Assembly: GCA_964583675.1 (NCBI GenBank)
Contig: CAZOVH010000001.1
Location: forward strand, 17,754-81,753
Direction: 5' to 3'
Length of the DNA stretch: 64,000 nucleotides
From: an uncultured Candidatus Saccharibacteria bacterium
GTDB lineage: Bacteria; Patescibacteriota; Saccharimonadia; CAILAD01; GCA-016700035
Shown: positions 1 to 64,000 of the stretch, in pieces
How positions within the stretch are numbered: the stretch's first letter is position 1
Layout of the letters: each line of letters begins with the position of its first letter
The notes under the pieces: model-generated
Database searches by the model: none
Told to the model about the DNA's origin: nothing
The model's input: the letters and a program-made list of their open reading frames with translations, nothing else
Made by a program: the position numbers and the translations under genes

Positions 1-185
1 TGTCCTGCCAGCGCCTCCGTTGGCATCACCATCTTCATGCCACAAATCTTCAAGCCCTTACGTTCAAAACGCGTAACTAGTTCACCGACTATCTGGCGCT
101 TAACTGCATCCGGCTTAAGGAGTACAAGAGTACGCTCATTACGCAGCTCAATGAGCTTTTTATCATCTGCAAGTGACTTGGTCAT
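1..185 (-). CDS. ndk: Nucleoside diphosphate kinase, N-terminal part only. The gene continues past the window start.
   Basis: Minus-strand translation from the ATG at 185..183 reads MTKSLADDKKLIELRNERTLVLLKPDAVKRQIVGELVTRFERKGLKI. This matches the NDK N-terminal consensus (ERTf..iKPDgVqR..vGEii.RFE.KGf.l). The ORF runs off the 5' edge. Confidence 0.7.
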   Translation of the reverse strand, partial: MTKSLADDKKLIELRNERTLVLLKPDAVKRQIVGELVTRFERKGLKICGMKMVMPTEALAG

Positions 186-193
186 AGTTTCCC

Positions 194-1468
194 CTATCTA
201 ATTATTTCTGTTAATTGAGCGGCATTATCATGCGGACCAATGATCGCCATACGCATACCATTTGGATCGAGATACTGCTGGGCAAGCGACATAATCTCAT
301 CTACTTGCACAGCCTCAATGCTAGCTAGAATATCGTCTACCGACCGCACTTGTCCAGTAAGTAAGAGCTCTGCGCCAAGCCGATCTGCTACTGAGCCATT
401 GGTTTCTTGGCTCATAATGATGCGCCCTCTAAGCTGTTGCTTGACGCGTCGTAACTCGTCTTCACCAACTGGCTTGGTGCGCACTACTTCTAATTCCTGC
501 ACGATTGCTTCCAGCGCCTCTTCAACCTTGTCGTTGCTTACTCCAGCATAAATTTCCCACTTTCCGGTATCGGCGTAGCCCGTCATACCCATATACACTA
601 CATAGGCCAAGCCTTTTTCTTCGCGAATCGTATGATAGAGACGCGAACTTGGCCCACCACCCATGAGCGAACCTAATACTCTAAAAGCAGCCTCATTGTG
701 ATGCCTCAGAGGCAAACCACGGCCAGCCAACACCATATGAGTTTGGCTGGTATTCTGGTGATAAATTCTTACTTTTTCTTGCGCCAATGGACCATGGACT
801 GGAGCAAATTTGCGCGGGGCGGCCACATGTGGCGCTTGAAATAGCGGTGCGATAACCCGTTCGGCTTCTGCCAATGTGACATTACCGGCAATCGACATTA
901 CGGCATTAGATGGCACATACTGAGAAGCATGGTAACCCGCGATCACCTCTCGCGGCAAAGCTCGAATGGTATCTTCAGTGCCAAGAATATTACTGCGCAG
1001 CACATCTTCTGGCCATAGAACATCTCCGATGAGATCAAAAATATACTGACCCGGATCATCGCGATATACGTTCATTTCCTCAATAATCACTCCCCGCTCA
1101 CGATCAATTTGAGTCGGATCAAACAGCGGGCGCATCGTGAGATCGGCCAAAAGGTCGGCGATTTCAGCAAATTTATCAGAAGGAATCTTCGCGTAGTAGG
1201 AAGTAAGCTCGGCGGTTGTGTAGGCGTTCATAAACCCACCAACACCATCGACCGTCTCGGAAAGAATTTTTGCCGAAGGATACTTTTTACTTCCCTGAAA
1301 GAGCAAATGTTCCAAAAAATGCGATACACCGTACTCGCGCCGCATATCCTCATACCGACCGCCAGCCCCAAAGAAAATCTGCAACGTCACACTATCTGTA
1401 TCTGGCATGTGACGATGAGCCAGTCGCAAGCCGCCAGGTAGTTCTCGAATATATTCTGGATTTGTCAT
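194..1468 (-). CDS. M16 (pitrilysin/insulinase) family zinc peptidase
   Basis: 424 aa. An inverted zinc-binding motif HxxEH (GVSHFLEHLLFQGS) lies near the N-terminus. Two-domain length is typical of M16 peptidases. Confidence 0.85.
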   Translation of the reverse strand: MTNPEYIRELPGGLRLAHRHMPDTDSVTLQIFFGAGGRYEDMRREYGVSHFLEHLLFQGSKKYPSAKILSETVDGVGGFMNAYTTAELTSYYAKIPSDKFAEIADLLADLTMRPLFDPTQIDRERGVIIEEMNVYRDDPGQYIFDLIGDVLWPEDVLRSNILGTEDTIRALPREVIAGYHASQYVPSNAVMSIAGNVTLAEAERVIAPLFQAPHVAAPRKFAPVHGPLAQEKVRIYHQNTSQTHMVLAGRGLPLRHHNEAAFRVLGSLMGGGPSSRLYHTIREEKGLAYVVYMGMTGYADTGKWEIYAGVSNDKVEEALEAIVQELEVVRTKPVGEDELRRVKQQLRGRIIMSQETNGSVADRLGAELLLTGQVRSVDDILASIEAVQVDEIMSLAQQYLDPNGMRMAIIGPHDNAAQLTEIIR

Positions 1469-2106
1469 TTTGCTTGCTCCTCCGCCCGTAGTTTTCGTGC
1501 AGCTCTACGACTGAGTTTTTTATACATAAAGCGACCAATCAGTACAACAAGCACCAATATGATCACGTAGTCCAAATAGTGTAGGTACTCGTAATACTTG
1601 CGCCATTCTTCGCCAACAACATAGCCAAAACCAACCCAAATAAAAGTCCAAACGAAGGAGCCAATGAGAGTTTGTGTGAGGAAGCTTGAAAATGACATTT
1701 TAGCCGCACCCGCCACAAAGCCCATGTAGGTGCGCACTACTGGCGTAATACGAGAAATAAAGATGGCCTTTGCGCCGTTCTTATCGAACCAGGCTTGAGT
1801 TTTTTGGTAATCATGCATGGATATAAGGATATATTTTCCATATTTACGCACCACCGTTTCACCGCCAGTGGCTCCAATCCAGTAAGCCAGGCTTGAACCT
1901 ATAGTTTGCATCACTACCCCAAGGATAAACACAAAAAATATATCTAGACTGCCGGCCTTTGCAGCTGCGCCAGATAGCGCCAAAACAGCCTCCGAAGGAA
2001 TTGGCGCACCAGCATTATCAAGAATTAAAATAATGCTAATTCCCAAATACCCTATTTGGTTTATTACGCCAATGGCAAGTTCAAGAAAATAAGCTGAGAT
2101 ACTCAT
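1465..2106 (-). CDS. DedA/SNARE-associated (TVP38) family membrane protein
   Basis: 213 aa multi-TM protein. DedA-like motifs are present (ILILDNAGAPIPSEAVLALSGA and ISRITPVVRTYMGFVAGAAKM). Confidence 0.7.
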   Translation of the reverse strand: MSISAYFLELAIGVINQIGYLGISIILILDNAGAPIPSEAVLALSGAAAKAGSLDIFFVFILGVVMQTIGSSLAYWIGATGGETVVRKYGKYILISMHDYQKTQAWFDKNGAKAIFISRITPVVRTYMGFVAGAAKMSFSSFLTQTLIGSFVWTFIWVGFGYVVGEEWRKYYEYLHYLDYVIILVLVVLIGRFMYKKLSRRAARKLRAEEQAK

Positions 2107-2153
2107 GCGTAAACTCTATTGTACCGCACTCAAGCGCACAGTCCGATACCACA

Positions 2154-4082
2154 TTACTGTTGGATCTGAGTTTCAAGCTCTTGGGCTGGCTGATACTTCG
2201 GCGAAAGTAAGCGGGCCCGAGCCAGCGATTGTGCAGCTGCTGCCTGATCTCCAGATTCTAGCTGCAGCTGAGCCTGCAAAGTCAGTGCAATTGCTACCCT
2301 ATCGGCAATATTTACAAAACTGCGGTTTGCAATGACTTCGTCGCTGTATTCTTGCGTGATACCACCTAATACCTCTAAAGCCTCCTGCGTAAAGCCTTCT
2401 TGCGCCAAGAGCTGTGCATAGCTTATCTGATACTGTGGGTTATTAAATGGATCAAGCTCAACCGCACGACGATATGCAGCTAGAGCCTCAGAGGTCTTAC
2501 CGAGCCGCTCACTGGCATTCCCTAACGCGTACCAATGGCGGGCATCGCGTGGCTCACGACGGGTTGCCTCGGTAGCTAAACGCGCCGCTCGCTCAGCATA
2601 TTTTGGCTGCGGGGTTTCTTCCGCATCATACATATCCACCCAAAACAGTGCGGCCTGCGACAAAGTATCTGGCGGCACCACTGGTGTCTGCAAGAGCGCT
2701 TCGTATCGCTCACCAGCTTCCTGCATATCATATGGTGCCACCACATCAATATAGGCCTGATCGACCCTTGAAAGATACAGCTGATATGTAAACCAGGTAG
2801 CAAACAGCATAACTAGTGCAGCTAGGCCAAACCCCGTCATAGCACGGCGATCTTTCAGCCGGAATTCACCATGCTCTTTCGGGATTGGCACCGCCAAAGC
2901 AGCCAGCACAAGAAAGATTATTATGAGCGTGGGATAGTTTGTGGCCAAATCAACAAAGCTATGCAACGCAACAACAATCAGGGCAATTCGGCTTGCCCAT
3001 ATAACTGGCGAGCGCTTTAGTGCACGCTCCTTCCAAAAATAACCAATTGAGGCGGCAACAATTACAAGAAACGCTACAAAACCAACCGCGCCTAGCTCCA
3101 CTAAAATCTGCACAGGTAATGAATGTGGGTTATTAGTAGCGGTTACAGCACTACGCTGAAAAGCCGGATGCACTTCTTTATATGTGCCCACTCCCCAACC
3201 AAGTACCGGCTTTTCGGCAAACATCGCCGTTCCCTCACGCCAAAAATCAATGCGGTCTGCCACACTTTGCGATTGGGCAGAATCTGAAAGCCGACTAGCC
3301 ACCGCTACAACCGGCTTCTCAAGATAAGTTCGCGCGCTAGTTGCTGCCAGACCAAGTGCCACGGATGCCACTGCTACACCGGCCAAAATCACAGCAGCTC
3401 GTTTACGTTGCTCCGAGCGCCACCAGAGAAGTCCGACGAGCACCAAAGCGATAAGCCAAGCAGCGCGTGAGTACGTTACAAAAAATGCTGTTCCCAATAA
3501 TAGCGACACATATACCCATACGCTCGGCCGGTCTTCGCTGTGTCGAATAGCCAAATCCAAACTAAACGGCAATGCCGCAAGTAAATATGTAGCAAACGGA
3601 TTTGGCCAGAAGAACAGCGAGGTTGCCCGCTCGTAATCTCCAACGAGATACATACCCAGACCAATGGCACTCACCACCACCGCTACCAGCAAGAAAATCT
3701 TTACTAAGAAGCCCCGAGCCCGAGCACTACGAAACACATCTCGTGCCACTACAAATACAATTGAGGCACTCATGATAGTGACCAGCGCAAGGATTGACTC
3801 AAACTGACTCACTGACCACAGCAAGCTAATAAAGGCCGTGACTACCAGCACTAGCCCCGGCACCATTACCCAACGCGGACGCAAGCTAATAGCTAAGGCT
3901 CGATCACGCGATAAGAGTACCCAGCTCACCAGCAGTAAAAGACTTAGCCCCGATTGTACGACTAGCCCAAAAGGATCACGCCCACCAATAAACCATGGCA
4001 CCATGAGTAGCGAAAGGAACAAAACTGGTAGCACCAGCTCTCGCGACAACTCCAACCGCTTTTTTGCAAGTCCCCCAAACAT
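2154..4082 (-). CDS. O-antigen ligase (Wzy_C)-like polytopic membrane protein with C-terminal TPR repeats
   Basis: 642 aa with about 10 TM helices. A Wzy_C-like signature is present (NPHSLPVQILVELGAVGF). The C-terminal roughly 200 aa is TPR-like (AYRRAVELDPFNNPQYQISYAQLLAQEG). Confidence 0.6.
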   Translation of the reverse strand: MFGGLAKKRLELSRELVLPVLFLSLLMVPWFIGGRDPFGLVVQSGLSLLLLVSWVLLSRDRALAISLRPRWVMVPGLVLVVTAFISLLWSVSQFESILALVTIMSASIVFVVARDVFRSARARGFLVKIFLLVAVVVSAIGLGMYLVGDYERATSLFFWPNPFATYLLAALPFSLDLAIRHSEDRPSVWVYVSLLLGTAFFVTYSRAAWLIALVLVGLLWWRSEQRKRAAVILAGVAVASVALGLAATSARTYLEKPVVAVASRLSDSAQSQSVADRIDFWREGTAMFAEKPVLGWGVGTYKEVHPAFQRSAVTATNNPHSLPVQILVELGAVGFVAFLVIVAASIGYFWKERALKRSPVIWASRIALIVVALHSFVDLATNYPTLIIIFLVLAALAVPIPKEHGEFRLKDRRAMTGFGLAALVMLFATWFTYQLYLSRVDQAYIDVVAPYDMQEAGERYEALLQTPVVPPDTLSQAALFWVDMYDAEETPQPKYAERAARLATEATRREPRDARHWYALGNASERLGKTSEALAAYRRAVELDPFNNPQYQISYAQLLAQEGFTQEALEVLGGITQEYSDEVIANRSFVNIADRVAIALTLQAQLQLESGDQAAAAQSLARARLLSPKYQPAQELETQIQQ

Positions 4083-4162
4083 GCCTTCATTTTACTCCTT
4101 CATGCGTACATGTCCAATCTGGAGGCTTTGCAGCCTCTTGAGAAAAGCCTTATGCTAGAGAT

Positions 4163-5074
4163 ATGTTTTCAGATTATCTCGCCGAATTTCTTGATGCCCT
4201 CGAGCTAGAGCGTGGCCGTAGCCTTAAAACCATCGAGAATTACAGCCATTACCTCAATCGCTTTTACGAATACGCCGGCGATATTCAGGTGGCAAAAATC
4301 AACGACAAAACGATTGCCGGCTGGCGCAAATGGCTGAATCGACTGAGGCTCGATGATGGCCGCAGCGTAAGCATCACCACGATTAACTATCATTTAATAG
4401 CCATGCGCTCTTTCCTAAAGTACCTAGCCCGCCAAGATGTGGAATCACTCCCCCCAGAGCGCATCGAGCTGGCAAAAGCCGCTCGTCCACAAGTAGCATT
4501 TTTGGATGCCGAAGAAGTCGCAAGACTTGTAGAAGCAGTGTCCGGCAATGATCTAGCTGGCAAACGCGATCGAGCTATGGTGCTGCTCCTCTTTTCTGGC
4601 GGCCTACGCGTTTCAGAGCTAGTTAGCCTCAATCGAGACGACGTCAACACAGCTCGAGGCGAATTTACCATTCGTGGTAAAGGGCAAAAAGATCGTCCCG
4701 TATTCCTCTCCGAGCTGGCCTCAGGATCGCTCAACGAGTACCTCGCTCTGCGCAAAGATAAAGATGATGCGCTCTTCATCCACCTAGCTCACAAAAAATC
4801 TGATGAATCCAACGAAACTGCCAGACTCACACCGAGGAGTGTACAGCGCATTATCGAGCGTGGCAGAGTAGCTGCAGGAATCACCAAGCGCGTAACTCCC
4901 CACACATTGCGTCACTCCTTCGCAACCGACCTACTTTCCCATGGCGCAGACCTCAGGAGCGTACAAGAGCTTCTGGGCCACGCTAACGTTGCAACCACAC
5001 AAGTGTATACCCATATAACTAACCCCAAGCTCAAAGAAGTTCACCAAAAGTTCCACTCCGATAATCAAAAATAG
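4163..5074 (+). CDS. Tyrosine site-specific recombinase, XerC/XerD family
   Basis: 303 aa. C-terminal catalytic motifs are present (HTLRHSFATDLLSHGADLRSVQELLGHANVATTQVYTHI). These include the catalytic Tyr and the R...HxxR residues. Core-binding domain at the N-terminus. Confidence 0.85.
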   Translation: MFSDYLAEFLDALELERGRSLKTIENYSHYLNRFYEYAGDIQVAKINDKTIAGWRKWLNRLRLDDGRSVSITTINYHLIAMRSFLKYLARQDVESLPPERIELAKAARPQVAFLDAEEVARLVEAVSGNDLAGKRDRAMVLLLFSGGLRVSELVSLNRDDVNTARGEFTIRGKGQKDRPVFLSELASGSLNEYLALRKDKDDALFIHLAHKKSDESNETARLTPRSVQRIIERGRVAAGITKRVTPHTLRHSFATDLLSHGADLRSVQELLGHANVATTQVYTHITNPKLKEVHQKFHSDNQK

Positions 5075-5095
5075 CCCCGAAGGGCTATTTTTAAG
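5067..5095. terminator. Bidirectional rho-independent terminator between convergent genes
   Basis: aaaaATAGCCCcgaaGGGCTATttttt. A perfect 7-bp stem with a cgaa tetraloop is flanked by an A-tract and a T-tract. It sits between the xer stop (5074) and the stop of the last pilus-operon gene (5110). Confidence 0.7.
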
Positions 5096-5109
5096 TAATC
5101 TCATACAGC

Positions 5110-6477
5110 CTATACGTCTTGGTCGGTGGTACCACAGTCGTTCTTACCAGCATCGGCATTTGGCTGCTTGCTACCTACACCAGTTGCCGGATCAGATGCC
5201 CAACGATAATCTGGTGCTCCACGATAGTCACGGTAGATGCGCATATTCTTACAAATATCAGCGCCGGAGAAAATTGCATTGTCGAACACGCCATCATATA
5301 CGGTTGGAACAAGCTGCTTCTTAGCGAGTACGCGGCGGAAGTAGTCACCCGAACGAGCCGTTACGTCAATGGTGGCGTTACCATCCGGCATGTATACCGG
5401 CGTTACCCTATCGGCGGCGTAAAAACGAATGCGATAGCTAGCAGAGTTGTAACGTGGGCGAACACGTAAGAACATAGTACTATTCTCAAAGTTGGCAGTA
5501 GAGCTACTATCATAATACACATTAGTAGTGCCATTATTTATTTCAGTCCTGGCCAAGTTAGCCAAATCATACAGCGAGCCGTCACTATTCTTCATCGTGC
5601 AGCTATACTCTACAGTTGCAGAATTGGTACAGTCGGTTCGCACAAAGCTTTGCAATGCACCAGGGTCAATCTGGCCACCGCCATCCTTTGCAGCATCTAC
5701 ATAGGTACTATTTGGGTAGGTAGCGGTGTTCCAAGGAGAAAAGTCTGAGTAATTACAGCCGGCAGTCGGGCAAGCCGGTGATGCAATTACCGTACGCACT
5801 GGGAACACTCCTGCAAGTCCACCTTGATTAATGGTTGCCTTATTCACTTGTCCTGCATTATTACTGCCAAACCAGGTAGATGTAACTTCGAGCGCAGCTG
5901 CCCCCTGCCACACAGGCGAGTCAGGATTATAGGTTGGCAACCAGCTTGAGAGCCTGTTAATGAGCACCTGAGAAGCCGGTGCATCAGCTGCATCGCGAGG
6001 ATCATTCCACTCTATAGACATGTAGCGAGCCTGCAAATACGGTGCGGTCTCATCGGGACCAGAGCGCCCCCTGCCCAGGTTCAGACTTAAGCTTTCATCA
6101 ACATCAAGCTGACCGGTAAGCTCATCTTGCACCACGGTAACCGTACGGCAAGTCCAGGCCACATCTGGCCCGGTTGACGGATCAGACACACGTACTTCTG
6201 TGCCACTGTTTGAGGCATTGCAAGTAGACTCTCTAAACTTTGGATCATCACCCAACCTACGTACAGCATCCTCTACACCAGCCTCCGCCGCATAGAGCGC
6301 ACGGTTTGCATTATCTGAATTGATAGACTGGCGGATTTCTCGAGTTGCAATGGTAGTAATACCGACAAATAACACAACAAGAATGGCGGAAACCGCGATT
6401 GTCGTTATCAGGGCTGCCGAACCTTGCTGTCGACGCTGCAAAATTTTCCTCACTCTATGAACCATAACTGTTTTCAT
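5110..6477 (-). CDS. Type IV pilus PilX-N-like minor pilin / pilus-associated protein (455 aa)
   Basis: N-terminus RRQQGSAALITTIAVSAILVVLFVGITTIATREIRQS resembles the PilX_N hydrophobic segment. The extracellular part is large, rich in N/T/S and has several Cys. It is the last gene of the pilus array. Confidence 0.55.
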   Translation of the reverse strand: MKTVMVHRVRKILQRRQQGSAALITTIAVSAILVVLFVGITTIATREIRQSINSDNANRALYAAEAGVEDAVRRLGDDPKFRESTCNASNSGTEVRVSDPSTGPDVAWTCRTVTVVQDELTGQLDVDESLSLNLGRGRSGPDETAPYLQARYMSIEWNDPRDAADAPASQVLINRLSSWLPTYNPDSPVWQGAAALEVTSTWFGSNNAGQVNKATINQGGLAGVFPVRTVIASPACPTAGCNYSDFSPWNTATYPNSTYVDAAKDGGGQIDPGALQSFVRTDCTNSATVEYSCTMKNSDGSLYDLANLARTEINNGTTNVYYDSSSTANFENSTMFLRVRPRYNSASYRIRFYAADRVTPVYMPDGNATIDVTARSGDYFRRVLAKKQLVPTVYDGVFDNAIFSGADICKNMRIYRDYRGAPDYRWASDPATGVGSKQPNADAGKNDCGTTDQDV

Positions 6478-6508
6478 GCTACCCTTTTAGACTGCAGAAT
6501 GCAATAAG

Positions 6509-7165
6509 TTAGTCATTTCTCGAAATTACGACCGACTGCAACATTGTCCCCGCCCCAAACTGATCGGAAACTGCCGCCGTTGAATTCTTTGATGGCGCTG
6601 TTGCCCCACGGAATACCCCAATGCGCACCTGCCAAACCACTGGCCCAATGCCTCCAGTAGTCGCAACTTGCGAAATCTTAAATGGAGCAGTATCTGGAGC
6701 AATACCATCGTCAGTGCTGGTATCCGGCCACAGATTTGGTGCAAGCTTTTCTGACCACACATCCGAGCTTGTAACCAGCACTGCTTGGGAGAAATCCGTA
6801 CAACTTGTGGAGCGCACTAGAACATAATGTTGACGGTTTGGATCCGGAATATACCCTAGCCCATAGCCCACATTTTGACCTCCTGTATCCAGACAGTGCA
6901 AAGCCAATACCGGCCGCGTCCCATATGAAGGGGCGGTGACTGGTTTAGTAACACGAATTGTCTGTCGCAAGTCTCGCGTGAGTGCATCCATTGCTTTTCG
7001 CGCCTCTTCTTGAGTTCTAGTAAGGCTTTGGGCTTTATTATAAATACCAAAAATACCAATAAAGCCAATCAGGCACATGAGCACTATCGCTGTGTACAAT
7101 GCAATCGAAAAAGTAAGTTCGAGCAATGTGTAGCCACCACGTTTCCGATGTAGCACTCTCTTCAT
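6509..7165 (-). CDS. Type IV minor pilin / pseudopilin (prepilin-type N-terminus)
   Basis: 218 aa. N-terminus MKRVLHRKRGGYTLLELTFSIALYTAIVLMCL fits the class III signal (G|YTLLE with Glu+5) plus a hydrophobic helix. Confidence 0.65.
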   Translation of the reverse strand: MKRVLHRKRGGYTLLELTFSIALYTAIVLMCLIGFIGIFGIYNKAQSLTRTQEEARKAMDALTRDLRQTIRVTKPVTAPSYGTRPVLALHCLDTGGQNVGYGLGYIPDPNRQHYVLVRSTSCTDFSQAVLVTSSDVWSEKLAPNLWPDTSTDDGIAPDTAPFKISQVATTGGIGPVVWQVRIGVFRGATAPSKNSTAAVSDQFGAGTMLQSVVISRND

Positions 7166-7779
7166 TATCGTGGCTCCGTAATTATGGTACTTGCAGTCGC
7201 ATTACTAGCAATACCGTTAGCATCTGTCCAGGTGGCACGAACAACAAATGTTATGGCTGATATATTTGTATCATTTGGCAATGAACTACCCGCGCTAATG
7301 GGATTTGTACCTGGAAAACCCTCCATAAAATATGATTCCGGAACTATCTCAATATCAAACTCACCGGCAGAAGCTACGTTTACATTTGCACCAACTGGCT
7401 TAATGTTTTCTAATGCTCCGTCCTGAACAACAAACTTACACTCATTTATCGTACCAGGTGCGGCCGTTGATTGATCGCAGGCAAACTCGTTCGGAATTAT
7501 CGAACCGTCCGCCTGCTCAAGACCTATATTAATCACAGACTTACCACTTACATCGTTTATAAACCTATCCCAATCAAAGTTTTCTGTCTCGCGATATGCC
7601 TTGATTGCCTCTATCGATTGCTGGATCATATACTGAGCTTGCGTTCGTTGATTGGCAGCAGTAGCATTGCGCCATGCACCAAGCGCTGCTGCATATGCCA
7701 AGGTCAGGACTGTACTCACAATAGCCATAGCAAAAATAATTTCTACGAGAGTCATTCCTTGTCTACGTCGCATCATCAT
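7165..7779 (-). CDS. Type IV minor pilin (prepilin-type N-terminus)
   Basis: 204 aa. N-terminus MMMRRRQGMTLVEIIFAMAIVSTVL gives G|MTLVE with Glu+5. Start and stop overlap the flanking pilin genes. Confidence 0.65.
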   Translation of the reverse strand: MMMRRRQGMTLVEIIFAMAIVSTVLTLAYAAALGAWRNATAANQRTQAQYMIQQSIEAIKAYRETENFDWDRFINDVSGKSVINIGLEQADGSIIPNEFACDQSTAAPGTINECKFVVQDGALENIKPVGANVNVASAGEFDIEIVPESYFMEGFPGTNPISAGSSLPNDTNISAITFVVRATWTDANGIASNATASTIITEPR

Positions 7780-8718
7780 CTACCTCGTCACCAACGTAGT
7801 GGTACCATCCACTAAATTAAAGTTAATCTCAGCCTTAAAACGAGGCTCTCCGGGAGATCCAGCTTTTCGCTCAACGCTTCCAAAGCGCCACAGCACCGCA
7901 CATGGCTGACTACGTAAACGTGTAGCGGCACTTGGAGAAACTGATCCATATTGATAACTTGCATCATCGTAACTCCCCAGCCAAGCGGGCGTCGGCGAAG
8001 ATGCTGTGCCAGACCACCATGGTTTCGCTCCATTAAAGACCCCCGTTGTGTCGAATGTAGAGACATTTGCATTTGGCCAAAAAGTATTATATCCACCCGT
8101 GGTGCGCCTAAAAACCACTAACGACTCGTTAGTAGCACTCCTAAAATCTTGGTATCCTGCCGACGATCCAGATAAAGTTTCTGGTAAGTTTCTCCAGGGG
8201 CTATATGCACCTGTAGTGCACTGTCCATCTCCAAAAACCGTAAATCCCTCTAGTTTTAGAGTGGCTGGCAACTCAACTTCTTTATTCGCATAACTTGTCA
8301 CGAGCAGAGATTGCAAAGGCGCTAAATCCGACTCTTTATCTTTCTTCAAATAAAATATCTTAAGTTTAGTAAATGTATCACCGGTATTTGGCACAGAAAT
8401 CGCAACAGCGGTACCAAAAACTTCTTCACCCTTACCAATTACACATTTGTCTAAACCTATCTCTCTATCTTCATTATTGCAAACAGATGCACTGCCGAGA
8501 TCATATCCAGGCACCTGGCTAGAAGTATTCTGACTTTGTACTTCTCGTATGCGAGACTCTACCTGACGCACTTCATTATAAAAATCCGAGCTCTTTTGAG
8601 TGTCAAACCATGCGAAAGCCCCACCAATCATCAAGCTGGCGATACCCAAAACCATAATGACTTCTACTAAGGAAACACCAGATTGAGTGCGTCGAATTTG
8701 TTTGTGCGGTATCTTCAT
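7780..8718 (-). CDS. Type IV minor pilin (prepilin-type N-terminus)
   Basis: 312 aa. N-terminus RRTQSGVSLVEVIMVLGIASLMIGGAFAW gives G|VSLVE with Glu+5, followed by a large globular domain. Confidence 0.6.
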   Translation of the reverse strand: MKIPHKQIRRTQSGVSLVEVIMVLGIASLMIGGAFAWFDTQKSSDFYNEVRQVESRIREVQSQNTSSQVPGYDLGSASVCNNEDREIGLDKCVIGKGEEVFGTAVAISVPNTGDTFTKLKIFYLKKDKESDLAPLQSLLVTSYANKEVELPATLKLEGFTVFGDGQCTTGAYSPWRNLPETLSGSSAGYQDFRSATNESLVVFRRTTGGYNTFWPNANVSTFDTTGVFNGAKPWWSGTASSPTPAWLGSYDDASYQYGSVSPSAATRLRSQPCAVLWRFGSVERKAGSPGEPRFKAEINFNLVDGTTTLVTR

Positions 8719-8760
8719 AAAAATAATTCTGATTCGACTATCAGTATACCACTTATGCTA

Positions 8761-9561
8761 TTAGACGAATATTCCTAAATACCAGTTTAAAAGAGCTTCA
8801 CCAAAGAAGAATCCAGCGAATAATCCAATTATAAGAAATGGACCAAACGCAATCATGCTCTTGCGGGTTTTTTTATGTATGGCAATTAGCGCCAAACCGA
8901 TGATTGCGCCTAGGTTAAAGGCCACAAATATAGCCACTACCAATTGGACTCCAGTTAGTACCAGTCCCATTATTGCAGCTAGCCAAATATCTCCGTCGCC
9001 TATCCAAGTTCCCTTTGATATGAGCCAGACTAAAAAGAAGGCTCCCCCGAATAACAACGCTGCCACAAGTCGAGCGATAAGCTCCGACAGGCTCCCCATG
9101 CCAACAGCGCTCAATATTGCTAACGCAAGCGCAAACACCACCGCCGGCACCATAAAAGCATCCGGGAGTAACATCCACTTAGCATCATACACAAGCGCGG
9201 CCAGCAACAGTGATGCTAGCGCAAGCCAAGCTAGTAAGCTCACCCACTCCAGCGTATTCGCTGGATCAAGATAGAAAAATAGACTCACCCATACAGTAGC
9301 GTTTGCGAGCTCTACCGCCGGGTACTGCCAAGAAATTGGCTTATGGCACGTGCGGCATTTCCCGCGCAGAGCCAGCCATGAGAACACTGGAATTAGCTCA
9401 TACCACCTAAGCGGGGTTTTACAATGTGGACACATGCTGCGGCCCTTGGAGACCTTTCTATGCGTGTGGAGGCGCCACACCCAGGCATTCAAGAACGAGC
9501 CTACTAGTAAGCCATACACAAAGACCATTACGGCCAGCATTAGTATCCACTCAGTCTCCAT
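8761..9561 (-). CDS. pilD: Prepilin peptidase (A24 family) PilD
   Basis: 266 aa polytopic protein. The N-terminus carries the tetra-Cys motif typical of PilD (CPHCKTPL...CRTCHKPI). The core is Asp-containing and hydrophobic. Confidence 0.85.
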   Translation of the reverse strand: METEWILMLAVMVFVYGLLVGSFLNAWVWRLHTHRKVSKGRSMCPHCKTPLRWYELIPVFSWLALRGKCRTCHKPISWQYPAVELANATVWVSLFFYLDPANTLEWVSLLAWLALASLLLAALVYDAKWMLLPDAFMVPAVVFALALAILSAVGMGSLSELIARLVAALLFGGAFFLVWLISKGTWIGDGDIWLAAIMGLVLTGVQLVVAIFVAFNLGAIIGLALIAIHKKTRKSMIAFGPFLIIGLFAGFFFGEALLNWYLGIFV

Positions 9562-9595
9562 TCCTCACATTATATGGCAAAGCATAACTAATAAC

Positions 9596-9620
9596 CAAAA
9601 AGCCCCCGAAGGGGCTATTG
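9596..9620 (-). terminator. Rho-independent terminator downstream of pilA
   Basis: On the minus strand this reads aatAGCCCCttcgGGGGCTttttgg. A 6-bp GC-rich stem with a 4-nt loop is followed by a T-tract. It lies between the pilA stop (9639) and the pilD start (9561). Confidence 0.7.
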
Positions 9621-9638
9621 GCTGTTCAATTAATTGGA

Positions 9639-10049
9639 TTAGTTATTAATTGAATAGTTGGTTCCTGTAGACTCAAGACAGGACTGAACAGTAATCGGAG
9701 TAGTACTGCTGATTGAGATGCTACCAGTTGTGGGAGTACAGGCTGCTGGAGCGCCAGTTGTAGCAGTCAACGTTATAACTAGCCCATTGGTTGTAGTTGG
9801 GTTAGCAGTCCAGCCCAAGTAGGTCTGCAACTGCGCAGCATTTGTTGGAGCTGTTCCGTTGTTATTCCCTTGAAAAGCAGTTGCTGATGCAAGAACACGT
9901 GCAGCAACATCCTTACGAGTATTGTCTCTTTGGCTACGTTGAGCACCCTGCACTGCAAGGAATACAACAACCATAATCAAAGCAGCAATTGCGAGCACAA
10001 TCACGATTTCGATCAAGGTAAATCCTTTTTTCATTTTTTTATCTGTCAT
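9639..10049 (-). CDS. pilA: Type IV major pilin PilA
   Basis: 136 aa. The N-terminus MTDKKMKKGFTLIEIVIVLAIAALIMVVVFLAV is a classic class III prepilin signal (G|FTLIE). It has its own promoter, RBS and terminator. Small size and position upstream of pilD are typical for the major subunit. Confidence 0.85.
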   Translation of the reverse strand: MTDKKMKKGFTLIEIVIVLAIAALIMVVVFLAVQGAQRSQRDNTRKDVAARVLASATAFQGNNNGTAPTNAAQLQTYLGWTANPTTTNGLVITLTATTGAPAACTPTTGSISISSTTPITVQSCLESTGTNYSINN

Positions 10050-10076
10050 AAGACCTCCTTATAATATTCGCGCTCT

Positions 10077-10104
10077 AGTATAACGCTTATGCTTATGATA
10101 GCAA
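10077..10104 (-). promoter_or_regulatory. Candidate sigma70-type promoter for pilA
   Basis: Minus strand reads TTGCTA, a 16-nt spacer, then TATACT, about 20 nt upstream of RBS AAGGAGG (10054..10060) and ATG (10049). It sits in the 74-nt gap between pilC and pilA. Confidence 0.45.
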
Positions 10105-10122
10105 ATCCATGCTCAACGTCAA

Positions 10123-11367
10123 CTAGTTCGTAGTTGTACTCGAGGCGCCCGAAGGGTTCCCCAGGTCCTGGCCTACAAGGTTGTATACAGGGTATAGAAT
10201 ACCAATAATCATCAGTACAACCATACCGCCCATCACAACTATTAATGCTGGCTCAATAATCGTAGAAATATTTTTCACCGCTTGATCTACTTCGTTCTCA
10301 TAGAAGCTTGCCAAACGATCCAACATTTCGCTCATCGTACCAGAGTCTTCTCCTACCTTAATCATCTGACTCACTAATGGTAGGAAGTACTCTGTTTTTT
10401 GTAATGCCTCCGAAAGTGCTCGCCCAGATTTCACCTCTTCAGCCAATATCTCCACTTCTGCTTTGAGTATTTCATTATTGAGACTATCTGAAACCAACTT
10501 AAGCGATTCTAAAATTGGTATACCACTAGCAACGAGACTCCCCAGCGTACGCGCAAATCGTGCCATATACATCTTAATGAACAATTGATTTGCTGGGGGC
10601 ATGGTAATCTTAGCCCGTGCGATATTCTTTTTCCCTGTAGGTGTCCTGAAATAAGACATAATCCCATAAATGATTGCTGCTACTGCTGGGAGTGTGATGA
10701 ACCACCACTTCGTAATCAAATCAGACATAAACATCAATGCGGATGTTATCCATGGCAAAGGCTTATTGAAGCTCTTATACAGCTCGGCAATTTGTGGTAC
10801 AACGCTCGTCATCATAAAGCCCATAACGAGCAAGATTACAACCATCACAATCGCTGGATAAATTAAGGCGCCTTTTACTTTTGAAGTAATTTCCGCTTCT
10901 TTCTCAAGCTGAAGCGCTAGCCGCTCCATAGTTATTTCTAGGTTACCACTGGCTTCACCAGCCTGGACCATGGAGACATAAATAGTATTAAAATTCTCAG
11001 GAAATTGGGCTAATGACTCCGAAAAGGATGTACCCCCTTCAACGGACTTTGAAAGCTTGAAGATAACCGCCTTCATACGTTTATCTTCAACCTGGCTCAT
11101 GGATGAGTTCAAGGCAGAAGCGACTGGTAGGCCAGCCTTAATCAGCGTAGCCATCTGGCGCGTAAAGACAACTTTGTGCTTAGTTTTAACCTTGCCAGTT
11201 GTTGACGTTGTAGAAAACGCCGACGTCTTCTTTGGCTTCATCTCCAAAGGATAAAGATCCTGCTTTAAAAGCAGCTTACCGGCAGCCATCTCATTATCGG
11301 CCTGAATCGACCCGACTATAATACGTCCGGTAGTTTTATCTTTAGCTTTATATTGAAAATCTAGCAT
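10123..11367 (-). CDS. pilC: Type IV pilus platform protein PilC (GspF family)
   Basis: 414 aa with two GspF-like repeats and three TM segments. Located between pilT and pilA. Confidence 0.85.
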   Translation of the reverse strand: MLDFQYKAKDKTTGRIIVGSIQADNEMAAGKLLLKQDLYPLEMKPKKTSAFSTTSTTGKVKTKHKVVFTRQMATLIKAGLPVASALNSSMSQVEDKRMKAVIFKLSKSVEGGTSFSESLAQFPENFNTIYVSMVQAGEASGNLEITMERLALQLEKEAEITSKVKGALIYPAIVMVVILLVMGFMMTSVVPQIAELYKSFNKPLPWITSALMFMSDLITKWWFITLPAVAAIIYGIMSYFRTPTGKKNIARAKITMPPANQLFIKMYMARFARTLGSLVASGIPILESLKLVSDSLNNEILKAEVEILAEEVKSGRALSEALQKTEYFLPLVSQMIKVGEDSGTMSEMLDRLASFYENEVDQAVKNISTIIEPALIVVMGGMVVLMIIGILYPVYNLVGQDLGNPSGASSTTTN

Positions 11368-11382
11368 CTATTTATAGTTAAC

Positions 11383-12642
11383 CTAATGTCGCATTAAGCG
11401 ATCAAGCTCCTCAAGATTTACGGCGTAATTCTTAGCCTCTTCATAGCTAATCTTGCCTTCGTGGATATAGTGTGCAAGGGTAGCGTCCATCGACTGCATA
11501 CCATATTCGGCACCGGTCTGAATAACCGCGTCTAGCTGGTGGGTCTTGCCTTCACGAATAATGTTACGCACAGCCGGTGTGACCACCAAAATTTCCGCAA
11601 CCGCCATACGACCACCACCAATCATCGGGATAAGACGCTGGGCTACAATCCCCTGCAACACACTCGCAAGCTGAATGCGGATTTGCTGCTGCTGATGTGG
11701 AGGAAACACGTCTACCATACGGTCGATTGACTGCGCAGCTGAGTTGGTGTGCAATGTCGCAAACACCAAGTGACCAGTTTCTGCCACCGTAATAGCCGTA
11801 GAGATTGTTTCCAGGTCGCGCATCTCACCAATTAACACGACATCTGGGTCTTCACGCAAACTCGAGCGAAGTGCCGAGGCAAAGCTCTTGGTATCAAAGT
11901 GAACTTCGCGCTGTACCACAATCGATTTCTTGTGATGGTGCTGATATTCGATTGGATCTTCGATGGTAATAATGTGCATGGCGCGCTCACGGTTTACCTT
12001 ATCGAGCATTCCGGCAAGCGTTGTAGACTTACCCGAACCCGTTGGGCCAGTTACGAGTACGAGGCCGCGCGGAAATTCAGTAAGTTTGTTCATAATTGGC
12101 GGCAGGCCAAGATCTTCTACAGTGCGAATTTTATTAGGAATGAGACGAAATGCCGCTGCTGGATTCCCTTTTTCGTGGAAAGCATTAACGCGAAAACGAC
12201 CAAGATCACCGTAAGCAAAGGAGAAGTCGATTTCCTTATCTTTAAGGTAAACCTCTTTTTGTTCGTCATCCAAAAGGCTAAAGATAATGTCATCAATATC
12301 TTCGGCGGTTAGAACTTTTTCACCCTGAATTGGAGCTAATGCACCATCAACACGCAGCATTGGCGGCAAACCAACTTGTACGTGAATATCTGAAGCATCA
12401 CGACGGATAACTTCTTCCAGATACGGCTCGATTGAAAGCTTACCAGAGTGCGGCGTTTGTTCAACTTGATGTACTTGATCGGTGGCGCTCACCTCCGCCG
12501 CCGGAGCTGGTGCAGCAACAGGAGCCGGCACCTGGGCTGGTGGAATTTGCGCAGCCGGCGGCACGCTCGATACCACCCCACCCACACCATCTACTGGTAT
12601 GCCGCTAGGTTGAGCTGGAGTTGTTGGGTCGGTCGGCTGCAT
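11383..12642 (-). CDS. pilT: Twitching-motility retraction ATPase PilT with a Pro/Ala-rich N-terminal extension
   Basis: 419 aa. Walker A GPTGSGKSTT is present, with Asp and His boxes typical of PilT/PilU. The N-terminal ~65 aa are rich in P/A/V/Q and look like an unusual extension. Confidence 0.85.
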   Translation of the reverse strand: MQPTDPTTPAQPSGIPVDGVGGVVSSVPPAAQIPPAQVPAPVAAPAPAAEVSATDQVHQVEQTPHSGKLSIEPYLEEVIRRDASDIHVQVGLPPMLRVDGALAPIQGEKVLTAEDIDDIIFSLLDDEQKEVYLKDKEIDFSFAYGDLGRFRVNAFHEKGNPAAAFRLIPNKIRTVEDLGLPPIMNKLTEFPRGLVLVTGPTGSGKSTTLAGMLDKVNRERAMHIITIEDPIEYQHHHKKSIVVQREVHFDTKSFASALRSSLREDPDVVLIGEMRDLETISTAITVAETGHLVFATLHTNSAAQSIDRMVDVFPPHQQQQIRIQLASVLQGIVAQRLIPMIGGGRMAVAEILVVTPAVRNIIREGKTHQLDAVIQTGAEYGMQSMDATLAHYIHEGKISYEEAKNYAVNLEELDRLMRH

Positions 12643-12663
12643 GATAATTCCTTTACTTATTCG

Positions 12664-14457
12664 CTAGTGATCGGTCGCTACGCGGGCCACTTCTTCTACT
12701 GTGGTCACGCCTGTAAGCGCCTTTAAATACCCATCTTGCTGCATGGTAAGCATTCCATCTTTGATGGCTTGAGTTTGAATGTCGTTGGTTGTTGCTCGAT
12801 TTAAGAGCAGCTTTTCCATCGCTGGATTCATTTCAAAAACCTCAAAGATACCGATGCGCCCCGAGTAACCTTCTTTGCACTCGTCGCAGCCTACCCCCTT
12901 ATACAAAGTATAAGCGTTTTGACTATACAGTGGCAAACCCTGGTAGCCATATTCTTGTTCCTTAGCCTGAACTTCCGCCTGATTTTTCGGTAAGAAAGGA
13001 CCAATAATTTTGTTGATTAACTCCACTGCTGTTCCTGGAGCGGCATAGGCTTGCTTACATTTTTGACACACGCGGCGAACCAGACGCTGACCAATTACCG
13101 TGTTTACCGTAGAAGCGATCAGAAAAGGTTCAATCTTCATATCAAGCATACGTGGAAGCACACCAGCGGCCGAGTTGGTGTGTAGCGTTGAAAGCACCGT
13201 GTGCCCCGTAAGTGCCGCTTGCACCGCAAGGTCGGCTGTTTCGGCATCACGAATTTCTCCCACAAGCACTACATTTGGGTCTTGACGCAGAATGGAGCGC
13301 AAGCCGTTCGCGAATGTCAGCCCGACGGCAGTATTTACCTGAATCTGGTTAATGCCTTCCATTTTATATTCCACCGGATCCTCGAGCGTCACAATATTAA
13401 TTGCAACAGACTTAATTGCGGCTACAACCGCGTACAGTGTCGTTGACTTACCAGAACCAGTCGGTCCGGTTGAGAGAATCATGCCGTGTGGTTTATGAAT
13501 ACCCGAGGTGATAAGCCTCAAACTGCGACCTCTAAACCCAAGTGTGTCCAAAGTAATGTTTTGAGCGTTCTTATCCAAAATACGGATAACCACCTGCTCG
13601 CCATAACTAATCGGCGCAATCGCAATACGCAAGTCCACTTCACGACCAGCAAACATATATACGGCCTGTCCGTCTTGCGGGATACGATGTTCGTCAATTT
13701 TGAGGTTTGAAAGAATTTTAATACGAGAAATAAGTGCCGCCTCAGTCGACTTTGGTAACGTCATCACTTCTTGCAAAATTCCGTCCACACGAAAACGGAT
13801 CTTCAACTCTTTTTGTCGTGGTTCAATATGAATATCTGATGCGCGCGAATTGATGGCATATTCTAAAATTGTGTTGAGCGCCCTGGTGATTGGCGCATCT
13901 TGCACAATGTCATTAATCTTTTTCTGATCCTGAACTGTTTTCTTTTCGGCTTCGACTTCTTCTTTTTGTGCCGAAGCGATATTTTTAAGCACCTCTGAGA
14001 CTTCTTGCGAAAACTTCTCTTTGTACATGCCGAGCACAAAATCGATGCCGGCCTGAGAAGCGATATACGGACTAATGGTGTAGCCAGTTTTACGCGAGAT
14101 AAAATCGATTGCCTGTAGGTTGGTTGGGTCTAGCAGTGCGACATTTAAGGCGTTGTTGGACACCCCAAATGGTACCGCCATGTACGTTTTTGCAATATCC
14201 AAAGGTACCATTTCTAGTATCTTTTGATCGACCGAATGCTCGAGATGCATGAGATCTACAAACGGTATCTTTTTAGCAATTGCAATCAGCTTAACCGAAT
14301 CATCTTCAGATAACGCCTTCATATCCAAAAGAACCTGCAAAAGCCCCTTATTTTCTTTAGCTGAGCGTAGCTTCGCAATCTCCAATACATCGTGCGGGAC
14401 TATACCTCCCTGCACAATCATATTCTCGATAATTTTTTGATTTTCTAGTGTGAGCAT
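12664..14457 (-). CDS. pilB: Type IV pilus assembly ATPase PilB (GspE family)
   Basis: 597 aa. N-terminal GSPII_E_N-like domain, Walker A GPTGSGKSTTL, and a tetra-Cys zinc motif (CQKCK...CDECKEG). Confidence 0.9.
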   Translation of the reverse strand: MLTLENQKIIENMIVQGGIVPHDVLEIAKLRSAKENKGLLQVLLDMKALSEDDSVKLIAIAKKIPFVDLMHLEHSVDQKILEMVPLDIAKTYMAVPFGVSNNALNVALLDPTNLQAIDFISRKTGYTISPYIASQAGIDFVLGMYKEKFSQEVSEVLKNIASAQKEEVEAEKKTVQDQKKINDIVQDAPITRALNTILEYAINSRASDIHIEPRQKELKIRFRVDGILQEVMTLPKSTEAALISRIKILSNLKIDEHRIPQDGQAVYMFAGREVDLRIAIAPISYGEQVVIRILDKNAQNITLDTLGFRGRSLRLITSGIHKPHGMILSTGPTGSGKSTTLYAVVAAIKSVAINIVTLEDPVEYKMEGINQIQVNTAVGLTFANGLRSILRQDPNVVLVGEIRDAETADLAVQAALTGHTVLSTLHTNSAAGVLPRMLDMKIEPFLIASTVNTVIGQRLVRRVCQKCKQAYAAPGTAVELINKIIGPFLPKNQAEVQAKEQEYGYQGLPLYSQNAYTLYKGVGCDECKEGYSGRIGIFEVFEMNPAMEKLLLNRATTNDIQTQAIKDGMLTMQQDGYLKALTGVTTVEEVARVATDH

Positions 14458-14474
14458 TTAATCAAGCGCTCCAC

Positions 14475-14726
14475 TTACAACGGATCTTCGCGACCACACG
14501 TTTCAGCAGTACACTGTTGAGGAGACGAATAGTCGTTATACCGCTCTAATTCTGTAAGCTTTTCCTGATCTTTTTGATCACTCAAAGGCACAGCAACTTT
14601 AGCGGGAACCTGAACATTAATACCCGTATCCTTAGGGGCTGGGGCAAGCTGTGTGTACAGCAGTACGCCCGTGATGGCAATGACTGCAACCGCAATTACA
14701 AGTCCGATAATATCTCTACGTTTCAT
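14475..14726 (-). CDS. Small single-pass membrane protein of the pilus operon (hypothetical)
   Basis: 83 aa. N-terminal TM helix (IIGLVIAVAVIAITGVLLY) is followed by a short soluble tail with two Cys. The start overlaps the pilO-like stop. Confidence 0.4.
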   Translation of the reverse strand: MKRRDIIGLVIAVAVIAITGVLLYTQLAPAPKDTGINVQVPAKVAVPLSDQKDQEKLTELERYNDYSSPQQCTAETCGREDPL

Positions 14727-15460
14727 TATTCGTACTTCCCTTTATCTGCTTCATACTCATCAATCTTCACCTCTTGAGCATTAATTGAAGGCTTAGGCAA
14801 AGCGTAAATCTTATACTGCATATCAAGAGTATACGTACCCTGGGAGCTGGTAATCTTCATTGTAGAAAAATCAAAGATACGAGCAGATGCCTCAAGCGCA
14901 GCGAGAAAACCAAGGACCGAATCTTGACTGCCAGTGGCCTTAACTGCAACCAAGCTGGACTTCGAACCAGTAGCAGGCGCTGTCGTACCGGCCGTTGTGC
15001 CCGCAGTAGCAGTGGCGCCAGCAGCTGTCGGCTTATTGATTGACTCAATGTCTACCTGATAATCGCTTTGTAGACGGTTGAAGATTGTAAGAATAGCCTC
15101 AAAGTCTTCGTCCTTAGGTAGCGTACGCTGAGTGATAAAATCAAACCTTGATGGACTATTACCCTCTGCCTGTTTCAGTTTCTGGATTTCCGGTTCGGCT
15201 TCCTCGAGCTTGGCTAATTTTACTTCGGAAAGCTTAACCTGGTATTCCTGAGCTCGCACTTCTAGCGCCTTACGAACATTTGCCTGAGCGAGTGTGTAGA
15301 TAAAGTATCCACCCACTAAAATAACTAGGACCGTAACGCCGATTGCGATGATAAGGTAATTTCGAATGCTCTGCATCGCAGCCTGTGTGCCTGGAGTCTC
15401 AGGCGGAGTCACCTTCTTTTTTGACGGTGGTTGTGGAGCGGCTTTTTTTGTCGGCGCCAT
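14726..15460 (-). CDS. PilO-like type IV pilus assembly protein
   Basis: 244 aa. Charged N-terminus, single TM (LIIAIGVTVLVILVGGYFIY), a coiled-coil segment, then a C-terminal globular domain. The stop/start overlaps pilN. Confidence 0.55.
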   Translation of the reverse strand: MAPTKKAAPQPPSKKKVTPPETPGTQAAMQSIRNYLIIAIGVTVLVILVGGYFIYTLAQANVRKALEVRAQEYQVKLSEVKLAKLEEAEPEIQKLKQAEGNSPSRFDFITQRTLPKDEDFEAILTIFNRLQSDYQVDIESINKPTAAGATATAGTTAGTTAPATGSKSSLVAVKATGSQDSVLGFLAALEASARIFDFSTMKITSSQGTYTLDMQYKIYALPKPSINAQEVKIDEYEADKGKYE

Positions 15461-16122
15461 TAGTTTGTCTCTCCACTTGTAGTAGATTCATTAGTAGTCT
15501 CTTTGTCTTCGCTCGACTTAGAATCCTCACGGAACTTCTTCACGAGCTTTTCATCTACCTTAAAAGTAACTTCAAAGTTAGCGTTATCGGTCTGCTTACG
15601 CTTTGTAACCGCCTGAACATCTACATCTGTAAATACCGGAACCCTATCAAAACCAGGAATGGGATTAAACTCAACATTGTAGGTTTTAAGCGCATTAATG
15701 AATAAAGCTACATTATTAAAATCTTTTGCCTCCACAGTAGCTTTCACTTTATAGTCCGGATCAACAGAGAGAGATGCTATACTAATGCCCTCAGGAGCAG
15801 CTTTAGCCAACTGACTAAAAAGCTGAGAAATAAGAATACGGTTATTTGAAAGTTTATCAGCTTCTGTAAGCGCAGCGTTAAACCAAGCAACATCTTGCTC
15901 GACATCCGCCTTACCAGCAATCTTCTGGTTCAACTCCTCAATGTTCCCCTTATTGGTTGCAAACTGAATATTACGGGCACCTAAGAGCAGTAAGAGAACC
16001 ACAAGAATAATACCTACACTACTACAGAGAACCAAACATACGACGGTAACTAAACGCTTAGTCTGCTGATTCTTCAGCTTTACCATGCGTGCTTCAGGAA
16101 GCAGGTTAATTCGAACCGACAT
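15460..16122 (-). CDS. pilN: Type IV pilus assembly protein PilN
   Basis: 220 aa. Begins MSVRINLLPEAR (PilN INLLP motif), then a TM helix and a periplasmic domain. Directly downstream of pilM. Confidence 0.7.
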   Translation of the reverse strand: MSVRINLLPEARMVKLKNQQTKRLVTVVCLVLCSSVGIILVVLLLLLGARNIQFATNKGNIEELNQKIAGKADVEQDVAWFNAALTEADKLSNNRILISQLFSQLAKAAPEGISIASLSVDPDYKVKATVEAKDFNNVALFINALKTYNVEFNPIPGFDRVPVFTDVDVQAVTKRKQTDNANFEVTFKVDEKLVKKFREDSKSSEDKETTNESTTSGETN

Positions 16123-16125
16123 CGC

Positions 16126-17163
16126 CTACACCATGTTCCTTAGCGCTAATCCAACTGCAGTCGAGTAGCCCAAAGCCATACCTGACAAACGATCGGTAAA
16201 CTCGGTTGCATAACTAATTTTCTGCCATGGATTTCCCATCTCAACCGGCAAGCCGAGTGCGTTCGCGAGATACACAGGCATTTCTGGGATGGATGCCGGA
16301 CCACCGGTAATAACAACTTTTTCCACTTTGCGTCCAGGATTGCTTTGGTAAAAGAATTCCATCGAGCGCTTAATTTCTTCTACGACATTATCAAGCAATG
16401 GCTTCATGGAGCGATATACTTGTCCTTCTAGCTTTGTCTGCGTGAGACCAAACTTACGCACAAATTGTTCAGCCTGGGCTTCGTCCAAACCAAGGTTTTG
16501 TGAGGTAACGCGAATCAGTGACTTGGCGCCAACATTCACCGAGCGGATTAAGCCTGGCACTCCGGCAGAGATCAAGCCCATATCAGTCGTAAGAGACGCA
16601 AATTCAACAACCACTACATCGATATCGGCATTTGGCACCATCGATCGAGACTGGGCAATGGCGTTAATGTCCAAAGCCATAAGCTCTAAGCCAGCTTGCT
16701 GGAAAATGTTGAGATATTTATTAGCTACGCTGGTCGGCGTCGCCACCAAGAGCACATCAATCTCTTCGGCTTCTTTATCTTGAGAAATACGGAAGAAATC
16801 TAGCTTTACCTGATCAATCGGCATTGGGATATATTTGTCGGCCTGGAAGCGAATGGTGTGTGCAATTTCGTTATCGGCCATTTGTGGCAATTTCAAAACA
16901 CTCGCAAAAACTTTACTGGCCGGCAAGCCAGCTACAACATTCTTAGTACTTACGCGCGCATCGGAAACGAGCTTTTTTAAGACCTCCGCAACTCGAGCCT
17001 GATCGGCTGGAGCGTCAGAACTCATCAAGCCAAACGGTAACTCAATATCACCGTACGTGACGAGCGTCGGCTTATCATGAATGAGTTTTAGCTCAACGAG
17101 TCGAATCCCAGAATTTCCTAGGTCGACCCCAAAATAATGTTCGTCTTCGATGAATAAGTCCAT
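16126..17163 (-). CDS. pilM: Type IV pilus assembly protein PilM (actin-like ATPase fold)
   Basis: 345 aa. N-terminal FGVDLGNSGIRLVEL is the actin/FtsA-like phosphate-1 motif. Length and position ahead of pilN fit PilM. Confidence 0.8.
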   Translation of the reverse strand: MDLFIEDEHYFGVDLGNSGIRLVELKLIHDKPTLVTYGDIELPFGLMSSDAPADQARVAEVLKKLVSDARVSTKNVVAGLPASKVFASVLKLPQMADNEIAHTIRFQADKYIPMPIDQVKLDFFRISQDKEAEEIDVLLVATPTSVANKYLNIFQQAGLELMALDINAIAQSRSMVPNADIDVVVVEFASLTTDMGLISAGVPGLIRSVNVGAKSLIRVTSQNLGLDEAQAEQFVRKFGLTQTKLEGQVYRSMKPLLDNVVEEIKRSMEFFYQSNPGRKVEKVVITGGPASIPEMPVYLANALGLPVEMGNPWQKISYATEFTDRLSGMALGYSTAVGLALRNMV

Positions 17164-17234
17164 GTGTTCCTATTTTAGCATAACTATTTTCAATTCGTAC
17201 TACCCTACCGCCCGGCTTTTAATTCTCTTATGGC

Positions 17235-20200
17235 TCAGAATTTTGGCCGTGCAGTATTGTTGTAGTACTTAGCGGTATTTGTTGAGGCAGTAATATCTTC
17301 AAACCCAGGTGGCGGCATAAAGCTCGACAAGCCATTACCAACGATATCTTCCGCTGGTCCACCCGTGTAGTAGTTCTGCGGCCAACCAGCCCGATTCTCA
17401 AGCCAGTAGTAGTTGGTTGCACCCCTGTTACCTGGTGAGTCAAAATCCTTACGCTCACCCGACAAATTACACACTCGGCGAATACCTAAAACATCTGAGA
17501 GGTTACAGAACTTACCAAATTCCTGGAAAGCACCCCCCTCATTTACTCGCCATCGTTCGACCATGCCAGCAAAGTCCACGTAGTTTCGTCCGAACGTAAA
17601 GCCTTCCCCGCCAGTAACACTGCCCGTTATTCGTAGCTTATTCGAGCAACCGCTGGCAGTTACATTATCGGCACTCGGTGCTTCATCAATGTTAGGGTCT
17701 TCAGTTTCGGTAGCCAAAGGATTGGAATCCAGACTTAGCGCGCCACCTCGACGGATCCACTTAGATCCTGTCGTGCCGGGCTTATCTGTCTTTGCAGCAT
17801 CTTCGTTTAGGCCACCTTCTGCGATATACAGATCGCAAGTAATCACCTTACCGGCCGCATACAAAGATGCATCAATGCGGTCAACGTTACTGGCAATAAC
17901 AATGTTCTTCGCGGAAATAATACCCAAGTTTGGAAGCTTGTTGAGTCCGGCCATATCTGGCACTCCTGTCTTCTGGAAGGTATATGGCAAACTATTATCG
18001 GTCGGATATCTGGCTTCAATGTTGCCGGTAATATAGACCGTGTCGTCTGAAACTATCGTAGATCTGCCGGCGTTGTAGATGAAGCCACCTAGCTCCATGT
18101 TTGGCTCAGTAATCGCACCACTTCCACTTGTCTGCAACTTAAAGATGGTTGGACAAGGCCTTGGAGCATTGGTGTTCACTAGGTAAAGTCCCCTATCGGC
18201 CTGTGGTCCAGCATTATGAGTACCAAACGGCAAGTTACTATTTGAGTCTGGCCTGTCGCGCAGTAACCACAGGAGACTTGGGGTGTCGATTGGCGAACCT
18301 GGAGCCCAAGAACGGTAATATTTGGCAGGTGGAGACAATTCTTGCGGACCATCATCTACATCTGGTGTGGTGCCGGTATCGCTACATTGACCGTACTCGC
18401 TGTACGCCCGATTGGCAGCTGCAACCATCTGACTATTTTTGAGTTCTTTCTGGCCGTCGCCGTTCGAATCTTCCGCTTGCTCAATATTGAGATTCACGCT
18501 ATCAAAACTACAATTGCGAGATTTTTGCGGTGCGTTAGCCTCGGCTTGGCCATATGGATCGGAGGGCTGTGGAGCGGTTCTCTGCCCCTTCGCAAATCCA
18601 AGCATGTAAAAGTTAGTCGAACAGAAGTTTGAGCCACCCTTCTCGGCAGCTGCAGTAAACTGAGCATGCAAGTTGATTGCTGGCTTTGCATCGGCAGGAG
18701 CAGGCGCACTCTCGAAAGATCCCTTATATGGACTACCATTGGTGCGGTTCTCAGCCTTATATACGCCCCTTGCCGATTCTGGTTGGTTTTCGATTTCTCC
18801 AAGTGCAGTCACATTTCCGTTCTGTACACGCAGCCACGGCTTATAGCTCACCTTAATTTCGAAGTCGCCTTGACAGGCCGAGCCAAATATCTGGGTAAAT
18901 CCACCCTGGCTAGCGGGCTTTGCTTGGCGCATCTGGAAGCCAAGCACAAATTTTGTGCCACCATCTTTTGGCGGTGTCGGTATAATCTTAAAGGTGTAAC
19001 TACTGGCACCCGGGTTAAGAGCAACTGGAGTTACCTCATTTCCACCCTCGATTTGCCGCTGGACATCCGGTATGTACCAAGCTCGAGTATCGTATTGATT
19101 ATTGGTTACCAAAGTACCACCAGTTACGACGAGCTCATGATATGTACCTGGAACGGCACCATTATTATTACCGTCTCGGTAGCCCTGCTGCCAGAAACTC
19201 TCACCAGTATTCTGCATAGTAACTTCAATTTCGTTGGATTGTGGGTAGTCGGCATCCATTACCGATATTGCATCCAACTGATTCTCAAATCCCTGTTGGT
19301 CGCATACCGCGTCATTCCTACATTGGTGCATCAGGCCTGGGCTAGAAACTCGGCGCGGTGAGTACTTCCAACTGCCTCCGGCGTTGCCGAAATCGCGAGC
19401 GCCAGATGAATATCCAGCAACCAAGTCTGAGTCTACAGCTCCCGAGCTACTATCGCTAAAGCGCGCAAACATCTCAAACTGACGATCATCACCATCTTTT
19501 AATAAAATCCCGCCCTGGCCGTTATACTTCGGTATATTTACATCCACCCGATATGCATCAGGCCCACTTGTTTGAGTAGTGATCTCCATAATATCGTTGC
19601 CGGTAGAAGTCTCTGTACGCATTAAGTTACTATTGCCGTTAATTCTAAAGTAAGTCGTAACTGGACGCGATGGGTCCGGCATATAAACCAAATTAGCGGT
19701 ATATGTGTCGCACGTAAGCGCCTCATTAGTGAGCTTGAATTTTGGCGCGTAGTAGAATGTTTGCTCTCTAAAGTTCGTCCCCACTGGAACACCCATTGAG
19801 TACGTATTTACTCCAGCTGCACCAGAATCTTTACGATAACCACATGGGCCGTTACCTTGCGCATTTATGCCGTATTGCCCAGTAGTAGTGTTCCACTGTG
19901 GAAAGTATGCCCATCCGCCGGTTGGTATAAAGGCGCACTCACGTGGAGTGTTGCCACCTATATTCCAGCTCTCGGGAGACCCACCGGCACTCCAGCTATC
20001 TGCTCCCGGAGCACCAGACCACATAATAGTACAGTAATTCTGGCCATTTGGATCCACCGCTGCATTAGGGTTATTCACACCAATAATTGGAGTATAAATC
20101 GTCCACCACAAGAACTGACTAACTGCAGTAAACTCCGCCTTGCGTCGATGATTTAAGAGACAGCCCGATATGTCGGCATTTGGTGCAACACTCGATGAAC

Positions 20201-22529
20201 AATCTGCCTGACCAACTGCGCAAGTGGATTGCGATATGTCGTAAGCTGATTCATTATTATATTCCGGACCATTATTGTGCCTGAAGCTATACTTACCCGG
20301 ATACACATTCCTTACAATCGCCAGGTTATTTTCCGAAGAATTACCATTTTGTGAAATTTGACCGGTCCTAGCATCAAGAGTATAGCCATATCTTAAAGGT
20401 CCCTGTCCGGAAAGGAACTGAGCTTGAGTAATGCGATTATTTCCACCCTCCGTGGTGCAATAAAATCCAGTATTCGCCGCACCGCCATAATCATAGCCAG
20501 GCTTGGTGGGGATATAGTCTTTACTAGCACAATTACCGTACCCGCCGGCAGGATCTCCGAGATCAGTTCCCGGTGTTACAGTATTCGCAACTCCAACGGT
20601 GTTCATCCTTACCGGTCGAACCTCCACGTCCGTACAAATGTTCCTCTTATAATCATTGTAGTTACATGGATTTAGATCGGTATTCGCAGACGTATTGCCT
20701 CCCTGCATGTCAATCTTACCGCGAACTTGAATTGTGACTGGCGCTGGCTTAAAGAAGAAGGTGACCCAAACTTGCCCACCGGTTGGAATCGCCACTCCGT
20801 TTATACTTGGTGTTGTGCCCTGGTAGTTAACCGTTACGGTATGCTCCGTCTGACCATTACCCTCAAGAATTATCTGACCCTGTGTTTGGTTATTTGGTGC
20901 TGCCGCAGCATCATTTGAGGCACAGCTTGATATCTGAGTGGCGGAGACACAATAGGCATAGCCACGTATCTGCCAGCCTGCTGGAGCTACTGCTCGAACA
21001 CCATAAGTTCCAGACGTGGAGTTGTAGTTTACGGCCCGATTCCAAGCGCCCGCCTGGTTATTGCCCGAAACAGTCTGACCAGCAACATCAATCGTTCCGG
21101 TGCCAAGGTTTGTCGTATCGCTATTTTGATTACTATTAAACGTGCCAGGCCCCTTTTTATCACCCTTCACGATTATTTGGTTTGGCTCGAGCACAAAGAA
21201 CACCGGGCGATACCGCCATGCCGTGAGTGTAGTCACAAACTGAGAAGTAGCACCTCCCTGTCCAGCAGATGTATAGCAAGTATTCCTATCGGTGTTCTGG
21301 CCACACTGTATTGTGCTAACAATTCTCCATCCTGCCGGAATATTCGCAGCAGAAACTGTATAGCCCGCCGCCGCAGGGCCTTTATCATCCGCATATAAGC
21401 CTGCTACATCGGCGCTACCATTTGATGATCTACCTGGCGTTACAGTGGTTGGCCCCGCAGTATAAGACTTCTGAGTGCCGGAAGGCAAATTAAATCGACG
21501 TGTTACCGTAATATCTGGGGCATTATCACACGCGCCAGCCTGATAATCAGACTGATTACAAGGGTTTGAGAGCGTGCCAGTTGCTGGATCTCGCACTAAA
21601 ATACCCGCCTGAATAGTCGAAGGCTTTGGCTCGTAATAGAAATCTAATGATTGCGTCGAACCTACTGGTGTCGTGCCTGCGGGGAAGCCGTAATAGTTCT
21701 GATTGCCAGAAGTACCATTCGACAATCGCCATCCGGTCGCCACCCAATCGGCTGTATCCACGGCCTGAATAATATGCGCTAATGCCTGATTTCTACCCGG
21801 CAAGCTGTATGGCTGGGTCACGCTTGTGTCCCCAATATTGTTGTCGCGAATCGTCGCACCGGAAGGCTGGCCACTCTGCAGGCCATAGCGATCTAACTTA
21901 ACCCCATTCACATTAAAACTAGGCGGATTTTCTTCATACACAAAGAAAACTTGTGTTTCACCGCCGTTATTTGCTTGAGCCGCGACTACGTTACTTGCCG
22001 CCCAGCTGCTTGCCCTCGTGACTGCTCCGCCGTCTATCCATTGCCAATATGCCACCCAATTACCACCATTGCTCGTAAACGTAGAGCCAGGCTTAGGGAT
22101 AGCAGATACTTGTACATGAAAATCTCCGGGCGCTAGACCATTAAGCGGTACACCGCACCAAGCAAAATTTGCAAAGCTAGTTACAAGCATAGTACTGCCA
22201 GGAGGAGCGAGGTATCCATTCCCCCAAGTTTGTGCAAAGCCCCAATCAGCCGGATATACATAAGTATTAGTTGTCGGATTACCTCCTCCCGGAGAAAGGT
22301 GATATCCATTATAGGGTGGTTGTGTAATTGGTACTTTTCCAGGAATCCCCATCGTATCTATCCGAATATCAACATCGCCTAGATTTTGCGTAACTCCTGT
22401 GTACCACGGCTTGAAGGCAACCCCTACGGTAATACGCGCTGGGTTGGCATGAGCGACGGTGGAAAGTGCGAAAAACACCGCTATGAATGTAGTTAACGAA
22501 ATTGATGCGCGTAAAAGTACTTTTCTCAT
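17235..22529 (-). CDS. Giant secreted surface protein (1764 aa), paralogous C-terminal module shared with 23648..27649
   Basis: Sec signal peptide (MRKVLLRASISLTTFIAVFFALSTVAHA|NPA). Composition is rich in G/N/T/Y/W. Internal ~300-aa repeats start with FYYxPKP..IQ and NPCN.xDY(Q/K)....C. The C-terminal region aligns with the 1333-aa ORF (PWLRVQNGNVTALGEI, FCSTNFYMLGF, LPNLGI, RIDASLYAAGKV, GFTFGRNYVDF, PPPGFE, terminal PKF). Confidence 0.8.
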   Translation of the reverse strand: MRKVLLRASISLTTFIAVFFALSTVAHANPARITVGVAFKPWYTGVTQNLGDVDIRIDTMGIPGKVPITQPPYNGYHLSPGGGNPTTNTYVYPADWGFAQTWGNGYLAPPGSTMLVTSFANFAWCGVPLNGLAPGDFHVQVSAIPKPGSTFTSNGGNWVAYWQWIDGGAVTRASSWAASNVVAAQANNGGETQVFFVYEENPPSFNVNGVKLDRYGLQSGQPSGATIRDNNIGDTSVTQPYSLPGRNQALAHIIQAVDTADWVATGWRLSNGTSGNQNYYGFPAGTTPVGSTQSLDFYYEPKPSTIQAGILVRDPATGTLSNPCNQSDYQAGACDNAPDITVTRRFNLPSGTQKSYTAGPTTVTPGRSSNGSADVAGLYADDKGPAAAGYTVSAANIPAGWRIVSTIQCGQNTDRNTCYTSAGQGGATSQFVTTLTAWRYRPVFFVLEPNQIIVKGDKKGPGTFNSNQNSDTTNLGTGTIDVAGQTVSGNNQAGAWNRAVNYNSTSGTYGVRAVAPAGWQIRGYAYCVSATQISSCASNDAAAAPNNQTQGQIILEGNGQTEHTVTVNYQGTTPSINGVAIPTGGQVWVTFFFKPAPVTIQVRGKIDMQGGNTSANTDLNPCNYNDYKRNICTDVEVRPVRMNTVGVANTVTPGTDLGDPAGGYGNCASKDYIPTKPGYDYGGAANTGFYCTTEGGNNRITQAQFLSGQGPLRYGYTLDARTGQISQNGNSSENNLAIVRNVYPGKYSFRHNNGPEYNNESAYDISQSTCAVGQADCSSSVAPNADISGCLLNHRRKAEFTAVSQFLWWTIYTPIIGVNNPNAAVDPNGQNYCTIMWSGAPGADSWSAGGSPESWNIGGNTPRECAFIPTGGWAYFPQWNTTTGQYGINAQGNGPCGYRKDSGAAGVNTYSMGVPVGTNFREQTFYYAPKFKLTNEALTCDTYTANLVYMPDPSRPVTTYFRINGNSNLMRTETSTGNDIMEITTQTSGPDAYRVDVNIPKYNGQGGILLKDGDDRQFEMFARFSDSSSGAVDSDLVAGYSSGARDFGNAGGSWKYSPRRVSSPGLMHQCRNDAVCDQQGFENQLDAISVMDADYPQSNEIEVTMQNTGESFWQQGYRDGNNNGAVPGTYHELVVTGGTLVTNNQYDTRAWYIPDVQRQIEGGNEVTPVALNPGASSYTFKIIPTPPKDGGTKFVLGFQMRQAKPASQGGFTQIFGSACQGDFEIKVSYKPWLRVQNGNVTALGEIENQPESARGVYKAENRTNGSPYKGSFESAPAPADAKPAINLHAQFTAAAEKGGSNFCSTNFYMLGFAKGQRTAPQPSDPYGQAEANAPQKSRNCSFDSVNLNIEQAEDSNGDGQKELKNSQMVAAANRAYSEYGQCSDTGTTPDVDDGPQELSPPAKYYRSWAPGSPIDTPSLLWLLRDRPDSNSNLPFGTHNAGPQADRGLYLVNTNAPRPCPTIFKLQTSGSGAITEPNMELGGFIYNAGRSTIVSDDTVYITGNIEARYPTDNSLPYTFQKTGVPDMAGLNKLPNLGIISAKNIVIASNVDRIDASLYAAGKVITCDLYIAEGGLNEDAAKTDKPGTTGSKWIRRGGALSLDSNPLATETEDPNIDEAPSADNVTASGCSNKLRITGSVTGGEGFTFGRNYVDFAGMVERWRVNEGGAFQEFGKFCNLSDVLGIRRVCNLSGERKDFDSPGNRGATNYYWLENRAGWPQNYYTGGPAEDIVGNGLSSFMPPPGFEDITASTNTAKYYNNTARPKF

Positions 22530-23569
22530 ATGCCTTTAGCCTTATACTCTGCATACTTCTTCTCATATTCGCGCAAAACAGCTTCACCTTTGATGAATTT
22601 ATCCACCAGAACAAAATAATGAGCAGCTTCAACAGGTGTTTTTGAAGAATCATGAACAGAAATGTAGTTTCTCGTCTTGATTTCTGAGTAACCAACTTTA
22701 CCAAAGTCATATATAACCTTAAGTATTGTGCTAGTAGTATCGTCCAAAATAACAGATGCCGCCAAAGAGGGCGTTATCAAACTAGAACCATTCGGGTCTT
22801 CATAGGGACTAAGCATCCGATCGGACTGCAATCGTGCCACTACTTGAGCCGGCTGTACAGCATGAGCCTTGAGATCGGCCATATCTTTTTGCGCCTGCTC
22901 CAAAGCTTTGGTCCTATCAGCCTCGTATGCCTGCCGATTACCCCTATTTGGTATAACATAACTGGATGGCCAGGCGATTAGAGAATTGCCATACCAATAA
23001 TAAAATACGTAGGCCTCAAAATAGCCATTTTCCTGGACAAGTTTAAGCTTCCCATCTATGAGCTGACTAATTGCCTTCTCCGCTTTTTCTGGGGTAGCAT
23101 TTGCACCAGCTACAAAATTTAAGGTGTTTTTATCTGCCAGCACATCTACTGAAGGGGCGACACCTACTGCTTGCGCGGCTAAATACTTAGCTCCCACACG
23201 ACTTGCGAGATCGCGTTTTTGTTCATCATTCATATCTTTTGTAAGACTAAGGGCATCAAGCTTTTCTATTATCTGTTTCTGCTGATCATTTCGGTACTGA
23301 TCACGTTCAGTAGCCACAAATTGTCTATACCCAATAAACGTAGCGCCAAAAATAAATACCACTAGCGACACAACCAACACCCAAAAGATGGCCCGCCTCT
23401 TTTGTTTGGCCTGCGCTTCTTTTCTTGCTTCTACTGTTGCTTGTGCTTTCTCAAGAACTCGCGTGGCATCAACACCGCGCGGCACAGGAGACGTAGACTC
23501 AGCAGCTGCTGAGTCATTTTTCCGCTGAGAAAGTGGATCTAATGACTTTGGACTCATATATACAAACAA
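22526..23569 (-). CDS. Membrane-anchored hypothetical protein encoded between the two giant genes
   Basis: 347 aa. Charged N-terminus, a TM at about aa 60-82 (AIFWVLVVSLVVFIFGATFIGY), and a large extracytoplasmic domain. Its stop overlaps the giant-protein start by 4 nt (ATGA). Confidence 0.55.
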   Translation of the reverse strand: MFVYMSPKSLDPLSQRKNDSAAAESTSPVPRGVDATRVLEKAQATVEARKEAQAKQKRRAIFWVLVVSLVVFIFGATFIGYRQFVATERDQYRNDQQKQIIEKLDALSLTKDMNDEQKRDLASRVGAKYLAAQAVGVAPSVDVLADKNTLNFVAGANATPEKAEKAISQLIDGKLKLVQENGYFEAYVFYYWYGNSLIAWPSSYVIPNRGNRQAYEADRTKALEQAQKDMADLKAHAVQPAQVVARLQSDRMLSPYEDPNGSSLITPSLAASVILDDTTSTILKVIYDFGKVGYSEIKTRNYISVHDSSKTPVEAAHYFVLVDKFIKGEAVLREYEKKYAEYKAKGI

Positions 23570-23647
23570 TCAACTCGTTTTAAAACGCTTATGTCTATCG
23601 TACCTGAGCCCCCAGGACTCTTCAAGGTATAAGCTGGAGAATATTTT

Positions 23648-26600
23648 CTAGAAACGTGGATCGGCGTTGTCTGTGACGTAGCGAGCCTGTGAAAAGTCAG
23701 GTTTCGTGAGATGCTCAAAGCCAGGAGGTGGAGCGATAAGCATGAGGCCATTAAAGATCACGTCTTCGGCTGGCTTACCATAATACAAACTGCGTCGTGG
23801 ATCGTAGTCAAAATCCGCACTAAACTGAGCTCGGCCTGTTCGGGCCTGGATCGCCGAAAAGTCGACAAAGTTTCTACCAAACATAAATCCGCCTTTTGAA
23901 GCCATCACACCACGCACCGAAAGCTGATTCTTACATCGAGCTGCCTGGGAGTTTTGCTGCACATTACTACCCGATAGCGTTTCACTCTTAAATCCGTTTG
24001 AGGTCAATGGGTTGTCATTACCGGTTGCGCCCGGACTGTATAGCTCTTCACAGGTGCGAATCTTACCACTCGCATACAAAGATGCATCAATTCTCGTAAC
24101 ATCTTTATCGATGATAATATCACCCTTAACCAGGATACCCAGGTTCGGTAATGCGTTGAGGCCAACCAAATCGTCACGATTAAAGGTCGCGTCCTTTGGC
24201 GTGTTTACGACATTAGCATTGAGATAGAGATTTCCGTCAACAATGATGGTCATACGTCCAGTCGGCTGGAAAAGAGCTGGCGTAGAAACAGGGCTAGGAT
24301 TCACGGTAGTTCCGAGTGTAAGATAGCCAGCTCGAGGCACCGTCAGCTTAGTTATTTCTGGACACGCACTCGACATTGCCGGTAAATTCTGACCATTGTA
24401 GTTCCTATCTAGACCTTTCTTATAGCGGGCTGACCCACTCGTTGCAGGACCGGCAGCTGGACAGTCATCAGGAGCCTCATCCCAGGCATCTTCCGCATCT
24501 CTATAGACTACTTCTTCAGTAGGATTCAAGGCACTAAGCGCATCAGCAAGACCAGACCGGAGATTAAATTTATACTGATCAAAGTCACACCCATCTGGGT
24601 AGAATGAAGTGCCATCAGCTTGATCTCTTCCTAAGACATAAGCATTCGTACTACAGAACGGACCGTTACCTGCAACATGCGACATTACAAGATATGTTAC
24701 TTCTAGATTTAGATCATCGCGCTGCCCATCAACCGGAGGAGCAGGCTCTGCATTCGCGTCTCTGCGGCCGCCCAAATTCCCACCAGTAGCACTGAGTGCT
24801 TCTTGACCCTGAATTTTACCTATAGCACTCACATTTCCGTTTTGCGTACGCAACCATGGACCATATGATGAAAGCACCCTAATGGAAGTTCCACAGGTAC
24901 CGCCAAATGCGATTGGTGCGCTTCCGTCGCTCGGTACAAACTCCATAGTAAATACCAAAGGCGTCGAAGCATCAGACGGAGCTTTAATAAGCGTTAGTGT
25001 AGGAGCAAACTCCAAGCTATCCACATTGCCACTCGCAGCCGGAGCTGGGTAAATGTTTCCAGAAACTGCGCTTGAGGTAATCTCCCAGAACTCACGTGAT
25101 TCCGCTGTCAGCCCCAGACGATACGAACCGCTCGGATAAGTTGCCCATATCGCTTGCCCATTATTCTGCATGCCAACCTTTATATTACCCTCGCTATCAC
25201 CCGTGCTCAGTGTTGCGCGGCCATTCGGGAAAATTGTTGCAAGGTTATTACTGACACACTGAGCATTCCTCGGACACACCAAAGTTCCGGTACCGTTGGT
25301 GCCAACCCCGATATCCACACCATCAACAATCAAGCGAATTTGTACCGCGCGCGCCACCCCATCCTTGTATTTTTCAGGAACTGTGAAGTTAAAATTACGT
25401 CCTTGCTTGATGACTTCTCCTGAACTATCGGTTAAATCTTCACCCCCGACACGTGCGTACACTTCGATATCCGCTGCGCCACCGCCCGATATACTTCCAG
25501 AAATCGTAGGACAGATTACATTTAAGCTCACTACCGTTGGTCTTCTACGGAAAATCCAATCAACATCAAGAGTTGCGCCATTACCAACCGAACCACCCAC
25601 GTACGTGTAAGTTGCAGAACGCACAATTGGCCCGTTATTCACTCGATAACCATACACATCGTATCCAGCTTCAGCATCTACAGTGAAGGAATGCCCCTGG
25701 TCTGCGCGCAAGTTTGCAAATGAATATGGTTGCGCGCTACTAGTAAGTCCATTTGGCTGCTCTCGGACTGTATTGTCTCGATAAGCCCCTGTAGTGGCTC
25801 CATCTTCTTCTTGCTTTTCACCCGATACAGTCATCAGTGGTGGGTCAACCTGCGGTGGAGGTGATTTCTTCATCTTTACATTAATCGAGTAGCCCAAAGA
25901 ACCATTGGCGATGCCCTGATAGAGATCTGACGGAATACGATAATGATCGTCATAGGCAGAGGCCCTATCCTGCACTATCCACTGATTCGTAAGAAGCGTA
26001 ACGGTAAATTGACTGGCGTCTCGGTAGTTCACTGGCTGATAGCCAACGACAGTGTTAAAGCGGAATTCCCAACCCGTATAACAGCTCAACGCAAAGACCC
26101 ACGGATTGTTCTGATGATCGTACACATCCCAGCTCGCTCTGCCGCCCCAGTAACCAAAGTTCAATACTCCATATGCACCAACTATCGGAGCTGGCTCATC
26201 GTTACAGGCTGCTTGCACATTGCCCGTACTGAGAATCTGCATTGTAGCCACTGCGGCACCCTTGTCGTCTCGCATTTGTTTAAGCGGGATGAGCTGGCCC
26301 GTGTCATAATCTGTATAGATGATACTCATCGGCAACGTGTGGTTCGTAAAACAATTAACCGCTGCTGCTCGGGCTGAAGGAATAAGAGCCTGTCGAGCGG
26401 AATCGATGAGACCCGTTGCACCGCCGCTGGCTGGGTTATTGATATCTAAATTGTTTTGCTGATCATCAACCTCGGGGAGCGAGTAATATTCGTTGCTATA
26501 CTTAGCCGATTCCAGGTACTGCTGGATGAGCTGGTCAAGAGACTCCGTATCACCCTGCACTCTATTCGTCGCACGGAAGATGGCATAATACCCCACCTTA

Positions 26601-27649
26601 GATTTAAAGACCTTAGTATTCTCACCAACTGCCAGGCGTGAAATATAATCTATATCCCGTTCACCTTCTGGGTATTGTTGGAAAGTTGCATACATTGTCT
26701 CGTTCAGGCGAGGATACTCCGCTGTTCTGACCCATGGCGCTCCGGGGGTTTCCATCTTTTTATCAAATTCTGCATCACTGCTGTACGGGCTAATATCGGC
26801 AGCTCGGTAGATCTCTTCTTTACTTGCACCGCGCTCAAACAGGGGCAAGAAATCTCGTTCCAAGCGAGCCTTAGCCTCTTTCTCATATGTTTCCTTTTCT
26901 TGAGTACTAGCATCAGCCCCAAACTGGTCCCAGCGAATATATACACCAAATGTATCGGTTCCGCTCGTTGCGGTATCAGCAAGAACTTCACGGTAATATT
27001 CCGTACAGACCTTCATAAATGTAACACTTGAATCCCAGCCATACTCTTGCTTTAAGTAGGCGTAAAATGCATCTTTACCGCCCTGTGACTGGTATTGAGG
27101 AGACATGCGCGTATCAACAATCTCCTGAGTGCAGGTAATATTTTTCTTAGCTGCTTCAGCCTTCAATGCCAGATAAGTTAGTAGGTCGCGAGATGCAGTA
27201 GCGGCAATCAAGTTAGCATCTTCTGGAGACGACTGCTTATTATTAAATCCTTGATACGAAGCCTTTACTTTATCAAACTCGTCCAAGCTTGCCGTCTGAT
27301 CACCTACTTCTGCAAAATTGCCAGCGCTTGGCCTTGGCTTACCGATTGAATCGAGCAGTCGGGTACCCTGTAAAAGCCAGATTACCGAAAGACTCGTAAT
27401 GACGAACAAGCCGATAAGGCCAGCAAAAATAGCTACTTTCTTTTTATTTACTGGCTTCTTCGGCTGCTGTGGTTTACCAACACTAGACTCAATCTTCTTT
27501 GGTGGTTCGTAGTTTTTTGGCTTAATCGCTTCACCAGCCTGAGTCGGCGCGCCTTTTGGACGCACAACCTCACCCGCCTTGTGTTCAGCGACTGGCTTCA
27601 CCTGTTTTTTATCTGGCCGAGGGCCAATGCTATCGATCGATTTTGGCAT
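23648..27649 (-). CDS. Giant surface protein (1333 aa) with signal-anchor, paralogous C-terminal module shared with 17235..22529
   Basis: The K/P-rich cytoplasmic N-terminus (~70 aa) is followed by a single TM (VAIFAGLIGLFVITSLSVIWLL). The large extracytoplasmic region is rich in G/T/N/S. The C-terminal ~420 aa are homologous to the 1764-aa protein (PWLRTQNGNVSAIGKI, FCSTNAYVLG, LPNLGI, RIDASLYASGKI, GFMFGRNFVDF, PPPGFE, terminal PRF). Confidence 0.8.
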   Translation of the reverse strand: MPKSIDSIGPRPDKKQVKPVAEHKAGEVVRPKGAPTQAGEAIKPKNYEPPKKIESSVGKPQQPKKPVNKKKVAIFAGLIGLFVITSLSVIWLLQGTRLLDSIGKPRPSAGNFAEVGDQTASLDEFDKVKASYQGFNNKQSSPEDANLIAATASRDLLTYLALKAEAAKKNITCTQEIVDTRMSPQYQSQGGKDAFYAYLKQEYGWDSSVTFMKVCTEYYREVLADTATSGTDTFGVYIRWDQFGADASTQEKETYEKEAKARLERDFLPLFERGASKEEIYRAADISPYSSDAEFDKKMETPGAPWVRTAEYPRLNETMYATFQQYPEGERDIDYISRLAVGENTKVFKSKVGYYAIFRATNRVQGDTESLDQLIQQYLESAKYSNEYYSLPEVDDQQNNLDINNPASGGATGLIDSARQALIPSARAAAVNCFTNHTLPMSIIYTDYDTGQLIPLKQMRDDKGAAVATMQILSTGNVQAACNDEPAPIVGAYGVLNFGYWGGRASWDVYDHQNNPWVFALSCYTGWEFRFNTVVGYQPVNYRDASQFTVTLLTNQWIVQDRASAYDDHYRIPSDLYQGIANGSLGYSINVKMKKSPPPQVDPPLMTVSGEKQEEDGATTGAYRDNTVREQPNGLTSSAQPYSFANLRADQGHSFTVDAEAGYDVYGYRVNNGPIVRSATYTYVGGSVGNGATLDVDWIFRRRPTVVSLNVICPTISGSISGGGAADIEVYARVGGEDLTDSSGEVIKQGRNFNFTVPEKYKDGVARAVQIRLIVDGVDIGVGTNGTGTLVCPRNAQCVSNNLATIFPNGRATLSTGDSEGNIKVGMQNNGQAIWATYPSGSYRLGLTAESREFWEITSSAVSGNIYPAPAASGNVDSLEFAPTLTLIKAPSDASTPLVFTMEFVPSDGSAPIAFGGTCGTSIRVLSSYGPWLRTQNGNVSAIGKIQGQEALSATGGNLGGRRDANAEPAPPVDGQRDDLNLEVTYLVMSHVAGNGPFCSTNAYVLGRDQADGTSFYPDGCDFDQYKFNLRSGLADALSALNPTEEVVYRDAEDAWDEAPDDCPAAGPATSGSARYKKGLDRNYNGQNLPAMSSACPEITKLTVPRAGYLTLGTTVNPSPVSTPALFQPTGRMTIIVDGNLYLNANVVNTPKDATFNRDDLVGLNALPNLGILVKGDIIIDKDVTRIDASLYASGKIRTCEELYSPGATGNDNPLTSNGFKSETLSGSNVQQNSQAARCKNQLSVRGVMASKGGFMFGRNFVDFSAIQARTGRAQFSADFDYDPRRSLYYGKPAEDVIFNGLMLIAPPPGFEHLTKPDFSQARYVTDNADPRF

Positions 27650-27753
27650 TGAATAATAATTCCACGCGGTTTTTCAAAAACTTAAACGCTTAAGCTCTAT
27701 GCTACCGTTTGTAACACTGGAGCGCAAGCGTTTTTACCTGATATAATATACAC

Positions 27754-28833
27754 ATGAGTCTTTCTCTCGGCATCGTCGGCCTACCGAACGTTGGTAAGTC
27801 GACACTTTTTAACGCACTCACCAAGTCTGACATCTTGGCGGCTAACTACCCATTTGCTACTATCGAGCCGAATGTCGGCATTGTGCCGCTCCCAGACAAG
27901 CGCCTCGCTGAACTAGCGCGCGTAGCTAACACTGCAAAGATTATCCCAGCACCGGTTACCTTTACTGACATCGCCGGTATTGTAAAAGGCGCCGCCGAAG
28001 GCGCTGGCCTTGGTAATAAATTCCTCGCCCATATTCGCGAATGTGCTGCCATTGTGCAGGTTGTAAGGGCTTTTGAATCTGGCGACATTATTCATGTTGA
28101 TGACACTATTAATCCAGCACGCGATATAGAAACAATTAAAACTGAGCTGATCCTGGCTGATCTCGCCACCATCGACAAAGTACTACCCCGCCTAGAGAAA
28201 GAGGCCAAAACTTCTGCCGATGCACGAACTGCAGTTGCAGACCTTACCAAAGCTCGTACTGCACTCGATGCAGGCACCCTCGCTATAAGCCTCTACTCCG
28301 AGGAAGTTCCGCAAAGTATTCGTGAGCTACAGCTCCTTACCGCCAAGCCGTTTATCTATGTTTTTAACGTAGATGAAGCCGGCCTAGCCGATAAAGACCT
28401 CCATGAAAAACTTCGCTCCAGCGTCGCCTCGCTCCCCGCCCTCGTATTGTGCGCCGAGCTGGAAGCCCAACTCAAAGATATGTCAGATGGCGAAGCTTCA
28501 GAGCTACTCGCCGAATACGGGCAAGTAGAATCTGGACTAGCATCACTGGCTCACCTTGGTTTTTCCACCCTTGGCCTGCAAACCTATTTCACCGCCGGAG
28601 AAAAAGAGGCTCGTGCTTGGGTAATTCCGCAGGGAGCAACCGCGCCCGAAGCTGCAGGTGTAATTCATACCGATTTTGAAAAAGGCTTTATTAAGGCAGA
28701 GATTGTAAGCAGTGAAGACTTTATAGAATGCGGCGGCTGGACTGGGGCTCGCACCGCTGGCAAAGTTCGACTCGAAGGCCGTGATTACATCATGCAAGAC
28801 GGCGATGTTGTGCTGTTTAAGTTCAATGTGTAG
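27754..28833 (+). CDS. ychF: Ribosome-binding ATPase YchF (Obg-family GTPase)
   Basis: 359 aa. G1 motif GIVGLPNVGKSTLFNALT is present. A TGS-like C-terminus ends DGDVVLFKFNV. Confidence 0.9.
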   Translation: MSLSLGIVGLPNVGKSTLFNALTKSDILAANYPFATIEPNVGIVPLPDKRLAELARVANTAKIIPAPVTFTDIAGIVKGAAEGAGLGNKFLAHIRECAAIVQVVRAFESGDIIHVDDTINPARDIETIKTELILADLATIDKVLPRLEKEAKTSADARTAVADLTKARTALDAGTLAISLYSEEVPQSIRELQLLTAKPFIYVFNVDEAGLADKDLHEKLRSSVASLPALVLCAELEAQLKDMSDGEASELLAEYGQVESGLASLAHLGFSTLGLQTYFTAGEKEARAWVIPQGATAPEAAGVIHTDFEKGFIKAEIVSSEDFIECGGWTGARTAGKVRLEGRDYIMQDGDVVLFKFNV

Positions 28834-28871
28834 ATAAAAAACCACCGACTGTTCGTCGATGGCAAGACAAA

Positions 28872-29381
28872 TTAGCGGAACGTCGACCACCAGGGCGGCG
28901 GCAAGCTTCTCCTGAGATTCACAACGATCGCTTCCATCTGGTAGGGAAGCAACTTCTGGTGCTCATCGCGCTGATGATGATGCCCGAAGTGTTCGTCGGT
29001 CATCACTACATCCCCTACGATTGTTCTCTCAGCGTAACGAGGCCGGACATGCCAGTGGACATGCGGCTGGGGATCAGGTAGCTGATACGCGTTGTTCATC
29101 AGGGCTGCCCAGGTCACGTGAGTCGCGCCGAGTTCGCGCTTGGCTGAGTTCTCCAGATACCTCATGACTTCATGGAGATCCAACCACTCCTCCTGTGACA
29201 GCGCCGAAAGTTCAGGTACATGCCTCAACGTAGTCACATAGCAGCGACCAACATAGAACTGGTCCGGTGCTAATGTGATGCGCCAGTACCCGGACTGAGC
29301 GACTACATAATCATGCTCAGGAGTATTGCTAAGCAGTTGACAGATGGCGCATCCTGCCATGGGCATTGAATCAAAATCCAA
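28872..29381 (-). CDS. HIT (histidine triad) family protein
   Basis: 169 aa with the histidine triad HVHWHVRP (H-phi-H-phi-H-phi-phi). The local GC content looks higher than in the flanking genes. Confidence 0.6.
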   Translation of the reverse strand: MDFDSMPMAGCAICQLLSNTPEHDYVVAQSGYWRITLAPDQFYVGRCYVTTLRHVPELSALSQEEWLDLHEVMRYLENSAKRELGATHVTWAALMNNAYQLPDPQPHVHWHVRPRYAERTIVGDVVMTDEHFGHHHQRDEHQKLLPYQMEAIVVNLRRSLPPPWWSTFR

Positions 29382-29444
29382 GGTTCTCTCCTTTGGCTAG
29401 AAGAAACTGGATATTTTACAATAAAACTAGAATTTTTTCAATAC

Positions 29445-30005
29445 TTATTTAACGCGCTCTAAGTATGCGCCGTTGCGGGTATCAACTTTTACCATATCAC
29501 CGGCCTTAATAAACAGTGGGGCTTGTACTTCAATGCCAGTTTCGAGCTTCACGGCTTTAGTAGCGCCAGCAGCTGAGTTCCCTTTGTCGGAGCCAGGAGC
29601 CTCCACAACCTTCAGCGGGACATTCTTTGGCCACTCAAACCCAATTACCTGCCCGTGAAAGAGATAGCCCTCAATCTCTCCACCTTCCAAAATATACTTA
29701 GGCAGATCTTCATCAACGCTTTTTGCTACCTCATAGGTTTCGTAACTTTCAAGATCCATGAGGCTATGGATATCGCCCTGTGTATAGAGATATTGCAGCT
29801 TTTGACGCTGTACATCAGCAGGCTTCACCCGTTCATCGTTGCGGAACGTACGGTCAATCACACCACCGGTAATGAGGTTTTTGAGTTTTGTGTTCACAAT
29901 TGAACCACCCCGCCCCATCTGCTTTTGCGCATAATCAACAACCTTATACGGCGCACCTTCTATCTCGACAAGTGTTTCTTTTCTTAAGTCTGTTGGTCCG
30001 TACAT
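29445..30005 (-). CDS. efp: Elongation factor P
   Basis: 186 aa. KOW-like N-terminus (LVEIEGAPYKVVDYAQKQMGRGGSIVNTKLKNLITG) and typical EF-P length. Confidence 0.85.
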   Translation of the reverse strand: MYGPTDLRKETLVEIEGAPYKVVDYAQKQMGRGGSIVNTKLKNLITGGVIDRTFRNDERVKPADVQRQKLQYLYTQGDIHSLMDLESYETYEVAKSVDEDLPKYILEGGEIEGYLFHGQVIGFEWPKNVPLKVVEAPGSDKGNSAAGATKAVKLETGIEVQAPLFIKAGDMVKVDTRNGAYLERVK

Positions 30006-30176
30006 ATTCTTTTGTCCTCTTTTTCCTTCTAGATGTTACATTGCTCTAGAAGGCACGTTTCGCTCGGATGAGCCGCCAGAAGCAACTGAGGAGCACAGCG
30101 AAATGTACTAAAACGTACATAGGGTGCGCACCGCAAGTTTGCGACGTAGCGGCTCGCCGAGATAACGTGCCGTAAG

Positions 30177-30389
30177 TTACTTAACTACGAATGGTAAGAG
30201 CGCCATATGTCGCGCACGCTTCAAAGCCTTTGCGAGCATACGCTGGTGCTTCATCGAAGCACCGGTGCGCTTACGGTTTTCAATCTTTCCTACACTAGAA
30301 ACGTAGCGCTGCAAAAACTTTACGTCTTTGTAGTCAATAACTGCTACTTGTTCTGCGTAAAAACGATTTTGTTTACGAAATTCTGCCAT
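30177..30389 (-). CDS. rpsR: 30S ribosomal protein S18
   Basis: 70 aa. Sequence ([48 protein letters not shown]) matches S18. Sits in the conserved rpsF-ssb-rpsR arrangement. Confidence 0.9.
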
Positions 30390-30398
30390 GTTTTCTCC

Positions 30399-30839
30399 TT
30401 AAAATGGGATGTCATCAAGATTAATGTCGTCACCAGGCATCTCCTGAATTTCAGGGTCATCAGATTTTTTTGCTGAAGATGCTGCTGGGGCTCCACCCTC
30501 TCCCGGGCCAGCACTGAGGAAGTTAATGTCAGTCGCAACAATTTCTGTGCGCTGCTTCTTTACTCCATCAGCTTCCCAAGAGCGTGTTTGCAAGCGGCCA
30601 ACCACCAAAACCTTACGGCCTTTTGAGAGGTAGTTAGAAACCAGCTCGCCCAACTTACCCCAAGCAACAACATCATGAAACTCAACGGCGTCTTTTTTGT
30701 CTCCACTCTGTGGATCCTGCCAACTACGATTCGTTGCAACTGCAAAGCTCGCTACCGACTGACCCGATGGAGTCTGTCGAAGTTCTGGGTCACGCGTGAG
30801 GTTGCCCATGATAATCGCTTGGTTAAAATCTTTTGCCAT
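30399..30839 (-). CDS. ssb: Single-stranded DNA-binding protein
   Basis: 146 aa. OB-fold N-terminus (AIIMGNLTRDPELRQTPSG), a Gly-rich linker, and an acidic C-terminal tip ending DDIPF. Confidence 0.9.
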   Translation of the reverse strand: MAKDFNQAIIMGNLTRDPELRQTPSGQSVASFAVATNRSWQDPQSGDKKDAVEFHDVVAWGKLGELVSNYLSKGRKVLVVGRLQTRSWEADGVKKQRTEIVATDINFLSAGPGEGGAPAASSAKKSDDPEIQEMPGDDINLDDIPF

Positions 30840-30862
30840 CCCTATCTCCTTAACGCTTAAAT

Positions 30863-31219
30863 TTATTCAGTCTCTGGTTTTTCTACTGGCTTTTTGGTGC
30901 TATTTTTTGCGCCCTTATTTACTGGACGAACGTCTTCAAGAGACACCACGATATAACGAATTACTTCTGAAGTAATGCGCAAAGTGCTATCTAGCTCCTG
31001 AACTTTAGCAGGATCAAGAGTAACCTGGAAAAATACGTAGATTCCCCAGTCCTGTTTTTTAATGCGGTAAGCGAGCTTGCGCTTGCCCCAGTTATCTTTA
31101 TTATCAATTTTTCCGCCAAGGCCGGTAATAATTCCTTCAACCTTACTGACGGCTCGATCGAGATCAATCTCGAGATCGGGGTGTAGAATAACACCTACTT
31201 CGTATTGTCGCATAGACAT
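30863..31219 (-). CDS. rpsF: 30S ribosomal protein S6
   Basis: 118 aa. N-terminus MRQYEVGVILHPDLE is typical of S6. It is the first gene of the rpsF-ssb-rpsR operon. Confidence 0.85.
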   Translation of the reverse strand: MSMRQYEVGVILHPDLEIDLDRAVSKVEGIITGLGGKIDNKDNWGKRKLAYRIKKQDWGIYVFFQVTLDPAKVQELDSTLRITSEVIRYIVVSLEDVRPVNKGAKNSTKKPVEKPETE

Positions 31220-31362
31220 CCTTTCTTTGGTTCACCCGAACTTGCGGGGTTCGCTGACGTTGGAGGCGCATACGCGGCCTTGTGCGTCAACAAAAAGGTT
31301 ATTTGTTGTAAACACCGTAATTCTACCGAAAATACCAGAATAAATCAAGGGTTAGGCGTATA

Positions 31363-31911
31363 ATGCAAGTGATGAAAAAACAATCACTCGGCCAGCAAAT
31401 TCTTCTCTCCCAACTAAAGGGCATGATCATCTTTGACCGACAAGACTTACGTCCCTTAGGCTTAATCGAAAGTGTGGTGTTTAGAAGTAAAAATCTCCAA
31501 GTAGCCTTTCTGCAATGCTTGTCGGGCGGTAGCACAAATTACGTACGCGCAGATCAGACGGCGGTGGTAAAAAATCTCCTCACAATACCAGGCGCTGAAT
31601 GCTTTGGAGAAAAAGAAGACTTTATACGCGAAAAAGCTACATTTGTGCAAAACTGCCGCCTACTCGACTACAAAGTACACGATACAGGCGGCAAAAAACT
31701 TGGCAATATCGAGGATTGCAGCATCAAGCTCCCCCTTATGATTGCAGACCGACTATATATAAGACGCCCTCTATTAAAAAGCTTTCATCAAGGTTCGTTG
31801 ATTCTCCCGACTTCCGCGATACAAGACGTCCATCCAGATAAAAAGCTACTGATTGTGCAATCTGAGGTAGGTGCCTCCAGAAAGGCTGCCATTAAACCTC
31901 TCACAGCATAG
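31363..31911 (+). CDS. Hypothetical protein, possibly two PRC-barrel-like repeats
   Basis: 182 aa. The segment LLDYKVHDTGGKKLGNIEDCSIKLPLMIADRLYI and an earlier similar segment resemble the PRC-barrel pattern (L.G..V.D..G.KLG.V.D). The start is uncertain because TATAAT abuts the annotated ATG. Confidence 0.35.
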   Translation: MQVMKKQSLGQQILLSQLKGMIIFDRQDLRPLGLIESVVFRSKNLQVAFLQCLSGGSTNYVRADQTAVVKNLLTIPGAECFGEKEDFIREKATFVQNCRLLDYKVHDTGGKKLGNIEDCSIKLPLMIADRLYIRRPLLKSFHQGSLILPTSAIQDVHPDKKLLIVQSEVGASRKAAIKPLTA

Positions 31912-32088
31912 CAACTAGCATGTTCGGTAAATTTTTGCTTGCGCTCATCCTATCAGAAGACTAGCATAAGAAGTACTAAAGAGGGTTAAGATTTTGCTCA
32001 TCGTTGCTGGCCTTTGGGTACTCGCTATCGCAATTTGCATTCGTGCTGTTCTCGTTTCTCGATAAATCCTTGACGATATTTGTGAGTT

Positions 32089-32682
32089 CTAAGACGAATA
32101 TTCACTATCTAAGTGGGTCTTTACCTGTGAATAAGTGAATCCTCTACCTACCAAATAACGCATCATGTGTTCGCGATCGTATGTTCGATGGCGATTTTTC
32201 TTTCCAATGAGCTCCTGTATTGTAGAATCCACTCCCTCATCGCTCACTACTTCACGAATAGTATCTTTTGTAATACCTTTTCTTAAGAGCTCTCCTTCAA
32301 TCGCACGTGGAGACTTAAGCATGTCTCGACGCATATCAGCCCAACGCCTGGCAAAATCTTCGTCATTCAAGTATCCCTCTTCGGTAAGCCGAAGCACAAT
32401 ATCATCTATCGAGGCATCAAAGCCCTTTCGTCTTAAATAGTCGCGCATTTCTCTGGTGGAACGAATACGTAAAGCGAGATATCGTATTGCCGCATTATAT
32501 GCCTTGCTGGCTTCGGCCTCCGTGCGCAGCTGCTGCAACTGCTCAACACTAAGTTCCTGTCCTTTACGTAGCCGCCATGAAGCCACCTGGTTGAGACTTA
32601 AGCCGCACCAGAATTCTTCATCCACATACAGATTTATGAATTCACCTTTTTTCTGGCTTGCAAGCTTGGTTACGATTGGCAC
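32089..32682 (-). CDS. recX: Regulatory protein RecX
   Basis: 197 aa predicted all-helical protein immediately downstream of recA in the same orientation. Repeated RR..L..KG motifs fit RecX three-helix repeats. Confidence 0.65.
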   Translation of the reverse strand: MPIVTKLASQKKGEFINLYVDEEFWCGLSLNQVASWRLRKGQELSVEQLQQLRTEAEASKAYNAAIRYLALRIRSTREMRDYLRRKGFDASIDDIVLRLTEEGYLNDEDFARRWADMRRDMLKSPRAIEGELLRKGITKDTIREVVSDEGVDSTIQELIGKKNRHRTYDREHMMRYLVGRGFTYSQVKTHLDSEYSS

Positions 32683-32711
32683 CGCTCAACCTCCATTTTG
32701 AGAGCTAGAGG

Positions 32712-33797
32712 TTATTTCTCCTCTTCTTGCTTAGCTTCCTGACCGCCGCCAGCTGCTCGCTCACGAATTTTTGCATCGAGCTCGTCCATTACTTCTGGGT
32801 GAGCTTTCAAAAACTGCTTAGCAGCTTCTCGGCCCTGACCAATTTTATCTTCCTTGTATGAGAACCATGCCCCAGCCTTCTTAACAAGCTCATATTTCAC
32901 AGCCAAATCTATCAGATCCCCCGGTCGCGAGATACCCTCATTAAACATAATGTCGAACTCCGCGATTTTGAATGGTGCCGCAATTTTATTCTTCACCACT
33001 TTTACCTTCACGTGATTACCTACGCTCTGATCACCTTCCTTAAGCTGCTCGGTACGACGGATATCTAGACGTACAGATGAGTAATATTTCAATGCATTAC
33101 CGCCAGCAGTAACTTCTGGGTTGCCAAACATCACACCAATCTTCATGCGCAGCTGGTTAATAAAGATAACCGAACACTTTGTTTTACTGACAATTCCTGT
33201 AAGTTTTCGCAACGCCTGGCTCATAAGACGGGCTTGCAGGCCCATGTGCGCATCACCCATCTCGCCCTCAATTTCTGCACGTGGCACCAGGGCTGCCACA
33301 GAGTCCACAATTACCGTATCCACAGCTCCCGAGCGGACTAGTGTCTCAGTGATTTCGAGTGCCTGCTCACCCGTATCTGGCTGCGAAATTAAAAGATCAT
33401 TAAGATTCACGCCAATCTTAGCTGCATACTCAGGGTCCAAGGCGTGCTCAGCATCAACAAACGCAGCAAGTCCACCTCGCTTTTGTACTTCGGCCACTGC
33501 ATGCAGTGCCAAAGTTGTCTTACCGCTCGACTCCGGACCATAAATTTCTATAATGCGCCCCTTAGGAAAGCCCCCACCTAAAGCCAAATCTAACGCTAAG
33601 CTGCCGGTTGGGATGGTCTCAACATGAGCCTTCATCCCCTCACCTAATTTCATAATTGAACCGGCACCAAACTGTCGCTCGATTTGCTCTACCGCCAATT
33701 CAACTGCCTTCAAACGAGCACTCCGCTCCGACGCCGACTGTTTTGATGAATCCTTCACTGCTACTCCTTTATCTGACTTCGTTGTTGTGGCTGGCAT
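32712..33797 (-). CDS. recA: Recombinase RecA
   Basis: 361 aa. [32 protein letters not shown] (Walker A) and the L1/L2 loop regions are present. Confidence 0.95.
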
Positions 33798-33904
33798 TAC
33801 AGCTCTCCTCCTATCTTATATACTCGTGTTCTGCAATCATAGTACCGAACATAATACGTACAGGTCAAGAGGTTTTTGTAATTCTTTTCGGTTTTTCTTC
33901 TTAC

Positions 33905-34402
33905 CTATCTGAAATTTTCAAAGCTCACAGCAAATGGCAACTCTTCGCCGCGCAACGTTTGCATAACTGCCTGCAGTTCGTCCCGGCTAGCACTTACCAC
34001 TCGAATTGCGTCCCCCTGAATCGAACTCTTCACCTTAGGATGCTTCTCGCGAATAATCTTCGAAACCTGTTTAGCTTTTTCCTGATCAAGCCCCTGCTTT
34101 AGTGTAAGCGTCCATTTATAATCCATACCGCTCTGGGTGATTTCCTGACTACTATCAAGAAATTTAAGATCCACCGACCGGCGAACAAATTTTGACTCAA
34201 TCACGTCTTTCATGGCCTTAAGTTTAAGCTCCGAATTTGACTTCAGTCGCAGCTCTGACTTATCTCGGTCAAACTCTATCTCGGAGCCCGTACCCTGAAA
34301 ATCATAGCGAGTAGAAAGCTCTCGTTTCACCTGATCAACAATATTAATCATATCAGCCACATCATATTTACTTACCACATCCAGTGATGCATCTTTTGCC
34401 AT
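33905..34402 (-). CDS. yajQ: YajQ family nucleotide-binding protein (UPF0234)
   Basis: 165 aa. The N-terminus MAKDASLDVVSKYDVADMINIVDQVKRELSTRYDFQG matches the YajQ consensus (SFDIVSEVD..E..NAvdQA.RE...RyDFrG). Confidence 0.75.
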   Translation of the reverse strand: MAKDASLDVVSKYDVADMINIVDQVKRELSTRYDFQGTGSEIEFDRDKSELRLKSNSELKLKAMKDVIESKFVRRSVDLKFLDSSQEITQSGMDYKWTLTLKQGLDQEKAKQVSKIIREKHPKVKSSIQGDAIRVVSASRDELQAVMQTLRGEELPFAVSFENFR

Positions 34403-34411
34403 AGTCTCCTC

Positions 34412-35437
34412 CTACTTTGTGTCGCGACGTAATTCTATACCGCGTTTTACTTCGCCAGGCGCACCCAGCAAACCCAAGTCCTTATTCTGCACCACTGCGT
34501 TGGTGAGCACAACCCGTGTGACCCCAGCATTACCCGTAGCAAGTGTCAGCACGTCCGCCGCCGAAAAAGTTTGCGAGGTACCAGCAAGCATTGTGCCCCG
34601 AAAAATCTCCTTACCATCCGCCTCCACGACAAGCCACGTAGCTGCATCTGTCATAGTAACAGCTGCCTGCACCGTGCCAGCCTCAGCCGTTGGCGAAGGA
34701 CTAAGTGCCGGTGCAGCGGCAGGTGTCGGTGTTGGCGTCGCTTCTTGCAGGGTTGCGGTAATAATATAAGTTTCAGTCACACTCTTACCTAAGCGATTCG
34801 TGGCAGTCAGCTTTATTTCATTCCGACCGTCTGTTAAAGCAATACGCTCTCGAAATGTTCCATCTGCCGCCACAAGCACCGGCGAGTCATTAATCGTAAG
34901 ATCCGCTCCACCTTCAACTTTGCCCGAGACATAGCCAAAATTCGTCGACACACTTCGAGCCTCATCTTGTGAAACCGCTAGCTTCGGAGGAGCTGAAAGT
35001 ACAATTACCTGCCACACAATGTAGCCAACCACCAACGCTACTACAGCTGCAACAGACAAAAGCGCAAACGTTTTTGGCGTCACCACCATGCGGGTCGATT
35101 TAATCGGTTTCACACCAAGCTGCACATCACGACCGCGCTGGCTTTGACGCTTCATTTCTCGAGCACCGGCACGCTCTTGTTCGTACAACTTAATAATCGG
35201 CTTGGTTTCAAGCCCTAAGAAATCAGCGTAATTTTTTACATAGCCCTTTGTGTAGACATCGTCTTTTAGGACATCATATTCGCTTGCTTCTAGAGCCTCG
35301 ATATACCGTGCACGAATACGTGTCGCCTGCTCAGCCTCAGAGATGGATATGTCTAAGCTTTCGCGGCGGCGCTTCAGGATTGAAGCGAGGGTTTGCACTT
35401 TAGACTTAGTGGTTTTGGGGCGAGCTTGTTCATTCAT
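34412..35437 (-). CDS. RodZ-like cytoskeleton protein (HTH-XRE N-terminus, TM, C-terminal DUF4115-like domain)
   Basis: 341 aa. N-terminal HTH (LASILKRRRESLDISISEAEQATRIRARYIEALE), a single TM (FALLSVAAVVALVVGYIVW), a Pro/Ala/Thr linker, and a C-terminal beta domain. Confidence 0.55.
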   Translation of the reverse strand: MNEQARPKTTKSKVQTLASILKRRRESLDISISEAEQATRIRARYIEALEASEYDVLKDDVYTKGYVKNYADFLGLETKPIIKLYEQERAGAREMKRQSQRGRDVQLGVKPIKSTRMVVTPKTFALLSVAAVVALVVGYIVWQVIVLSAPPKLAVSQDEARSVSTNFGYVSGKVEGGADLTINDSPVLVAADGTFRERIALTDGRNEIKLTATNRLGKSVTETYIITATLQEATPTPTPAAAPALSPSPTAEAGTVQAAVTMTDAATWLVVEADGKEIFRGTMLAGTSQTFSAADVLTLATGNAGVTRVVLTNAVVQNKDLGLLGAPGEVKRGIELRRDTK

Positions 35438-37601
35438 CCGCGCTCACGTTCTCCCCTGAGTTTTCCTGAAAACCACTGTCAGCAGCTGGGCCGGTATCAA
35501 TAGACGACATCAATACAGCGCGCGGCTTCGCACCATCTGCCGGACCAATTACGCCATTCTCTTCAAGCATATCCATTAACCGAGCAGCACGTGAGTAGCC
35601 AACCTTAAAACGTCGCTGTAAGAGCGAAGCTGATGCCTTGCCGCTCTGCACGACAAAAGCCACAACCTCATCGTATAGATCATCATCACCAGATCCACCG
35701 TCACCAGAGGTCATCACACCACGGGCACCAATTTTAACCGCTTGTGCCAGTACTTCCTCGTTATATTGTGGCGCACGTTCATCACGCAAGAATTGCATTA
35801 CTGCCGATACTTCCTCACCCGTAATAAGCACACCTTGGGCGCGTTTTGGCTTCATAAATTCTGGTGAAGAAAAGAGCATATCGCCTTTTCCAAGGAGCTT
35901 TTCGGCACCACTCTGATCTAAAATGGTACGACTATCAATCTGGCTAGCCGTTGTAAGCGCCACACGAGCTGGTAAGTTAGCCTTAATAAGACCAGTCACC
36001 ACTCCAACACTCGGACGCTGCGTAGCAAGTACAAGGTGAATGCCAACCGCACGCGCCATCTGAGCAATTCGTACAATCAAGGTCTCAACATCCTTGCCGG
36101 CCACCACCATGAGGTCGGCGAACTCATCCAAGACGATTACGATGTATGGCATACCATCGACGCCTTTTTGCTGGTTATACTCACCAATATCGCGCTTACC
36201 ATGGTCGGCCAGCAAATTAAGCCGGCGCTCCATCTCGGCAACTGCCCACTTCATGGCACTAATTGCCTTCTCATGATCAGTAATCACCGGCGTTAAGAGA
36301 TGCGGAATATCATTATATGGAGTAAGTTCCACGCGCTTTGGGTCTACCAATATGAGTCGCAACTGAGCTGGTGAATTACGGTATAAGAAAGAAGTCAGCA
36401 TGGTGTTAATCATCACCGACTTACCGGCTTTGGTGGCTCCCGCTACCAAAAGGTGTGGCATGCTCGCCAAATCTCCAGTTAAAATGTCGCCAGCCACATC
36501 GCGCCCCAGTACAAATTCCAAGCGGCTCGGCTTGGTTTGCATTTCCTTGCTTTCCAGAATATCGCGCAAGCGAACTTGAGCGCTCTTCTCGTTTGGCACT
36601 TCAATACCTACAAGATCTGTTCCCGCAATTGGTGCTTCAATACGAATATGCGGAGCTTTCAGGGCCAAAGCTAAGTTTCGGTCTAAGGCCGTAATTTTAT
36701 TGAGCTTCACTCCGGTTGATGGCTTTAATGTGTATTGTGCTACGGTTGGGCCAACATTAACCCCAACCATTGCTACTTCGATACCAAAATCCTGGAAAGT
36801 TTTCTGGATAATATTGGCTTTCTCTTTTTCATTACCAGCATCGGCTTTTGTGGACATCCCCTTTAAGAGATCGAGCGGTGGATATTTCCAATCCTTATCA
36901 AGGGTGGCAGTCATGGCGGCCTTCGGACCAGGCTTAGCCTTAGGCTCTTCTTCACCAACCGTGCCGCGGAAAGGCAGCTTATTATTCACCGCAAAACCTG
37001 GCTGCTTAACCTCCAACTTATTCTCGTCTGCTTTCTTCTCGCGACCAAAAAGCTTGCGGGCCAAGTCGGCAAGACGCACACCAGTAGCAATTACAATCAC
37101 AACCAATTCGACAAGCACCAAGAGGAAGATGGCCAACGGGGTTGTCAAAAGTGGATGCAAGATCATCCACAGAGCGTAGCCGATAAAACCACCCTGATTT
37201 GGCAGCTCACTTAAGGTGGTGCCCTCACCTGCTAAAGAAAACTGCAAAATACCAGCCAGTACAATAAAGAAAGCAATTAGGCCGAAGTAATTCTGCCCTT
37301 TGAGCTCAAACCGTTTGGGTAAAAAGAGCAAAATAGCCAAGCCAAAAAACGCTGCAGGAACTAAGTATGCAGCTTGTCCGATAAGGCTCTTTACAGCTTG
37401 CATAAATGACGTGCCGAGCGAACCGGCGCCACCAAAAAACGCCACAATAAGCAGTACGCCCAACCCTATTAAAACGATTGCGGCAATATCTTGTTTTGCA
37501 GCCTTAGATAGAAGTGGCTTCTTTTCAACAACTTCTTGTTTTTTGCGAGTATTTGGTCGGGCTGACTTTTTACGTCCGCCTTTTTTTGAACCGGTTGCCA
37601 T
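35430..37601 (-). CDS. ftsK: DNA translocase FtsK/SpoIIIE
   Basis: 723 aa. Four N-terminal TM helices, a motor domain with Walker A (GATKAGKSVMINTML), and a C-terminal gamma winged-helix (ASLLQRRFKVGYSRAARLMDMLEENGVIGP). Confidence 0.9.
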   Translation of the reverse strand: MATGSKKGGRKKSARPNTRKKQEVVEKKPLLSKAAKQDIAAIVLIGLGVLLIVAFFGGAGSLGTSFMQAVKSLIGQAAYLVPAAFFGLAILLFLPKRFELKGQNYFGLIAFFIVLAGILQFSLAGEGTTLSELPNQGGFIGYALWMILHPLLTTPLAIFLLVLVELVVIVIATGVRLADLARKLFGREKKADENKLEVKQPGFAVNNKLPFRGTVGEEEPKAKPGPKAAMTATLDKDWKYPPLDLLKGMSTKADAGNEKEKANIIQKTFQDFGIEVAMVGVNVGPTVAQYTLKPSTGVKLNKITALDRNLALALKAPHIRIEAPIAGTDLVGIEVPNEKSAQVRLRDILESKEMQTKPSRLEFVLGRDVAGDILTGDLASMPHLLVAGATKAGKSVMINTMLTSFLYRNSPAQLRLILVDPKRVELTPYNDIPHLLTPVITDHEKAISAMKWAVAEMERRLNLLADHGKRDIGEYNQQKGVDGMPYIVIVLDEFADLMVVAGKDVETLIVRIAQMARAVGIHLVLATQRPSVGVVTGLIKANLPARVALTTASQIDSRTILDQSGAEKLLGKGDMLFSSPEFMKPKRAQGVLITGEEVSAVMQFLRDERAPQYNEEVLAQAVKIGARGVMTSGDGGSGDDDLYDEVVAFVVQSGKASASLLQRRFKVGYSRAARLMDMLEENGVIGPADGAKPRAVLMSSIDTGPAADSGFQENSGENVSADE

Positions 37602-37826
37602 ATCTTTTTATTATGCCTCGCTTTAGCACTAAACGCCAGATAGTTTATAGAGAAAAACACGAGAGTTCTCTAGCGCATTTCTCACCCTCTCGTCTGCATC
37701 TATTATAGCATAGTCGGACAATAAAATAAAGAGTTGTCAAATATAGCCCTAAAGATACTTATGCTTGGAGAATCAGCTCCCTATGCCGTACAGTAAAACT
37801 GCAAACGTACCTCGACGAGAAGAAAG

Positions 37827-38495
37827 TTGTGCATCGTGACAGAACGTGTGATTATCGCCATCGACGGTCCGGCCGGCAGTGGCAAATCCACCGCTGCGCG
37901 CTTGCTCGCCGAAGCACTTGGATACGTCGCCCTCGATTCGGGTAGCGTATACCGCATCATCACCATCGCCATGCTCCGACAAGGCATGGTTCCTGGAGAA
38001 CCGTTCGCAAATTGGTTCACGAGCCTAGGTAAGGACGTTGTCACCCTGACAGACGGTCATGCCACTCACCTGTTTGGCCGAGGAGTGAGCGAGGAAGAGC
38101 TCAAGGCCCCGGAAGTGCAAGCCTGTGTGTCGCAGGTCAGCGAACACCCCGGCATACGTAACTTCGTCAACACCAAGCTGCGCGAACACGCCGAGCAATG
38201 CGCTAGCGGAATCGTCTGTGACGGCCGTGACGCCGGAACAGTAATTTTCCCAGATGCAGATGTCAAGATCTACCTAACCGCACGCCTAATCATTCGCGCA
38301 CGAAGGATCGGCCTTCCCCAGTCTGCAGTACAGGCAAGGGATGAAAATGATCACAAGAAGGCTTTTGGACCATTGCCACACTGGCAGGAGGCAAAGCAAC
38401 TTGGCTACAAGATCGTTCAAACAGATGCCAAAGAGCCGAGTGTGGTTGTGGCTGTGATGTGTCGACACGTCGAACGTACCCTCTCCCAGCTGTAG
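37827..38495 (+). CDS. cmk: Cytidylate kinase
   Basis: 222 aa. P-loop IAIDGPAGSGKSTAARLLAEALGYVALDSGSVYR and the CMP-binding region are present. Confidence 0.85.
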   Translation: MCIVTERVIIAIDGPAGSGKSTAARLLAEALGYVALDSGSVYRIITIAMLRQGMVPGEPFANWFTSLGKDVVTLTDGHATHLFGRGVSEEELKAPEVQACVSQVSEHPGIRNFVNTKLREHAEQCASGIVCDGRDAGTVIFPDADVKIYLTARLIIRARRIGLPQSAVQARDENDHKKAFGPLPHWQEAKQLGYKIVQTDAKEPSVVVAVMCRHVERTLSQL

Positions 38496-38504
38496 AGCTG
38501 GGAG

Positions 38505-39680
38505 TTATTTTTTTACATCATATAGGCTAATGCCAATTCCAGATTGAGTCATGCGTGAGATAAAGTCATGAAATACCTGTTGATGTTCTCCACCAGCGTT
38601 TATGTACGACCAATCCGTCGCCTCTGCAACCTTTGATTTATCTTCGGCAAATATATTCACCCACACACTATAGCCTGCCTCTTGAGCACGCATAACCTCA
38701 TTAACAATACCAAAGCTAACATCTTTGCGTTTTGCCGCGGATATTGTCACGCGTTTTTCATCGTCTTGCGCATATTTTGTGACATACGTACCGGTATTAA
38801 ACCAGATCTCTTTTACCTGCAACTTACGGGCAGCTTCGATTGCTAATTGATGATTAAGAAACTCTCGAGCATCAAATATACCGTTACCTTCACGAGTAGC
38901 CGGAGGAGACCACGGAAAACCCTGTAAACCGAAGCTGTCTACCAAGTTTGGTTTTATGTCAGATACATAAGGCAACAAACTAGCATAATCACCTCTCTCC
39001 CAGTCAAAGTCATCGCTTTCATAAGTGGCGGAGTTCAACAAAATACTAGCTTTAGCCTTAGGAAACTGTGCTTTGTATACCTCTAGATAACGGTTAACAA
39101 TCTGAGCAAAATCTTTCGGAGTGGCGTTCTTGCGATTCCAATAAGGTAAATTCGCTTCAGGAAATGGTACCCATATTCCCATCATTTCGTCGGTCATTCC
39201 AGTTTGCTTCATCTCGGCAAAATATGCGTTTATCCACTGATCGTAAAAGCCCGTATTAAATTCAGTAAAATCGATAAGACCCCACTCTGTAGTTGGCTCA
39301 ACAATAACCAATGGTGTAACCCCGGCCTCATTCATTGTCTTTAATTCGGGCACAAGCTGTCGAGCTAAAGATTTTGCATTTTCTTGGCTATTCGGCATTG
39401 AAGTAAAAATCATATACTTATCGGCAACCTTGCTGGAACATAAGGTCTGATACTCATTCAGCTTCTGAACATACTTGCTGCCACTTTCTAAGTTTTTAGC
39501 TACATCAGGACGACATTGTCCTCCTATCGCAGTAAGCTCAGCCGTAGAGCTATTCCCTCGAAATATTTGCCCCAAATTCAATTGTCGTAGATTCACAAAT
39601 TGACTAAATGCCAAAAAGCCTGCCACTAAAGCGGTTACCAAGAAATAAGTTGTATAACGGAAAATCTGCCTCTTATTCAT
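38505..39680 (-). CDS. Membrane-anchored extracytoplasmic protein, putative glycoside-hydrolase-like component of an exopolysaccharide locus
   Basis: 391 aa. N-terminal signal-anchor (YFLVTALVAGFLAFSQF). The start overlaps the GT2 stop. Alternating hydrophobic/acidic beta-alpha pattern suggests a TIM-barrel-like hydrolase. No CE4 deacetylase motifs were seen. Confidence 0.35.
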   Translation of the reverse strand: MNKRQIFRYTTYFLVTALVAGFLAFSQFVNLRQLNLGQIFRGNSSTAELTAIGGQCRPDVAKNLESGSKYVQKLNEYQTLCSSKVADKYMIFTSMPNSQENAKSLARQLVPELKTMNEAGVTPLVIVEPTTEWGLIDFTEFNTGFYDQWINAYFAEMKQTGMTDEMMGIWVPFPEANLPYWNRKNATPKDFAQIVNRYLEVYKAQFPKAKASILLNSATYESDDFDWERGDYASLLPYVSDIKPNLVDSFGLQGFPWSPPATREGNGIFDAREFLNHQLAIEAARKLQVKEIWFNTGTYVTKYAQDDEKRVTISAAKRKDVSFGIVNEVMRAQEAGYSVWVNIFAEDKSKVAEATDWSYINAGGEHQQVFHDFISRMTQSGIGISLYDVKK

Positions 39681-40930
39681 CAGTCTTGAACCCCCACTCT
39701 TTCCCAGCGCTGCCAGGCTATGTCATCGCCACGAATTACCATGCGTATACCCTTCATTAGTGCAATGTACTCAACCCAAACTAATATGTAGAAAAGGGGC
39801 CACGTCAGAGGGAAAAGCAGTATATAGCGCAGCTTTATTCCTTCGTGAGAGAAAAATGCATTCACTAAATAAATTACCATCACAAATAAACTGCCTAATG
39901 CTAGAGATACATAATCGCCAGTCACAAACGAATAAGTTGCCAATAGTGCTAGCGCTATTGGCTCGAATACTAACTGAAGCTCGGCAAGCAACGAAAAGGG
40001 TAGCACAAAAAATGACAACCACTTACTGTGCCCAGACTCTCTTGAGAAAAATAAGCTACGATACTTGAGAAAGGTATCGAATCTACCCTTTTTCCAACGA
40101 AGTCGTTGATTTACAAGCCCCGTTATACTAGATGCTCCTTCCGTATAAACAACCGCGTCTTCCGCATACACACAGTGTTTTCCAAAATACCTCGTACGCA
40201 GGCTCATCTCGATATCTTCAGTCTTATTTGAGGTATCAAATAATCCTATTTCGCGAAAAAGTGTCCGTCTGTAGGCAGCATTAGCGCCACCAAATATATA
40301 TTCCGCATTCATAACTGCATGGGCGCGCTTGAAGTAAAAGCCGAACATGTACTCCAGCCTTTGCAAAAAGCCAATTAGCGTATGATTACTAGATACTTTT
40401 ACATTACCCACTGCAGCCCAGATTGTAGGGTCTTCAAAATATTGCACCATATTCTTAATGGCGTTCCTCTCAATAACCGAATCCGCATCGATAGTAAATA
40501 TAATTTCTCCTCTTGATTGTTTAATACCCAAATTCAGTGCATGCCCCTTACCCTCATTAGGTTTGTAATAATAACGCAAGCGATGCGTACTGATGTGGTA
40601 TTTTTTTACAAATGCCCTCACAAATGTATCTGTTTTATCAACGGAACCATCATTTACAACTATGAGCTCAATATTCTTATAGCTACTCGATAAAATTGAA
40701 CGAATCGTTTTAGTGATACCAACTTCCTCATTCCAAGCCGGAACAATAACTGAAACTAATGGGCGATACACTTCTGCTTTTCTACCCTGCCTACGAGCCT
40801 CCAAACGAAGCTTACGACGATTTTCTTTTACTGGATAAAAAGGTGCCAACACCAGAAACACAAAATATTTTACGAGCATTAATGTTGCAAACCAAAACGC
40901 TATATCCCTTAAAAAAGTAAACCCCTCCAT
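39680..40930 (-). CDS. Processive family-2 glycosyltransferase (PgaC/IcaA/cellulose-synthase-like exopolysaccharide synthase)
   Basis: 416 aa. N-terminal TM, GT-A core (VSVIVPAWNEE; TIDADS D.D motif), a QRLRWKKG (QxxRW) processivity motif, and three or four C-terminal TM helices. Confidence 0.8.
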   Translation of the reverse strand: MEGFTFLRDIAFWFATLMLVKYFVFLVLAPFYPVKENRRKLRLEARRQGRKAEVYRPLVSVIVPAWNEEVGITKTIRSILSSSYKNIELIVVNDGSVDKTDTFVRAFVKKYHISTHRLRYYYKPNEGKGHALNLGIKQSRGEIIFTIDADSVIERNAIKNMVQYFEDPTIWAAVGNVKVSSNHTLIGFLQRLEYMFGFYFKRAHAVMNAEYIFGGANAAYRRTLFREIGLFDTSNKTEDIEMSLRTRYFGKHCVYAEDAVVYTEGASSITGLVNQRLRWKKGRFDTFLKYRSLFFSRESGHSKWLSFFVLPFSLLAELQLVFEPIALALLATYSFVTGDYVSLALGSLFVMVIYLVNAFFSHEGIKLRYILLFPLTWPLFYILVWVEYIALMKGIRMVIRGDDIAWQRWERVGVQD

Positions 40931-40932
40931 TC

Positions 40933-41559
40933 TTACTGCCCCACATTCTGTAAGCTTATATTTTCACCTCGATACACCTCTAAACCTTTAACACCCTCTA
41001 CTACAAGCATAAGGCTACTCCTAGCAGAATTTGGTGCTAAATACTTAGTTGCTTGATCTCCCGTTACGGCCTCAGTTATTCGGTAAACATAGCGCCAATC
41101 TTTTGTAGTATCTACAAACACATTGTCATCAACGGCAATGCCGGCGTTCATCGGGAGAGATCTCCAGTCTCTTTTGGCATACACAACAACATCCCCCAAA
41201 GAACCGTTTTCTGCTCGAGAAGTCATAAAAAAGTGTCCTGTACTAGCACGGACTAGAAATATCTGATCAGAAGCCTTTACAGCTGGTACTAGAGCCATCT
41301 TCACCTCGGGTTGTGGTAATCTTAACTCTTTCGGGTCGCCATTCTCACCAGTGAATGGCGATTGTGCTTGACCAACCGAACTGTCTCGGCCTTCCATTTG
41401 TGCCAACACTCCACTAAACGAAAATTTTGTTAACGAGGTCACGATGGGTAAATCGCGGTTAAATAGTAGCTCAAAACTAGATGCGTACACATTAGCCGAT
41501 ATAAAGAAGCTTATGAGAGCAAAAAATGCAAATACAAAGATAAATTTAGTTTTCTTCAA
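40933..41559 (-). CDS. Secreted hypothetical protein, first gene of the GT2 cluster
   Basis: 208 aa with a signal peptide (MKKTKFIFVFAFFALISFFISANVYA|S) and no cysteines. Its stop abuts the GT2 start. Confidence 0.5.
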   Translation of the reverse strand: MKKTKFIFVFAFFALISFFISANVYASSFELLFNRDLPIVTSLTKFSFSGVLAQMEGRDSSVGQAQSPFTGENGDPKELRLPQPEVKMALVPAVKASDQIFLVRASTGHFFMTSRAENGSLGDVVVYAKRDWRSLPMNAGIAVDDNVFVDTTKDWRYVYRITEAVTGDQATKYLAPNSARSSLMLVVEGVKGLEVYRGENISLQNVGQ

Positions 41560-41777
41560 ACGCGCTTCCGAACCAGATCATATCCTTGTTTTTTCAAGCG
41601 AATCTTTATCGCCAAATTAAGAAGCGATGCGATGACATTAACAAAAATAACAACCGTAATAAAAACTATGTATATCTGAAATAAAACCGTGTATCCCGAA
41701 GGCATAACTATTCTATACCCCATTTAGGCAACGGTGTATATTCTACGCCATTGCCGCTCAGAGTTCAAGGATAAGTT

Positions 41778-43844
41778 TTACACCTCAATAACAACTGGAA
41801 GAACGATTGGGTTCCGCTTAGTTACCTTAAATAGGTAGTTCGCAACATCATCACGCATTCGTGTCTTAATGATCAGACTCGAAGCCGGAGTCGAGATATC
41901 GCGCTTATCAAAGATAGTCTGCACAATTTGACGACTCTTCTGCACGAGCTCAACATTATCCTTCATATAAATGAAGCCACGCGAGATAATATCTGGGCTA
42001 GTCTTAAGCTTGCCAGTCTTTTTATCAACAGTAGCGATGATCATAAACACGCCGTCGGCGCTCATTGCCAAGCGATCCTTCAGAACAATCTCTTGCACAT
42101 CGCCAATACCAGCGCCGTCAATAAGCACTACTCCAGCGGTTACTTTCGGACCTTCTTTAATGCCTGACTCATCTGCGATTAGCACCTGCCCATTCTCTAC
42201 TACAAACAAGTTCTCGTCCGGAATACCTTCAGTTTTTGCAATCGCTGCGTTGTGGAACATGTGATGCATCTCACCGTGAATTGGCAGATAGTATTTGGGC
42301 CGCACAAGCTGAAGCATTTCTTTAATTTCATCTACCGTGGCATGTCCACCGGTGTGCATCTTGCCAAGGTTATCGAAAGCCGCTGTAGCAGGCTGGTACA
42401 CGTAGGCGCCCCAACGGAACAAGTTATCAACCATGCCCCAAACTGATTTTTCATTACCTGGAATAATCGAGGCCGAAAGCACCACAACATCATTTGGTTT
42501 AAGCTTTACGTCGCGGTGTTCACCTGTGCCCATGCGCTGCAAGGCTGAGAAATTCTCACCCTGCGATCCGGTTGAGAGCACTACAATTTGCCCGTCGTCA
42601 TACTTGCTAACCTCGTTAGCTTTAATAAGCAAACCAGCTGGCACTTTTACATACCCCAGCTTTACAGCTAACTCGAGGTTATTTTGCATACTGCGACCAA
42701 CTACAGCGAGTTTACGCTTCGACTTAGCAACTGCATTAATCACAATTTGCATACGAGTGATCTGACTACCAAAGGCAGCAATAACTACGCGTTTGTTGTA
42801 GTTGCGGATGAAGATTTCATCAAGCGTCTCAACAATTTCCATTTCTGGCGTCGAGCGACCAGGAGTCTCACAGCTCGTGGAGTCACACATGAGCATCAAG
42901 ACACCTTCATCTCCCAGCTCCTTCAGGCGCTGCTTGTCGGCAGTTTTGCCATCAAGTGGGTTATCTTCAAAGCGCCAGTCACCAGTGTTTACAATCGTTC
43001 CAACCGGTGTGCGGATAGCTAAAGAACAAGCATCTGGAATGGAGTGTGTGGTGCGCAAAAATTCTACATTAAACACGCCAAGCTGAATGCGATCATGTCG
43101 ATCCTGATCGATGATGTGCAGCTCTGGCTTAAACGGCAATTTATATTCTTCTAGCTTGCGCTCGATAAATTTAATTGTGAATTTAGCGGCATAAATTGGG
43201 GCTGGAATCTTTGGCAAGATAAACGGAATGCCACCAACATGATCTTCGTGGGCATGCGTAATGAGAATTCCACGAATCTTGTGCTTACGCTCTTCAAGAT
43301 AAGTTACATCTGGAACCACCAGATCAATTCCCGGCTGGTCATCACCCGGAAAACTGAAACCCATATCCATAATGATAATGTCGTCTTCATACTCGAGGGC
43401 CATAATGTTTCGACCAATTTCATTTAAACCACCAAGTGGAATGATTTTGAGCTTGCCTGCATCAGCTTTAGAGACACCATTTACATCCATAGCTTTAATT
43501 TTTGGACGTGAACCCTGCCCACCAGCAGCATTAAAGCTACCGTGTACAAAGGTTTGCGGTCCCTTCGGCATGCGCATACGCGGCGGACGACCAAGACCTC
43601 CACGCTCGCGACGCTGACCATTGCCATTGCCATTGCGACTGTTGCCATTACCATTATTGTTATTACGGCGTTGGTTGTTCTGTCCGCCTTGCCCGTTTTG
43701 ACTACGACGCTGGCCGCCCTGAGCATTAGTCTGAGCTGGCTTCGAGCGCGGAGCGTTTTGACGAGCTCCTTGAGATTGCGGTTTTGAGTTTTGAGATTTC
43801 AGATCGTCCGATGATAATGGACGACTCGTGAGTTCTTCTGACAT
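41778..43844 (-). CDS. rnj: Ribonuclease J with an N-terminal Q/N/G/R-rich low-complexity extension
   Basis: 688 aa. Metallo-beta-lactamase HxHxDH motif (THAHEDHVGG), beta-CASP and a C-terminal domain. The first ~130 aa are low complexity (QNGQGGQNNQRRNNNNGNGNSRNGNGNGQRRERGG). Confidence 0.9.
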   Translation of the reverse strand: MSEELTSRPLSSDDLKSQNSKPQSQGARQNAPRSKPAQTNAQGGQRRSQNGQGGQNNQRRNNNNGNGNSRNGNGNGQRRERGGLGRPPRMRMPKGPQTFVHGSFNAAGGQGSRPKIKAMDVNGVSKADAGKLKIIPLGGLNEIGRNIMALEYEDDIIIMDMGFSFPGDDQPGIDLVVPDVTYLEERKHKIRGILITHAHEDHVGGIPFILPKIPAPIYAAKFTIKFIERKLEEYKLPFKPELHIIDQDRHDRIQLGVFNVEFLRTTHSIPDACSLAIRTPVGTIVNTGDWRFEDNPLDGKTADKQRLKELGDEGVLMLMCDSTSCETPGRSTPEMEIVETLDEIFIRNYNKRVVIAAFGSQITRMQIVINAVAKSKRKLAVVGRSMQNNLELAVKLGYVKVPAGLLIKANEVSKYDDGQIVVLSTGSQGENFSALQRMGTGEHRDVKLKPNDVVVLSASIIPGNEKSVWGMVDNLFRWGAYVYQPATAAFDNLGKMHTGGHATVDEIKEMLQLVRPKYYLPIHGEMHHMFHNAAIAKTEGIPDENLFVVENGQVLIADESGIKEGPKVTAGVVLIDGAGIGDVQEIVLKDRLAMSADGVFMIIATVDKKTGKLKTSPDIISRGFIYMKDNVELVQKSRQIVQTIFDKRDISTPASSLIIKTRMRDDVANYLFKVTKRNPIVLPVVIEV

Positions 43845-43930
43845 GTGTGTTATTTTCCTTTCTTATAAACTGTTGGCATGTCTAAGCTCTTGTCCCACTC
43901 AATGGCAGAACCAGGGCTTAAACATGCGAT

Positions 43931-44536
43931 TTACGAAATTTTCTTGAGAAGTTGCGGGATTTGAGAAAAATCTTCAAGTAGCGTGGTGCGCATCGAGCCG
44001 TTATACAGTGCAGCGGCTGGATGATACAACGGTAAAAACATCTGTTTTCGCGCTGCCCCAGCATGAGTATACGTACGACTTACAGCTACCCCATGAGCTT
44101 GGCTAATCTTTAGTTCAGGGAAAAACACATTCATAGCGTGTCTCCCTAAAAAAATCACTAGCTTTGGATCGATAACTTCTATTTGCTCTAAAAGGTACGG
44201 TAACGACGCTTGAATCTCGTCCGGCTTTGGGTCTCGATTGTTGGGTGGTCGATATTTTAAGATGCTGGTAATAAACACATCTTCTCGCTTCAAGCCTACA
44301 TTTTCTAGCATTTCTACCAAAAATTTACCTGAAGCACCAACAAACGGACGGCCTTCGCGATCCTCCTGTGCCCCGGGGGCTTCACCCACAAGCATAATGT
44401 CTGCTTCTGGGTCACCCTCGCCGGGCACAGGGTTTATACAATTTTTACACAGCTCGGTACATACTTCGCATGAGGCAATTCTCTGCGCAATTTGAGCAAG
44501 TTTTTTCTGCTTCTCTTCGCGCGTGAACTCACTCAT
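43931..44536 (-). CDS. Uracil-DNA glycosylase, family 4 (Fe-S type)
   Basis: 201 aa. N-terminal Cys cluster (CEVCTELCKNC) and the family-4 motif GEAPGAQEDREGRPFVGASGKFL are present. Confidence 0.85.
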   Translation of the reverse strand: MSEFTREEKQKKLAQIAQRIASCEVCTELCKNCINPVPGEGDPEADIMLVGEAPGAQEDREGRPFVGASGKFLVEMLENVGLKREDVFITSILKYRPPNNRDPKPDEIQASLPYLLEQIEVIDPKLVIFLGRHAMNVFFPELKISQAHGVAVSRTYTHAGAARKQMFLPLYHPAAALYNGSMRTTLLEDFSQIPQLLKKIS

Positions 44537-44543
44537 ACAATTT

Positions 44544-46682
44544 TTACTCTTGCTGAGCAGCTTTCTTACTCAAATTATACCTTCCCCGGTCATCTTTTTC
44601 GACCAGCTTGACACGAATTGAGTCGCCTTCGCTAATTTCATCCGATACATCCTCGACACGGTGGTCGGCTAATTGAGAAACATGCACGAGGCCTTCTCGA
44701 CCTGGCATGAACTCTACAAACGCCCCAAAATCCATGATTTTTACAACCTTAGCGTCGTAAATCTTACCAACTTCTGGCTCGGCAACAATTGATTCAATCC
44801 AATTCTTTGCGCGCTCAGCAGCCTTCACATCATCGGAGTAGATCATAATCAGGCCATCATCTTCGATGTCGATCTGCGCACCAGTTTCGCCGGTAATCTT
44901 CTGGATGGTCTCACCGCCCTTACCAATTACCTCTTTGATCTTATCAGGATTAATTACGACCTTCGTAATACGTGGTGCAAATTCAGAAAGCTCTGGACGC
45001 ACTTCTGGCAAAATTTCGAGCATCTTACCCATAATATGCTCCCGACCCTCACGAGCCTGCGCCAAAGCGGCACGCATAATTTCAAGCGTAATGCCGGTCA
45101 CCTTAATATCCATCTGAAGTGCCGTGATTCCCTCTGAAGTTCCGGCCACTTTAAAGTCCATATCGCCGGCAAAATCTTCAGCGCCCTGAATATCAGACAA
45201 GATCACATAACTGTCTGATTTACTTTTATCAATCATCAGCCCCATGGCTATACCAGCAACGGGACGCGTAAGCGGAACACCAGCATCCATCAATGAGAGT
45301 GTCGACCCACATACCGAAGCCATCGAAGTTGAACCGTTCGAACTGAGAATTTCTGAAACAACGCGCATGGCGTACGGAAATTCTTCAACGGCTGGCAACA
45401 TTGGCTCTAAAGCCCTTTCAGCCAAAGCCCCATGGCCAATCTCGCGGCGACCAGTTGAACGCAGTGGACGTGCCTCACCAGTAGAATATGGGGGAAAATT
45501 GTAGTGATGCATGTAGCGCTTAGTCGTATCTTCTTCCATGGTATCGATAAGCTGCGCATAGCTGATTGGTGCTAACGTTGCGACCGAAAGAGCCTGAGTG
45601 GTGCCACGAGTGAAAATCGCGCTTCCATGAGCTCGAGGCAAGACACTCGTATCCCCAGAAATTGGCCGTACTTCGGTAGTCTTTCGCTTATCCGGACGCT
45701 CGGCGTCTTCTAAAATGGCGCGGCGGATCTCGGCATCAATAACGCTCGTAAAAGCAGTTTTTACTACACCTAGCGGAAAACGCTCTTTATCGTCTTCCAT
45801 CTCGGCTGGAAGTGGTCCAAATTCATCAATGACCAACTTACGGAGTTCAGCTAAAACGTCTTCACGCTTCAAGCCATCAGAGTGCCGCACATCAGCCCCA
45901 AGTTTCCCTTCTAAAAAGTCACTAATCTTTTCTGCCAAGTCTTCATCAGCACGAAAGAGATCAAACTCCTGTGGTTTTACATTAAGGGCTTTCGCCATTT
46001 CTTGCTGCAGCTCAATAACTGGCTGCCAGGTTTTGAGCGCCAATTCAAAGGCATCCACCATGGTCTCCTCTGAAATTTCCTGCGCACCAGCCTCAACCAT
46101 CATAATTGCGTCTGCAGTTCCGGCAATTGTCAGATTAAGCTTAGAGCCTTCCTGCTCACTCACCGTTGGATACGCGACCAACTCGCCATCCTTCTCGCCA
46201 ACCCGCATGCCAGCTACCGGTCCTTGAAAAGGTGCCCCTGTAAGCATTAAAGCGCTCGAGGCTGCGATCATCCCAAGTACGTCTGGCTCATGCTCACCAT
46301 CAACCGAAAGCGTGGTTACAACCACCTGAACATCATTGCGGTAACCTTTCGGGAACAGCGGACGAATCGGACGATCAATCAAGCGAGCAGTCAAAATCGC
46401 CTTTTCAGATGGGCGACCTTCACGCTTAATAAAGCGGCTGCCAGAAATCTTTCCTGCCGCATACATGCGCTCTTCATAATCGATAAGGAGCGGGAAAAAG
46501 TCCTGATCGGGCTTTGGCTCGCGTGCTACAACGGCAGTTGCAAGCACTACGGTGTCTCCGTAACGTACGGTTACCGCGCCGTCAGCCAAAAAAGCCAACT
46601 TTCCTGTTTCAATTGTTAATTTCTTGCCTGCAAACTCTGTTTCAAAGATTTGCGTCTTTCCACCAAAAGGGTGAATAATCAT
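44544..46682 (-). CDS. pnp: Polynucleotide phosphorylase
   Basis: 712 aa. Two RNase PH domains, KH and S1 domains (GKIYDAKVVKIMDFGAFVEFMPGREGLVHVSQL). Downstream of rpsO. Confidence 0.95.
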   Translation of the reverse strand: MIIHPFGGKTQIFETEFAGKKLTIETGKLAFLADGAVTVRYGDTVVLATAVVAREPKPDQDFFPLLIDYEERMYAAGKISGSRFIKREGRPSEKAILTARLIDRPIRPLFPKGYRNDVQVVVTTLSVDGEHEPDVLGMIAASSALMLTGAPFQGPVAGMRVGEKDGELVAYPTVSEQEGSKLNLTIAGTADAIMMVEAGAQEISEETMVDAFELALKTWQPVIELQQEMAKALNVKPQEFDLFRADEDLAEKISDFLEGKLGADVRHSDGLKREDVLAELRKLVIDEFGPLPAEMEDDKERFPLGVVKTAFTSVIDAEIRRAILEDAERPDKRKTTEVRPISGDTSVLPRAHGSAIFTRGTTQALSVATLAPISYAQLIDTMEEDTTKRYMHHYNFPPYSTGEARPLRSTGRREIGHGALAERALEPMLPAVEEFPYAMRVVSEILSSNGSTSMASVCGSTLSLMDAGVPLTRPVAGIAMGLMIDKSKSDSYVILSDIQGAEDFAGDMDFKVAGTSEGITALQMDIKVTGITLEIMRAALAQAREGREHIMGKMLEILPEVRPELSEFAPRITKVVINPDKIKEVIGKGGETIQKITGETGAQIDIEDDGLIMIYSDDVKAAERAKNWIESIVAEPEVGKIYDAKVVKIMDFGAFVEFMPGREGLVHVSQLADHRVEDVSDEISEGDSIRVKLVEKDDRGRYNLSKKAAQQE

Positions 46683-46881
46683 ACGTTCCTTCTTTCATGA
46701 AGACTCTCACCAGACTTACGCCAGGTGCCAGAGAGCAAATTACCTGCTTGATAATCTCTTCTCTTTCACCTGCATTGCTCGTGAGTAATCTTCAGATTTA
46801 CTTATGTTTCGTCGTCCATACTTGTATGGTACAACATTTTACTTCAATGTGCGCGTGCCCCAAAAATAGGAGCATGAAAAA

Positions 46882-47160
46882 TTAGCGACGGAGCTTCAGT
46901 TGCTTAACAATTGCTGCGTAACGTTCCTGACTGTTCTTCTGCAGATAGTCGAGCAAGCGTCGGCGCTTGGACACCATTGTAAGCAAACCACGACGACTGT
47001 GGTTGTCGTGCTTGTGTTGCTTTAGGTGTTCTGTAAGTGAAGCTATCTTTTCAGTAAAAATAGCAATCTGCACCTCAGCCGAGCCAGTATCTTTGGCGTG
47101 CTGTCCGTGCTTCTTGATGATTTTCGTCTTTGCAGACTGAGTTTTTACTTCTGTTGCCAT
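46882..47160 (-). CDS. rpsO: 30S ribosomal protein S15
   Basis: 92 aa. [35 protein letters not shown] is typical of S15. Conserved rpsO-pnp linkage. Confidence 0.9.
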
Positions 47161-47178
47161 AATCAGGTTACAAGTATA

Positions 47179-47844
47179 TCAGTTCTCCAAGAGTTTTTCA
47201 AGTCTTACGGCGTCCTCAAGCTGAAAATCCCCAACTTCGGTACGCTTTAAAGCCGACAAATAGGCGCCCGTACCTAAACTCTCACCTAAAGAACGCGCCA
47301 AGGAGCGAATGTACGTACCACTCGATACTTTTACCGTAGCAGTCAGTCTTGGATAACTATACGCAACATCTCGCCACCAATGCACTATCACTGGGCGTGC
47401 GGCCATTTCCGGCACCTCACCCTTACGGGCCAAACTATAGGCGCGCTTACCGTTTATTTTAATCGCACTATAAATCGGTGGAGTTTGCAAAATTTCTCCA
47501 GATAGCGCATCTATTACCACCCGAATCTCGTCGAGCGACGCCTCCCGATCCGAAATATACTCTTTCTCTCCTTCACCATCATCGGTAGTAGAAAACTCAC
47601 CTAACGTAATCTCCAGCTCATACACTTTGTCGAGCTTGGTCAGAGCCTGAGCCTGCCTGGTATATTCCTTACCTACTAAGAGCACCATAAGACCCTCTGC
47701 CAATGGATCGAGCGTACCCGTGTGCCCTACTTTACGAATATCCGTAAGCTTACGTAATTGGGCTACACTCTTAAATGAGCTTTGGTTTTTCGGCTTATGA
47801 ACAAGCCAGATACCCTCCGGAGATTCTAGTGTTCCGCGCTTCAT
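47179..47844 (-). CDS. truB: tRNA pseudouridine(55) synthase TruB
   Basis: 221 aa. The catalytic Asp motif VGHTGTLDPLAEGLMVLLVG is present. Confidence 0.85.
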   Translation of the reverse strand: MKRGTLESPEGIWLVHKPKNQSSFKSVAQLRKLTDIRKVGHTGTLDPLAEGLMVLLVGKEYTRQAQALTKLDKVYELEITLGEFSTTDDGEGEKEYISDREASLDEIRVVIDALSGEILQTPPIYSAIKINGKRAYSLARKGEVPEMAARPVIVHWWRDVAYSYPRLTATVKVSSGTYIRSLARSLGESLGTGAYLSALKRTEVGDFQLEDAVRLEKLLEN

Positions 47845-47887
47845 GCCAGCTCCCTCAATGAATACTTATTGTATGCAATACTGCAAA

Positions 47888-48853
47888 TTACTGCTGTTGA
47901 GACTGGGCTGGTACAGGATTAAATACCCCACCTGGCTGCAAAATATTCGTACTTTGAGCCTGCTCCTGTTTCAACTGTTCGGCTGCCGCCTGCAAGTCAT
48001 TTTTTACTTGGTCGGACAAAACCTCAGAGATCTTTCGAGCTTTTTTTGCCGGCGCGGCAACTCCAGCTCCCGCGCTAAATAGCTCTCGCACTACTTCCTG
48101 CTGTCGAGCGCCGCCGCTCAAAAGCTGAGCCGCAACCGTCATCGTCTTCGAGGTAGTAGAACTTGTAGTAAATCGGTTTGTAGCCGACATAATGCCCGCC
48201 AAGAGAGCTGTGGCGATATCTGCATCAATCATGCCTTGACCAAGAGACTCTATAGTCCCAATCAAGAGTTCGCTTACCGAACTCGCGTTCGTATCAATAA
48301 AGTTCACACTCCCATAGCTTTCGTTAATGCGATGATAATCAATATTAATCAGGTGTAAACCATCAAACAAGGTTGGATTTGCTTCGAGCATACTGTCAAT
48401 TTGGGCGAGTTTATGCACACCAACAACAACCACGAGATCGAACTGGTATGACCCGTAATCAAAGCGGGCATCCTCTGGTCGGAAATTACCTACAGCAGGA
48501 GTAATAGTAATATCGAGTCGACCATCGACAATATCATACTTCAGCTTATCTACTTCAACCTGAGCCAGGTCAAGAGACACAACAAAATCACGCACACCAT
48601 CAAGGGTGCGGCTAATATGACGAGTATCAAGGATCTTTTCTGCAGCAACAGGAGCCGCATCCGTAATAACCGCATGGCTTTTCTTGCCAAGTCGAGCTAA
48701 AATCTGTTGCAACGCATACACAGCCGCAACCTGATCTACGTTCGGTTCGCGACCGGTCACGATTAAAACACTCTCGGCTTGGCGCAAGAGTTCGACAGTC
48801 TGTTGTTTGGATGTAAGTTCTGCTGTTTGCATGGGAATATAACAATATACCAA
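47888..48853 (-). CDS. DHH-family phosphoesterase-like protein (NrnA-like) with degenerate catalytic motifs
   Basis: 321 aa. DHH-family architecture with a C-terminal DHHA1-like region. Motif I reads GREPNVDQVAAV (N-V-D where D-x-D is expected). Motif III reads IDYHRI (DYH instead of DHH). Located upstream of truB as often seen. Q/A-rich C-terminal tail. Confidence 0.55.
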   Translation of the reverse strand: MVYCYIPMQTAELTSKQQTVELLRQAESVLIVTGREPNVDQVAAVYALQQILARLGKKSHAVITDAAPVAAEKILDTRHISRTLDGVRDFVVSLDLAQVEVDKLKYDIVDGRLDITITPAVGNFRPEDARFDYGSYQFDLVVVVGVHKLAQIDSMLEANPTLFDGLHLINIDYHRINESYGSVNFIDTNASSVSELLIGTIESLGQGMIDADIATALLAGIMSATNRFTTSSTTSKTMTVAAQLLSGGARQQEVVRELFSAGAGVAAPAKKARKISEVLSDQVKNDLQAAAEQLKQEQAQSTNILQPGGVFNPVPAQSQQQ

Positions 48854-49018
48854 ATTACCTCAGATCTGTCAATAGCGTAAGCGGCTTTAGTATTCTCTCA
48901 GGTGTAAATCTTTACAAACCAGAAGAAATCAGGTATTATTGTGCGGTCTCTATGGATGCTTATCTAAGTAGCAAAAAGCTCCATATAACTACATAACTTG
49001 TAATATAAGGAAACCATT

Positions 49019-49378
49019 ATGCCAATTATCAAATCTGCTATGAAGCGTGTTCGCCAGGAAGAAAAGCGCCGCTCTCGCAATAACGCCACCAAGCGACGCA
49101 TTAAAGCCGCTACCAAGTCTACGCTAGCTCACGTAGCTACCGAGGACGTAAAAGCTGCTCAAACCGAGCTCACCAAGGCCATCTCTCTTCTGGATAAGGC
49201 CGTTAAAAAAGGCACCCTCCACAAAAACACTGCCGCCCGCCGCAAAAGTAAGCTCACCCGCTCCTACAACTCAGTAGCCAAAGAAGCTTACGGTACGACT
49301 GCTGCCACCAAGAAAACCGAAGCAAAGAAGCCAGCTGCAAAGAAAGCTCCTGCTAAAAAACCGGCTGCGAAGAAGTAA
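49019..49378 (+). CDS. rpsT: 30S ribosomal protein S20 with a Lys/Ala-rich C-terminal tail
   Basis: 119 aa. The S20 N-terminus is MPIIKSAMKRVRQEEKRRSRNNATKRRIKAATK. The C-terminal extension is TAATKKTEAKKPAAKKAPAKKPAAKK. Confidence 0.85.
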   Translation: MPIIKSAMKRVRQEEKRRSRNNATKRRIKAATKSTLAHVATEDVKAAQTELTKAISLLDKAVKKGTLHKNTAARRKSKLTRSYNSVAKEAYGTTAATKKTEAKKPAAKKAPAKKPAAKK

Positions 49379-49381
49379 AAG

Positions 49382-50302
49382 CTACTCTTTACGAGCTAAT
49401 TGCATCACCAGGTCAATCATGGCCTGGTGAGCTTTTTTTTCACCTGTTTTCATAGTAATATCTGCATCGAGTAGCGCAGTATACGCCTGCTCTAAATCAC
49501 TTCGCGTTAGGTTGCGCACAATTGGCTGAGCCTTCTGGAGAGAATACGGTTTTACCCCACAAGCCTTCAGTTCCGCCTCACCAGCCCCCTCCATCGCAAG
49601 TGTCAGGACGCGATAGTGCCACATAAGCGTACCTATCAGCTGCTGATCATTAGCGCCACTTGCCGCGAGCTGTCGGTAGCTTTCCACTGCCCCGCTCACA
49701 TTGTACCTACTAATCATCTCGATCAAATCAAACACGCTATCATGCACATTTTTTGAGGTATGCTCATCGATGATGGCGCGAGTAATAGTAGAATCCGCCA
49801 GAGCGAGCTTTGTGATTTCACTCGCCAAAAGCCATTCGTCTTCGCCCACTCGCTGCAACAAATACTGCGCATCTTGGACCGAAAGCGCCGCACCGTGTCG
49901 CTTTGCCTCCGCCCGCATCCAAGCGACACGCTCCTGGGGGGTGTGGGCTGCAAATAGCTTGGTATGCTTCATGCCAGACAAAAACTTATATAGCTTGGTG
50001 CGACGGTCGAGCCCTCGACCATCAATAACTGCCACAGTCGTATCTGGCACCTTATTAACTAGCATCTCGAGTTTTTCCATTTCATCCTTAAGACTTGCAA
50101 TACCAGTAATAATGACGAGGCGATGCGAGAAGAACATCGGTAATGCTAGGAGTGACTGCTCTAGGGCTGCAAAACCCTCCAAGCTAACATCTACGCTCAC
50201 TTCATCGAGCGCATCCTGATACTTACTCGCATACTGCTGCCGCAGCTTAGAAATATGCTGCGCAATCGCAAAATCATTATCGCCACCAAGAAAAAGTATC
50301 AC
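49382..50302 (-). CDS. holA: DNA polymerase III delta subunit
   Basis: 306 aa. Helical clamp-loader delta-like protein located next to rpsT as in many bacteria. Assigned by size, position and a weak motif match. Confidence 0.5.
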   Translation of the reverse strand: MILFLGGDNDFAIAQHISKLRQQYASKYQDALDEVSVDVSLEGFAALEQSLLALPMFFSHRLVIITGIASLKDEMEKLEMLVNKVPDTTVAVIDGRGLDRRTKLYKFLSGMKHTKLFAAHTPQERVAWMRAEAKRHGAALSVQDAQYLLQRVGEDEWLLASEITKLALADSTITRAIIDEHTSKNVHDSVFDLIEMISRYNVSGAVESYRQLAASGANDQQLIGTLMWHYRVLTLAMEGAGEAELKACGVKPYSLQKAQPIVRNLTRSDLEQAYTALLDADITMKTGEKKAHQAMIDLVMQLARKE

Positions 50303-51180
50303 GTGCGCACCTTTGGCTGACAGTGCGCGCAGACATGGGTTCCGCGACTGGCTACACGGATTTTCTCAACAGCTCGACCACAGTTTGGACATGCCTGTCC
50401 CTCGCGCCGAAACACCCTGGCAAACGTCAGGTAGCTACCCTTACGACCCTCTGCATCAACATAATTCTTATCACTCGAGCCACCTAAAGAAATCGAGAGC
50501 TGCATCACCTCCCTGAGTGCCACATACAGTCGCTTGAGCTTTACGGAACTCACCTTCTCTACCAGGGTGGATGGGTGGATGCGAGCTGCAAACAGCCCCT
50601 CGTCGGCATAAATATTCCCCACACCCGCCAGCACCGTCTGATCTAAAATTGCCGCCTTTATACTGGTACGCGGTCGCCTCTGCACGCGCGCTCTAAACTC
50701 TTCAAACGTAAAATCTTCGGCCAATGCCTCGGGGCCCAACTTAACCATGAACGGCTCATCTGATACTTGCTCAGTGCGCATAAACTTCACCCAACCAAAC
50801 TTCCGCTGATCGTTAAAATACAAATGCGAGCCATCCACAAAATCAAAAATTACACGCGTAGATCTATCTGGTAAATTGCCAATCAAACTATCGTTAGGAT
50901 GCCCAGCACCAAAGCTCTCACCTTTTGGCTCTCGGAATACGAGCTGGCCAGTCATCTTTAAATGAATAAGTAGGCTAAACCCGGTATTAAGCTCAATAAT
51001 AAGGGCTTTCCCACGCCGATTCACCCGCTCGACAGTAGCACCAATAAGATGCGACGTAACGTCTTCAGCGTTATTAGGAAAACTTTTTGGCGTATCATGC
51101 TCCACGCGAGCAATAACACGACCAGGCAATAGTCGCGCTAATCCCAACCTCACGGTCTCTACTTCTGGCAATTCAGGCAT
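50299..51180 (-). CDS. mutM: Formamidopyrimidine-DNA glycosylase
   Basis: 293 aa. N-terminus MPELPEVETVRLGL carries the catalytic P2/E3. H2TH region and a C-terminal zinc finger (CPNCG...CAHC). Confidence 0.9.
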   Translation of the reverse strand: MPELPEVETVRLGLARLLPGRVIARVEHDTPKSFPNNAEDVTSHLIGATVERVNRRGKALIIELNTGFSLLIHLKMTGQLVFREPKGESFGAGHPNDSLIGNLPDRSTRVIFDFVDGSHLYFNDQRKFGWVKFMRTEQVSDEPFMVKLGPEALAEDFTFEEFRARVQRRPRTSIKAAILDQTVLAGVGNIYADEGLFAARIHPSTLVEKVSSVKLKRLYVALREVMQLSISLGGSSDKNYVDAEGRKGSYLTFARVFRREGQACPNCGRAVEKIRVASRGTHVCAHCQPKVRT

Positions 51181-51222
51181 ATATACAGTATACAGTTAGC
51201 GCGAAGATGAATCTGCTAACGC

Positions 51223-51672
51223 TTAAGTGAGGCCAATATGACGACGCAACTCAGCAACATCGCCCTGATACCACACTGCATCGATTCCGGCATCTGTAGC
51301 CCCCATGCAATTCGCCTGACGGTCGTCAACAAAAACTATCTCAGACGCAGGCACCTTTAGCACACTCAATACATGCGCAAAGTACTCTGGCTGCGGCTTA
51401 GCGGCCCCCATATCAGGAGTAATGAGCTGCGCAATCGTCGGAGCATCATCAATTTTCTTCCATACCGAATCAATCCAAGCCTTACCACTGTTAGATGCCA
51501 AAGCCAACGAAACCCCTTTTCTCTGTAAATCCTGCATCAGTCCTATCATTTCACTATCCACCGCGTGCTTGGTATGCACACCCACATAACTTAAACCAGA
51601 TCGTACGCCCAACGGCACAATTACTCCAAGAAAATCGAACACTACCCATCGAGGCAATTTAGTCGAGCTCAC
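51223..51672 (-). CDS. HAD-superfamily hydrolase-like protein (short)
   Basis: 149 aa. N-terminal FDFLGVIVP resembles HAD motif I (DxD variant). C-terminal IVFVDDRQANCMGATDAGIDAV resembles motifs III/IV. It overlaps the polA stop by 14 nt. Confidence 0.5.
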   Translation of the reverse strand: MSSTKLPRWVVFDFLGVIVPLGVRSGLSYVGVHTKHAVDSEMIGLMQDLQRKGVSLALASNSGKAWIDSVWKKIDDAPTIAQLITPDMGAAKPQPEYFAHVLSVLKVPASEIVFVDDRQANCMGATDAGIDAVWYQGDVAELRRHIGLT

Positions 51673-54421
51673 CCCAATCCTTTCCTGTTTCTACTTCCAC
51701 GACAATCGGCACCTCGAGCTTAATCACATCCTCCATGGTGTCTTTCATAATTTTCGTAACTTCATCCTGAAGCTTAGTGTCGCATTCCACAATGAGTTCG
51801 TCATGAATCTGCAAAATCATATGCGCTGTGCCATTTAGTTTAGCCAATTTTGGTGCCAACTGAATCATTGCTAATTTCATCATATCTGCCGCTGTACCCT
51901 GGAGAGGCATGTTCACTGCTTGTCTCTCAGCAGCAGAGCGAACAATAAAATTACTCGATTTTACATCTGGACACGGGCGCCTTCGGCCATACAAAGTTTC
52001 AGTATAACCTTCGTCATGAGCCTGTTTTTTAATGCGGCGAATGTAATCGGCAACGCCACGACGCAACTCAAAGTAGCGATCAATAAAGGCCTTACTATCT
52101 TCATAGCTCATGCCGGTCGCAACCGATAGTCCATGCGTATTCATGCCGTATAGCACACCAAAATTGATAGTTTTAGCTCCGTAGCGCTGCTCTTTAGTAA
52201 CTTCTTCTGGCTTTACGCCGTGCATTTGAGCAGCTGTGAGTGTATGAATATCGATACCAGACTTAAAATCTTCAATCATCTGAGTATCTCCTGCCATCGC
52301 AGCAGCTAGACGTAGCTCAATCTGACTGTAATCGGCCGCTACGAGGACCTTGCCTTTCTTAGCAACAAAAGCCCTGCGGATTTCGCGCCCTAGAGGTGTA
52401 CGTACTGGAATATTCTGTAGATTCGGATCACTACTAGAAAGCCGGCCAGTCTGGGCGATGGTCTGGTTATAGCTAGTGTGGATTCGACCATCCGACTCGT
52501 TTACGAGTAGTGGCAAGGCATCAACATACGTGCTCTTCAGCTTGCTTATTTCGCGATATTCAAAAATTAGCTCAATAATCGGGTGTCTTCCGCGCAGCTT
52601 TTCTAGTTCTGTGGCTGCCGTAGAAATACCGGTCTTACCCTTTTTCAAATCGCTGTGCTCAATTTTGAGCTTATCAAATAATACCGACTTAAGTTGCTGG
52701 GTCGAGGCAATATTAAACTCACCTTCAGCATAATCCCAAATCTGCTTCTGCACTTCAGCAAGACGCTTAGCGAGACGAGCCGAAAATTCAGCAAGGAAAT
52801 CTGTGTCGAGAGTGACCCCTTGCAATTCCACGTCTCCCAAAACCGGTATCAAAGGCCACTCCAAAGTTTCGCCCACTTCAGTTAACTTACCAATCTCACC
52901 TAAACGCGGCTGCAGAACTTCATAGAGACGCCAAGTTATATCGGCATCCTCCGCGGCATACTGACCAGCTTGAGCAATCTCTGTCTCCGCAAAAGTTTTC
53001 TGCCCCTTACCTTTCTGACCTATCAGTTCAGTTATTTCAATCATCTCAATGCCAAGCTCAGACAGAGCCAAGCCAGAAAGTGTCTGCGCCCGTCCAACAG
53101 GGCTTATCAGAAATGCAGCAATCATGGTGTCAAAAACAATCCCCTGCATGTGCACACCAGCCTGACGCATTATCTGGTAATCATACTTTATATTGTGGCC
53201 AACCTTTCCAATTTCTGGACTTTGCAATATTGGGCCGAGTACATCTAAAACCGTTGCAACGCTCAGCTGATCCCCGGCTGTATGCCCAACTGGAACGTAA
53301 TATGCTTCGCCAGCCTTCCAAGCAAAACTTAAGCCTACTAGCCCTGCCGTCATAACGTTAAGCCCTGTGGTTTCCGTATCAAAGGCAATAACCCTTTGTG
53401 TACTCAATGCTTTTGCAAGCTTTTCGAGCGCATCACGATCTTGTACAATCTCATACTTTGCCGTCTTCAAATGATCTCGAAGCAGTTTTTGCGGTTGCTT
53501 CTCCACTCCATAGATTTCATCAAAAAGATTTGGCTGCTGCGCGTCTTCTTGCTGATTCTTGGGTAATTTCGCAATCAGCGATCTAAATTCCAACTCCGTA
53601 AAGAGCTGTACGACTTTATCGCGATTAAAGCGATGCAGTCTAGCTTTCTCCAGATCGAACTCAAACTCAACATCGCACACAATCCGCGAAAGCTCCAAAG
53701 AATGATAGGCGTCTTCCTTACCCTCCTCAAGTTTTTTACGAACAGCTGGTTTGAGTTCATCCAAATTTGCATATATACCGTCCAGCGTTTTGTATTTCTG
53801 CACTAAATCGGTGGCAGTTTTTTCACCAATCCCCTTCACCCCAGGAATGTTATCGCTCGAATCGCCTTTTAGGGCCTTAGTAACCAAAAATTCTTCGGGA
53901 TTAACCCCATAGCGCCCCTCAACTGCCTTCACATCATATAAGACCGTATCGGAAAAACCTCGGCGCAGCGTATACACCCGCACATGCTCATCAACAAGCT
54001 GCAGCTCATCCATGTCACCAGTCACAATTACCACATCATGTGTTTTCTTATGTTGTGCGGCCAACGTACCAATCACGTCATCGGCTTCGTACCCCTCAAC
54101 ACCAATAACCGGAATTTCAAAAACATCCAACAAGTTTCGAGTTACATCAAACTGCGGCACAAGATCAGCATCCGTCTCCTTACGCGTACCCTTGTACTCC
54201 TTATACATATCATGCCGAAACGTCTTGCCAGGCATATCCCACGCCACAACCACATATTCTGGCTGCAGCTCCTTAATCGCATTCAAGAGCATCATCGTAA
54301 AACCATACACCCCATTGGTTGGCGTACCGTCCTTGGTGGAAAGATACGGAATAGCGTGAAAACCTCGATGCAAAAGCGCGTGCCCATCGAAAATTGCTAT
54401 ACGTGATCTGGTATTTACCAT
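51659..54421 (-). CDS. polA: DNA polymerase I
   Basis: 5'-3' exonuclease, 3'-5' exonuclease and polymerase domains are present (RIHTSYNQTIAQTGRLSSSDPNLQNIP; YSQIELRLAA; motif C ILQIHDELIV). The ORF-track start at 54484 adds about 21 aa. The ATG at 54421 (MVNTRSRIAIFDGHALLHR) fits the conserved N-terminus better. Confidence 0.9.
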   Translation of the reverse strand: MVNTRSRIAIFDGHALLHRGFHAIPYLSTKDGTPTNGVYGFTMMLLNAIKELQPEYVVVAWDMPGKTFRHDMYKEYKGTRKETDADLVPQFDVTRNLLDVFEIPVIGVEGYEADDVIGTLAAQHKKTHDVVIVTGDMDELQLVDEHVRVYTLRRGFSDTVLYDVKAVEGRYGVNPEEFLVTKALKGDSSDNIPGVKGIGEKTATDLVQKYKTLDGIYANLDELKPAVRKKLEEGKEDAYHSLELSRIVCDVEFEFDLEKARLHRFNRDKVVQLFTELEFRSLIAKLPKNQQEDAQQPNLFDEIYGVEKQPQKLLRDHLKTAKYEIVQDRDALEKLAKALSTQRVIAFDTETTGLNVMTAGLVGLSFAWKAGEAYYVPVGHTAGDQLSVATVLDVLGPILQSPEIGKVGHNIKYDYQIMRQAGVHMQGIVFDTMIAAFLISPVGRAQTLSGLALSELGIEMIEITELIGQKGKGQKTFAETEIAQAGQYAAEDADITWRLYEVLQPRLGEIGKLTEVGETLEWPLIPVLGDVELQGVTLDTDFLAEFSARLAKRLAEVQKQIWDYAEGEFNIASTQQLKSVLFDKLKIEHSDLKKGKTGISTAATELEKLRGRHPIIELIFEYREISKLKSTYVDALPLLVNESDGRIHTSYNQTIAQTGRLSSSDPNLQNIPVRTPLGREIRRAFVAKKGKVLVAADYSQIELRLAAAMAGDTQMIEDFKSGIDIHTLTAAQMHGVKPEEVTKEQRYGAKTINFGVLYGMNTHGLSVATGMSYEDSKAFIDRYFELRRGVADYIRRIKKQAHDEGYTETLYGRRRPCPDVKSSNFIVRSAAERQAVNMPLQGTAADMMKLAMIQLAPKLAKLNGTAHMILQIHDELIVECDTKLQDEVTKIMKDTMEDVIKLEVPIVVEVETGKDWGELD

Positions 54422-54471
54422 ACTCCAGATTATACCTGGTTTTTTGTAAGTTCGGGTGCAATAATAACCGT

Positions 54472-54747
54472 ATGAGTGAATCAAGAAGTCCCCACGAAGA
54501 TATTGTAGGAAGCTCTGAGGTTGATCCAGACGACATCCGTCGCTTTCTCAAGGCGACAAAAAAGGATGAAGTAGTTCATGCGCCAGGTCCAGCAGCCAAT
54601 CTTGCGGAAACTGCGGAGGAGCGCGCGGAGGCAACAACTGAGCCAGAGATATCTGAGGACTATTACCAGCACCAACTTGAACAATTGCGCAAATTAAGGC
54701 GCGAACGAGAAGATGGCGAACCTCCTGCCGATGACACTCAACAATAA
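54472..54747 (+). CDS. Small acidic hypothetical protein
   Basis: About 91 aa starting from the internal ATG at 54472 (MSESRSPHED...). Strongly acidic with coiled-coil-like character (EDYYQHQLEQLRKLRREREDGEPPADD). Divergent from polA. Coding status is uncertain. Confidence 0.3.
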   Translation: MSESRSPHEDIVGSSEVDPDDIRRFLKATKKDEVVHAPGPAANLAETAEERAEATTEPEISEDYYQHQLEQLRKLRREREDGEPPADDTQQ

Positions 54748-54793
54748 AACTGCTCGGCTATTTAACCGAGCAGTTTTACATCTCTACTTTTGA

Positions 54794-55915
54794 CTACTGT
54801 ATGTAATCTTTGAGTTTTTTCGAGTCTTTGTTCTTACGCAGCTTAGCTAGAGCCTTTGCTTCAATCTGACGGATACGCTCGCGCGTCACGCCAAACTCCT
54901 GCCCTACTTCTTCGAGTGTGTGCGATCGACCATCCTCAAGTCCAAATCGCATGCGCAAAATCTTCTGTTCGCGAGGCGTAAGTAGGGCGAGTGTCTCATC
55001 GATGTGCTCCTTTAAAAGCTCGTAGGTTGCAGCATCCACAGGACTCACCGAATCATGATCTTCGATGAATTCGGAGAGCGTTGAGTCATCATCTTCTCCA
55101 ACCGTAGCATCCAGCGAGGTAGTGTCTTGGCTAATTTTTTGGATATGCAGAACTTTTTCAACATCCATTTCCATTTCTTTAGCCAACTCTTCAGGGCTTG
55201 GCTCACGACCGAGTTCTGAAGTGAGGCGGCGCTGTGTACGGATGAGCTTGTTAATGGTCTCAACCATGTGCACCGGAATGCGAATCACACGAGCTTGGTC
55301 GGCAATTGCGCGAGTAATTGCTTGTCGAATCCACCAGGTTGCATAGGTAGAAAACTTGAACCCCTTAGTGTAATCAAATTTTTCAACAGCGCGCAGAAGC
55401 CCCGTGTTTCCTTCTTGAATCAGATCCAAAAGATCAAGACCACGACCGATATATTTCTTAGCAATCGAGACCACCAAGCGCATGTTGGCTTCAGCAAGCG
55501 CATCTTTAGCCGACTTATCACCCTGCTCAATACGCTTAGCTAGAGCTACTTCTTCTTCACCGGTGATAAGCGGGATTTTTCCGATTTCACGCAAATACAG
55601 ACGCACCGAGTCATCAGCGATATCTTTGATATATTCTTCGCTCACAGCTTTTTCGATATCTTCTTCTGGCTCTGTCTGCCAAATCAGCTTGTCTTTTTGA
55701 TCAACAACCTCGACACCCTGATCGATTAGTGCCGAATAGAGGTCATCTAAGAGCTCTACCTGTTCTTCGGCTGAAGGCACAGCTGCCATAATTTCTTGCT
55801 GAGTCACAAATCCTTGTTCACGCCCCTTAGAGAGTAGACGCTCTACAATTGGCTTAAGTTCTTCTGGGATTTGAGGTGGTGGGGTTGGTTCAGGATTCTT
55901 TGCCTTACGCGGCAT
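54794..55915 (-). CDS. rpoD: RNA polymerase sigma factor RpoD (sigma-70)
   Basis: 373 aa. Region 2 ([41 protein letters not shown]) and region 4 HTH ([24 protein letters not shown]). Downstream of dnaG. Confidence 0.9.
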
Positions 55916-55963
55916 GGAACACTCCTTCTAAAATTACATAAGTATAGCTCGCCAAGTATGAAG

Positions 55964-57733
55964 CTAGAGTTCGCTTATCTGCTTCATGATGGCCTGATAA
56001 CGATGAAGTTTTTGTGCGGCCAGGTTCATATCGCCCTGAGCTTCCGCTTGTGCGATTTCGCGCTGTAGCTGGCGCTTTTTTTGCTCATATGTGTGTTTGA
56101 GTAAATTGTGGACTTGGGTAAAGGCTTCGAGCCCTCTCTCGTGCTCGGTCATTTCCGAGTATTCATGGTTACCCCGTAACCCCAGCATCTTAACACGCTC
56201 CTCCAGGTTTGGCAAGGCTTTAATAATGCCTGGCTCGCCCACTCGCGGGTGCTTTGCAAGATATTGAAATAGGTCGATGTTTTCGCTCGATAATTCATCA
56301 AATTCTAAGTCTTCAAGAGCCATGCGAGTAGCGGGGTAAGCAATCAATAATTCTAGGAACATTTCTTCGAGACGAGCCCCCCTTGTGAGCTTTTTGGTAG
56401 CAGTTTTTGCAGCCGGTTTTTGTGCTTCTTGTTCAACTTTTGTATTCACAGTTTTCGTGACAACTTTTTGCTCAACTAAGCGCCGCATGTCCGGTTCATC
56501 AAACCAAACAAGCTGACTCAAGCGCTTAATGTAATTCTGTAATTCAATACGATCCTTAATCTTCCTCACAACCGGGACCAAGAACCTAGCGATTGCCTTC
56601 CTGGAAGTCCCAGTATCACCGCCGAACGTACGAATGGCATAGCTAAAAAGATAATCAATTGCATACTCAGAATTATCTACAAACTTCTGCCATGCTTGTG
56701 GATCAGCCTGCAATAGCTCGTCTGGATCCTTCGCACCCTCGATAGAAATTACTTCAATACGGACATTAGCTTCCTGGCCAAGCTCAATGGCTCTGAGTGT
56801 CGCCTGTAATCCTGCGGCGTCCTGATCGAAACAGAGCTTCACTTTAGACGCCAATCGACCGAGTGCCTTAATCTGATCAATTGTAAAAGCTGTGCCACTG
56901 GCCGCCACAACGTTTTTCTGGCCATGTTGCCAGAGCGTGACCACGTCAACATTGCCTTCCACAACAATTACTGCGTCTTGTTCACGAATTGCATCTTTGG
57001 CTTGAGACAATCCATACAGCACCTTAGATTTATGGTAAATTGGCGTATCGGAAGTATTCACATACTTAGCGGTTTTCTGGTCACTCGCCAGAATTCTGCC
57101 AGAAAAACCGACTGGCCTTCCCTGCGCATCCATCACCGGGAACATCACACGATCACGAAATACATCGTAGCCACCACGCGACTTAGTGCTCTTAGCTGCT
57201 AGGCCAGCTGTAATTAACTCATCTAGGCTAAATCCTTGCTTAATTGCGTAATCCACAAACCCAGTCCAACCATCAGGTGCGTAACCCAGACGAAAAGCTT
57301 TTATAGTCTCAGCGGTCACGCCACGAGTTTCACGTAAGTACGCCAGCGCTGCTTTATTACGAGAAAGCTGATAATGATAAAACTTTGTTGCTAGCTCAAC
57401 AGCAGCAAATATGCGCCCTTTTTTCTCACCGCTCATACCGCCACCACCACTACGAGGCTTGAGCTCTACACCCGCCCGAGCTGCCAGCATCTCAAGCGCC
57501 TCGGGAAAACTTAATCCCTCAGCGCGCATGACAAAACTAATAATATCGCCACCCTCGTTAGCTCCGAAATCATGCCAAATCTGCTTATCTGGGCTCACAA
57601 AAAAACTTGGCGTCTTCTCTGATCTAAATGGTGAAATGCCACGATAATCTTTGCCGGCTTTCTTAAGCTCAACATAACCAGCAATCACTTCGACGATATC
57701 GAGCCGCTGCTTAACTTCCTCAACATCATTCAT
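55964..57733 (-). CDS. dnaG: DNA primase DnaG
   Basis: 589 aa. CHC2 zinc-finger region (GISPFRSEKTPSFFVSPDKQIWHDFGANEGGDIISFV) and a TOPRIM domain (AVIVVEGNVDVVTL). Confidence 0.9.
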   Translation of the reverse strand: MNDVEEVKQRLDIVEVIAGYVELKKAGKDYRGISPFRSEKTPSFFVSPDKQIWHDFGANEGGDIISFVMRAEGLSFPEALEMLAARAGVELKPRSGGGGMSGEKKGRIFAAVELATKFYHYQLSRNKAALAYLRETRGVTAETIKAFRLGYAPDGWTGFVDYAIKQGFSLDELITAGLAAKSTKSRGGYDVFRDRVMFPVMDAQGRPVGFSGRILASDQKTAKYVNTSDTPIYHKSKVLYGLSQAKDAIREQDAVIVVEGNVDVVTLWQHGQKNVVAASGTAFTIDQIKALGRLASKVKLCFDQDAAGLQATLRAIELGQEANVRIEVISIEGAKDPDELLQADPQAWQKFVDNSEYAIDYLFSYAIRTFGGDTGTSRKAIARFLVPVVRKIKDRIELQNYIKRLSQLVWFDEPDMRRLVEQKVVTKTVNTKVEQEAQKPAAKTATKKLTRGARLEEMFLELLIAYPATRMALEDLEFDELSSENIDLFQYLAKHPRVGEPGIIKALPNLEERVKMLGLRGNHEYSEMTEHERGLEAFTQVHNLLKHTYEQKKRQLQREIAQAEAQGDMNLAAQKLHRYQAIMKQISEL

Positions 57734-57789
57734 ATGCTTATTATATGCCCTAAAGATAAAAAACCGAAGAGCACCCGAATGCGGCTATG

Positions 57790-58356
57790 CTAATCAATCA
57801 ACTCCAGTATCTCTGGAAATGTAGCCATGCCACGACTGCCTAAAAAATGCCCCTTATCGGCGAACATAATGAGCTTGGCGTCCAGCTTATGAGCCAGGCG
57901 TCGCGTACGGTCGGGAGTAACAATTGCGTCATCAGAAGATCCAATACATATAAATTCGGTGCTAAGAGTACGGATACTCTGCCAATTTGGCTCGGGTTCA
58001 AAAAACTTACTCGCCGAATCATTAGGCGCATCATAAAAACCACTCACCAGCAACACTCTCCTGATAGATTCTTTAACTTGACCGCCCTCTAGCAAGCGAA
58101 GAGCTAAGAAGCATCCGAGCGAGTGAGCTATGATAATATCGTTGCCACCTAACCCCTCGGCCGCGCTTGCAACTTGCTCACTCCAGCGCTGCATAAGTGG
58201 CCTCACATCAGTCTTCATATGTGGAGCACGCACTTCGTAACCTTCGGCTTGGAGGTGGTTGGCCAACCATCCAAGCCACCCTTCACTTGAGTCGTCATTC
58301 CAGCCATGAATTATGAGTGCTCTGGCGGGTTTTGTAGAGACAGTTTCTATCGCCAC
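57790..58356 (-). CDS. Small alpha/beta-fold serine hydrolase (YdeN/RBBP9-like)
   Basis: 188 aa. Nucleophile elbow IIIAHSLGCF (GxSxG-like) with downstream Asp/His candidates (SSDDAIV; KGHF). Confidence 0.5.
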   Translation of the reverse strand: MAIETVSTKPARALIIHGWNDDSSEGWLGWLANHLQAEGYEVRAPHMKTDVRPLMQRWSEQVASAAEGLGGNDIIIAHSLGCFLALRLLEGGQVKESIRRVLLVSGFYDAPNDSASKFFEPEPNWQSIRTLSTEFICIGSSDDAIVTPDRTRRLAHKLDAKLIMFADKGHFLGSRGMATFPEILELID

Positions 58357-59000
58357 TTCCAGGTTTTTACTACGCCAGCCATAACCTCAGACTGTTCCTT
58401 GGTGTCGTTCGGCGTAGAAATTAGAATACCCTCAATTGCTGCACCGGCACTATCAAGTTGATCGGTAGAATTTGTTTTTGCAAAAACCAGAATTTTCTTC
58501 TGATTCTGTTGAGTCGTCGTTAAACGAACTGCGTCTTGTCCATCAAGCTTGAAAGCTTCTTCAGAATCTATGGTCGTAGCACTCGCCTGCAACTGCTTCT
58601 TATACACCTCTAGGCTCTTGTCAAAACTTACCGCTCCACCTTCGTCAGGATACATCTTGGTTGGTGCAGCTATCAAAAGGTTTGCCTCACCGCTGCCGTA
58701 GCCTAAGTCTACTGCACAATATTGATTAACTCCCAAACTCACACTACGGGGCACTTCAAATGCGTAGCAATCCGTCTCAATTTTGCCAGTACCGCGCTGC
58801 TCGTTACCTTGCAGCTCACCTTGACCCACAACGTCTGCAGCTTCAGTATTTGTCCCTGCTTTTTTCTTATCGTCTGCAGTTTTCTTCGTAATTAACGTGA
58901 AAGTAATCAACCCGACCAAAGCTACAGCAGCAATGCCCAGGCCCAATGCCAAAAGGCGATATTTATGCTCATGATTTTGTGGCTGCATTATATTACTCAT
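58347..59000 (-). CDS. Membrane-anchored protein, member A of a tandem triplicated family (conserved Cys pair, C-terminal W-x-W)
   Basis: 217 aa. TM (LLALGLGIAAVALVGLITFTLI), then ETDCYAFEVP...QYCAVDLGYG, ending VKTWKWR. Paralogous to 59015..60160 and 60217..60822. Confidence 0.55.
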   Translation of the reverse strand: MSNIMQPQNHEHKYRLLALGLGIAAVALVGLITFTLITKKTADDKKKAGTNTEAADVVGQGELQGNEQRGTGKIETDCYAFEVPRSVSLGVNQYCAVDLGYGSGEANLLIAAPTKMYPDEGGAVSFDKSLEVYKKQLQASATTIDSEEAFKLDGQDAVRLTTTQQNQKKILVFAKTNSTDQLDSAGAAIEGILISTPNDTKEQSEVMAGVVKTWKWR

Positions 59001-59014
59001 GCTTCACTCCTAGC

Positions 59015-60160
59015 TCATTTCCATGACCAAGTAGAAAGAAACTGGTCAAACCCCTTACGGCTATAATCATCATTATACGCACCAGTCACAATAAAGGCGA
59101 CGAAATTCTTTTCACCAAACGTTCTATCACCTTCCGGCAGGATGATAAACACGTACGCAACATCAACACCAGAGGCAGCGTCTTTCTTGCCAACCACTTT
59201 TACAGCATCTAGTCCGCCGACCTTTATATCCTCCCGTGTGGTGACTAAATCTTTAGGAATAATGTCAGCTATCAAAGCTTCTAGATACTTTTGAGTATCT
59301 ATAGAATTCGAGCTATTTTGCGTATTTGTACCCGCATTTTCTTCTGTAGCTATATCGAATTGACCTAGTGCAGAAACGAATATTGAAGAAATTTTTTGTT
59401 CACCATATGTAATTGATAATGCACAGTCCTTATTCTGCTGTGTGTCCACCGGCGTGAGCGATTGCGCAACATAGCAGTCGGTAGCGACCTTCTCACTAAA
59501 GGGCTGCGTTGGCTTTTCTGTTTTATCACGCACCGAGCCAGCACTCGTAGAAGGAGTAGCTGTGGGGGTCGAATCTTTTCGTGAAGCAATGTATGCATAT
59601 CCCCCAATTGCTGCCAGCAAAACAACAACAAGGCCAACTGCTAAACCTACAATGAGACCAATTGGCTTGCGCTTTGCAGTGTTGGCAACAGGTAATGTCG
59701 AAGATGCAGCTGGAGCCGGTGCAATATTTTCTGGGGCACCACCAAATGGCATAGCCTGAGATGTCGACTGCAGACCGCCGGCATGCATGTCGTCACTGCG
59801 TGGCACAGGAGCAAGTCGAACAGGTGCGGGCTTAATCGGCGAGTTACTCAATTCACTCACAGTTGGCTGCGCGGTAGCCACTGGCAATACCGGCTCACTT
59901 TGTGGCTCGGCGAGAGGACTAGGTGTTGGTGCTAGTGGCGCTGGCTGATTAGTTACGTCAGGTGCGGGCATAGGGTTTGGCAGTGTAGCTTCGGGCGCCG
60001 TCGGAGGGATTGGTGGCAGCTGAGAGGTGCCCCCCTCATAGCCCTGAGCTAACGGATTACGAAACACGGGTACGTCATCAGCAGATGGTTGAAGGGGCGT
60101 TGAACCTGGTGGCTCTGGCGCGGGCATTGGCTGGGGTGCGTTGGGGTCGTTTGGATTCAT
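59015..60160 (-). CDS. Membrane-anchored protein, member B of the triplicated family, with a long Pro/Ala-rich cytoplasmic N-terminus
   Basis: 381 aa. About 160 aa of P/A/S-rich N-terminus, a TM (IGLIVGLAVGLVVVLLAAIGGYAYI), then VATDCYVAQSL...NKDCALSITYG, ending LSTWSWK. Confidence 0.55.
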   Translation of the reverse strand: MNPNDPNAPQPMPAPEPPGSTPLQPSADDVPVFRNPLAQGYEGGTSQLPPIPPTAPEATLPNPMPAPDVTNQPAPLAPTPSPLAEPQSEPVLPVATAQPTVSELSNSPIKPAPVRLAPVPRSDDMHAGGLQSTSQAMPFGGAPENIAPAPAASSTLPVANTAKRKPIGLIVGLAVGLVVVLLAAIGGYAYIASRKDSTPTATPSTSAGSVRDKTEKPTQPFSEKVATDCYVAQSLTPVDTQQNKDCALSITYGEQKISSIFVSALGQFDIATEENAGTNTQNSSNSIDTQKYLEALIADIIPKDLVTTREDIKVGGLDAVKVVGKKDAASGVDVAYVFIILPEGDRTFGEKNFVAFIVTGAYNDDYSRKGFDQFLSTWSWK

Positions 60161-60216
60161 AAAAATAGCTACTTGTTATCTTAAAGTATAGCATGAGCTC
60201 TTTCGTGCAAGAACAG

Positions 60217-60822
60217 CTAAAATCGCCACTGCCAATCTTGTAGAACTTCGACTGCAAACACACGGTCAGGCTCTGTTGTTGCCCAAGCACGCAGCTCGAA
60301 AGCAGTAATTGGCTCCTGCCCATCAACGCGAATGGAATCTTCCAAAAATACAAGGTACGAAACAAAGCTCTCATTGTTTTGAGGATAGAATTCTTCCAAA
60401 CGCCAGCCGGTTCGTCCACCCACTATCACGCGATCGCGAGATTTTTCTACAGCACCAAGGGTCAACCACCGCTGACGCCAGTTTTCAATCATGGCTTCTT
60501 CACTCTGGGCACCATAGTATGGCGACACCTGAAAATATGTATATTTACGAGGGCGAGCGTAAGCTCCCGTGAGACAATCGGGATTACTCGTAATCTCAAA
60601 GTCTGCAGGTATATAAAACTCATAGCAACGAGTCTCCACCCTAGTCTGATCCGGCTTTTCTTCCAAGACCAAAGGTTTTGGCCTAAATTGTTGACCATCC
60701 TGTCGGCTAACCCAAAGCCGCCAACCGAATATACCTAAAAAGAACCCCATCACTACGAGCAGTCCAAAAAATATAGCCCGAGAAAATAATTCTTCCCGGC
60801 GGTGACGAGCAATTTTAGTCAC
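60217..60822 (-). CDS. Membrane-anchored protein, member C of the triplicated family
   Basis: 201 aa. TM (IFFGLLVVMGFFLGIFGWRLWV), then ETRCYEFYIPADFEITSNPDCLTGAY, ending LQDWQWRF. Its start overlaps the arginase-family stop (ATGA). Confidence 0.55.
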   Translation of the reverse strand: MTKIARHRREELFSRAIFFGLLVVMGFFLGIFGWRLWVSRQDGQQFRPKPLVLEEKPDQTRVETRCYEFYIPADFEITSNPDCLTGAYARPRKYTYFQVSPYYGAQSEEAMIENWRQRWLTLGAVEKSRDRVIVGGRTGWRLEEFYPQNNESFVSYLVFLEDSIRVDGQEPITAFELRAWATTEPDRVFAVEVLQDWQWRF

Positions 60823-61721
60823 GACGCGTCAGAGCGCAAATAGTCCTGATAACTATTCCACTCTCCCCCCAGCAATTTCATGGTGAGCTCTTGTGCCAAC
60901 CTTACAGTCTTACCTTCAACATCTCTAGTTGGATTCACCTCCACCATATCTACAGCTACCGGGTTAAGGGAGCCCAATTTACGGGCAATGTATTCAGCTT
61001 CGCGATACGTCAGCCCGCCAGCGTTTTGTATTCCTGTGCCGGGTGCAAACTGGGCGTCAATCGCATCTATGTCATAGCTTACGTGCACTGGCCGATCACC
61101 TGCCCACGTGGCGACTTGCTGCATTACTGCACCAATGCCTTGCTCAAGAATCCCATCCATCGAAGCATGGGCAATTTTTTGTTCCGCCAGCCAGTGCGCT
61201 TCTTCAATATCAATATCTTTAATGCCCACCAAAAAGATTTCAGACGGTGCGTAATAAGGCCCGGGGAATAATTTTGTAAGCGTGTCGCCAGCCGCGATCC
61301 TAAGGGGCAAACCATGAATATTGCGCGTCTCAGAAGATTCCAATGTGTGTGCATCAGGATGCGCATCTACATACACGCAAACCGCATCCGGATAACGCTG
61401 CTTGGTGGCCAAGAGACTTACCGCACCGATGGAATGATCACCGCCAAGCACCAAAGTTTTTTCGTCGTAAGATGTGTTTCCAGCAAGCTGCCGATACAAT
61501 TCCTGTAACCATGGCAAGAGGGTTGTAGCATTCCTCAAGCCAAGTTCTTCATAATTTTTATCTTCACCAACAGCTGAAACTTCTGAGATTTTTAACGCCC
61601 AATCATCCCCCACCAGGGCGTCACGCAACCCCGACTCCAAAAGTACCTCGGGTGCAGTCTCGCAACCATGGTTCACACTACCTTCGGACGTACCGGCGCA
61701 TACAACGTGCAATTTCTTCAT
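60819..61721 (-). CDS. Arginase/agmatinase/formiminoglutamase-family ureohydrolase
   Basis: 300 aa. Mn-binding motifs are present: GGDHSIGAVSL, DAHPDAH and SYDIDAIDAQFAPGTG. Confidence 0.75.
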   Translation of the reverse strand: MKKLHVVCAGTSEGSVNHGCETAPEVLLESGLRDALVGDDWALKISEVSAVGEDKNYEELGLRNATTLLPWLQELYRQLAGNTSYDEKTLVLGGDHSIGAVSLLATKQRYPDAVCVYVDAHPDAHTLESSETRNIHGLPLRIAAGDTLTKLFPGPYYAPSEIFLVGIKDIDIEEAHWLAEQKIAHASMDGILEQGIGAVMQQVATWAGDRPVHVSYDIDAIDAQFAPGTGIQNAGGLTYREAEYIARKLGSLNPVAVDMVEVNPTRDVEGKTVRLAQELTMKLLGGEWNSYQDYLRSDAS

Positions 61722-61751
61722 CGCTCTTCATTATCAACCATAGCGACAGTC

Positions 61752-63101
61752 ATGAGAAGCCTGGCCCAACCACAAAAAACGTTTACAATAGAGACTATGC
61801 TACATCGCTTGAAGAAACTCGTACCAAAAAGTGCCGTAAATGGTTTCCATTATTTTGAAGCCTTGGCAGCCGGCTTCGCATATCGCCATCCAAGTCGCCA
61901 CATGGTTATAATCGGCGTGGTTGGCTCTAAGGGTAAAACCACTCTAGCCAACTTGCTCTGGGCAGCCCTATCCGGCGACGGATCAAAAGTAGGGCTTATC
62001 GGCACTGCTAATATTCGGATTGGTCACGAAGAACGCCTCAATCCTTACCATATGACAATGCCTGGGCGTCATCGAATGCAAAAAGTTCTTGCCGAAATGC
62101 GCCAAGCTGGCTGTCACTATGCGGTTATGGAAGTGCCCTCGGAAGGTCAGGCACAATGGCGTCATGTCGGTATTTACTTTGATATGCTAATTTTTACCAA
62201 CGTCACGCGTGAGCTGATGGCGAGCCACAACTACTCGCTCGACATTCTACACGAGCATAATAAGCGCGTGTTCGCCAGTCTCTCACAGAAACCCAAAACC
62301 GTTCAGGGCCGCTTGCAACCAAAAATCCTGATCGCCAACTCTGACGCTGAGCATTTTACACAATATTTTGAACACATCGCCGACATCAAGCGCAGCTATT
62401 CGGTGACTAAAAAAAGCGACTATCGAGCCACGCGTATAGAAACCTCTCCACGAGGAGCCGAGTTTGTCATAAATAAACATTCATACCACATCCCAATACC
62501 GGGTGCGATCAACGTCAGCAATGCTGCTGGTGCCATTGCCGCCGCCCTCGAGCTAGGTAAGTCTCCGCAGGTGATTGCGCGCGGCTTAAGTGAGTTAAGT
62601 GTCATTCCGGGTCGTATGGAGCGCATCGAAGCTGGTCAGAAATTCCATGTCATAGTCGACTACGCACATGAAGAAACTGGTATGCAAGCCCTGATGGATA
62701 GCGCTCAAGATATGGTGCAAAAAGGCAGTAAAATCATAACTTTACTGGGGGCCGAAGGTGGTGGGCGCGACGAGCTCAAGCGACCAATTATGGGTGAAAT
62801 TGCCATGCGCGGCAGTGACTACGTAGTCCTCTCAAATGTCGATCCTTATCGTGACGACCCCGAAAAGATCATTGACGATATTGCTACTGGAGTCGAAGAG
62901 GCTAGCGGTAAGCTCAATGAAACATACTGGCGAATTACCGATCGACGAGCCGGAATCGCAAAAGCCCTATCTCTCGCAACCGACAATGATCTGGTGTTAA
63001 TCACCGGTAAAGGTGCCGAGCAATCAATCGTTATTGGAGGTAAAAAAACAGCTTGGGACGACCGTCAAGTAGTACGCGAGGAACTAAAAAAACTGCGCTA
63101 A
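61752..63101 (+). CDS. murE: Mur ligase, most consistent with UDP-N-acetylmuramoyl-L-alanyl-D-glutamate ligase MurE
   Basis: P-loop IGVVGSKGKTTLANLL, Mur-ligase central and C-terminal domains, and a C-terminal LITGKGAEQSIVIGGKKTAWDDRQVVREEL resembling the MurE tail. The start is taken at the internal ATG 61752 because the ORF-track start at 61668 overlaps the convergent arginase gene. Confidence 0.7.
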   Translation: MRSLAQPQKTFTIETMLHRLKKLVPKSAVNGFHYFEALAAGFAYRHPSRHMVIIGVVGSKGKTTLANLLWAALSGDGSKVGLIGTANIRIGHEERLNPYHMTMPGRHRMQKVLAEMRQAGCHYAVMEVPSEGQAQWRHVGIYFDMLIFTNVTRELMASHNYSLDILHEHNKRVFASLSQKPKTVQGRLQPKILIANSDAEHFTQYFEHIADIKRSYSVTKKSDYRATRIETSPRGAEFVINKHSYHIPIPGAINVSNAAGAIAAALELGKSPQVIARGLSELSVIPGRMERIEAGQKFHVIVDYAHEETGMQALMDSAQDMVQKGSKIITLLGAEGGGRDELKRPIMGEIAMRGSDYVVLSNVDPYRDDPEKIIDDIATGVEEASGKLNETYWRITDRRAGIAKALSLATDNDLVLITGKGAEQSIVIGGKKTAWDDRQVVREELKKLR

Positions 63102-63529
63102 AGTGTGTGGCTAGAGCTATTTAAAAAGCCAACAATAATTGCCGTCCACCACATAAGTTGTGAGATGGAGATCAGTACTATGCTACGCACTTGCAAGGCA
63201 CGTGGCAGCTCAAAGAACTTACTCTGCGGGGCCGCCTCCGTGGCCCTATGAAGACGATCAAGTAGTACTCCGTTGATTATTAAAATGACCACCGCCACCA
63301 ATTTCATTCGTGTGCGCGTTGAGATTTCATCTGGAAGCAAGATGGAGCCACTCACAACGAGCAAAACTACACTCACCCAAATCAGCTTCTGGGCAACATT
63401 ACTCACATTCAATACCAGCTTTTTATCAGTTTTACCGATAACCCACAGCGCACCAATCGTATCGACAAGCATCACCGCGCCAAAACCAACTGCAAAGGCA
63501 ATCAGGTGAACGAATAGCGCCAATTTCAT
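63098..63529 (-). CDS. Hypothetical integral membrane protein (about 4 TM)
   Basis: 143 aa with four hydrophobic helices. Its stop overlaps the murE stop region, convergent. Confidence 0.45.
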   Translation of the reverse strand: MKLALFVHLIAFAVGFGAVMLVDTIGALWVIGKTDKKLVLNVSNVAQKLIWVSVVLLVVSGSILLPDEISTRTRMKLVAVVILIINGVLLDRLHRATEAAPQSKFFELPRALQVRSIVLISISQLMWWTAIIVGFLNSSSHTL

Positions 63530-63786
63530 TGTGGACTTAATTCTCTACTTGGCTTATCGCTTTTAATATGGGCAATCACCGTCAGTGCACCGAGCATAAA
63601 GCTACACCACAAAATTGAGAGCGCCATCGCAGCCCAGATATTTTCAAAAATTAGATTGAGCCAAGAAATAACACCTGTTACCACTAGAAGCCATACAAAT
63701 ACCACAAGCCAACCCTGCCAGCTATTCGGCAGCCAGCCAGAACCTTTCTGACGTGCTTTAAACCAATTCTTTCGTTCGTTTTTCAT
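63526..63786 (-). CDS. Small hypothetical membrane protein (2 TM)
   Basis: 86 aa with two hydrophobic helices. Its start (ATGA) overlaps the stop of the upstream partial gene. Confidence 0.4.
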   Translation of the reverse strand: MKNERKNWFKARQKGSGWLPNSWQGWLVVFVWLLVVTGVISWLNLIFENIWAAMALSILWCSFMLGALTVIAHIKSDKPSRELSPQ

Positions 63787-64000
63787 ACTTTCCTCATTGT
63801 AAACCTATCACCCTGCGCTTCCAAGAAGCCTTCATGTGCAAGCTCATCACAAACCCGTTCTACATCACTTTCTTCAAAGCCAATAATTTTGTCGCCCAAT
63901 CTTAGGTATCCCGTTTCGAGCACCCGCTCTAAAATCAGTCCCCTCAGCTGGCGATTCGAGCCCTCAAACTTAGATTGCCTCGTATAATGTTTGCTACGTC
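63783..64000 (-). CDS. C-terminal fragment of an unidentified protein. The gene starts beyond the window end.
   Basis: Minus-strand frame reads ...KFEGSNRQLRGLILERVLETGYLRLGDKIIGFEESDVERVCDELAHEGFLEAQGDRFTMRKV* with TGA at 63785..63783. The helix-rich C-terminus is winged-helix-like. Identity is unknown. Confidence 0.4.
   Translation of the reverse strand, partial: RSKHYTRQSKFEGSNRQLRGLILERVLETGYLRLGDKIIGFEESDVERVCDELAHEGFLEAQGDRFTMRKV

Follow-up and report, generated by a model that had tools for sequence, protein, structure and literature searches.

The pil locus of the window, by which we mean the whole 64,000-nucleotide stretch of DNA analysed, is best read as an ortholog of the Saccharibacteria T4P-1 (T4P1) locus, encoding a T4aP-like retractile pilus machine in a cell with no outer membrane (probability about 0.88). 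It is an ordinary member of the published T4P1 kind, which has been tested genetically in cultured relatives. By orthology to those experimentally studied relatives, retraction, twitching and host attachment would be expected here as well.

Locus organisation and Saccharibacteria relatives

Thirteen pil ORFs lie on the minus strand at 5110-17163, each at its position in the ORF list of the window (Table 1). Profile searches against Pfam and NCBIfam, together with prepilin motifs, bore out the gene identities and order proposed in the initial annotation: pilM, pilN, a divergent pilO, an 83-aa membrane protein, pilB, pilT, pilC, pilA, pilD, three prepilin-type minor pilins and a 455-aa PilX_N/GspK-like protein. 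From pilM to the 455-aa gene, the 12 junction gaps measure 3, -1, -1, 17, 21, 15, 73, 77, 42, 0, -1 and 31 nt. The accompanying remark that almost all neighbouring genes overlap by 0-4 nt was overstated, because only 5 of the 12 junctions are ≤3 nt and the others are 15-77 nt; the locus is compact and co-directional, without uniform overlap.

On one side the locus is flanked by ychF and on the other by a divergently oriented tyrosine recombinase. The best genome matches to the window were Saccharibacteria contigs (PilB identity 99%), and the arrangement of ychF, pilM-N-O-small-B-T-C-A-D-minor pilins-large pilin and tyrosine recombinase is kept in approximately 65-70 Saccharibacteria loci. Gene order in Southlakia epibionticum SEML1_0103-0117 is identical to that of the window locus, and nearly all 13 genes of its T4P1 (SEML1_0104-0116) fall into essentiality class I (PMC10633639, Table S1/S2). 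In Nanosynbacter lyticus TM7x, locus one comprises PilC1, B1, T, M1, N1, O1, D and five pilins, and its product is an essential thick pilus responsible for twitching motility (PMC11623550); in TM7i, inhibiting PilB stops the cells from twitching (PMC9894109). When the suggested comparison with published Saccharibacteria T4P loci was run, content, order and flanks matched T4P1. This synteny, together with the origin of the window in a Saccharibacteria MAG, supports the earlier proposal of a secretin-less, PilT-containing T4P from a single-membrane cell, for which Saccharibacteria had been named as a candidate.

The initial annotation also stated that the 64 kb contain no pilQ or pilP. Using Pfam, we found no Secretin (PF00263) or PilP domain in any ORF ≥150 aa across the 64 kb, the stretches outside these ORFs holding short ORFs only. 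The statement stands for ORFs of that size, with the footnote that a small membrane protein other than PilP fills the pilP position. The possibility of a secretin gene adjacent to the locus was likewise checked: the 5 kb on its downstream side and the 47 kb on its upstream side hold none. That CPR bacteria, whose PilB/T/C/M/N/O/D genes are co-localised, have no PilQ has already been published, as has their lack of a Gram-negative envelope (PMC6744442).

Table 1. Features of the pil locus, in transcription order (window coordinates)
Feature	Coordinates	Strand	Basis
pilM, 345 aa, cytoplasmic actin-like alignment protein	16126..17163	-	TIGR01175 and PF11104
pilN, 220 aa, bitopic alignment protein	15460..16122	-	PF05137; starts 3 nt past pilM stop
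Divergent pilO, 244 aa	14726..15460	-	Family profile; 1-nt overlap with pilN stop
83-aa bitopic protein at pilP position	14475..14726	-	Conserved small-protein family, between pilO and pilB
pilB, 597 aa, extension ATPase	12664..14457	-	T2SSE and MshEN
pilT, 419 aa, retraction ATPase	11383..12642	-	TIGR01420; Pro/Ala-rich N-terminal extension
pilC, 414 aa, platform protein	10123..11367	-	Two T2SSF domains (PF00482), E=3e-63
Promoter-like site upstream of pilA	10095..10122	-	TTGACG-16-TG-TATCAT; consensus match in 73-nt gap
pilA, 136 aa, major pilin	9639..10049	-	N_methyl, TIGR02532
Intrinsic-terminator-like hairpin 3' of pilA	9601..9616	-	AGCCCCTTCGGGGGCT + TTTTTGG
pilD, 266 aa, prepilin peptidase/N-methyltransferase	8761..9561	-	PF06750 (A24_N_bact) and PF01478 (Peptidase_A24)
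Minor pilin, 312 aa, GspH/FimU-like position	7780..8718	-	G/VSLVE; N_methyl 20.3 bits; weak GspH match
Minor pilin, 204 aa, GspI/PilV-like position	7165..7779	-	G/MTLVE; TIGR02532 24.3 bits
Minor pilin, 218 aa, GspJ/PilW-like position	6509..7165	-	G/YTLLE; weak GspJ and HpsC matches
PilX_N/GspK-like large minor pilin, 455 aa, PilX1 position	5110..6477	-	G/SAALI, without Glu5

Motor proteins, pilins and alternative functions

PilB matched T2SSE (PF00437, E=3e-128) and MshEN (PF05157, E=7e-13), and carries Walker A, Asp, Walker B and His boxes along with a tetracysteine zinc site (CQKC464...CDEC524). Its TIGR02538 score of 547 bits is under the equivalog cutoff of 676, and the GspF and PilC NCBIfam models, which align to PilC over its full length, also score under their cutoffs; PilB and PilC are thus family-level assignments. 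The ATPase called PilT had been flagged as a possible second PilB. It proved to be a genuine PilT, scoring 477.6 bits against TIGR01420 (cutoff 319.1), with the AIRNLIRE-like motif AVRNIIRE at 357 and neither a CxxC/zinc finger nor MshEN. Both PilD domains scored over cutoff (PF06750, 107.6 bits; PF01478, 36.8 bits), and seven TM segments are predicted.

Canonical G/xxxxE prepilins number exactly four in the whole window, namely PilA and the products of the 312-, 204- and 218-aa ORFs. PilA has a short, 9-aa class III leader (MTDKKMKKG/FTLIE, with Gly-1/Phe+1/Glu+5), a TIGR02532 score of 28.8 bits (cutoff 16.3), a GAST content of 43% and a C104-C124 pair, matching the C-terminal disulfide of a major pilin. 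The 204-aa minor pilin gave weak matches to GspI, XpsI and PilV, and an H/I/J/K correspondence of the minor pilins is suggested by such sub-threshold matches and by gene order. The 455-aa protein, a probable tip subunit, weakly matched GspK (E=1e-3). Of 33 members of its family, 16 match PilX_N, the commonest Pfam match among them, at best with E=2e-6; the copy in the window reaches only E=0.29, yet aligns to the model end to end. Its AF2 model (pLDDT 76) has a helix at 21-77 and a beta-rich body, and its positional ortholog SEML1_0116 has been classed as a GspK-like pilin with a galactose-binding-like domain (PMC10633639).

The expression signals described around pilA in the initial annotation (its own promoter, an RBS and a terminator hairpin) are present, the promoter as a consensus match. 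The RBS, AAGGAGG, lies 6 nt ahead of the pilA ATG, and the hairpin (AGCCCC-TTCG-GGGGCT, then a T-run) has a dG of -18.4 kcal/mol (z=-3.6). Because neither promoter-like sites (13 observed, 19.7 expected) nor terminator-like sites (10 observed, 11.2 expected) are enriched region-wide, support comes from position and from related loci, where comparable hairpins occur 40-150 nt upstream of pilD. A strong promoter and RBS of its own would serve pilA, and the terminator would limit how much transcription runs on into pilD and the genes for the minor pilins; this arrangement is consistent with a high stoichiometric demand for the major pilin.

The same machinery could in principle form primarily a competence pilus that captures DNA outside the cell and, on retraction, delivers it to ComEC, providing nucleotides to an organism unable to synthesise them. 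DNA uptake has been proposed for CPR T4P (PMC6744442), Saccharibacteria are naturally competent (PMC10633639) and, according to work cited in the latter study, Vibrio-type competence relies on a retractile PilT-containing pilus. We nevertheless consider this reading improbable. S. epibionticum survives mutation of comEC, whereas its T4P1 genes are essential (PMC10633639), and essentiality is therefore unrelated to competence. Carrying PilMNO and PilT, the window locus is no ComG-type operon; scores for ComGA (262 bits), ComGB (155) and ComGC (25.7) are well under the respective cutoffs of 300, 240 and 75, and none of comEA, comEC and dprA is found in it. The pilus may serve competence in addition to motility and adhesion.

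A T2SS-like pseudopilus secretion apparatus, as opposed to a surface pilus, is far less probable still. It would draw on GspF being the best NCBIfam match of PilC (374.5 bits), on the match of PilB to GspE (541 bits) and on the weak GspH/I/J/K matches of the minor pilins, which follow that gene order. All of these Gsp models, however, score under their equivalog cutoffs (GspE, 541 versus 630; GspF, 374 versus 424; GspG, 23.6 versus 88.9), genes of the GspD, GspC, GspL and GspM types are absent, PilM/N/O homologs aside, and the locus has a genuine PilT, a protein missing from T2SS. Moreover, it is transport through an outer membrane that defines T2SS, and CPR bacteria have no such membrane (PMC6744442); pili have also been seen on related cells, with long surface filaments of PilA orthologs reported for TM7x and TM7i (PMC11623550, PMC9894109).

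TM7x has two T4P systems with pilT in one locus only (PMC11623550), but there is next to no chance that the window encodes a non-retractile adhesive pilus like the thin, host-binding T4P-2 of TM7x, its PilT serving another system, given that pilT sits inside the operon between pilB (21 nt) and pilC (15 nt), that the content of the window (pilD, five pilins and pilT) is that of TM7x locus one, and that TM7x locus two, with RecAX, one pilin and no pilT (PMC11623550), is unlike the window, where recA-recX (32089-33797) lies away from the pil locus with no pil gene adjoining.

The alignment module and a conserved small membrane protein

PilM and PilN scored above curated cutoffs (PilM, 197.7 bits against TIGR01175, cutoff 133, with PF11104 at E=7e-47; PilN, 31.7 bits against PF05137, cutoff 22.8), and a single TM helix is predicted near residue 21 of PilN. 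PilO, the third member of the subcomplex, was recognised only through its family profile and orthologs: the window ORF itself has no direct Pfam or NCBIfam match, but a profile built from 60 positional orthologs matched M. xanthus PilO (3jc8_O, E=1.5e-6), and 35 of these 60 matched Pfam PilO (PF04350).

An ORF of 74-136 aa with an N-terminal TM helix, nearly always <100 aa, stands between pilO and pilB in approximately 65 of 67 related loci holding pilM and pilB, and HMM and HHalign comparisons link these small proteins into one family phylum-wide in Saccharibacteria. The family has no Pfam match and no PDB match. We considered whether the 83-aa protein is PilP and ruled this out: it has no lipobox, none of 60 orthologs matched PF04351 (PilP) at E≤1, a PDB profile search of the family returned no PilP chain at E≤10, and its AF2 model consists of a TM helix and a low-confidence tail with no folded domain. 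Its positional ortholog in S. epibionticum, SEML1_0107, is essential by Tn-seq and unnamed (PMC10633639).

Translation of this bitopic protein is coupled to that of pilO, and its most likely role is that of an additional membrane subunit in the alignment complex. We tentatively suggest, at somewhat below even odds, that it is a dedicated, essential Saccharibacteria T4P subunit with no counterpart in described T4P, filling the slot of diderm PilP. If so, it might, for example, cap the periplasmic module of PilN/PilO or anchor the module to the wall in a machine that has no secretin.

Proposed mechanism and comparison with known systems

For the retractile pilus favoured here, the sequence gives PilD the domains of a prepilin peptidase/N-methylase, and gives PilA and three minor pilins canonical G/xxxxE class III signal peptides. 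PilB is an ATPase of the extension type with a zinc finger, and PilT one of the retraction type. PilM-PilN-PilO form the alignment module and PilC is the platform, on which PilB would polymerise PilA. The four genes after pilD, in GspH/I/J/K-like order and ending in that for the 455-aa protein, probably provide the priming and tip complex. The filament would cross the wall without a secretin, and its depolymerisation by PilT would drive twitching motility and pull the epibiont onto its host cell.

Of the better-known machines, T2SS (Gsp) resemble the window in their ATPase, platform, peptidase and pseudopilins, which are homologous, and in a GspH/I/J/K-like order with weak matches, but the window lacks GspD/GspC, has PilT and keeps all Gsp equivalog models under cutoff. 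The likeness to the diderm T4aP of Pseudomonas aeruginosa and Myxococcus xanthus extends to homologous PilM, N, O, B, T, C and D, a short-leader pilin with Phe1/Glu5 and four minor pilins in the same order. In contrast to these systems, the window has no homolog of PilQ or PilP, with a small bitopic protein at the pilP position, and is without PilY1, TsaP and FimV; all of its pil genes occupy one locus, whereas diderm T4aP genes are spread over several (pilMNOPQ, pilBTCD and fimU-pilVWXY1E).

As described, the T4aP-like pili of Clostridium perfringens and Streptococcus sanguinis have PilB/T/C/D, PilM/N/O and pilins without PilQ/PilP, like the window, and are retractile and drive motility. The gene order of these monoderm loci differs from that of the Saccharibacteria locus, and the window host is an ultrasmall epibiont from another phylum. 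To our knowledge, the small ORF after pilO is specific to Saccharibacteria, with no counterpart in the available descriptions of monoderm T4aP-like pili. This monoderm comparison follows general background and published descriptions (Melville & Craig 2013, through PMC6744442).

The closest systems are the T4P1 of S. epibionticum, TM7x (TM7x_00415-00475) and TM7i, which have the same 13-gene content and order as the window locus, an order conserved phylum-wide; the T4P1 loci of cultured Saccharibacteria also have ychF and a divergent tyrosine recombinase as flanks and no secretin. The window differs from them in three large ORFs (1333, 347 and 1764 aa) inserted between ychF and pilM, two of which encode paralogous giant surface proteins. 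Its Pro/Ala-rich PilT extension of approximately 70 aa, conserved in frame in related loci L001-L009 only, is absent from S. epibionticum PilT (356 aa) and from loci L010 onward. The pilins are very divergent, with 45-66% identity even to the closest species, against 99-100% for PilB, PilT and PilM between sister species; they evolve very fast beside near-invariant motor proteins. T4P are the best-supported organelle of host attachment and motility in Saccharibacteria and other CPR epibionts, and the value of the window locus, a further environmental ortholog in a genetically characterised family, is comparative: it highlights a small membrane protein that is conserved yet unnamed, as well as the PilT extension, which is lineage-specific.

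Gene content of the pilus locus

Thirteen minus-strand ORFs, all running in the same direction, fill positions 5110-17163 of the window. Using profile searches, we found that most gene names in the initial annotation are borne out (PilM, PilN, PilB, PilT, PilC, PilA and PilD; see table). No direct profile match was found for the 244-aa ORF that it had called pilO-like. Because a profile built from 60 positional orthologs of this ORF matches M. xanthus PilO (PDB 3jc8 chain O) at E=1.5e-6, with 35 of these orthologs also matching Pfam PilO individually, we identify it at the profile level as a genuine, though divergent, PilO. The possibility that the ATPase assigned as PilT is a second PilB is not borne out: Walker A, Asp box, Walker B and His box are all present together with AVRNIIRE, an AIRNLIRE-type motif, while the CxxC pair and MshEN domain are absent; PilB carries CQKC and CDEC.

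Features in and around the pilus locus
Feature	Position	Strand	Description
642-aa membrane protein	2154-4082	-	Wzy_C (O-antigen ligase-like); ~11 predicted TM segments; C-terminal TPR repeats
XerC/D-like tyrosine recombinase	4163-5074	+	Divergent; borders pilus locus
Hairpin with T-run	9616-9601	-	dG -18.4 kcal/mol, z=-3.6
Promoter-like site	10122-10095	-	TTGACG-16-(TG)TATCAT, upstream of pilA
RBS			AAGGAGG, 6 nt ahead of pilA ATG
PilT N-terminal extension	12433-12642	-	First ~70 pilT codons; Pro/Ala/Thr-rich, low-complexity
83-aa TM protein	14475-14726	-	Between pilO and pilB
Three ORFs	17235-27649	-	1333, 347 and 1764 aa; between ychF and pilM
recX and recA	32089-33797	-	
PilM			TIGR01175, 197.7 bits (cutoff 133)
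PilN			PF05137, 31.7 bits (cutoff 22.8)
PilB			T2SSE, E=3e-128; MshEN domain
PilT			TIGR01420, 477.6 bits (cutoff 319.1)
PilC			Two T2SSF domains
PilA			Prepilin N-methylation domain
PilD			A24_N_bact and Peptidase_A24

The promoter-like site, RBS and terminator-like hairpin attributed to pilA are all present. Since promoter- and terminator-like sites show no enrichment across the region as a whole, the value of these signals rests on their position; many related loci have comparable GC-rich hairpins 40-150 nt upstream of pilD. A dedicated promoter and terminator would suit a high need for the major pilin. Contrary to the statement that nearly every junction is a 0-4 nt overlap, the gaps along the locus are 3, -1, -1, 17, 21, 15, 73, 77, 42, 0, -1 and 31 nt, with only 5 of the 12 junctions at 3 nt or less.

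A six-frame motif scan of the 64 kb identified exactly four canonical G|xxxxE prepilins, namely pilA and the ORFs of 312, 204 and 218 aa. The 455-aa protein begins RRQQG|SAALI, without Glu5, and matches GspK weakly (E=1e-3). Within its family the most frequent Pfam match is PilX_N, seen in 16 of 33 members with a best E-value of 2e-6; the copy in the window spans this model end to end but reaches E=0.29 only. In the AF2 model (pLDDT 76), residues 21-77 form a helix and a beta-rich body comes after it.

As the initial annotation had it, neither pilQ nor pilP was found in the 64 kb: a Pfam scan of every window ORF of at least 150 aa returned no match to Secretin or PilP, and the stretches outside the scanned ORFs hold only short ORFs, such as those for ribosomal proteins. 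Nor was a second pilus locus found within the window. In TM7x (Nanosynbacter lyticus), locus two has a RecAX set among pilM2/N2/O2/B2/C2 and is missing pilT (PMC11623550); a comparable system beside recA-recX is ruled out here, as the neighbours are DUF520, RodZ-like and FtsK genes rather than pil genes.

Conservation across the phylum

A PilB search retrieved 80 genome loci, nearly all labelled Saccharibacteria or Saccharimonadales, with 99% PilB identity in the two best. Comparing all window proteins with these loci by tblastn, we found a phylum-wide order of ychF, then pilM-N-O-small ORF-B-T-C-A-D-minor pilins-large pilin, then a tyrosine recombinase on the opposite strand. With 47-99% identity, the recombinase borders almost all of the Saccharibacteria loci examined, as well as that of Southlakia epibionticum (SEML1_0117), and is a synteny anchor across the phylum. 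Four contigs from MAGs filed under Verrucomicrobiia, Dormiibacterota and Chlamydiae (L026, L028, L036 and L053) also hold a Saccharibacteria-type locus, with 53-54% PilB identity and unchanged order, small ORF included; this probably reflects binning contamination.

The small ORF corresponds to the 83-aa TM protein that the initial annotation had listed. Among 67 related loci with both pilM and pilB, about 65 hold an ORF that encodes a TM helix at its N-terminus and measures 74-136 aa, nearly always below 100 aa. This ORF abuts or overlaps the pilO stop and ends just ahead of pilB, and as a rule its translation is coupled to that of pilO. HHalign shows the main and Nanosyncoccus-type versions to be homologous (probability 98%), the version from the clade of the window is linked to them via two intermediate loci (L010 and L011), and most clades have the consensus ...VEVV..I...F..P...YFN....NPT..I.IG. 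We therefore assign the 83-aa protein to a phylum-wide small-protein family, whose members are named only 'hypothetical'. Searching 60 orthologs against Pfam, and the PDB by profile, gave no match for this family. The protein was rejected as a PilP, CpaB or pilin, as these searches yielded TM-helix noise only and AF2 models the TM helix alone with confidence, the tail being of low confidence. Compared with pilMNOPQ systems, it takes the place of pilP without being homologous to PilP. The counterpart in S. epibionticum, SEML1_0107, is an essential gene that has no name (PMC10633639).

Divergence and lineage-specific features

Relative to L001, one of the nine closest species (L001-L009), PilB, PilT and PilM are 99-100% identical, while the pilins share 45-66%. 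Because the conserved genes are only 85-90% identical at the nucleotide level, a strain-level swap of a pilin cassette is ruled out, and the contrast between motor and pilins is attributed to unequal evolutionary rates between species. These identities place the window source and L001 in separate species whose motor genes are under strong purifying selection, recent cassette exchange not being the cause. At ~12200-12800, where pilB ends and pilT begins, the window matches L001 at 96-99% of nucleotides, compared with a background of 85-90% in the other conserved genes; this stretch may be an interspecies recombination tract.

The PilT extension is in frame in all nine closest species, with a length of 40-150 aa and a conserved DQVHQ(V/M) motif, and is found neither in the more distant Saccharibacteria (L010 onward) nor in S. 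epibionticum. In S. epibionticum, ychF directly adjoins pilM, whereas three ORFs lie between them here. The 1764-aa protein has a signal peptide and the 1333-aa protein an N-terminal TM anchor; they are paralogs (E=3e-37, 26% identity over ~770 aa) with a shared PPPGFE C-terminus. Neither has a Pfam, NCBIfam or PDB match, and for the 1764-aa protein a search of 5.8 billion proteins gave only 7 homologs. Both are probably fast-evolving surface proteins.

Just past the recombinase lies the Wzy_C-TPR gene; the two are also neighbours in the closest loci and in L011, though not in S. epibionticum. For an organism that lacks LPS, the product of this gene might, speculatively, be a putative PglL/TfpO-type O-oligosaccharyltransferase. 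The PilA C-terminus is Ser/Thr-rich, and O-glycosylation is predicted for TM7x PilA1; we found no literature linking Saccharibacteria Wzy_C proteins to pilin glycosylation.

Across the whole window, nearly all genes are on the minus strand, GC skew is negative in each 2-kb bin and cumulative skew declines monotonically, consistent with a single replichore whose genes are co-oriented with replication. Rfam, tRNA, tandem-repeat and dispersed-repeat scans of the 64 kb returned nothing relevant, with no tRNA or Rfam match.

Comparison with characterised pili

Our analysis defines the domain content of each component, and the steps of the mechanism follow the T4aP paradigm and cultured relatives. 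PilD would process five pilins, with the minor pilins, in GspH/I/J/K order, priming assembly and finishing at the tip. PilB would extend PilA on PilC inside a PilMNO frame, the fibre would pass the wall without a secretin, and retraction by PilT would drive twitching and host attachment.

The published S. epibionticum order is ychF (SEML1_0103), PilM, two hypotheticals with PilN and PilO folds, the 228-nt hypothetical 0107, PilB, PilT, PilC, pilins and peptidase, 0116 and the tyrosine recombinase 0117 (PMC10633639). SEML1_0116 (385 aa) was classed as a GspK-like pilin with a galactose-binding-like domain, and nearly all genes of the locus scored essential (PMC10633639). TM7x locus one, which has the same gene content as the window locus, makes an essential thick pilus tied to twitching (PMC11623550), and a PilB inhibitor stops twitching of TM7i (PMC9894109). 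PilQ absence with co-localised PilB/T/C/M/N/O/D was reported across the CPR in 2019 (PMC6744442), and likewise in a Microgenomates genome (PMC7143001). Because these reports agree, the original interpretation of a monoderm-type, retractile pilus without secretin or PilP is right and already textbook for the phylum. The annotation is thus correct and the finding ordinary: the locus is one more example of a known, experimentally characterised type.

Follow-up and report, generated by a model that had tools for sequence, protein, structure and literature searches.

The genome in question has an interval between ychF and pilM, at the head of a type IV pilus (T4P) gene cluster, that is occupied by very large genes, and the question raised by this locus is what these genes encode and how their products relate to the pilus. 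The window, the whole 64-kb stretch of DNA that was analyzed, derives from a member of the Saccharibacteria, as an earlier note on this DNA had considered, and the interval is filled by three minus-strand genes, here called B (1333 aa), mid (343–347 aa) and A (1764 aa). That note had described three minus-strand ORFs directly upstream of pilM, and their coordinates were found to be exactly as it gave them (Table 1). The spacer between B and mid is 78–90 nt, mid and A overlap by 4 nt (ATGA), and A is separated from pilM by 71 nt. Downstream of A, Pfam matches give the gene order pilM, pilN, a pilO-like gene, an 83-aa ORF, pilB, pilT, pilC, the major pilin gene, pilD and another four pilin-like genes (312, 204, 218 and 455 aa); the 218- and 455-aa products weakly resemble GspJ and GspK, respectively. 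Scans of the window for Rfam families and tRNAs gave no matches.

Table 1. Positions of the three genes, their C-terminal modules and the neighboring pilus locus within the window.
Feature	Position	Strand	Basis or remark
T4P locus (context)	5110..17163	-	Pfam
A-pilM intergenic gap	17164..17234	-	conserved extended -10 element within
Gene A, 1764 aa, passenger-only form	17235..22529	-	ORF list, BLASTP
A C-terminal beta-solenoid module (predicted), residues 1229-1764	17238..18845	-	YKPWLR to terminal RPKF; HMM match 5.5e-138
mid, bitopic anchor, 343 aa from ATG 23557 (probable start)	22526..23557	-	ORF list gives TTG 23569 (22526..23569)
Gene B, 1333 aa, fused anchor and passenger	23648..27649	-	ORF list, BLASTP, family homology
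B C-terminal beta-solenoid module (predicted), residues 929-1333	23651..24865	-	YGPWLR to terminal DPRF

The two giant proteins were said to align over their C-terminal regions, and BLASTP confirms this over 590–760 residues (A1007-1764 against B744-1333, 26% identity, E = 3e-37), with all of the previously named motifs present. Their N-terminal parts, thought to be unrelated, are not wholly so, as a second HSP joins A201-311 with B602-712 (E = 6e-8). The shared module proper starts at Y-x-P-W-L-R and spans 536 aa in A and 405 aa in B, the difference being due to loop insertions. No further copies of it were found in the window beyond A and B, and neither protein has internal repeats at the BLAST level. 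Word-indexed homologue searches gave one match each (P0001 and P0002), and it was an exhaustive profile search of 1.84 billion proteins that revealed the family: 199 cluster representatives carry the module, which forms the protein C-terminus in nearly all of them. About half of the 151 listed family proteins (76) end exactly in PRF, most end in PRF or a PKF, PRY or PRL variant, and in a few the motif is followed by up to ~78 residues.

The module had been described as unrecognised, which stands with respect to named sequence families but not with respect to its fold, which is recognizable from a structure model. Pfam searches with 18 module sequences gave nothing, including DUF3494 (PF11999), even at E ≤ 5, sequence and profile searches of the PDB with the module gave nothing even at E ≤ 10, and neither A nor B matched a Pfam family at E ≤ 0.01 or anything in NCBIfam. 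In the public databases checked, the family is named solely 'hypothetical protein'. Several explanations for such a C-terminus were discarded. A sortase- or exosortase-type sorting signal does not fit, since the motif lies at the very end of most of the 151 listed proteins with no TM helix or hydrophobic stretch after it; an outer-membrane beta-signal was rejected from the sequence, which has no alternating hydrophobic pattern; and a polymorphic toxin was rejected because no immunity-like gene accompanies A or B. The invariant residues include no conserved acidic/His/Lys set, which argues weakly against an enzyme.

At its other end, B begins with the conserved sequence MPKSIDSIGPRP, and its first 72 residues form a K/P-rich tail (16 K and 12 P), read as cytoplasmic, that leads into a hydrophobic TM helix (residues 72–95; TM helices were called by eye and hydropathy only, and the signal peptide of A by eye). 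There follow a SurA/PpiD-like domain (~100–385), a beta-rich middle, an FW/NBR1-like Ig domain (~795–925) and the predicted beta-solenoid (929–1333), in which six family-conserved cysteines lie at 999, 1021, 1063, 1096, 1200 and 1239. Residues 72–383 align at 1e-20 to P0038, which matches Pfam SurA_N_2/SurA_N_3, and the N-terminal 60–600 residues are homologous to family members with SurA_N_3/SurA_N_2 matches. PF13624 (SurA_N_3) is matched by 24 of the 33 B-type members, B itself falling below Pfam significance, and Rotamase_2 (PPIC/parvulin) by two of the 33 (E ~0.005). PDB profile matches of the anchor region are to the SurA-like proteins LIC12922 (3NRK) and HP0175 (6BHF).

The small protein between the giants had been noted as a 347-aa membrane protein. 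It does have a single TM helix (at about residues 59–80, numbered from TTG 23569), but its length is probably 343 aa, as homologues all begin MSPKS(L/I)DP and the true start is therefore probably the ATG at 23557. Its tail reads MSPKSLDPLS, an extracytoplasmic domain follows the TM helix, and orthologues are present in loci L003, L005, L006 and L021. Between mid and B, BLASTP found nothing significant, and Pfam searches with ten anchor proteins returned noise only; a weak profile match to the N-terminal region of B (hhalign 74%, E 2.7e-5) is suggestive. B, mid and their relatives have a conserved N-terminal tip, M-x-K/R-x-I/L-D-S/P, and in P0003, P0011, P0013 and P0017 a mid-type tail and an A-type passenger are joined in a single protein. 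Read from the sequences, mid is the split-off counterpart of the N-terminal anchor of B and no bystander. Gene A encodes the passenger only: a Sec signal peptide (residues 1–28, ending AHA-NPA), a conserved N-terminal domain beginning NPARITVGVAFKPW, a beta-rich and Cys-rich middle, and an Ig-like domain (~1085–1225) before the module.

By the same comparisons, B and the mid-A pair represent two copies of a single surface protein built from two parts, found here solely in Saccharibacteria loci. The first part would be a bitopic anchor, in which a single TM helix links a short, conserved N-terminal stretch in the cytoplasm to an extracytoplasmic domain of the SurA/PpiD/PrsA-like chaperone type, and the second a long, beta-rich, Sec-exported passenger ending in the Ig domain and a disulfide-braced solenoid with a free P-(R/K)-F end. 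The parts are fused in B and, for A, encoded as overlapping neighbors (mid then A). The combination of TM anchor and SurA_N-like domain is likewise seen in PpiD/PrsA/SurA chaperones, but these are free housekeeping foldases, whereas here the chaperone-like domain is fused to or paired with one specific giant passenger. A separate, ordinary SurA_N plus parvulin protein (SEML1_0121) is present in S. epibionticum.

Structure searches with the module, as the earlier note had proposed, matched ComZ and IBP-1/DUF3494 solenoids by fold, with no sequence match. The predicted fold is an FW/NBR1-like Ig domain followed by a triangular right-handed beta-solenoid of the IBP-1 (DUF3494)/ComZ type, and the six conserved module cysteines fit an extracytoplasmic location. 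With DUF3494 proteins (e.g. 3WP9, 6BG8, 5UYT) the module shares the predicted solenoid core, without a Pfam match; it is about twice their length and has the six conserved cysteines, and to our knowledge the motifs PWLRxQNG, FCSxN, FGRN, PAE and PPPG...PRF are not features of DUF3494. Ice binding by the module seems unlikely. Beta-solenoids include the DNA-binding ComZ, the ice-binding DUF3494 proteins and many enzymes, so the fold does not identify the function.

Compared with genome L005, PilB, PilT and PilM are 99.5–99.8% identical while PilA and a minor pilin are at 50%; the module shows 50–58% identity, the rest of B 82%, the middle of A ~88%, mid 35% and the A N-terminus ~30%. Between related genomes, the module is one of the regions that change most quickly, at ~50–58% identity against 82–90% elsewhere in the same proteins, and from these values it evolves like other exposed pilus parts, in step with the pilins. 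Recombination was rejected as the source of this mosaic, since nucleotide identity to L005 is just 78–87% even in the conserved parts and differing evolutionary rates suffice; it is likely only behind the swap between fused and split forms, which occurs even in the nearest relative (P0003).

Divergence at the pace of PilA and a minor pilin would also suit a non-pilin protein of the pilus tip. The solenoid and its free PRF end would then dock on the minor-pilin priming complex (the downstream GspK/GspJ-like pilins) and ride on the pilus tip, as PilY1 does via its C-terminal domain and ComZ via its solenoid, while the variable remainder of the protein recognises the host. PilY1 is the tip adhesin of Gram-negative type IVa pili, and PilY1/PilC proteins resemble A in being large non-pilins with a Sec signal, a variable N-terminus and a family-conserved C-terminus, encoded with pilus genes. 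Conservation of the C-terminal tripeptide points to a partner that is itself conserved, and in the monomer model pLDDT is low for the last residues of the module. In PilY1, however, the conserved domain is a beta-propeller (Pfam Neisseria_PilC), whereas the module is a predicted solenoid with no Pfam match, and PilY1 genes lie within the minor-pilin operon, whereas A and B are upstream of pilM. ComZ, the tip pilin of the Thermus thermophilus competence pilus (PDB 6QVI), shares the predicted solenoid type but carries it inserted in a GspK-like pilin fold, while that of A and B is C-terminal, after the Ig domain, and ends PRF. No sequence similarity to PilY1 or ComZ was found in A or B, which have no pilin domain, and Pfam detected no prepilin leader or N_methyl motif in either, whereas the true pilins of the locus match N_methyl; A has instead the AHA-N Sec site and B the 72-residue tail before its TM helix. 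The structural scores of DUF3494 proteins are almost equal to those of ComZ, so the match may reflect fold alone. The B-type, widespread and apparently ancestral, is membrane-anchored at its N-terminus with no obvious release site, and could not travel on a pilus. We regard a tip location as unlikely, and consider equally doubtful its more specific form, in which the PRF-terminated solenoid would be a new tip or docking module, neither pilin nor propeller, that is chaperoned by its own membrane-anchored SurA-like partner, handed to the minor pilins and acts as a hypervariable host-range determinant.

The co-occurrence of the module with T4P loci was borne out: in every family locus checked (~14 distinct Saccharibacteria loci, with module identities reaching down to ≤30%), a module gene is the next gene upstream of pilM and is co-oriented with it; a membrane anchor with a SurA/PpiD-like domain is either part of the same protein or encoded just before it. 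Passengers with their own signal peptide mostly have a bitopic protein encoded just upstream, usually overlapping. Copy number per locus varies from 1 to 3, and middle domains are freely replaced. All of the loci share one block, rpsF-ssb-rpsR-efp-ychF-...-pilM, so the repeated adjacency to pilM is not independent evidence, and the proteins could serve the cell surface in general, or be S-layer-like, and be functionally unconnected with the pilus, having simply kept an inherited position in a chromosome block of high synteny. P0002, a partial and distant relative located away from any pilus gene, would agree with this, as would the independent promoter of pilM. Co-transcription of the giants with pilM, as earlier supposed, is not needed: an extended -10 element, TTATGCTAAAAT, lies at 17172-17183, ending 8 nt before the pilM ATG, and is kept in all loci examined. 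From its sequence and conservation pilM has its own, deeply conserved promoter, and an mRNA from this predicted promoter is leaderless or near-leaderless; co-regulation of A and B with pilM is accordingly not shown. Against a pilus-independent role, the co-orientation and a short gap of 45–100 nt between module gene and pilM are retained despite gene fission, fusion and duplication and an almost complete turnover of sequence, the 71-nt gap between A and pilM showed no terminator-like hairpin, and no wall-anchoring SLH, LysM or LPXTG domains were found in A/B family proteins. The closest analogues are also pilus-linked, ComZ by fold and tapirins also by gene position. Tapirins (Caldicellulosiruptor) are likewise encoded beside a T4P locus in a monoderm, but have no sequence relation to A and B, appear to differ in the subtype of their solenoid, differ in their N-terminal parts, have neither the SurA-like anchor nor the PRF terminus, and have a known ligand, cellulose. 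A purely inherited position seems improbable to us.

Alternatively, the fact that these genes immediately precede pilM in each locus examined could mean that their products are parts of the monoderm T4P-1 machine with a structural role in the envelope, or dedicated pilin chaperones. The cytoplasmic N-terminal peptide, conserved at its extreme end, would contact PilM or another cytoplasmic component, and the extracytoplasmic part, with its SurA/PpiD-like domain, would steer or support the pilus on its way through the wall, replacing PilP/PilQ/TsaP-type parts; no secretin or other wall-spanning part was seen in the T4P locus by Pfam. But PilN already has the canonical PilM-binding peptide (INLLP) at its N-terminus, the evolutionary rate of the module is far above that of PilN, PilO or PilC, and the variable copy number and middle domains are unusual for a core machine part. 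Family genes are also absent from the ychF-pilM interval of the cultured S. epibionticum ML1, in which T4P genes are essential, so its pilus locus does without them there and they are accessory rather than core pilus parts. A core envelope function is quite improbable.

The best reading is a pilus-associated or attachment role: we take the A/B family to be accessory adhesins of the T4P-1 pilus system, and candidate host-attachment factors, with a probability of roughly 45%. It is doubtful that divergent heads sit on a conserved base, since the anchor is N-terminal (fused in B, supplied by mid for A) and the module is fast-evolving; with the membrane anchor at the N-terminus, the module is probably the distal end of the protein. 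The anchor would hold the passenger at the membrane and probably aid its folding, the fast-evolving solenoid would face outward, and, after the pilus draws the cells together, it would bind a ligand of the host bacterium, for which a cell-wall glycan is the most plausible candidate. Surface adhesins of short range, acting after contact by the pilus, are required in a published Saccharibacteria model (PMC11623550). The conservation of the terminal PRF across a very divergent family is unexplained by a simple adhesin model, and suggests docking to a conserved partner.

The mechanism by which ultrasmall epibiotic bacteria recognise and hold their hosts is largely unknown, and the factors so far implicated in Saccharibacteria are type IV pili, lectin-like minor pilins and a small number of unrelated adhesins. 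The present family is mentioned in none of the papers found by our literature search, which its absence at this site in at least one cultured oral model strain, S. epibionticum ML1, may explain. Its design, a chaperone-type anchor fused to or paired with its passenger, is unusual, and the conserved, leaderless-type pilM promoter predicted beside it would be useful for genetic work in Saccharibacteria. Were the docking of the solenoid at the pilus tip true, the solenoid would decide which host bacterium an environmental Saccharibacterium attaches to, and gene loss in mammal-associated lineages would mark a changed attachment strategy. As a large family, beside T4P-1 genes in every locus examined and evolving as fast as pilins, these proteins provide testable candidate host-range determinants in environmental Saccharibacteria.

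The earlier note had described two giant genes, B and A, separated by the small gene mid and lying on the minus strand directly before pilM; this arrangement was confirmed by the ORFs, and the C-terminal similarity of the two proteins by alignment (A residues 1007-1764 with B 744-1333, E=3e-37), and all of the motifs listed there were found. Their N-terminal parts had been taken to be unrelated, but a second short similarity (A 201-311 with B 602-712, E=6e-8) means that they are not wholly so. B and mid are 78-90 nt apart, mid and A overlap by 4 nt, and 71 nt separate A from pilM. A and B carry the only two copies in the window of the module, the beta-solenoid region at their C-termini (A 1229-1764, B 929-1333). 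The anchor proteins, so called for their N-terminal membrane part, begin with MPKSIDSIGPRP in B and MSPKSLDPLS in mid; the signal peptide of A was identified by eye.

Downstream of pilM are pilN, a pilO-like gene, an 83-aa ORF, pilB, pilT, pilC, a pilin gene, pilD and further pilins (the locus specifies pilins of 136, 312, 204, 218 and 455 aa), and no secretin was seen among these pilus genes. The 83-aa ORF is kept in every locus examined (75-92 aa), and its counterpart in S. epibionticum, SEML1_0107, was scored as essential and carries no annotation. The genes for the 218-aa and 455-aa proteins follow the N_methyl pilins and show weak NCBIfam matches (GspJ-like and GspK-like); their products are likely to be tip-forming minor pilins, and natural candidate partners of the module. 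Just past the pilin genes is the gene for a protein of 642 aa, in which a Wzy_C (O-antigen ligase-like) domain is combined with TPR repeats. Since Wzy_C is also found in pilin O-oligosaccharyltransferases (PglL/TfpO type), pilin glycosylation is a conceivable role. The interval between the Wzy_C gene and the last pilin-like gene holds, in the opposite orientation, a gene for a tyrosine recombinase (Phage_integrase and SAM-like N-terminal domains), perhaps XerC/D or else the integrase of a mobile element. The remaining genes of the window are those of an ordinary chromosome (recA, ftsK, polA, dnaG, rpoD and others).

Coordinates of the genes and sequence elements discussed (window positions unless a relative's locus is named)
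Feature	Position	Strand	Description
ychF	27754..28833	+	divergent from B
ychF promoter layout	~27733-27753	+	TGATATAAT + 6 nt + ATG
B	23648..27649	-	1333 aa; 72-residue K/P-rich tail, then one hydrophobic helix
mid	22526..23569 (23557 from the ATG used by homologues)	-	347-aa ORF as listed from 23569; basic tail and one helix
A	17235..22529	-	1764 aa; Sec-type signal peptide, end AHA|NPA
pilM extended -10 region	17164-17190	-	also in L001, L003, L005, L006, L007, L009, L014, L015, L016, L018, L020, L021
pilM	16126..17163	-	downstream of A, co-oriented
83-aa ORF	14475-14726	-	between pilO and pilB
Second upstream motif	~10080-10105, ~8745-8765, ~23590-23612	-	plus gap 27650-27753
218-aa and 455-aa genes	5110-7165	-	after N_methyl pilins
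Tyrosine recombinase	4163-5074	+	
642-aa protein	2154-4082	-	Wzy_C and TPR
P0003	L004 11627-13600; L001 1-4458		2120 aa, nearest relative MAG
B orthologue	L005 4706-8871		two-piece match

Searches with A, B and the isolated module gave no sequence match in Pfam, NCBIfam or the PDB. When 1.84 billion cluster representatives were searched with a profile of the module, 199 proteins passed E<=1e-3, of which 101 had E<=1e-10 and 27 had E<=1e-30. Their annotation in the source databases is 'hypothetical protein' only, and no description or name of the family was found in the databases and papers searched. The same genes occur in MAGs labelled Candidatus Saccharibacteria or Patescibacteria (one genome per species scanned), with module identities to the window from 97% down to 49-51%. 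The module is C-terminal in nearly all of the 199 proteins, and its core runs from Y-x-P-W-L-(R/Q)-x-Q-N-G through the final residue. It spans ~320 aa in the compact members and is longer in B (405 aa) and A (536 aa). Six cysteines are kept across 83 members, and the exact ending PRF is present in 76 of the 151 family proteins listed, most others ending in PKF, PRY or PRL plus one residue.

A first structure model of the module (18 sequences) was mediocre (pLDDT 62), and a second (83 sequences; B residues 925-1333) reached pLDDT 76.7 and pTM 0.83; the fold matches of the second were independently repeated by the first, in which the domain preceding the solenoid was matched to the FW/NBR1 Ig fold. 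Foldseek on the module was weak and pointed in the same direction, the best match being a DUF3494 domain (E 0.018). As modelled, the region is an FW-like Ig domain followed by an IBP-1/ComZ-type triangular beta-solenoid, a statement of fold and not of family membership. The module had been called unrecognised, which holds for sequence families but not for its fold; the structure search of the isolated module that had been proposed gave IBP-1/ComZ-type matches. The resemblance to the DUF3494 solenoid is not accompanied by a match to the sequence profile that defines that family, nor do A and B have the defining pilin domain of ComZ. The solenoid of ComZ has itself been described as IBP-like, and ComZ is argued to occupy the pilus tip and bind the adjacent pilin (PMC6561018). 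Docking of the module at the tip, in the manner of PilY1 or ComZ, would be in keeping with this fold match and with the conserved PRF terminus, but we regard such docking as rather unlikely.

At the other end of B, residues ~60-600 are kept in many family members, including distant ones. Among 33 proteins with a B-type N-terminus, Pfam matches were found to SurA_N_3 (24/33), SurA_N_2 (17/33) and PPIC rotamase (2/33), and a profile of these regions matches the SurA-like PDB entries 3NRK and 6BHF. B-type proteins are therefore predicted to start with a membrane-anchored chaperone-type domain, comparable to PpiD and PrsA. Module proteins with their own signal peptide, such as A, mostly have as upstream neighbor a bitopic protein (97-350 aa), whose gene usually overlaps theirs by 4 nt. 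The protein encoded by mid belongs to this set, and shows a weak match to the B N-terminal region (hhalign 74%, E 2.7e-5). In several genomes the mid tail (MSPKSLDP...) is the N-terminus of one long protein (2100-2200 aa; P0003, P0011, P0013 and P0017), where it is followed by a B-like SurA region and an A-type passenger, the long exported remainder. We conclude that B and mid plus A are fused and split versions of one anchor-and-passenger design. In the nearest relative MAG, the fused N-terminus of P0003 (mid-like tail and B-like SurA region) stands in place of mid and the first ~175 residues of A; the passenger that follows it shares 88-96% identity with A. This looks like a recent swap between the two forms. 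The B orthologue of another relative, L005, gives two separate matches (B 1-1113 and B 1099-1333), the called ORF being only the 175-aa C-terminal part. The gene may be frameshifted or a pseudogene, or the assembly may be at fault.

Amino-acid identities between the window and L005 differ widely from gene to gene: 99.5-99.8% for PilM, PilB and PilT, 99% for SSB, 94% for YchF, 87% for PilC, 85% for PilN, 77% for PilD, 76% for PilO, and 50% for PilA and one minor pilin. B is 82% identical over residues 1-1113 and 58% over its module, and A ~88% over residues 301-1100, ~50% over its module and ~30% over residues 1-300, with mid at 35%. As nucleotide identity is 78-87% in alignable parts, these figures reflect differing evolutionary rates and not necessarily recombination. 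The module thus diverges between relatives as fast as the pilins; what keeps it recognizable family-wide is an invariant framework of Cys, Gly and a few motifs. Since the anchor is N-terminal and the fast-evolving module C-terminal, the proposed arrangement of variable heads on a conserved base is probably the wrong way round, at least in B-type proteins. The two fastest segments, mid and the A N-terminal domain, are neighbors and are replaced together by the fusion, which would fit an interacting pair.

Co-transcription of the giant genes with pilM had also been proposed. No terminator-like hairpin was found between A and pilM, but every locus examined has an extended -10 sequence, TTATGnTA(A/T)(A/T)AT, stopping 6-11 nt short of the pilM ATG; the remainder of the gap cannot be aligned between distant loci. 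The 64-kb window contains the pattern only three times, against a chance expectation of 0.6. Among the fetched loci, 12 have it at the pilM site, and 8 of these contain no other match. Such conservation implies that pilM has its own predicted promoter and a probably leaderless or near-leaderless mRNA; its transcription need not depend on read-through from A, although such read-through is possible. The same layout is seen at ychF and pilD. A second motif, CATAAG(C/T)G(T/G)T with a TATACT-like -10 after it, lies upstream of two pilin genes, that of the major pilin and that of the 312-aa protein. A weaker form of the motif stands upstream of mid, and AAGCGTT recurs before ssb and between the divergent genes ychF and B. 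The motif may be a promoter or regulator site common to these genes, and would then divide the region into several transcription units.

The position of the module genes, co-oriented and directly upstream of pilM, held up well: in every core-family locus with visible downstream DNA, pilM comes 45-100 nt after the last module gene, on the same strand (the window, L001-L003, L005-L007, L009, L010, L013-L016, L018, L020 and L021; ~14 distinct loci), at module identities to the window reaching 30% or less. All share one inherited block, rpsF-ssb-rpsR-efp-ychF-...-pilM, so these adjacencies are not independent events; that the position is merely inherited, with no functional link to the pilus, we nevertheless hold to be unlikely. 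P0002, a distant partial relative, has no pilus gene nearby. In the cultured oral strain S. epibionticum ML1, ychF (SEML1_0103) abuts pilM (SEML1_0104) with nothing between, their divergent start codons only ~11 nt apart (Table S1, PMC10633639), so that site lacks the anchor/passenger region entirely. The sole SurA_N protein of ML1 is the free PpiC-type protein SEML1_0121 (345 aa), which is encoded a few genes past the pilus locus. The T4P-1 locus of TM7x has been described as 13 genes, every one a machine part or pilin. A structural role for A and B in the pilus machine is improbable, given their absence from the ychF-pilM site of S. epibionticum, whose T4P genes are essential, the varying number of module genes per locus (one, two or three) and the fast evolution of the proteins.

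Overall, the earlier interpretation is supported in part. In the favored reading A and B are proposed adhesins, which the SurA-like anchor would tether and perhaps also fold; the part turned toward the host surface would be their Ig-plus-solenoid tip. The combination of anchor and passenger is an unusual design. Beta-helical surface proteins whose genes accompany those of type IV pili are, as a general kind, already known; the tapirins, encoded beside the Caldicellulosiruptor pilus locus, are similar in this respect. Short-range adhesins have been postulated for Saccharibacteria (PMC11623550), and the reading of A and B as adhesins would fit that proposal.

Follow-up and report, generated by a model that had tools for sequence, protein, structure and literature searches.

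The locus described here occupies positions 57,790-61,721 of a 64,000-nt stretch of DNA (hereafter the window) from an uncultured Candidatus Saccharibacteria bacterium (GCA_964583675.1 CAZOVH010000001.1:17754-81753). Five genes lie on the minus strand, exactly where the initial annotation had placed them. The co-directional run starts with an arginase-family ureohydrolase (60819-61721; 300 aa, cytoplasmic), followed by paralogs C (60217-60822; 201 aa), B (59015-60160; 381 aa) and A (58347-59000; 217 aa), and by a YdeN/RBBP9-type alpha/beta serine hydrolase (57790-58356; 188 aa, with neither a signal nor a TM segment). A MurE-type Mur ligase (61668..63101, plus strand) is divergent from the arginase gene, and probably begins at a start codon downstream of 61668. 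The arginase and C genes overlap by 4 nt; the junction reads GTGA, and not ATGA as first described, because the start codon of C is GTG. The start of A, with AGGAG ahead of it, is 14 nt after the stop of B, and the GTG start of the hydrolase overlaps the 3' end of A by 10 nt. No terminator-like site above chance level was found between the genes of the run. Co-transcription, within a deeply conserved housekeeping block, is the best explanation of the overlaps, the AGGAG and the lack of terminators above chance.

A, B and C have one hydrophobic helix apiece and end in W-x-W, as originally noticed. In A, the TM helix (~residues 14-37) is followed by an ectodomain with C78/C95 and the end TWKWR; in C, the helix (~residues 16-38) precedes an ectodomain with C66/C83 and the end DWQWRF. 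B consists of an N-terminal tail of ~165 aa (59666..60160), a single TM helix (59585..59659; ~residues 168-192, IGLIVGLAVGLVVVLLAAIGGYAYI) and an ectodomain (59018..59536; residues 209-381) with C229/C246 and the end TWSWK, all on the minus strand. The domains open with IETDCY, VATDCY and VETRCY. Each protein has exactly two Cys residues; the conserved pair noted earlier is spaced by 17 residues and not ~20.

The three genes had been proposed to be a tandem triplication. BLASTP among the proteins gives weak matches around the Cys residues only (E = 5e-4, 2e-4 and 0.089), whereas ortholog profiles compared with hhalign align the whole ectodomain. The A-B alignment (probability 98.2%, E = 3.6e-14) covers the ectodomain only; the C-B (97.1%, E = 5.9e-11) and A-C (92.7%, E = 4.3e-7) alignments cover the whole ectodomain plus the TM helix, and their scores may be inflated because the helix is included. 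When the window's 253 six-frame ORFs are searched with each single-family HMM, the other two paralogs take second and third place (E = 5e-9 to 6e-3), and the best decoy has an E-value of at least 0.3. As judged from these comparisons, A, B and C are shown to be true paralogs of one family, anciently duplicated, whose likeness extends beyond the short motifs.

The family comprises 154 clusters at 50% identity; wherever a source is named, it belongs to the Saccharibacteria or Patescibacteria. A typical member, in a census of 191 proteins, runs from a cytoplasmic tail that is variable and often Pro-rich, through one TM helix, to 1-4 C-terminal domains. The domain is at the extreme C-terminus in 187/191, the Cys pair is kept in 182/191, the W-x-W end in 172/191, and an upstream TM helix is present in 177/191. 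N-terminal tails of >100 aa, mostly Pro-rich, occur in 77 of the 191 proteins and 2-4 tandem domains in 13. One homolog (P0067) has zinc ribbons N-terminal of the TM helix, and two others (P0090, P0175) are fused to Big_7 and SLH modules. From the conserved Cys pair, the cytoplasmic zinc ribbons across the TM helix and the homologs bearing Big_7 and SLH modules, we infer an N-in, C-out topology with an extracytoplasmic domain. The Cys pair presumably forms a disulfide. A has more Lys residues C-terminal than N-terminal of its TM helix, which, alone, counts against the N-in topology.

The initial annotation did not recognize the family and suggested structure prediction of one ectodomain. AF2 models of the B ectodomain (pLDDT 83.5, pTM 0.80) and of full-length C (pLDDT 92.2), built from different alignments, were compared with PDB structures by Foldseek. 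The B model matched Tsi3, CyanoP, BT_1490, PnsL, MTC28, DcrB, Apa and Mog1, and the C model PsbP, CyanoP, LpqN and DcrB; both matched the same superfamily (PsbP 1v2b, CyanoP, PnsL, BT_1490, 3lyd, LpqN 6e5d, DcrB 6e8a, MTC28 4pws, Apa 5zx9, Mog1 1eq6, Tsi3 3wa5, TplEi and EagT6/SciW). The top matches, in the Mog1/PsbP-like superfamily, have probability 1.0, TM-scores of 0.45-0.66 and identities of 7-15%. Proteins of this superfamily have an alpha-beta-alpha sandwich around a central antiparallel beta-sheet, and the retrieval of many of them by both models shows that the ectodomain is predicted to be a Mog1/PsbP-like alpha/beta sandwich. At the sequence level, searches of Pfam and NCBIfam with A, B and C at E <= 1 gave no match to PsbP (PF01789), DUF1795 (PF08786), LpqN (PF10738) or Mog1 (PF04603), and a Pfam search with 10 distant family members at E <= 0.1 gave no match to curated Mog1/PsbP-like families. 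The family profile found nothing among PDB sequences at E <= 10. A/B/C is a new sequence family, unrecognized in Pfam, NCBIfam and PDB sequence searches, with a fold that is already known.

Every related block locus has one B-type gene, while A and C are optional. The B ectodomain is 98% down to 42% identical to its orthologs, a level of conservation across genomes equal to that of DnaG or the arginase, and the hydrophobic TM segment is at the same position in all 25 orthologs. The Pro/Ala-rich tail, earlier given as ~160 aa, is composed of 24% Pro and 14% Ala with 0 Cys, and is probably disordered and on the cytoplasmic side. Its sequence and length vary over the 25 orthologs except in two short motifs. 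Motif 1, PVFRNPLA (60047..60070; residues 31-38), follows the family pattern PP[VA]FxNPLA; P31, F33, N35, P36 and L37 are invariant in the 25 orthologs and the motif is found in 30/31 long-tailed B-type proteins. In motif 2, PAPVRLAPVPRSDDMHA (59780..59830; residues 111-127), A112, P113, V114, R115, L116 and A117 are invariant, and two distant B-type proteins, P0080 and P0082, contain the related sequence KAVRLxNV. The presence of a B-type gene in all block loci, the DnaG-like identity and the invariant tail motifs identify B as the ancestral, constrained copy. A and C form their own, well-conserved orthogroups and evolve faster than B; A is the fastest of the three, its identity falling from 92% to ~30%. 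The earlier idea of a diversifying set does not hold, because the B ectodomain is as conserved as DnaG.

The arginase-family protein matches PF00491 (E = 5.2e-53). Its score against TIGR01229 (rocF) is 179.8 bits, below the cut-off of 227.6. True arginases take all the top places among its PDB matches (E = 8e-34 to 1e-28), with agmatinases at 1e-17 or worse. The binuclear-Mn motifs GGDHS, DAHPD, SYDIDAID and EVNP and the DxDxxE alpha-amino recognition loop are all present; the gene shares PF00491, the Mn-ligand motifs and the alpha-amino loop with RocF (EC 3.5.3.1), and inspection of the metal site, as the initial annotation had proposed, points to an arginase-type enzyme. One difference is that arginase 5ynl has Asn after DAHxD (DAHADIN), which is Asn130 in rat arginase numbering, where the present protein has His (DAHPDAH). 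The metal motifs are conserved in related loci with a complete arginase, and none of these patterns matched the 266-aa arginase of locus L021. The hydrolase belongs to the YdeN/RBBP9 family by PF06821 (E = 2.4e-26; 93.1 bits, cut-off 22), in agreement with the small alpha/beta serine hydrolase first reported downstream, and its AHSLGC nucleophile motif aligns with that of B. subtilis YdeN (1uxo; E = 7.4e-21). The ligase scores 297 bits against TIGR01085, above the cut-off. When it is aligned with 2wtz and 4bub, VDPY stands at the position of DNPR, the motif with which mDAP-adding MurE enzymes recognize mDAP (PMC3829189, PMC3681970). NVDPY was recovered in 10/16 related MurE proteins, including those of the deep loci L019 and L021; the other 6 gave no pattern match, leaving the motif unread.

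The order MurE / arginase-[C]-B-[A]-YdeN-type hydrolase-DnaG-RpoD is kept in deep lineages. Since the whole MurE-to-PolA block is syntenic across the group, adjacency within it says little about shared function, and the co-location with the arginase, MurE and hydrolase genes may have no functional meaning. In all block loci but L021, the hydrolase is the next gene after the family genes. MurE divergently adjoins the arginase gene in close loci, is co-directional with it in L021 and lies a few genes off in L019. The co-occurrence with the ureohydrolase, which the initial annotation had proposed to check, recurs in related and very distant loci, with adjacency maintained despite rearranged flanks in L019, L021 and L022. 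It fails in L014, where the arginase is missing although the hydrolase and B, the latter with both tail motifs, are retained, indicating that the arginase is dispensable.

The reading toward which we lean, if only slightly, is that these are duplicated bitopic envelope proteins with a PsbP fold and a binding or scaffold function, B being the ancestral copy with a docking tail and A and C accessory ones. The proteins of this Saccharibacteria-centered family would be oriented N-in, C-out, and the ectodomain would be a disulfide-stapled Mog1/PsbP-like sandwich closing in the W-x-W strand, acting at the outer face of the membrane as a non-enzymatic module that binds or scaffolds a protein or envelope ligand. 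Such a role is most likely by analogy with the bacterial proteins of the same fold LpqN, DcrB, MTC28/Apa, Tsi3 and CyanoP, in a superfamily of widely differing functions (photosystem subunit, immunity protein, chaperone, lipoprotein adaptor). In B, the TM helix would join the outer domain to the long disordered tail, whose two short linear motifs would presumably be docking sites for a cytoplasmic partner. A and C would work alongside B as tail-less accessory paralogs, possibly in a hetero-oligomer. We infer that the three probably act jointly, because other family members have 2-4 domain copies per polypeptide; any functional tie to the enzymes encoded alongside (arginase, MurE, hydrolase) would be a putative one.

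The initial annotation had instead suggested a substrate-binding or sensor set linked to arginine, agmatine or polyamine metabolism and coupled to the arginase. The persistence of the arginase linkage in rearranged loci, the intact metal and alpha-amino-acid recognition motifs and the GTGA overlap, a hint that the arginase and C are translationally coupled, are consistent with this idea. However, the models are single-domain with a predicted Mog1/PsbP-like fold, not the two-lobed fold of periplasmic binding proteins, and no substrate-binding protein structure is among the Foldseek matches listed. Beside the family genes in the window and the related block loci there is no ABC or other transporter, permease, ATPase, histidine kinase or chemoreceptor; the neighbors are the arginase, the hydrolase, DnaG, RpoD and MurE. 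C, the very gene that overlaps the arginase, is missing from the arginase-keeping genomes L003, L005 and L011, the arginase itself from L014, and family members elsewhere in genomes (L020, L023, L024) have unrelated neighbors. We regard a substrate-binding or sensor function as improbable. Much the same low credence is given to an immunity function of the Tsi3/TplEi type, by which the proteins would neutralize the cell's own or the host's wall- or membrane-degrading enzymes at the epibiont surface. Tsi3 is the top Foldseek match of the B model (3wa5_B, E = 4.2e-4), TplEi and Tli4 were also found, immunity genes typically form tandem paralog arrays whose copy number varies, as it does here (1-3), and A and C diverge more quickly than B. 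Yet none of the loci examined has an effector, toxin or secretion-system gene next to the family genes, the array is at a fixed site in a core housekeeping block and not in a variable island, and the highly conserved B has a long motif-bearing cytoplasmic tail that an immunity protein would not need.

It is also unlikely, if conceivable, that the locus is a cell-wall module, in which a non-mDAP MurE would use L-ornithine made by the arginase, and B, together with A and C, would act as a scaffold across the membrane, linking precursor synthesis in the cytoplasm to wall assembly outside it. The proximity of MurE and the arginase gene, in close loci and in L019 and L021, and the replacement of DNPR by VDPY, with NVDPY read in 10 related enzymes, favor it. 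LpqN (by its PDB description) and DcrB, of the same fold, act in envelope biogenesis. The proposal draws on adjacency and a motif substitution, though; the arginase is absent in L014, and the loss of DNPR fits L-Lys equally well, with DNPA in S. aureus (PMC3829189). A literature search yielded no account of the peptidoglycan chemistry in these organisms. A broader version, to which we attach little probability, makes the whole block of MurE / arginase-(1-3 PsbP-fold TM proteins)-hydrolase a Saccharibacteria-specific envelope module, with L-ornithine passing from the arginase to a non-mDAP MurE, B recruiting the enzymes through its cytoplasmic motifs, and its outer domain together with A and C touching the wall or the surface of the host cell. 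If true, the family would be a lineage-specific part of the epibiont cell-surface machinery.

Returning to the favored binding or scaffold reading, several known systems offer comparisons. DcrB/DUF1795 proteins (PA94, EagT6, SciW), Tsi3 and TplEi have a related fold and act by binding other proteins, although their TM-scores are lower (0.29-0.5); the Eag chaperones are cytoplasmic, unlike the putatively extracytoplasmic domain of A/B/C, and T6SS immunity proteins adjoin their effectors, none of which is present in the loci examined. The PsbP/CyanoP/PnsL proteins (PF01789) share the alpha/beta sandwich and are the best structural matches of the C model (1v2b, TM-score 0.66 normalized to the target, rmsd 4.0 A; also 2xb3 and 9grx_0). 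These proteins are extracytoplasmic (lumenal), non-enzymatic binding subunits, which resembles the role proposed here. On the other hand, the present host is non-photosynthetic, there is no sequence match (Pfam at E <= 1; PDB profile), and the N-terminal TM anchor, the Cys pair, the terminal W-x-W and the long cytoplasmic tail of B set the family apart. The mycobacterial proteins LpqN, MTC28 (Rv0040c) and Apa (6e5d, 4pws, 5zx9) combine the same fold with a bacterial envelope location and a non-enzymatic role. They are secreted proteins or lipoproteins with a cleaved signal peptide and extracellular Pro-rich parts, whereas the proteins described here would have an uncleaved TM anchor and a Pro-rich part on the cytoplasmic side, with an identity of 7-15% and no HMM match. 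Nevertheless, in MTC28 and Apa the PsbP-fold domain is joined to Pro/Ala-rich segments, as it is in B.

Five closely spaced genes occupy positions 57790-61721 of the minus strand. They encode an arginase-family enzyme (60819-61721, 300 aa), the three paralogues C (60217-60822, 201 aa), B (59015-60160, 381 aa) and A (58347-59000, 217 aa), and a small alpha/beta hydrolase (57790-58356, 188 aa). Past the hydrolase, the same strand continues with DnaG, RpoD and PolA, and a MurE-type ligase (61668-63101, plus strand) is divergent from the arginase. The arginase stop and the GTG start of C share 4 nt, which read GTGA rather than the ATGA of the initial annotation. The C-B spacer is 56 nt, the B-A spacer is 14 nt and contains AGGAG, and the hydrolase starts with GTG, 10 nt inside the 3' end of A. 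Consensus scans for promoters and terminators between the genes found no excess (at or below chance level), a result that fits a single transcription unit but falls short of proof. Beside MurE are situated two small multi-TM proteins of 143 and 86 aa (63098-63529 and 63526-63786, both minus strand) with no significant Pfam match. A similar-sized pair is found at the same position in the related loci L001 and L003-L005; in L019 and L022 the 143-aa gene is present there and the size of its partner differs. Between PolA and RpoD, the opposite strand carries a 117-aa ORF (54394-54747, plus strand), and the equivalent position in L001-L005, L019 and L022 is occupied by an opposite-strand gene of 99-154 aa for which Pfam gives no match. 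The window also contains two very large minus-strand ORFs, of 1764 aa (17235-22529) and 1333 aa (23648-27649).

All protein features listed for A, B and C in the initial annotation were found. Each protein has one hydrophobic helix and exactly two cysteines, spaced by 17 residues. The domains open with IETDCY (A), VATDCY (B) and VETRCY (C) and end with TWKWR, TWSWK and DWQWRF, respectively, and B has an N-terminal tail of 165 aa (24% Pro, 14% Ala). BLASTP between the three detected similarity around the first Cys only (E 5e-4, 2e-4 and 0.089). Taken alone, this would leave the similarity limited to motifs, the outcome that had been named as speaking against a common family, and profiles were therefore required to demonstrate homology. 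In public metagenomes each protein has its own orthogroup, of 12 clusters for A, 30 for B and 9 for C, and comparison of the orthogroup profiles extended the similarity to the whole ectodomain. The A-B alignment (probability 98.2%, E 3.6e-14) covers the ectodomain only; those of C-B (97.1%, E 5.9e-11) and A-C (92.7%, E 4.3e-7) cover the whole ectodomain and the TM helix, which may inflate their scores. As an independent control, one HMM per ectodomain family was compared with all 253 six-frame ORFs of the window (at least 70 aa). In each case the two remaining paralogues took ranks 2 and 3 (E 5e-9 to 6e-3), and the best decoy had an E of at least 0.3. Invariant positions of the merged alignment are both Cys, the Tyr that follows the first of them, and both Trp. 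No DNA-level repeat exists among the three genes except for the W-x-W-R codons, which rules out a recent duplication and implies an ancient one.

Scans of A, B and C and of ten distant relatives against Pfam and NCBIfam gave no match for the domain, and the family profile retrieved nothing from PDB sequences at E <= 10. AlphaFold2 modeling of the B ectodomain with a merged 36-sequence alignment gave a mean pLDDT of 83.5 and a pTM of 0.80, the sole low-confidence stretch being a B-specific insertion loop. Full-length C was modeled with a pLDDT of 92.2 from an alignment made up of C-type sequences and short distant members, largely different from that used for B; its long N-terminal helix is followed by strands and helices in the same order as in the B model. 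In Foldseek searches of the PDB, both models retrieved one common superfamily. It includes PsbP (1v2b; TM 0.66 normalised to target, rmsd 4.0 A), the PsbP-related CyanoP (2xb3, 2lnj) and PsbP-like NDH subunit (9grx_0), BT_1490 (3hlz), 3lyd, LpqN (6e5d), MTC28 (4pws), Apa (5zx9), DcrB (6e8a), PA94/EagT6/SciW and Mog1 (1eq6). Because both models lead to the same superfamily and no curated sequence matches, the domain as modeled has the Mog1/PsbP-like fold and forms a new sequence family within it.

When the merged profile was run with HMMER against the full set of 1.84 billion cluster representatives, 154 clusters matched at E <= 1e-3, 67 of them at E <= 1e-10. Among 191 domain-bearing proteins, the domain is situated at the extreme C-terminus in 187, the Cys pair is kept in 182 and the W-x-W end in 172; the diagnostic signature of the family is C-[YF]...C...W-x-W at the C-terminus. 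Upstream of the domain, 177 of the 191 have one or more hydrophobic helices, and 165 have a single one. An N-terminal region of more than 100 aa occurs in 77, of which 71 have at least 12% Pro, and 13 proteins carry 2-4 tandem domain copies. Some members are fusions: in P0067, two zinc ribbons lie on the N-terminal side of the TM helix and the domain is present in two copies, P0090 (1147 aa; L020 2966-6409) combines a signal-anchor with a Big_7 domain and four tandem domain copies, and P0175 (813 aa) has an N-terminal region containing an SLH domain and one domain copy. These fusions and the conserved Cys pair argue for an extracytoplasmic domain and cytoplasmic tails, with the caveat that in A the Lys count is higher after the TM helix than before it. 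All taxon-named records belong to Candidatus Saccharibacteria or "Patescibacteria group"; from these few records and from synteny, we infer that the family is restricted to Saccharibacteria. One ENA record, P0025 in the B-family alignment A3, is identical over its N-terminal two-thirds to P0023, an orthologue of window B (92%), and in its C-terminal ectodomain half to the distant P0037 type. It is probably a chimeric assembly, possibly a recombinant.

The gene order of the block is MurE, oppositely oriented, then arginase-[C]-B-[A]-hydrolase-DnaG-RpoD...PolA. Some locus ids stand for one and the same contig (L003/L013, L004/L015). The full C-B-A trio is present in the window, L001, L002, L006, L007, L008, L010 and L012, C-B only in L004/L015 and L016, and B alone in L003/L013, L005, L011 and L014; L009 is a 2.8-kb fragment in which only B-A-hydrolase is visible. 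In three far more distant loci, a long-tailed B-type gene lies directly 3' of the arginase: P0082 in L019 (profile E 6e-14; an extra diverged paralogue, hydrolase kept), P0113 in L022 (E 2.4e-10; two paralogues, hydrolase kept) and P0103 in L021 (E 1.0e-11; hydrolase absent). The public call P0103 is a 150-aa truncation of a 469-aa B-type ORF (L021 7044-8450) immediately after the arginase; this ORF is broken by an N run (X in translation) around the TM region. Linkage of family genes to the ureohydrolase recurs in close loci and in these three distant ones; L014 lacks the arginase. According to family-specific HMM scores, positional orthology holds inside the closer clade, and in deep lineages the hydrolase-adjacent gene is B-type. 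L020, L023 and L024 contain family members in unrelated gene contexts. The best-supported view is that B is the constrained ancestral member of the trio. In L021 the flanks are rearranged when compared with the other loci, and a reverse-transcriptase (RVT_1) gene (L021 1234-2313, minus strand) is situated a few kb upstream of MurE-arginase, near a ParB_N gene.

Across genomes of increasing distance, identity to the window protein is 98, 90, 84, 64, 61, 59 and 42-44% for the B ectodomain, 92, 79, 65, 60, 57 and 52% for DnaG, and 96, 83, 70, 64, 58 and 49% for the arginase; C declines from 90 to 36%, and A gives 92, 70, 65 and then about 30%. The B ectodomain is therefore conserved on par with DnaG and the arginase, C changes somewhat faster and A fastest. 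Each orthogroup has long invariant stretches, such as TGAYNDDYSRKGFDQ in B, WRxRWLTLGA in C and GNEQRGxGKIE in A. This orthogroup-specific conservation indicates putatively subfunctionalised paralogues. The earlier description of the family as diversifying is not supported, and conservation is too high for hypervariable surface antigens. Outside two short motifs, PP[VA]FxNPLA (residues 31-38) and PAPVRLAPxP[RK]xDDxHA (residues 111-127), the B tail is variable in both sequence and length. The motifs are invariant in 25 orthologues and found in 30 of 31 B-type representatives. Both are kept in the arginase-less L014, and so they are not arginase-specific docking sites. An anti-sigma factor was ruled out on two grounds: a Cys/His zinc motif is missing from the tail, and none of the adjacent genes encodes an ECF sigma factor.

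The arginase-family protein contains GGDHS, DAHPD, a GIKDIDIEE loop, SYDIDAID and EVNP, and its metal-ligand motifs are all present. Its best PDB matches are true arginases (E 8e-34 to 1e-28), agmatinases reach E 1e-17 or worse, and its TIGR01229 score is under the cut-off; the ureohydrolase is described here as arginase-type, with a putative specificity. The hydrolase is of the YdeN/RBBP9 type (PF06821; 1uxo, E 7e-21, AHSLGC aligned) and has no export signal. In alignments to 2wtz and 4bub, the window MurE has VDPY at the position of DNPR, the mDAP-recognising motif of mDAP-adding MurE (PMC3829189, PMC3681970). Of 16 related Saccharibacteria MurE sequences checked (the loci concerned are the window, L001, L003-L005, L007, L008, L010-L016, L019 and L021), 10 showed NVDPY, those of the deep L019 and L021 among them; in the other six, a pattern search gave no match and hence no reading of the motif. 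The arginase might provide L-ornithine to the wall peptide, and VDPY in MurE beside an arginase raises the possibility of L-ornithine (or L-Lys) at position 3 of that peptide. The literature searched on Saccharibacteria with PsbP, arginase, ornithine and MurE contained nothing on the family or on wall chemistry.

The adjacency of arginase and B is persistent across loci and may reflect a link between the two. The initial annotation proposed that A, B and C could bind arginine or polyamines, which is not supported: substrate-binding proteins have a different fold, neither a transporter nor a sensor is adjacent, L014 lacks the arginase, and C is missing from several genomes in which the arginase is kept. 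Foldseek also retrieved the immunity proteins Tsi3 (3wa5) and TplEi (5h7y); a reading of A, B and C as immunity proteins is weakened by the core-genome position of the genes and the absence of effector genes. The best-supported reading is that A, B and C would be bitopic membrane proteins whose PsbP-fold binding module, stapled by a disulfide, is displayed at the cell surface; other bacterial members of the fold suggest the role in binding or as a scaffold. B would couple the surface module to cytoplasmic linear motifs, and A and C would be accessory paralogues that may act with B, as the multi-domain relatives suggest.

The original observation is confirmed with small corrections, and its interpretation is partly supported. 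Most surface and envelope proteins of Saccharibacteria, which are ultrasmall epibionts, lack annotation. Three "hypothetical proteins" now become a defined family with a fold assignment, a signature, a usual architecture and a constant place in a gene block conserved class-wide. Because B is strongly conserved, present in one copy per block locus and equipped with putative cytoplasmic docking motifs, it is a sensible choice for genetic work in tractable strains. The family is new, uncurated and Saccharibacteria-centred, at a locus conserved class-wide, and it is useful for the annotation of epibiont envelopes. Its modeled domain differs in fold from periplasmic substrate-binding proteins; the Mog1/PsbP-like fold itself is known and offers no mechanistic surprise, being common among bacterial envelope proteins.
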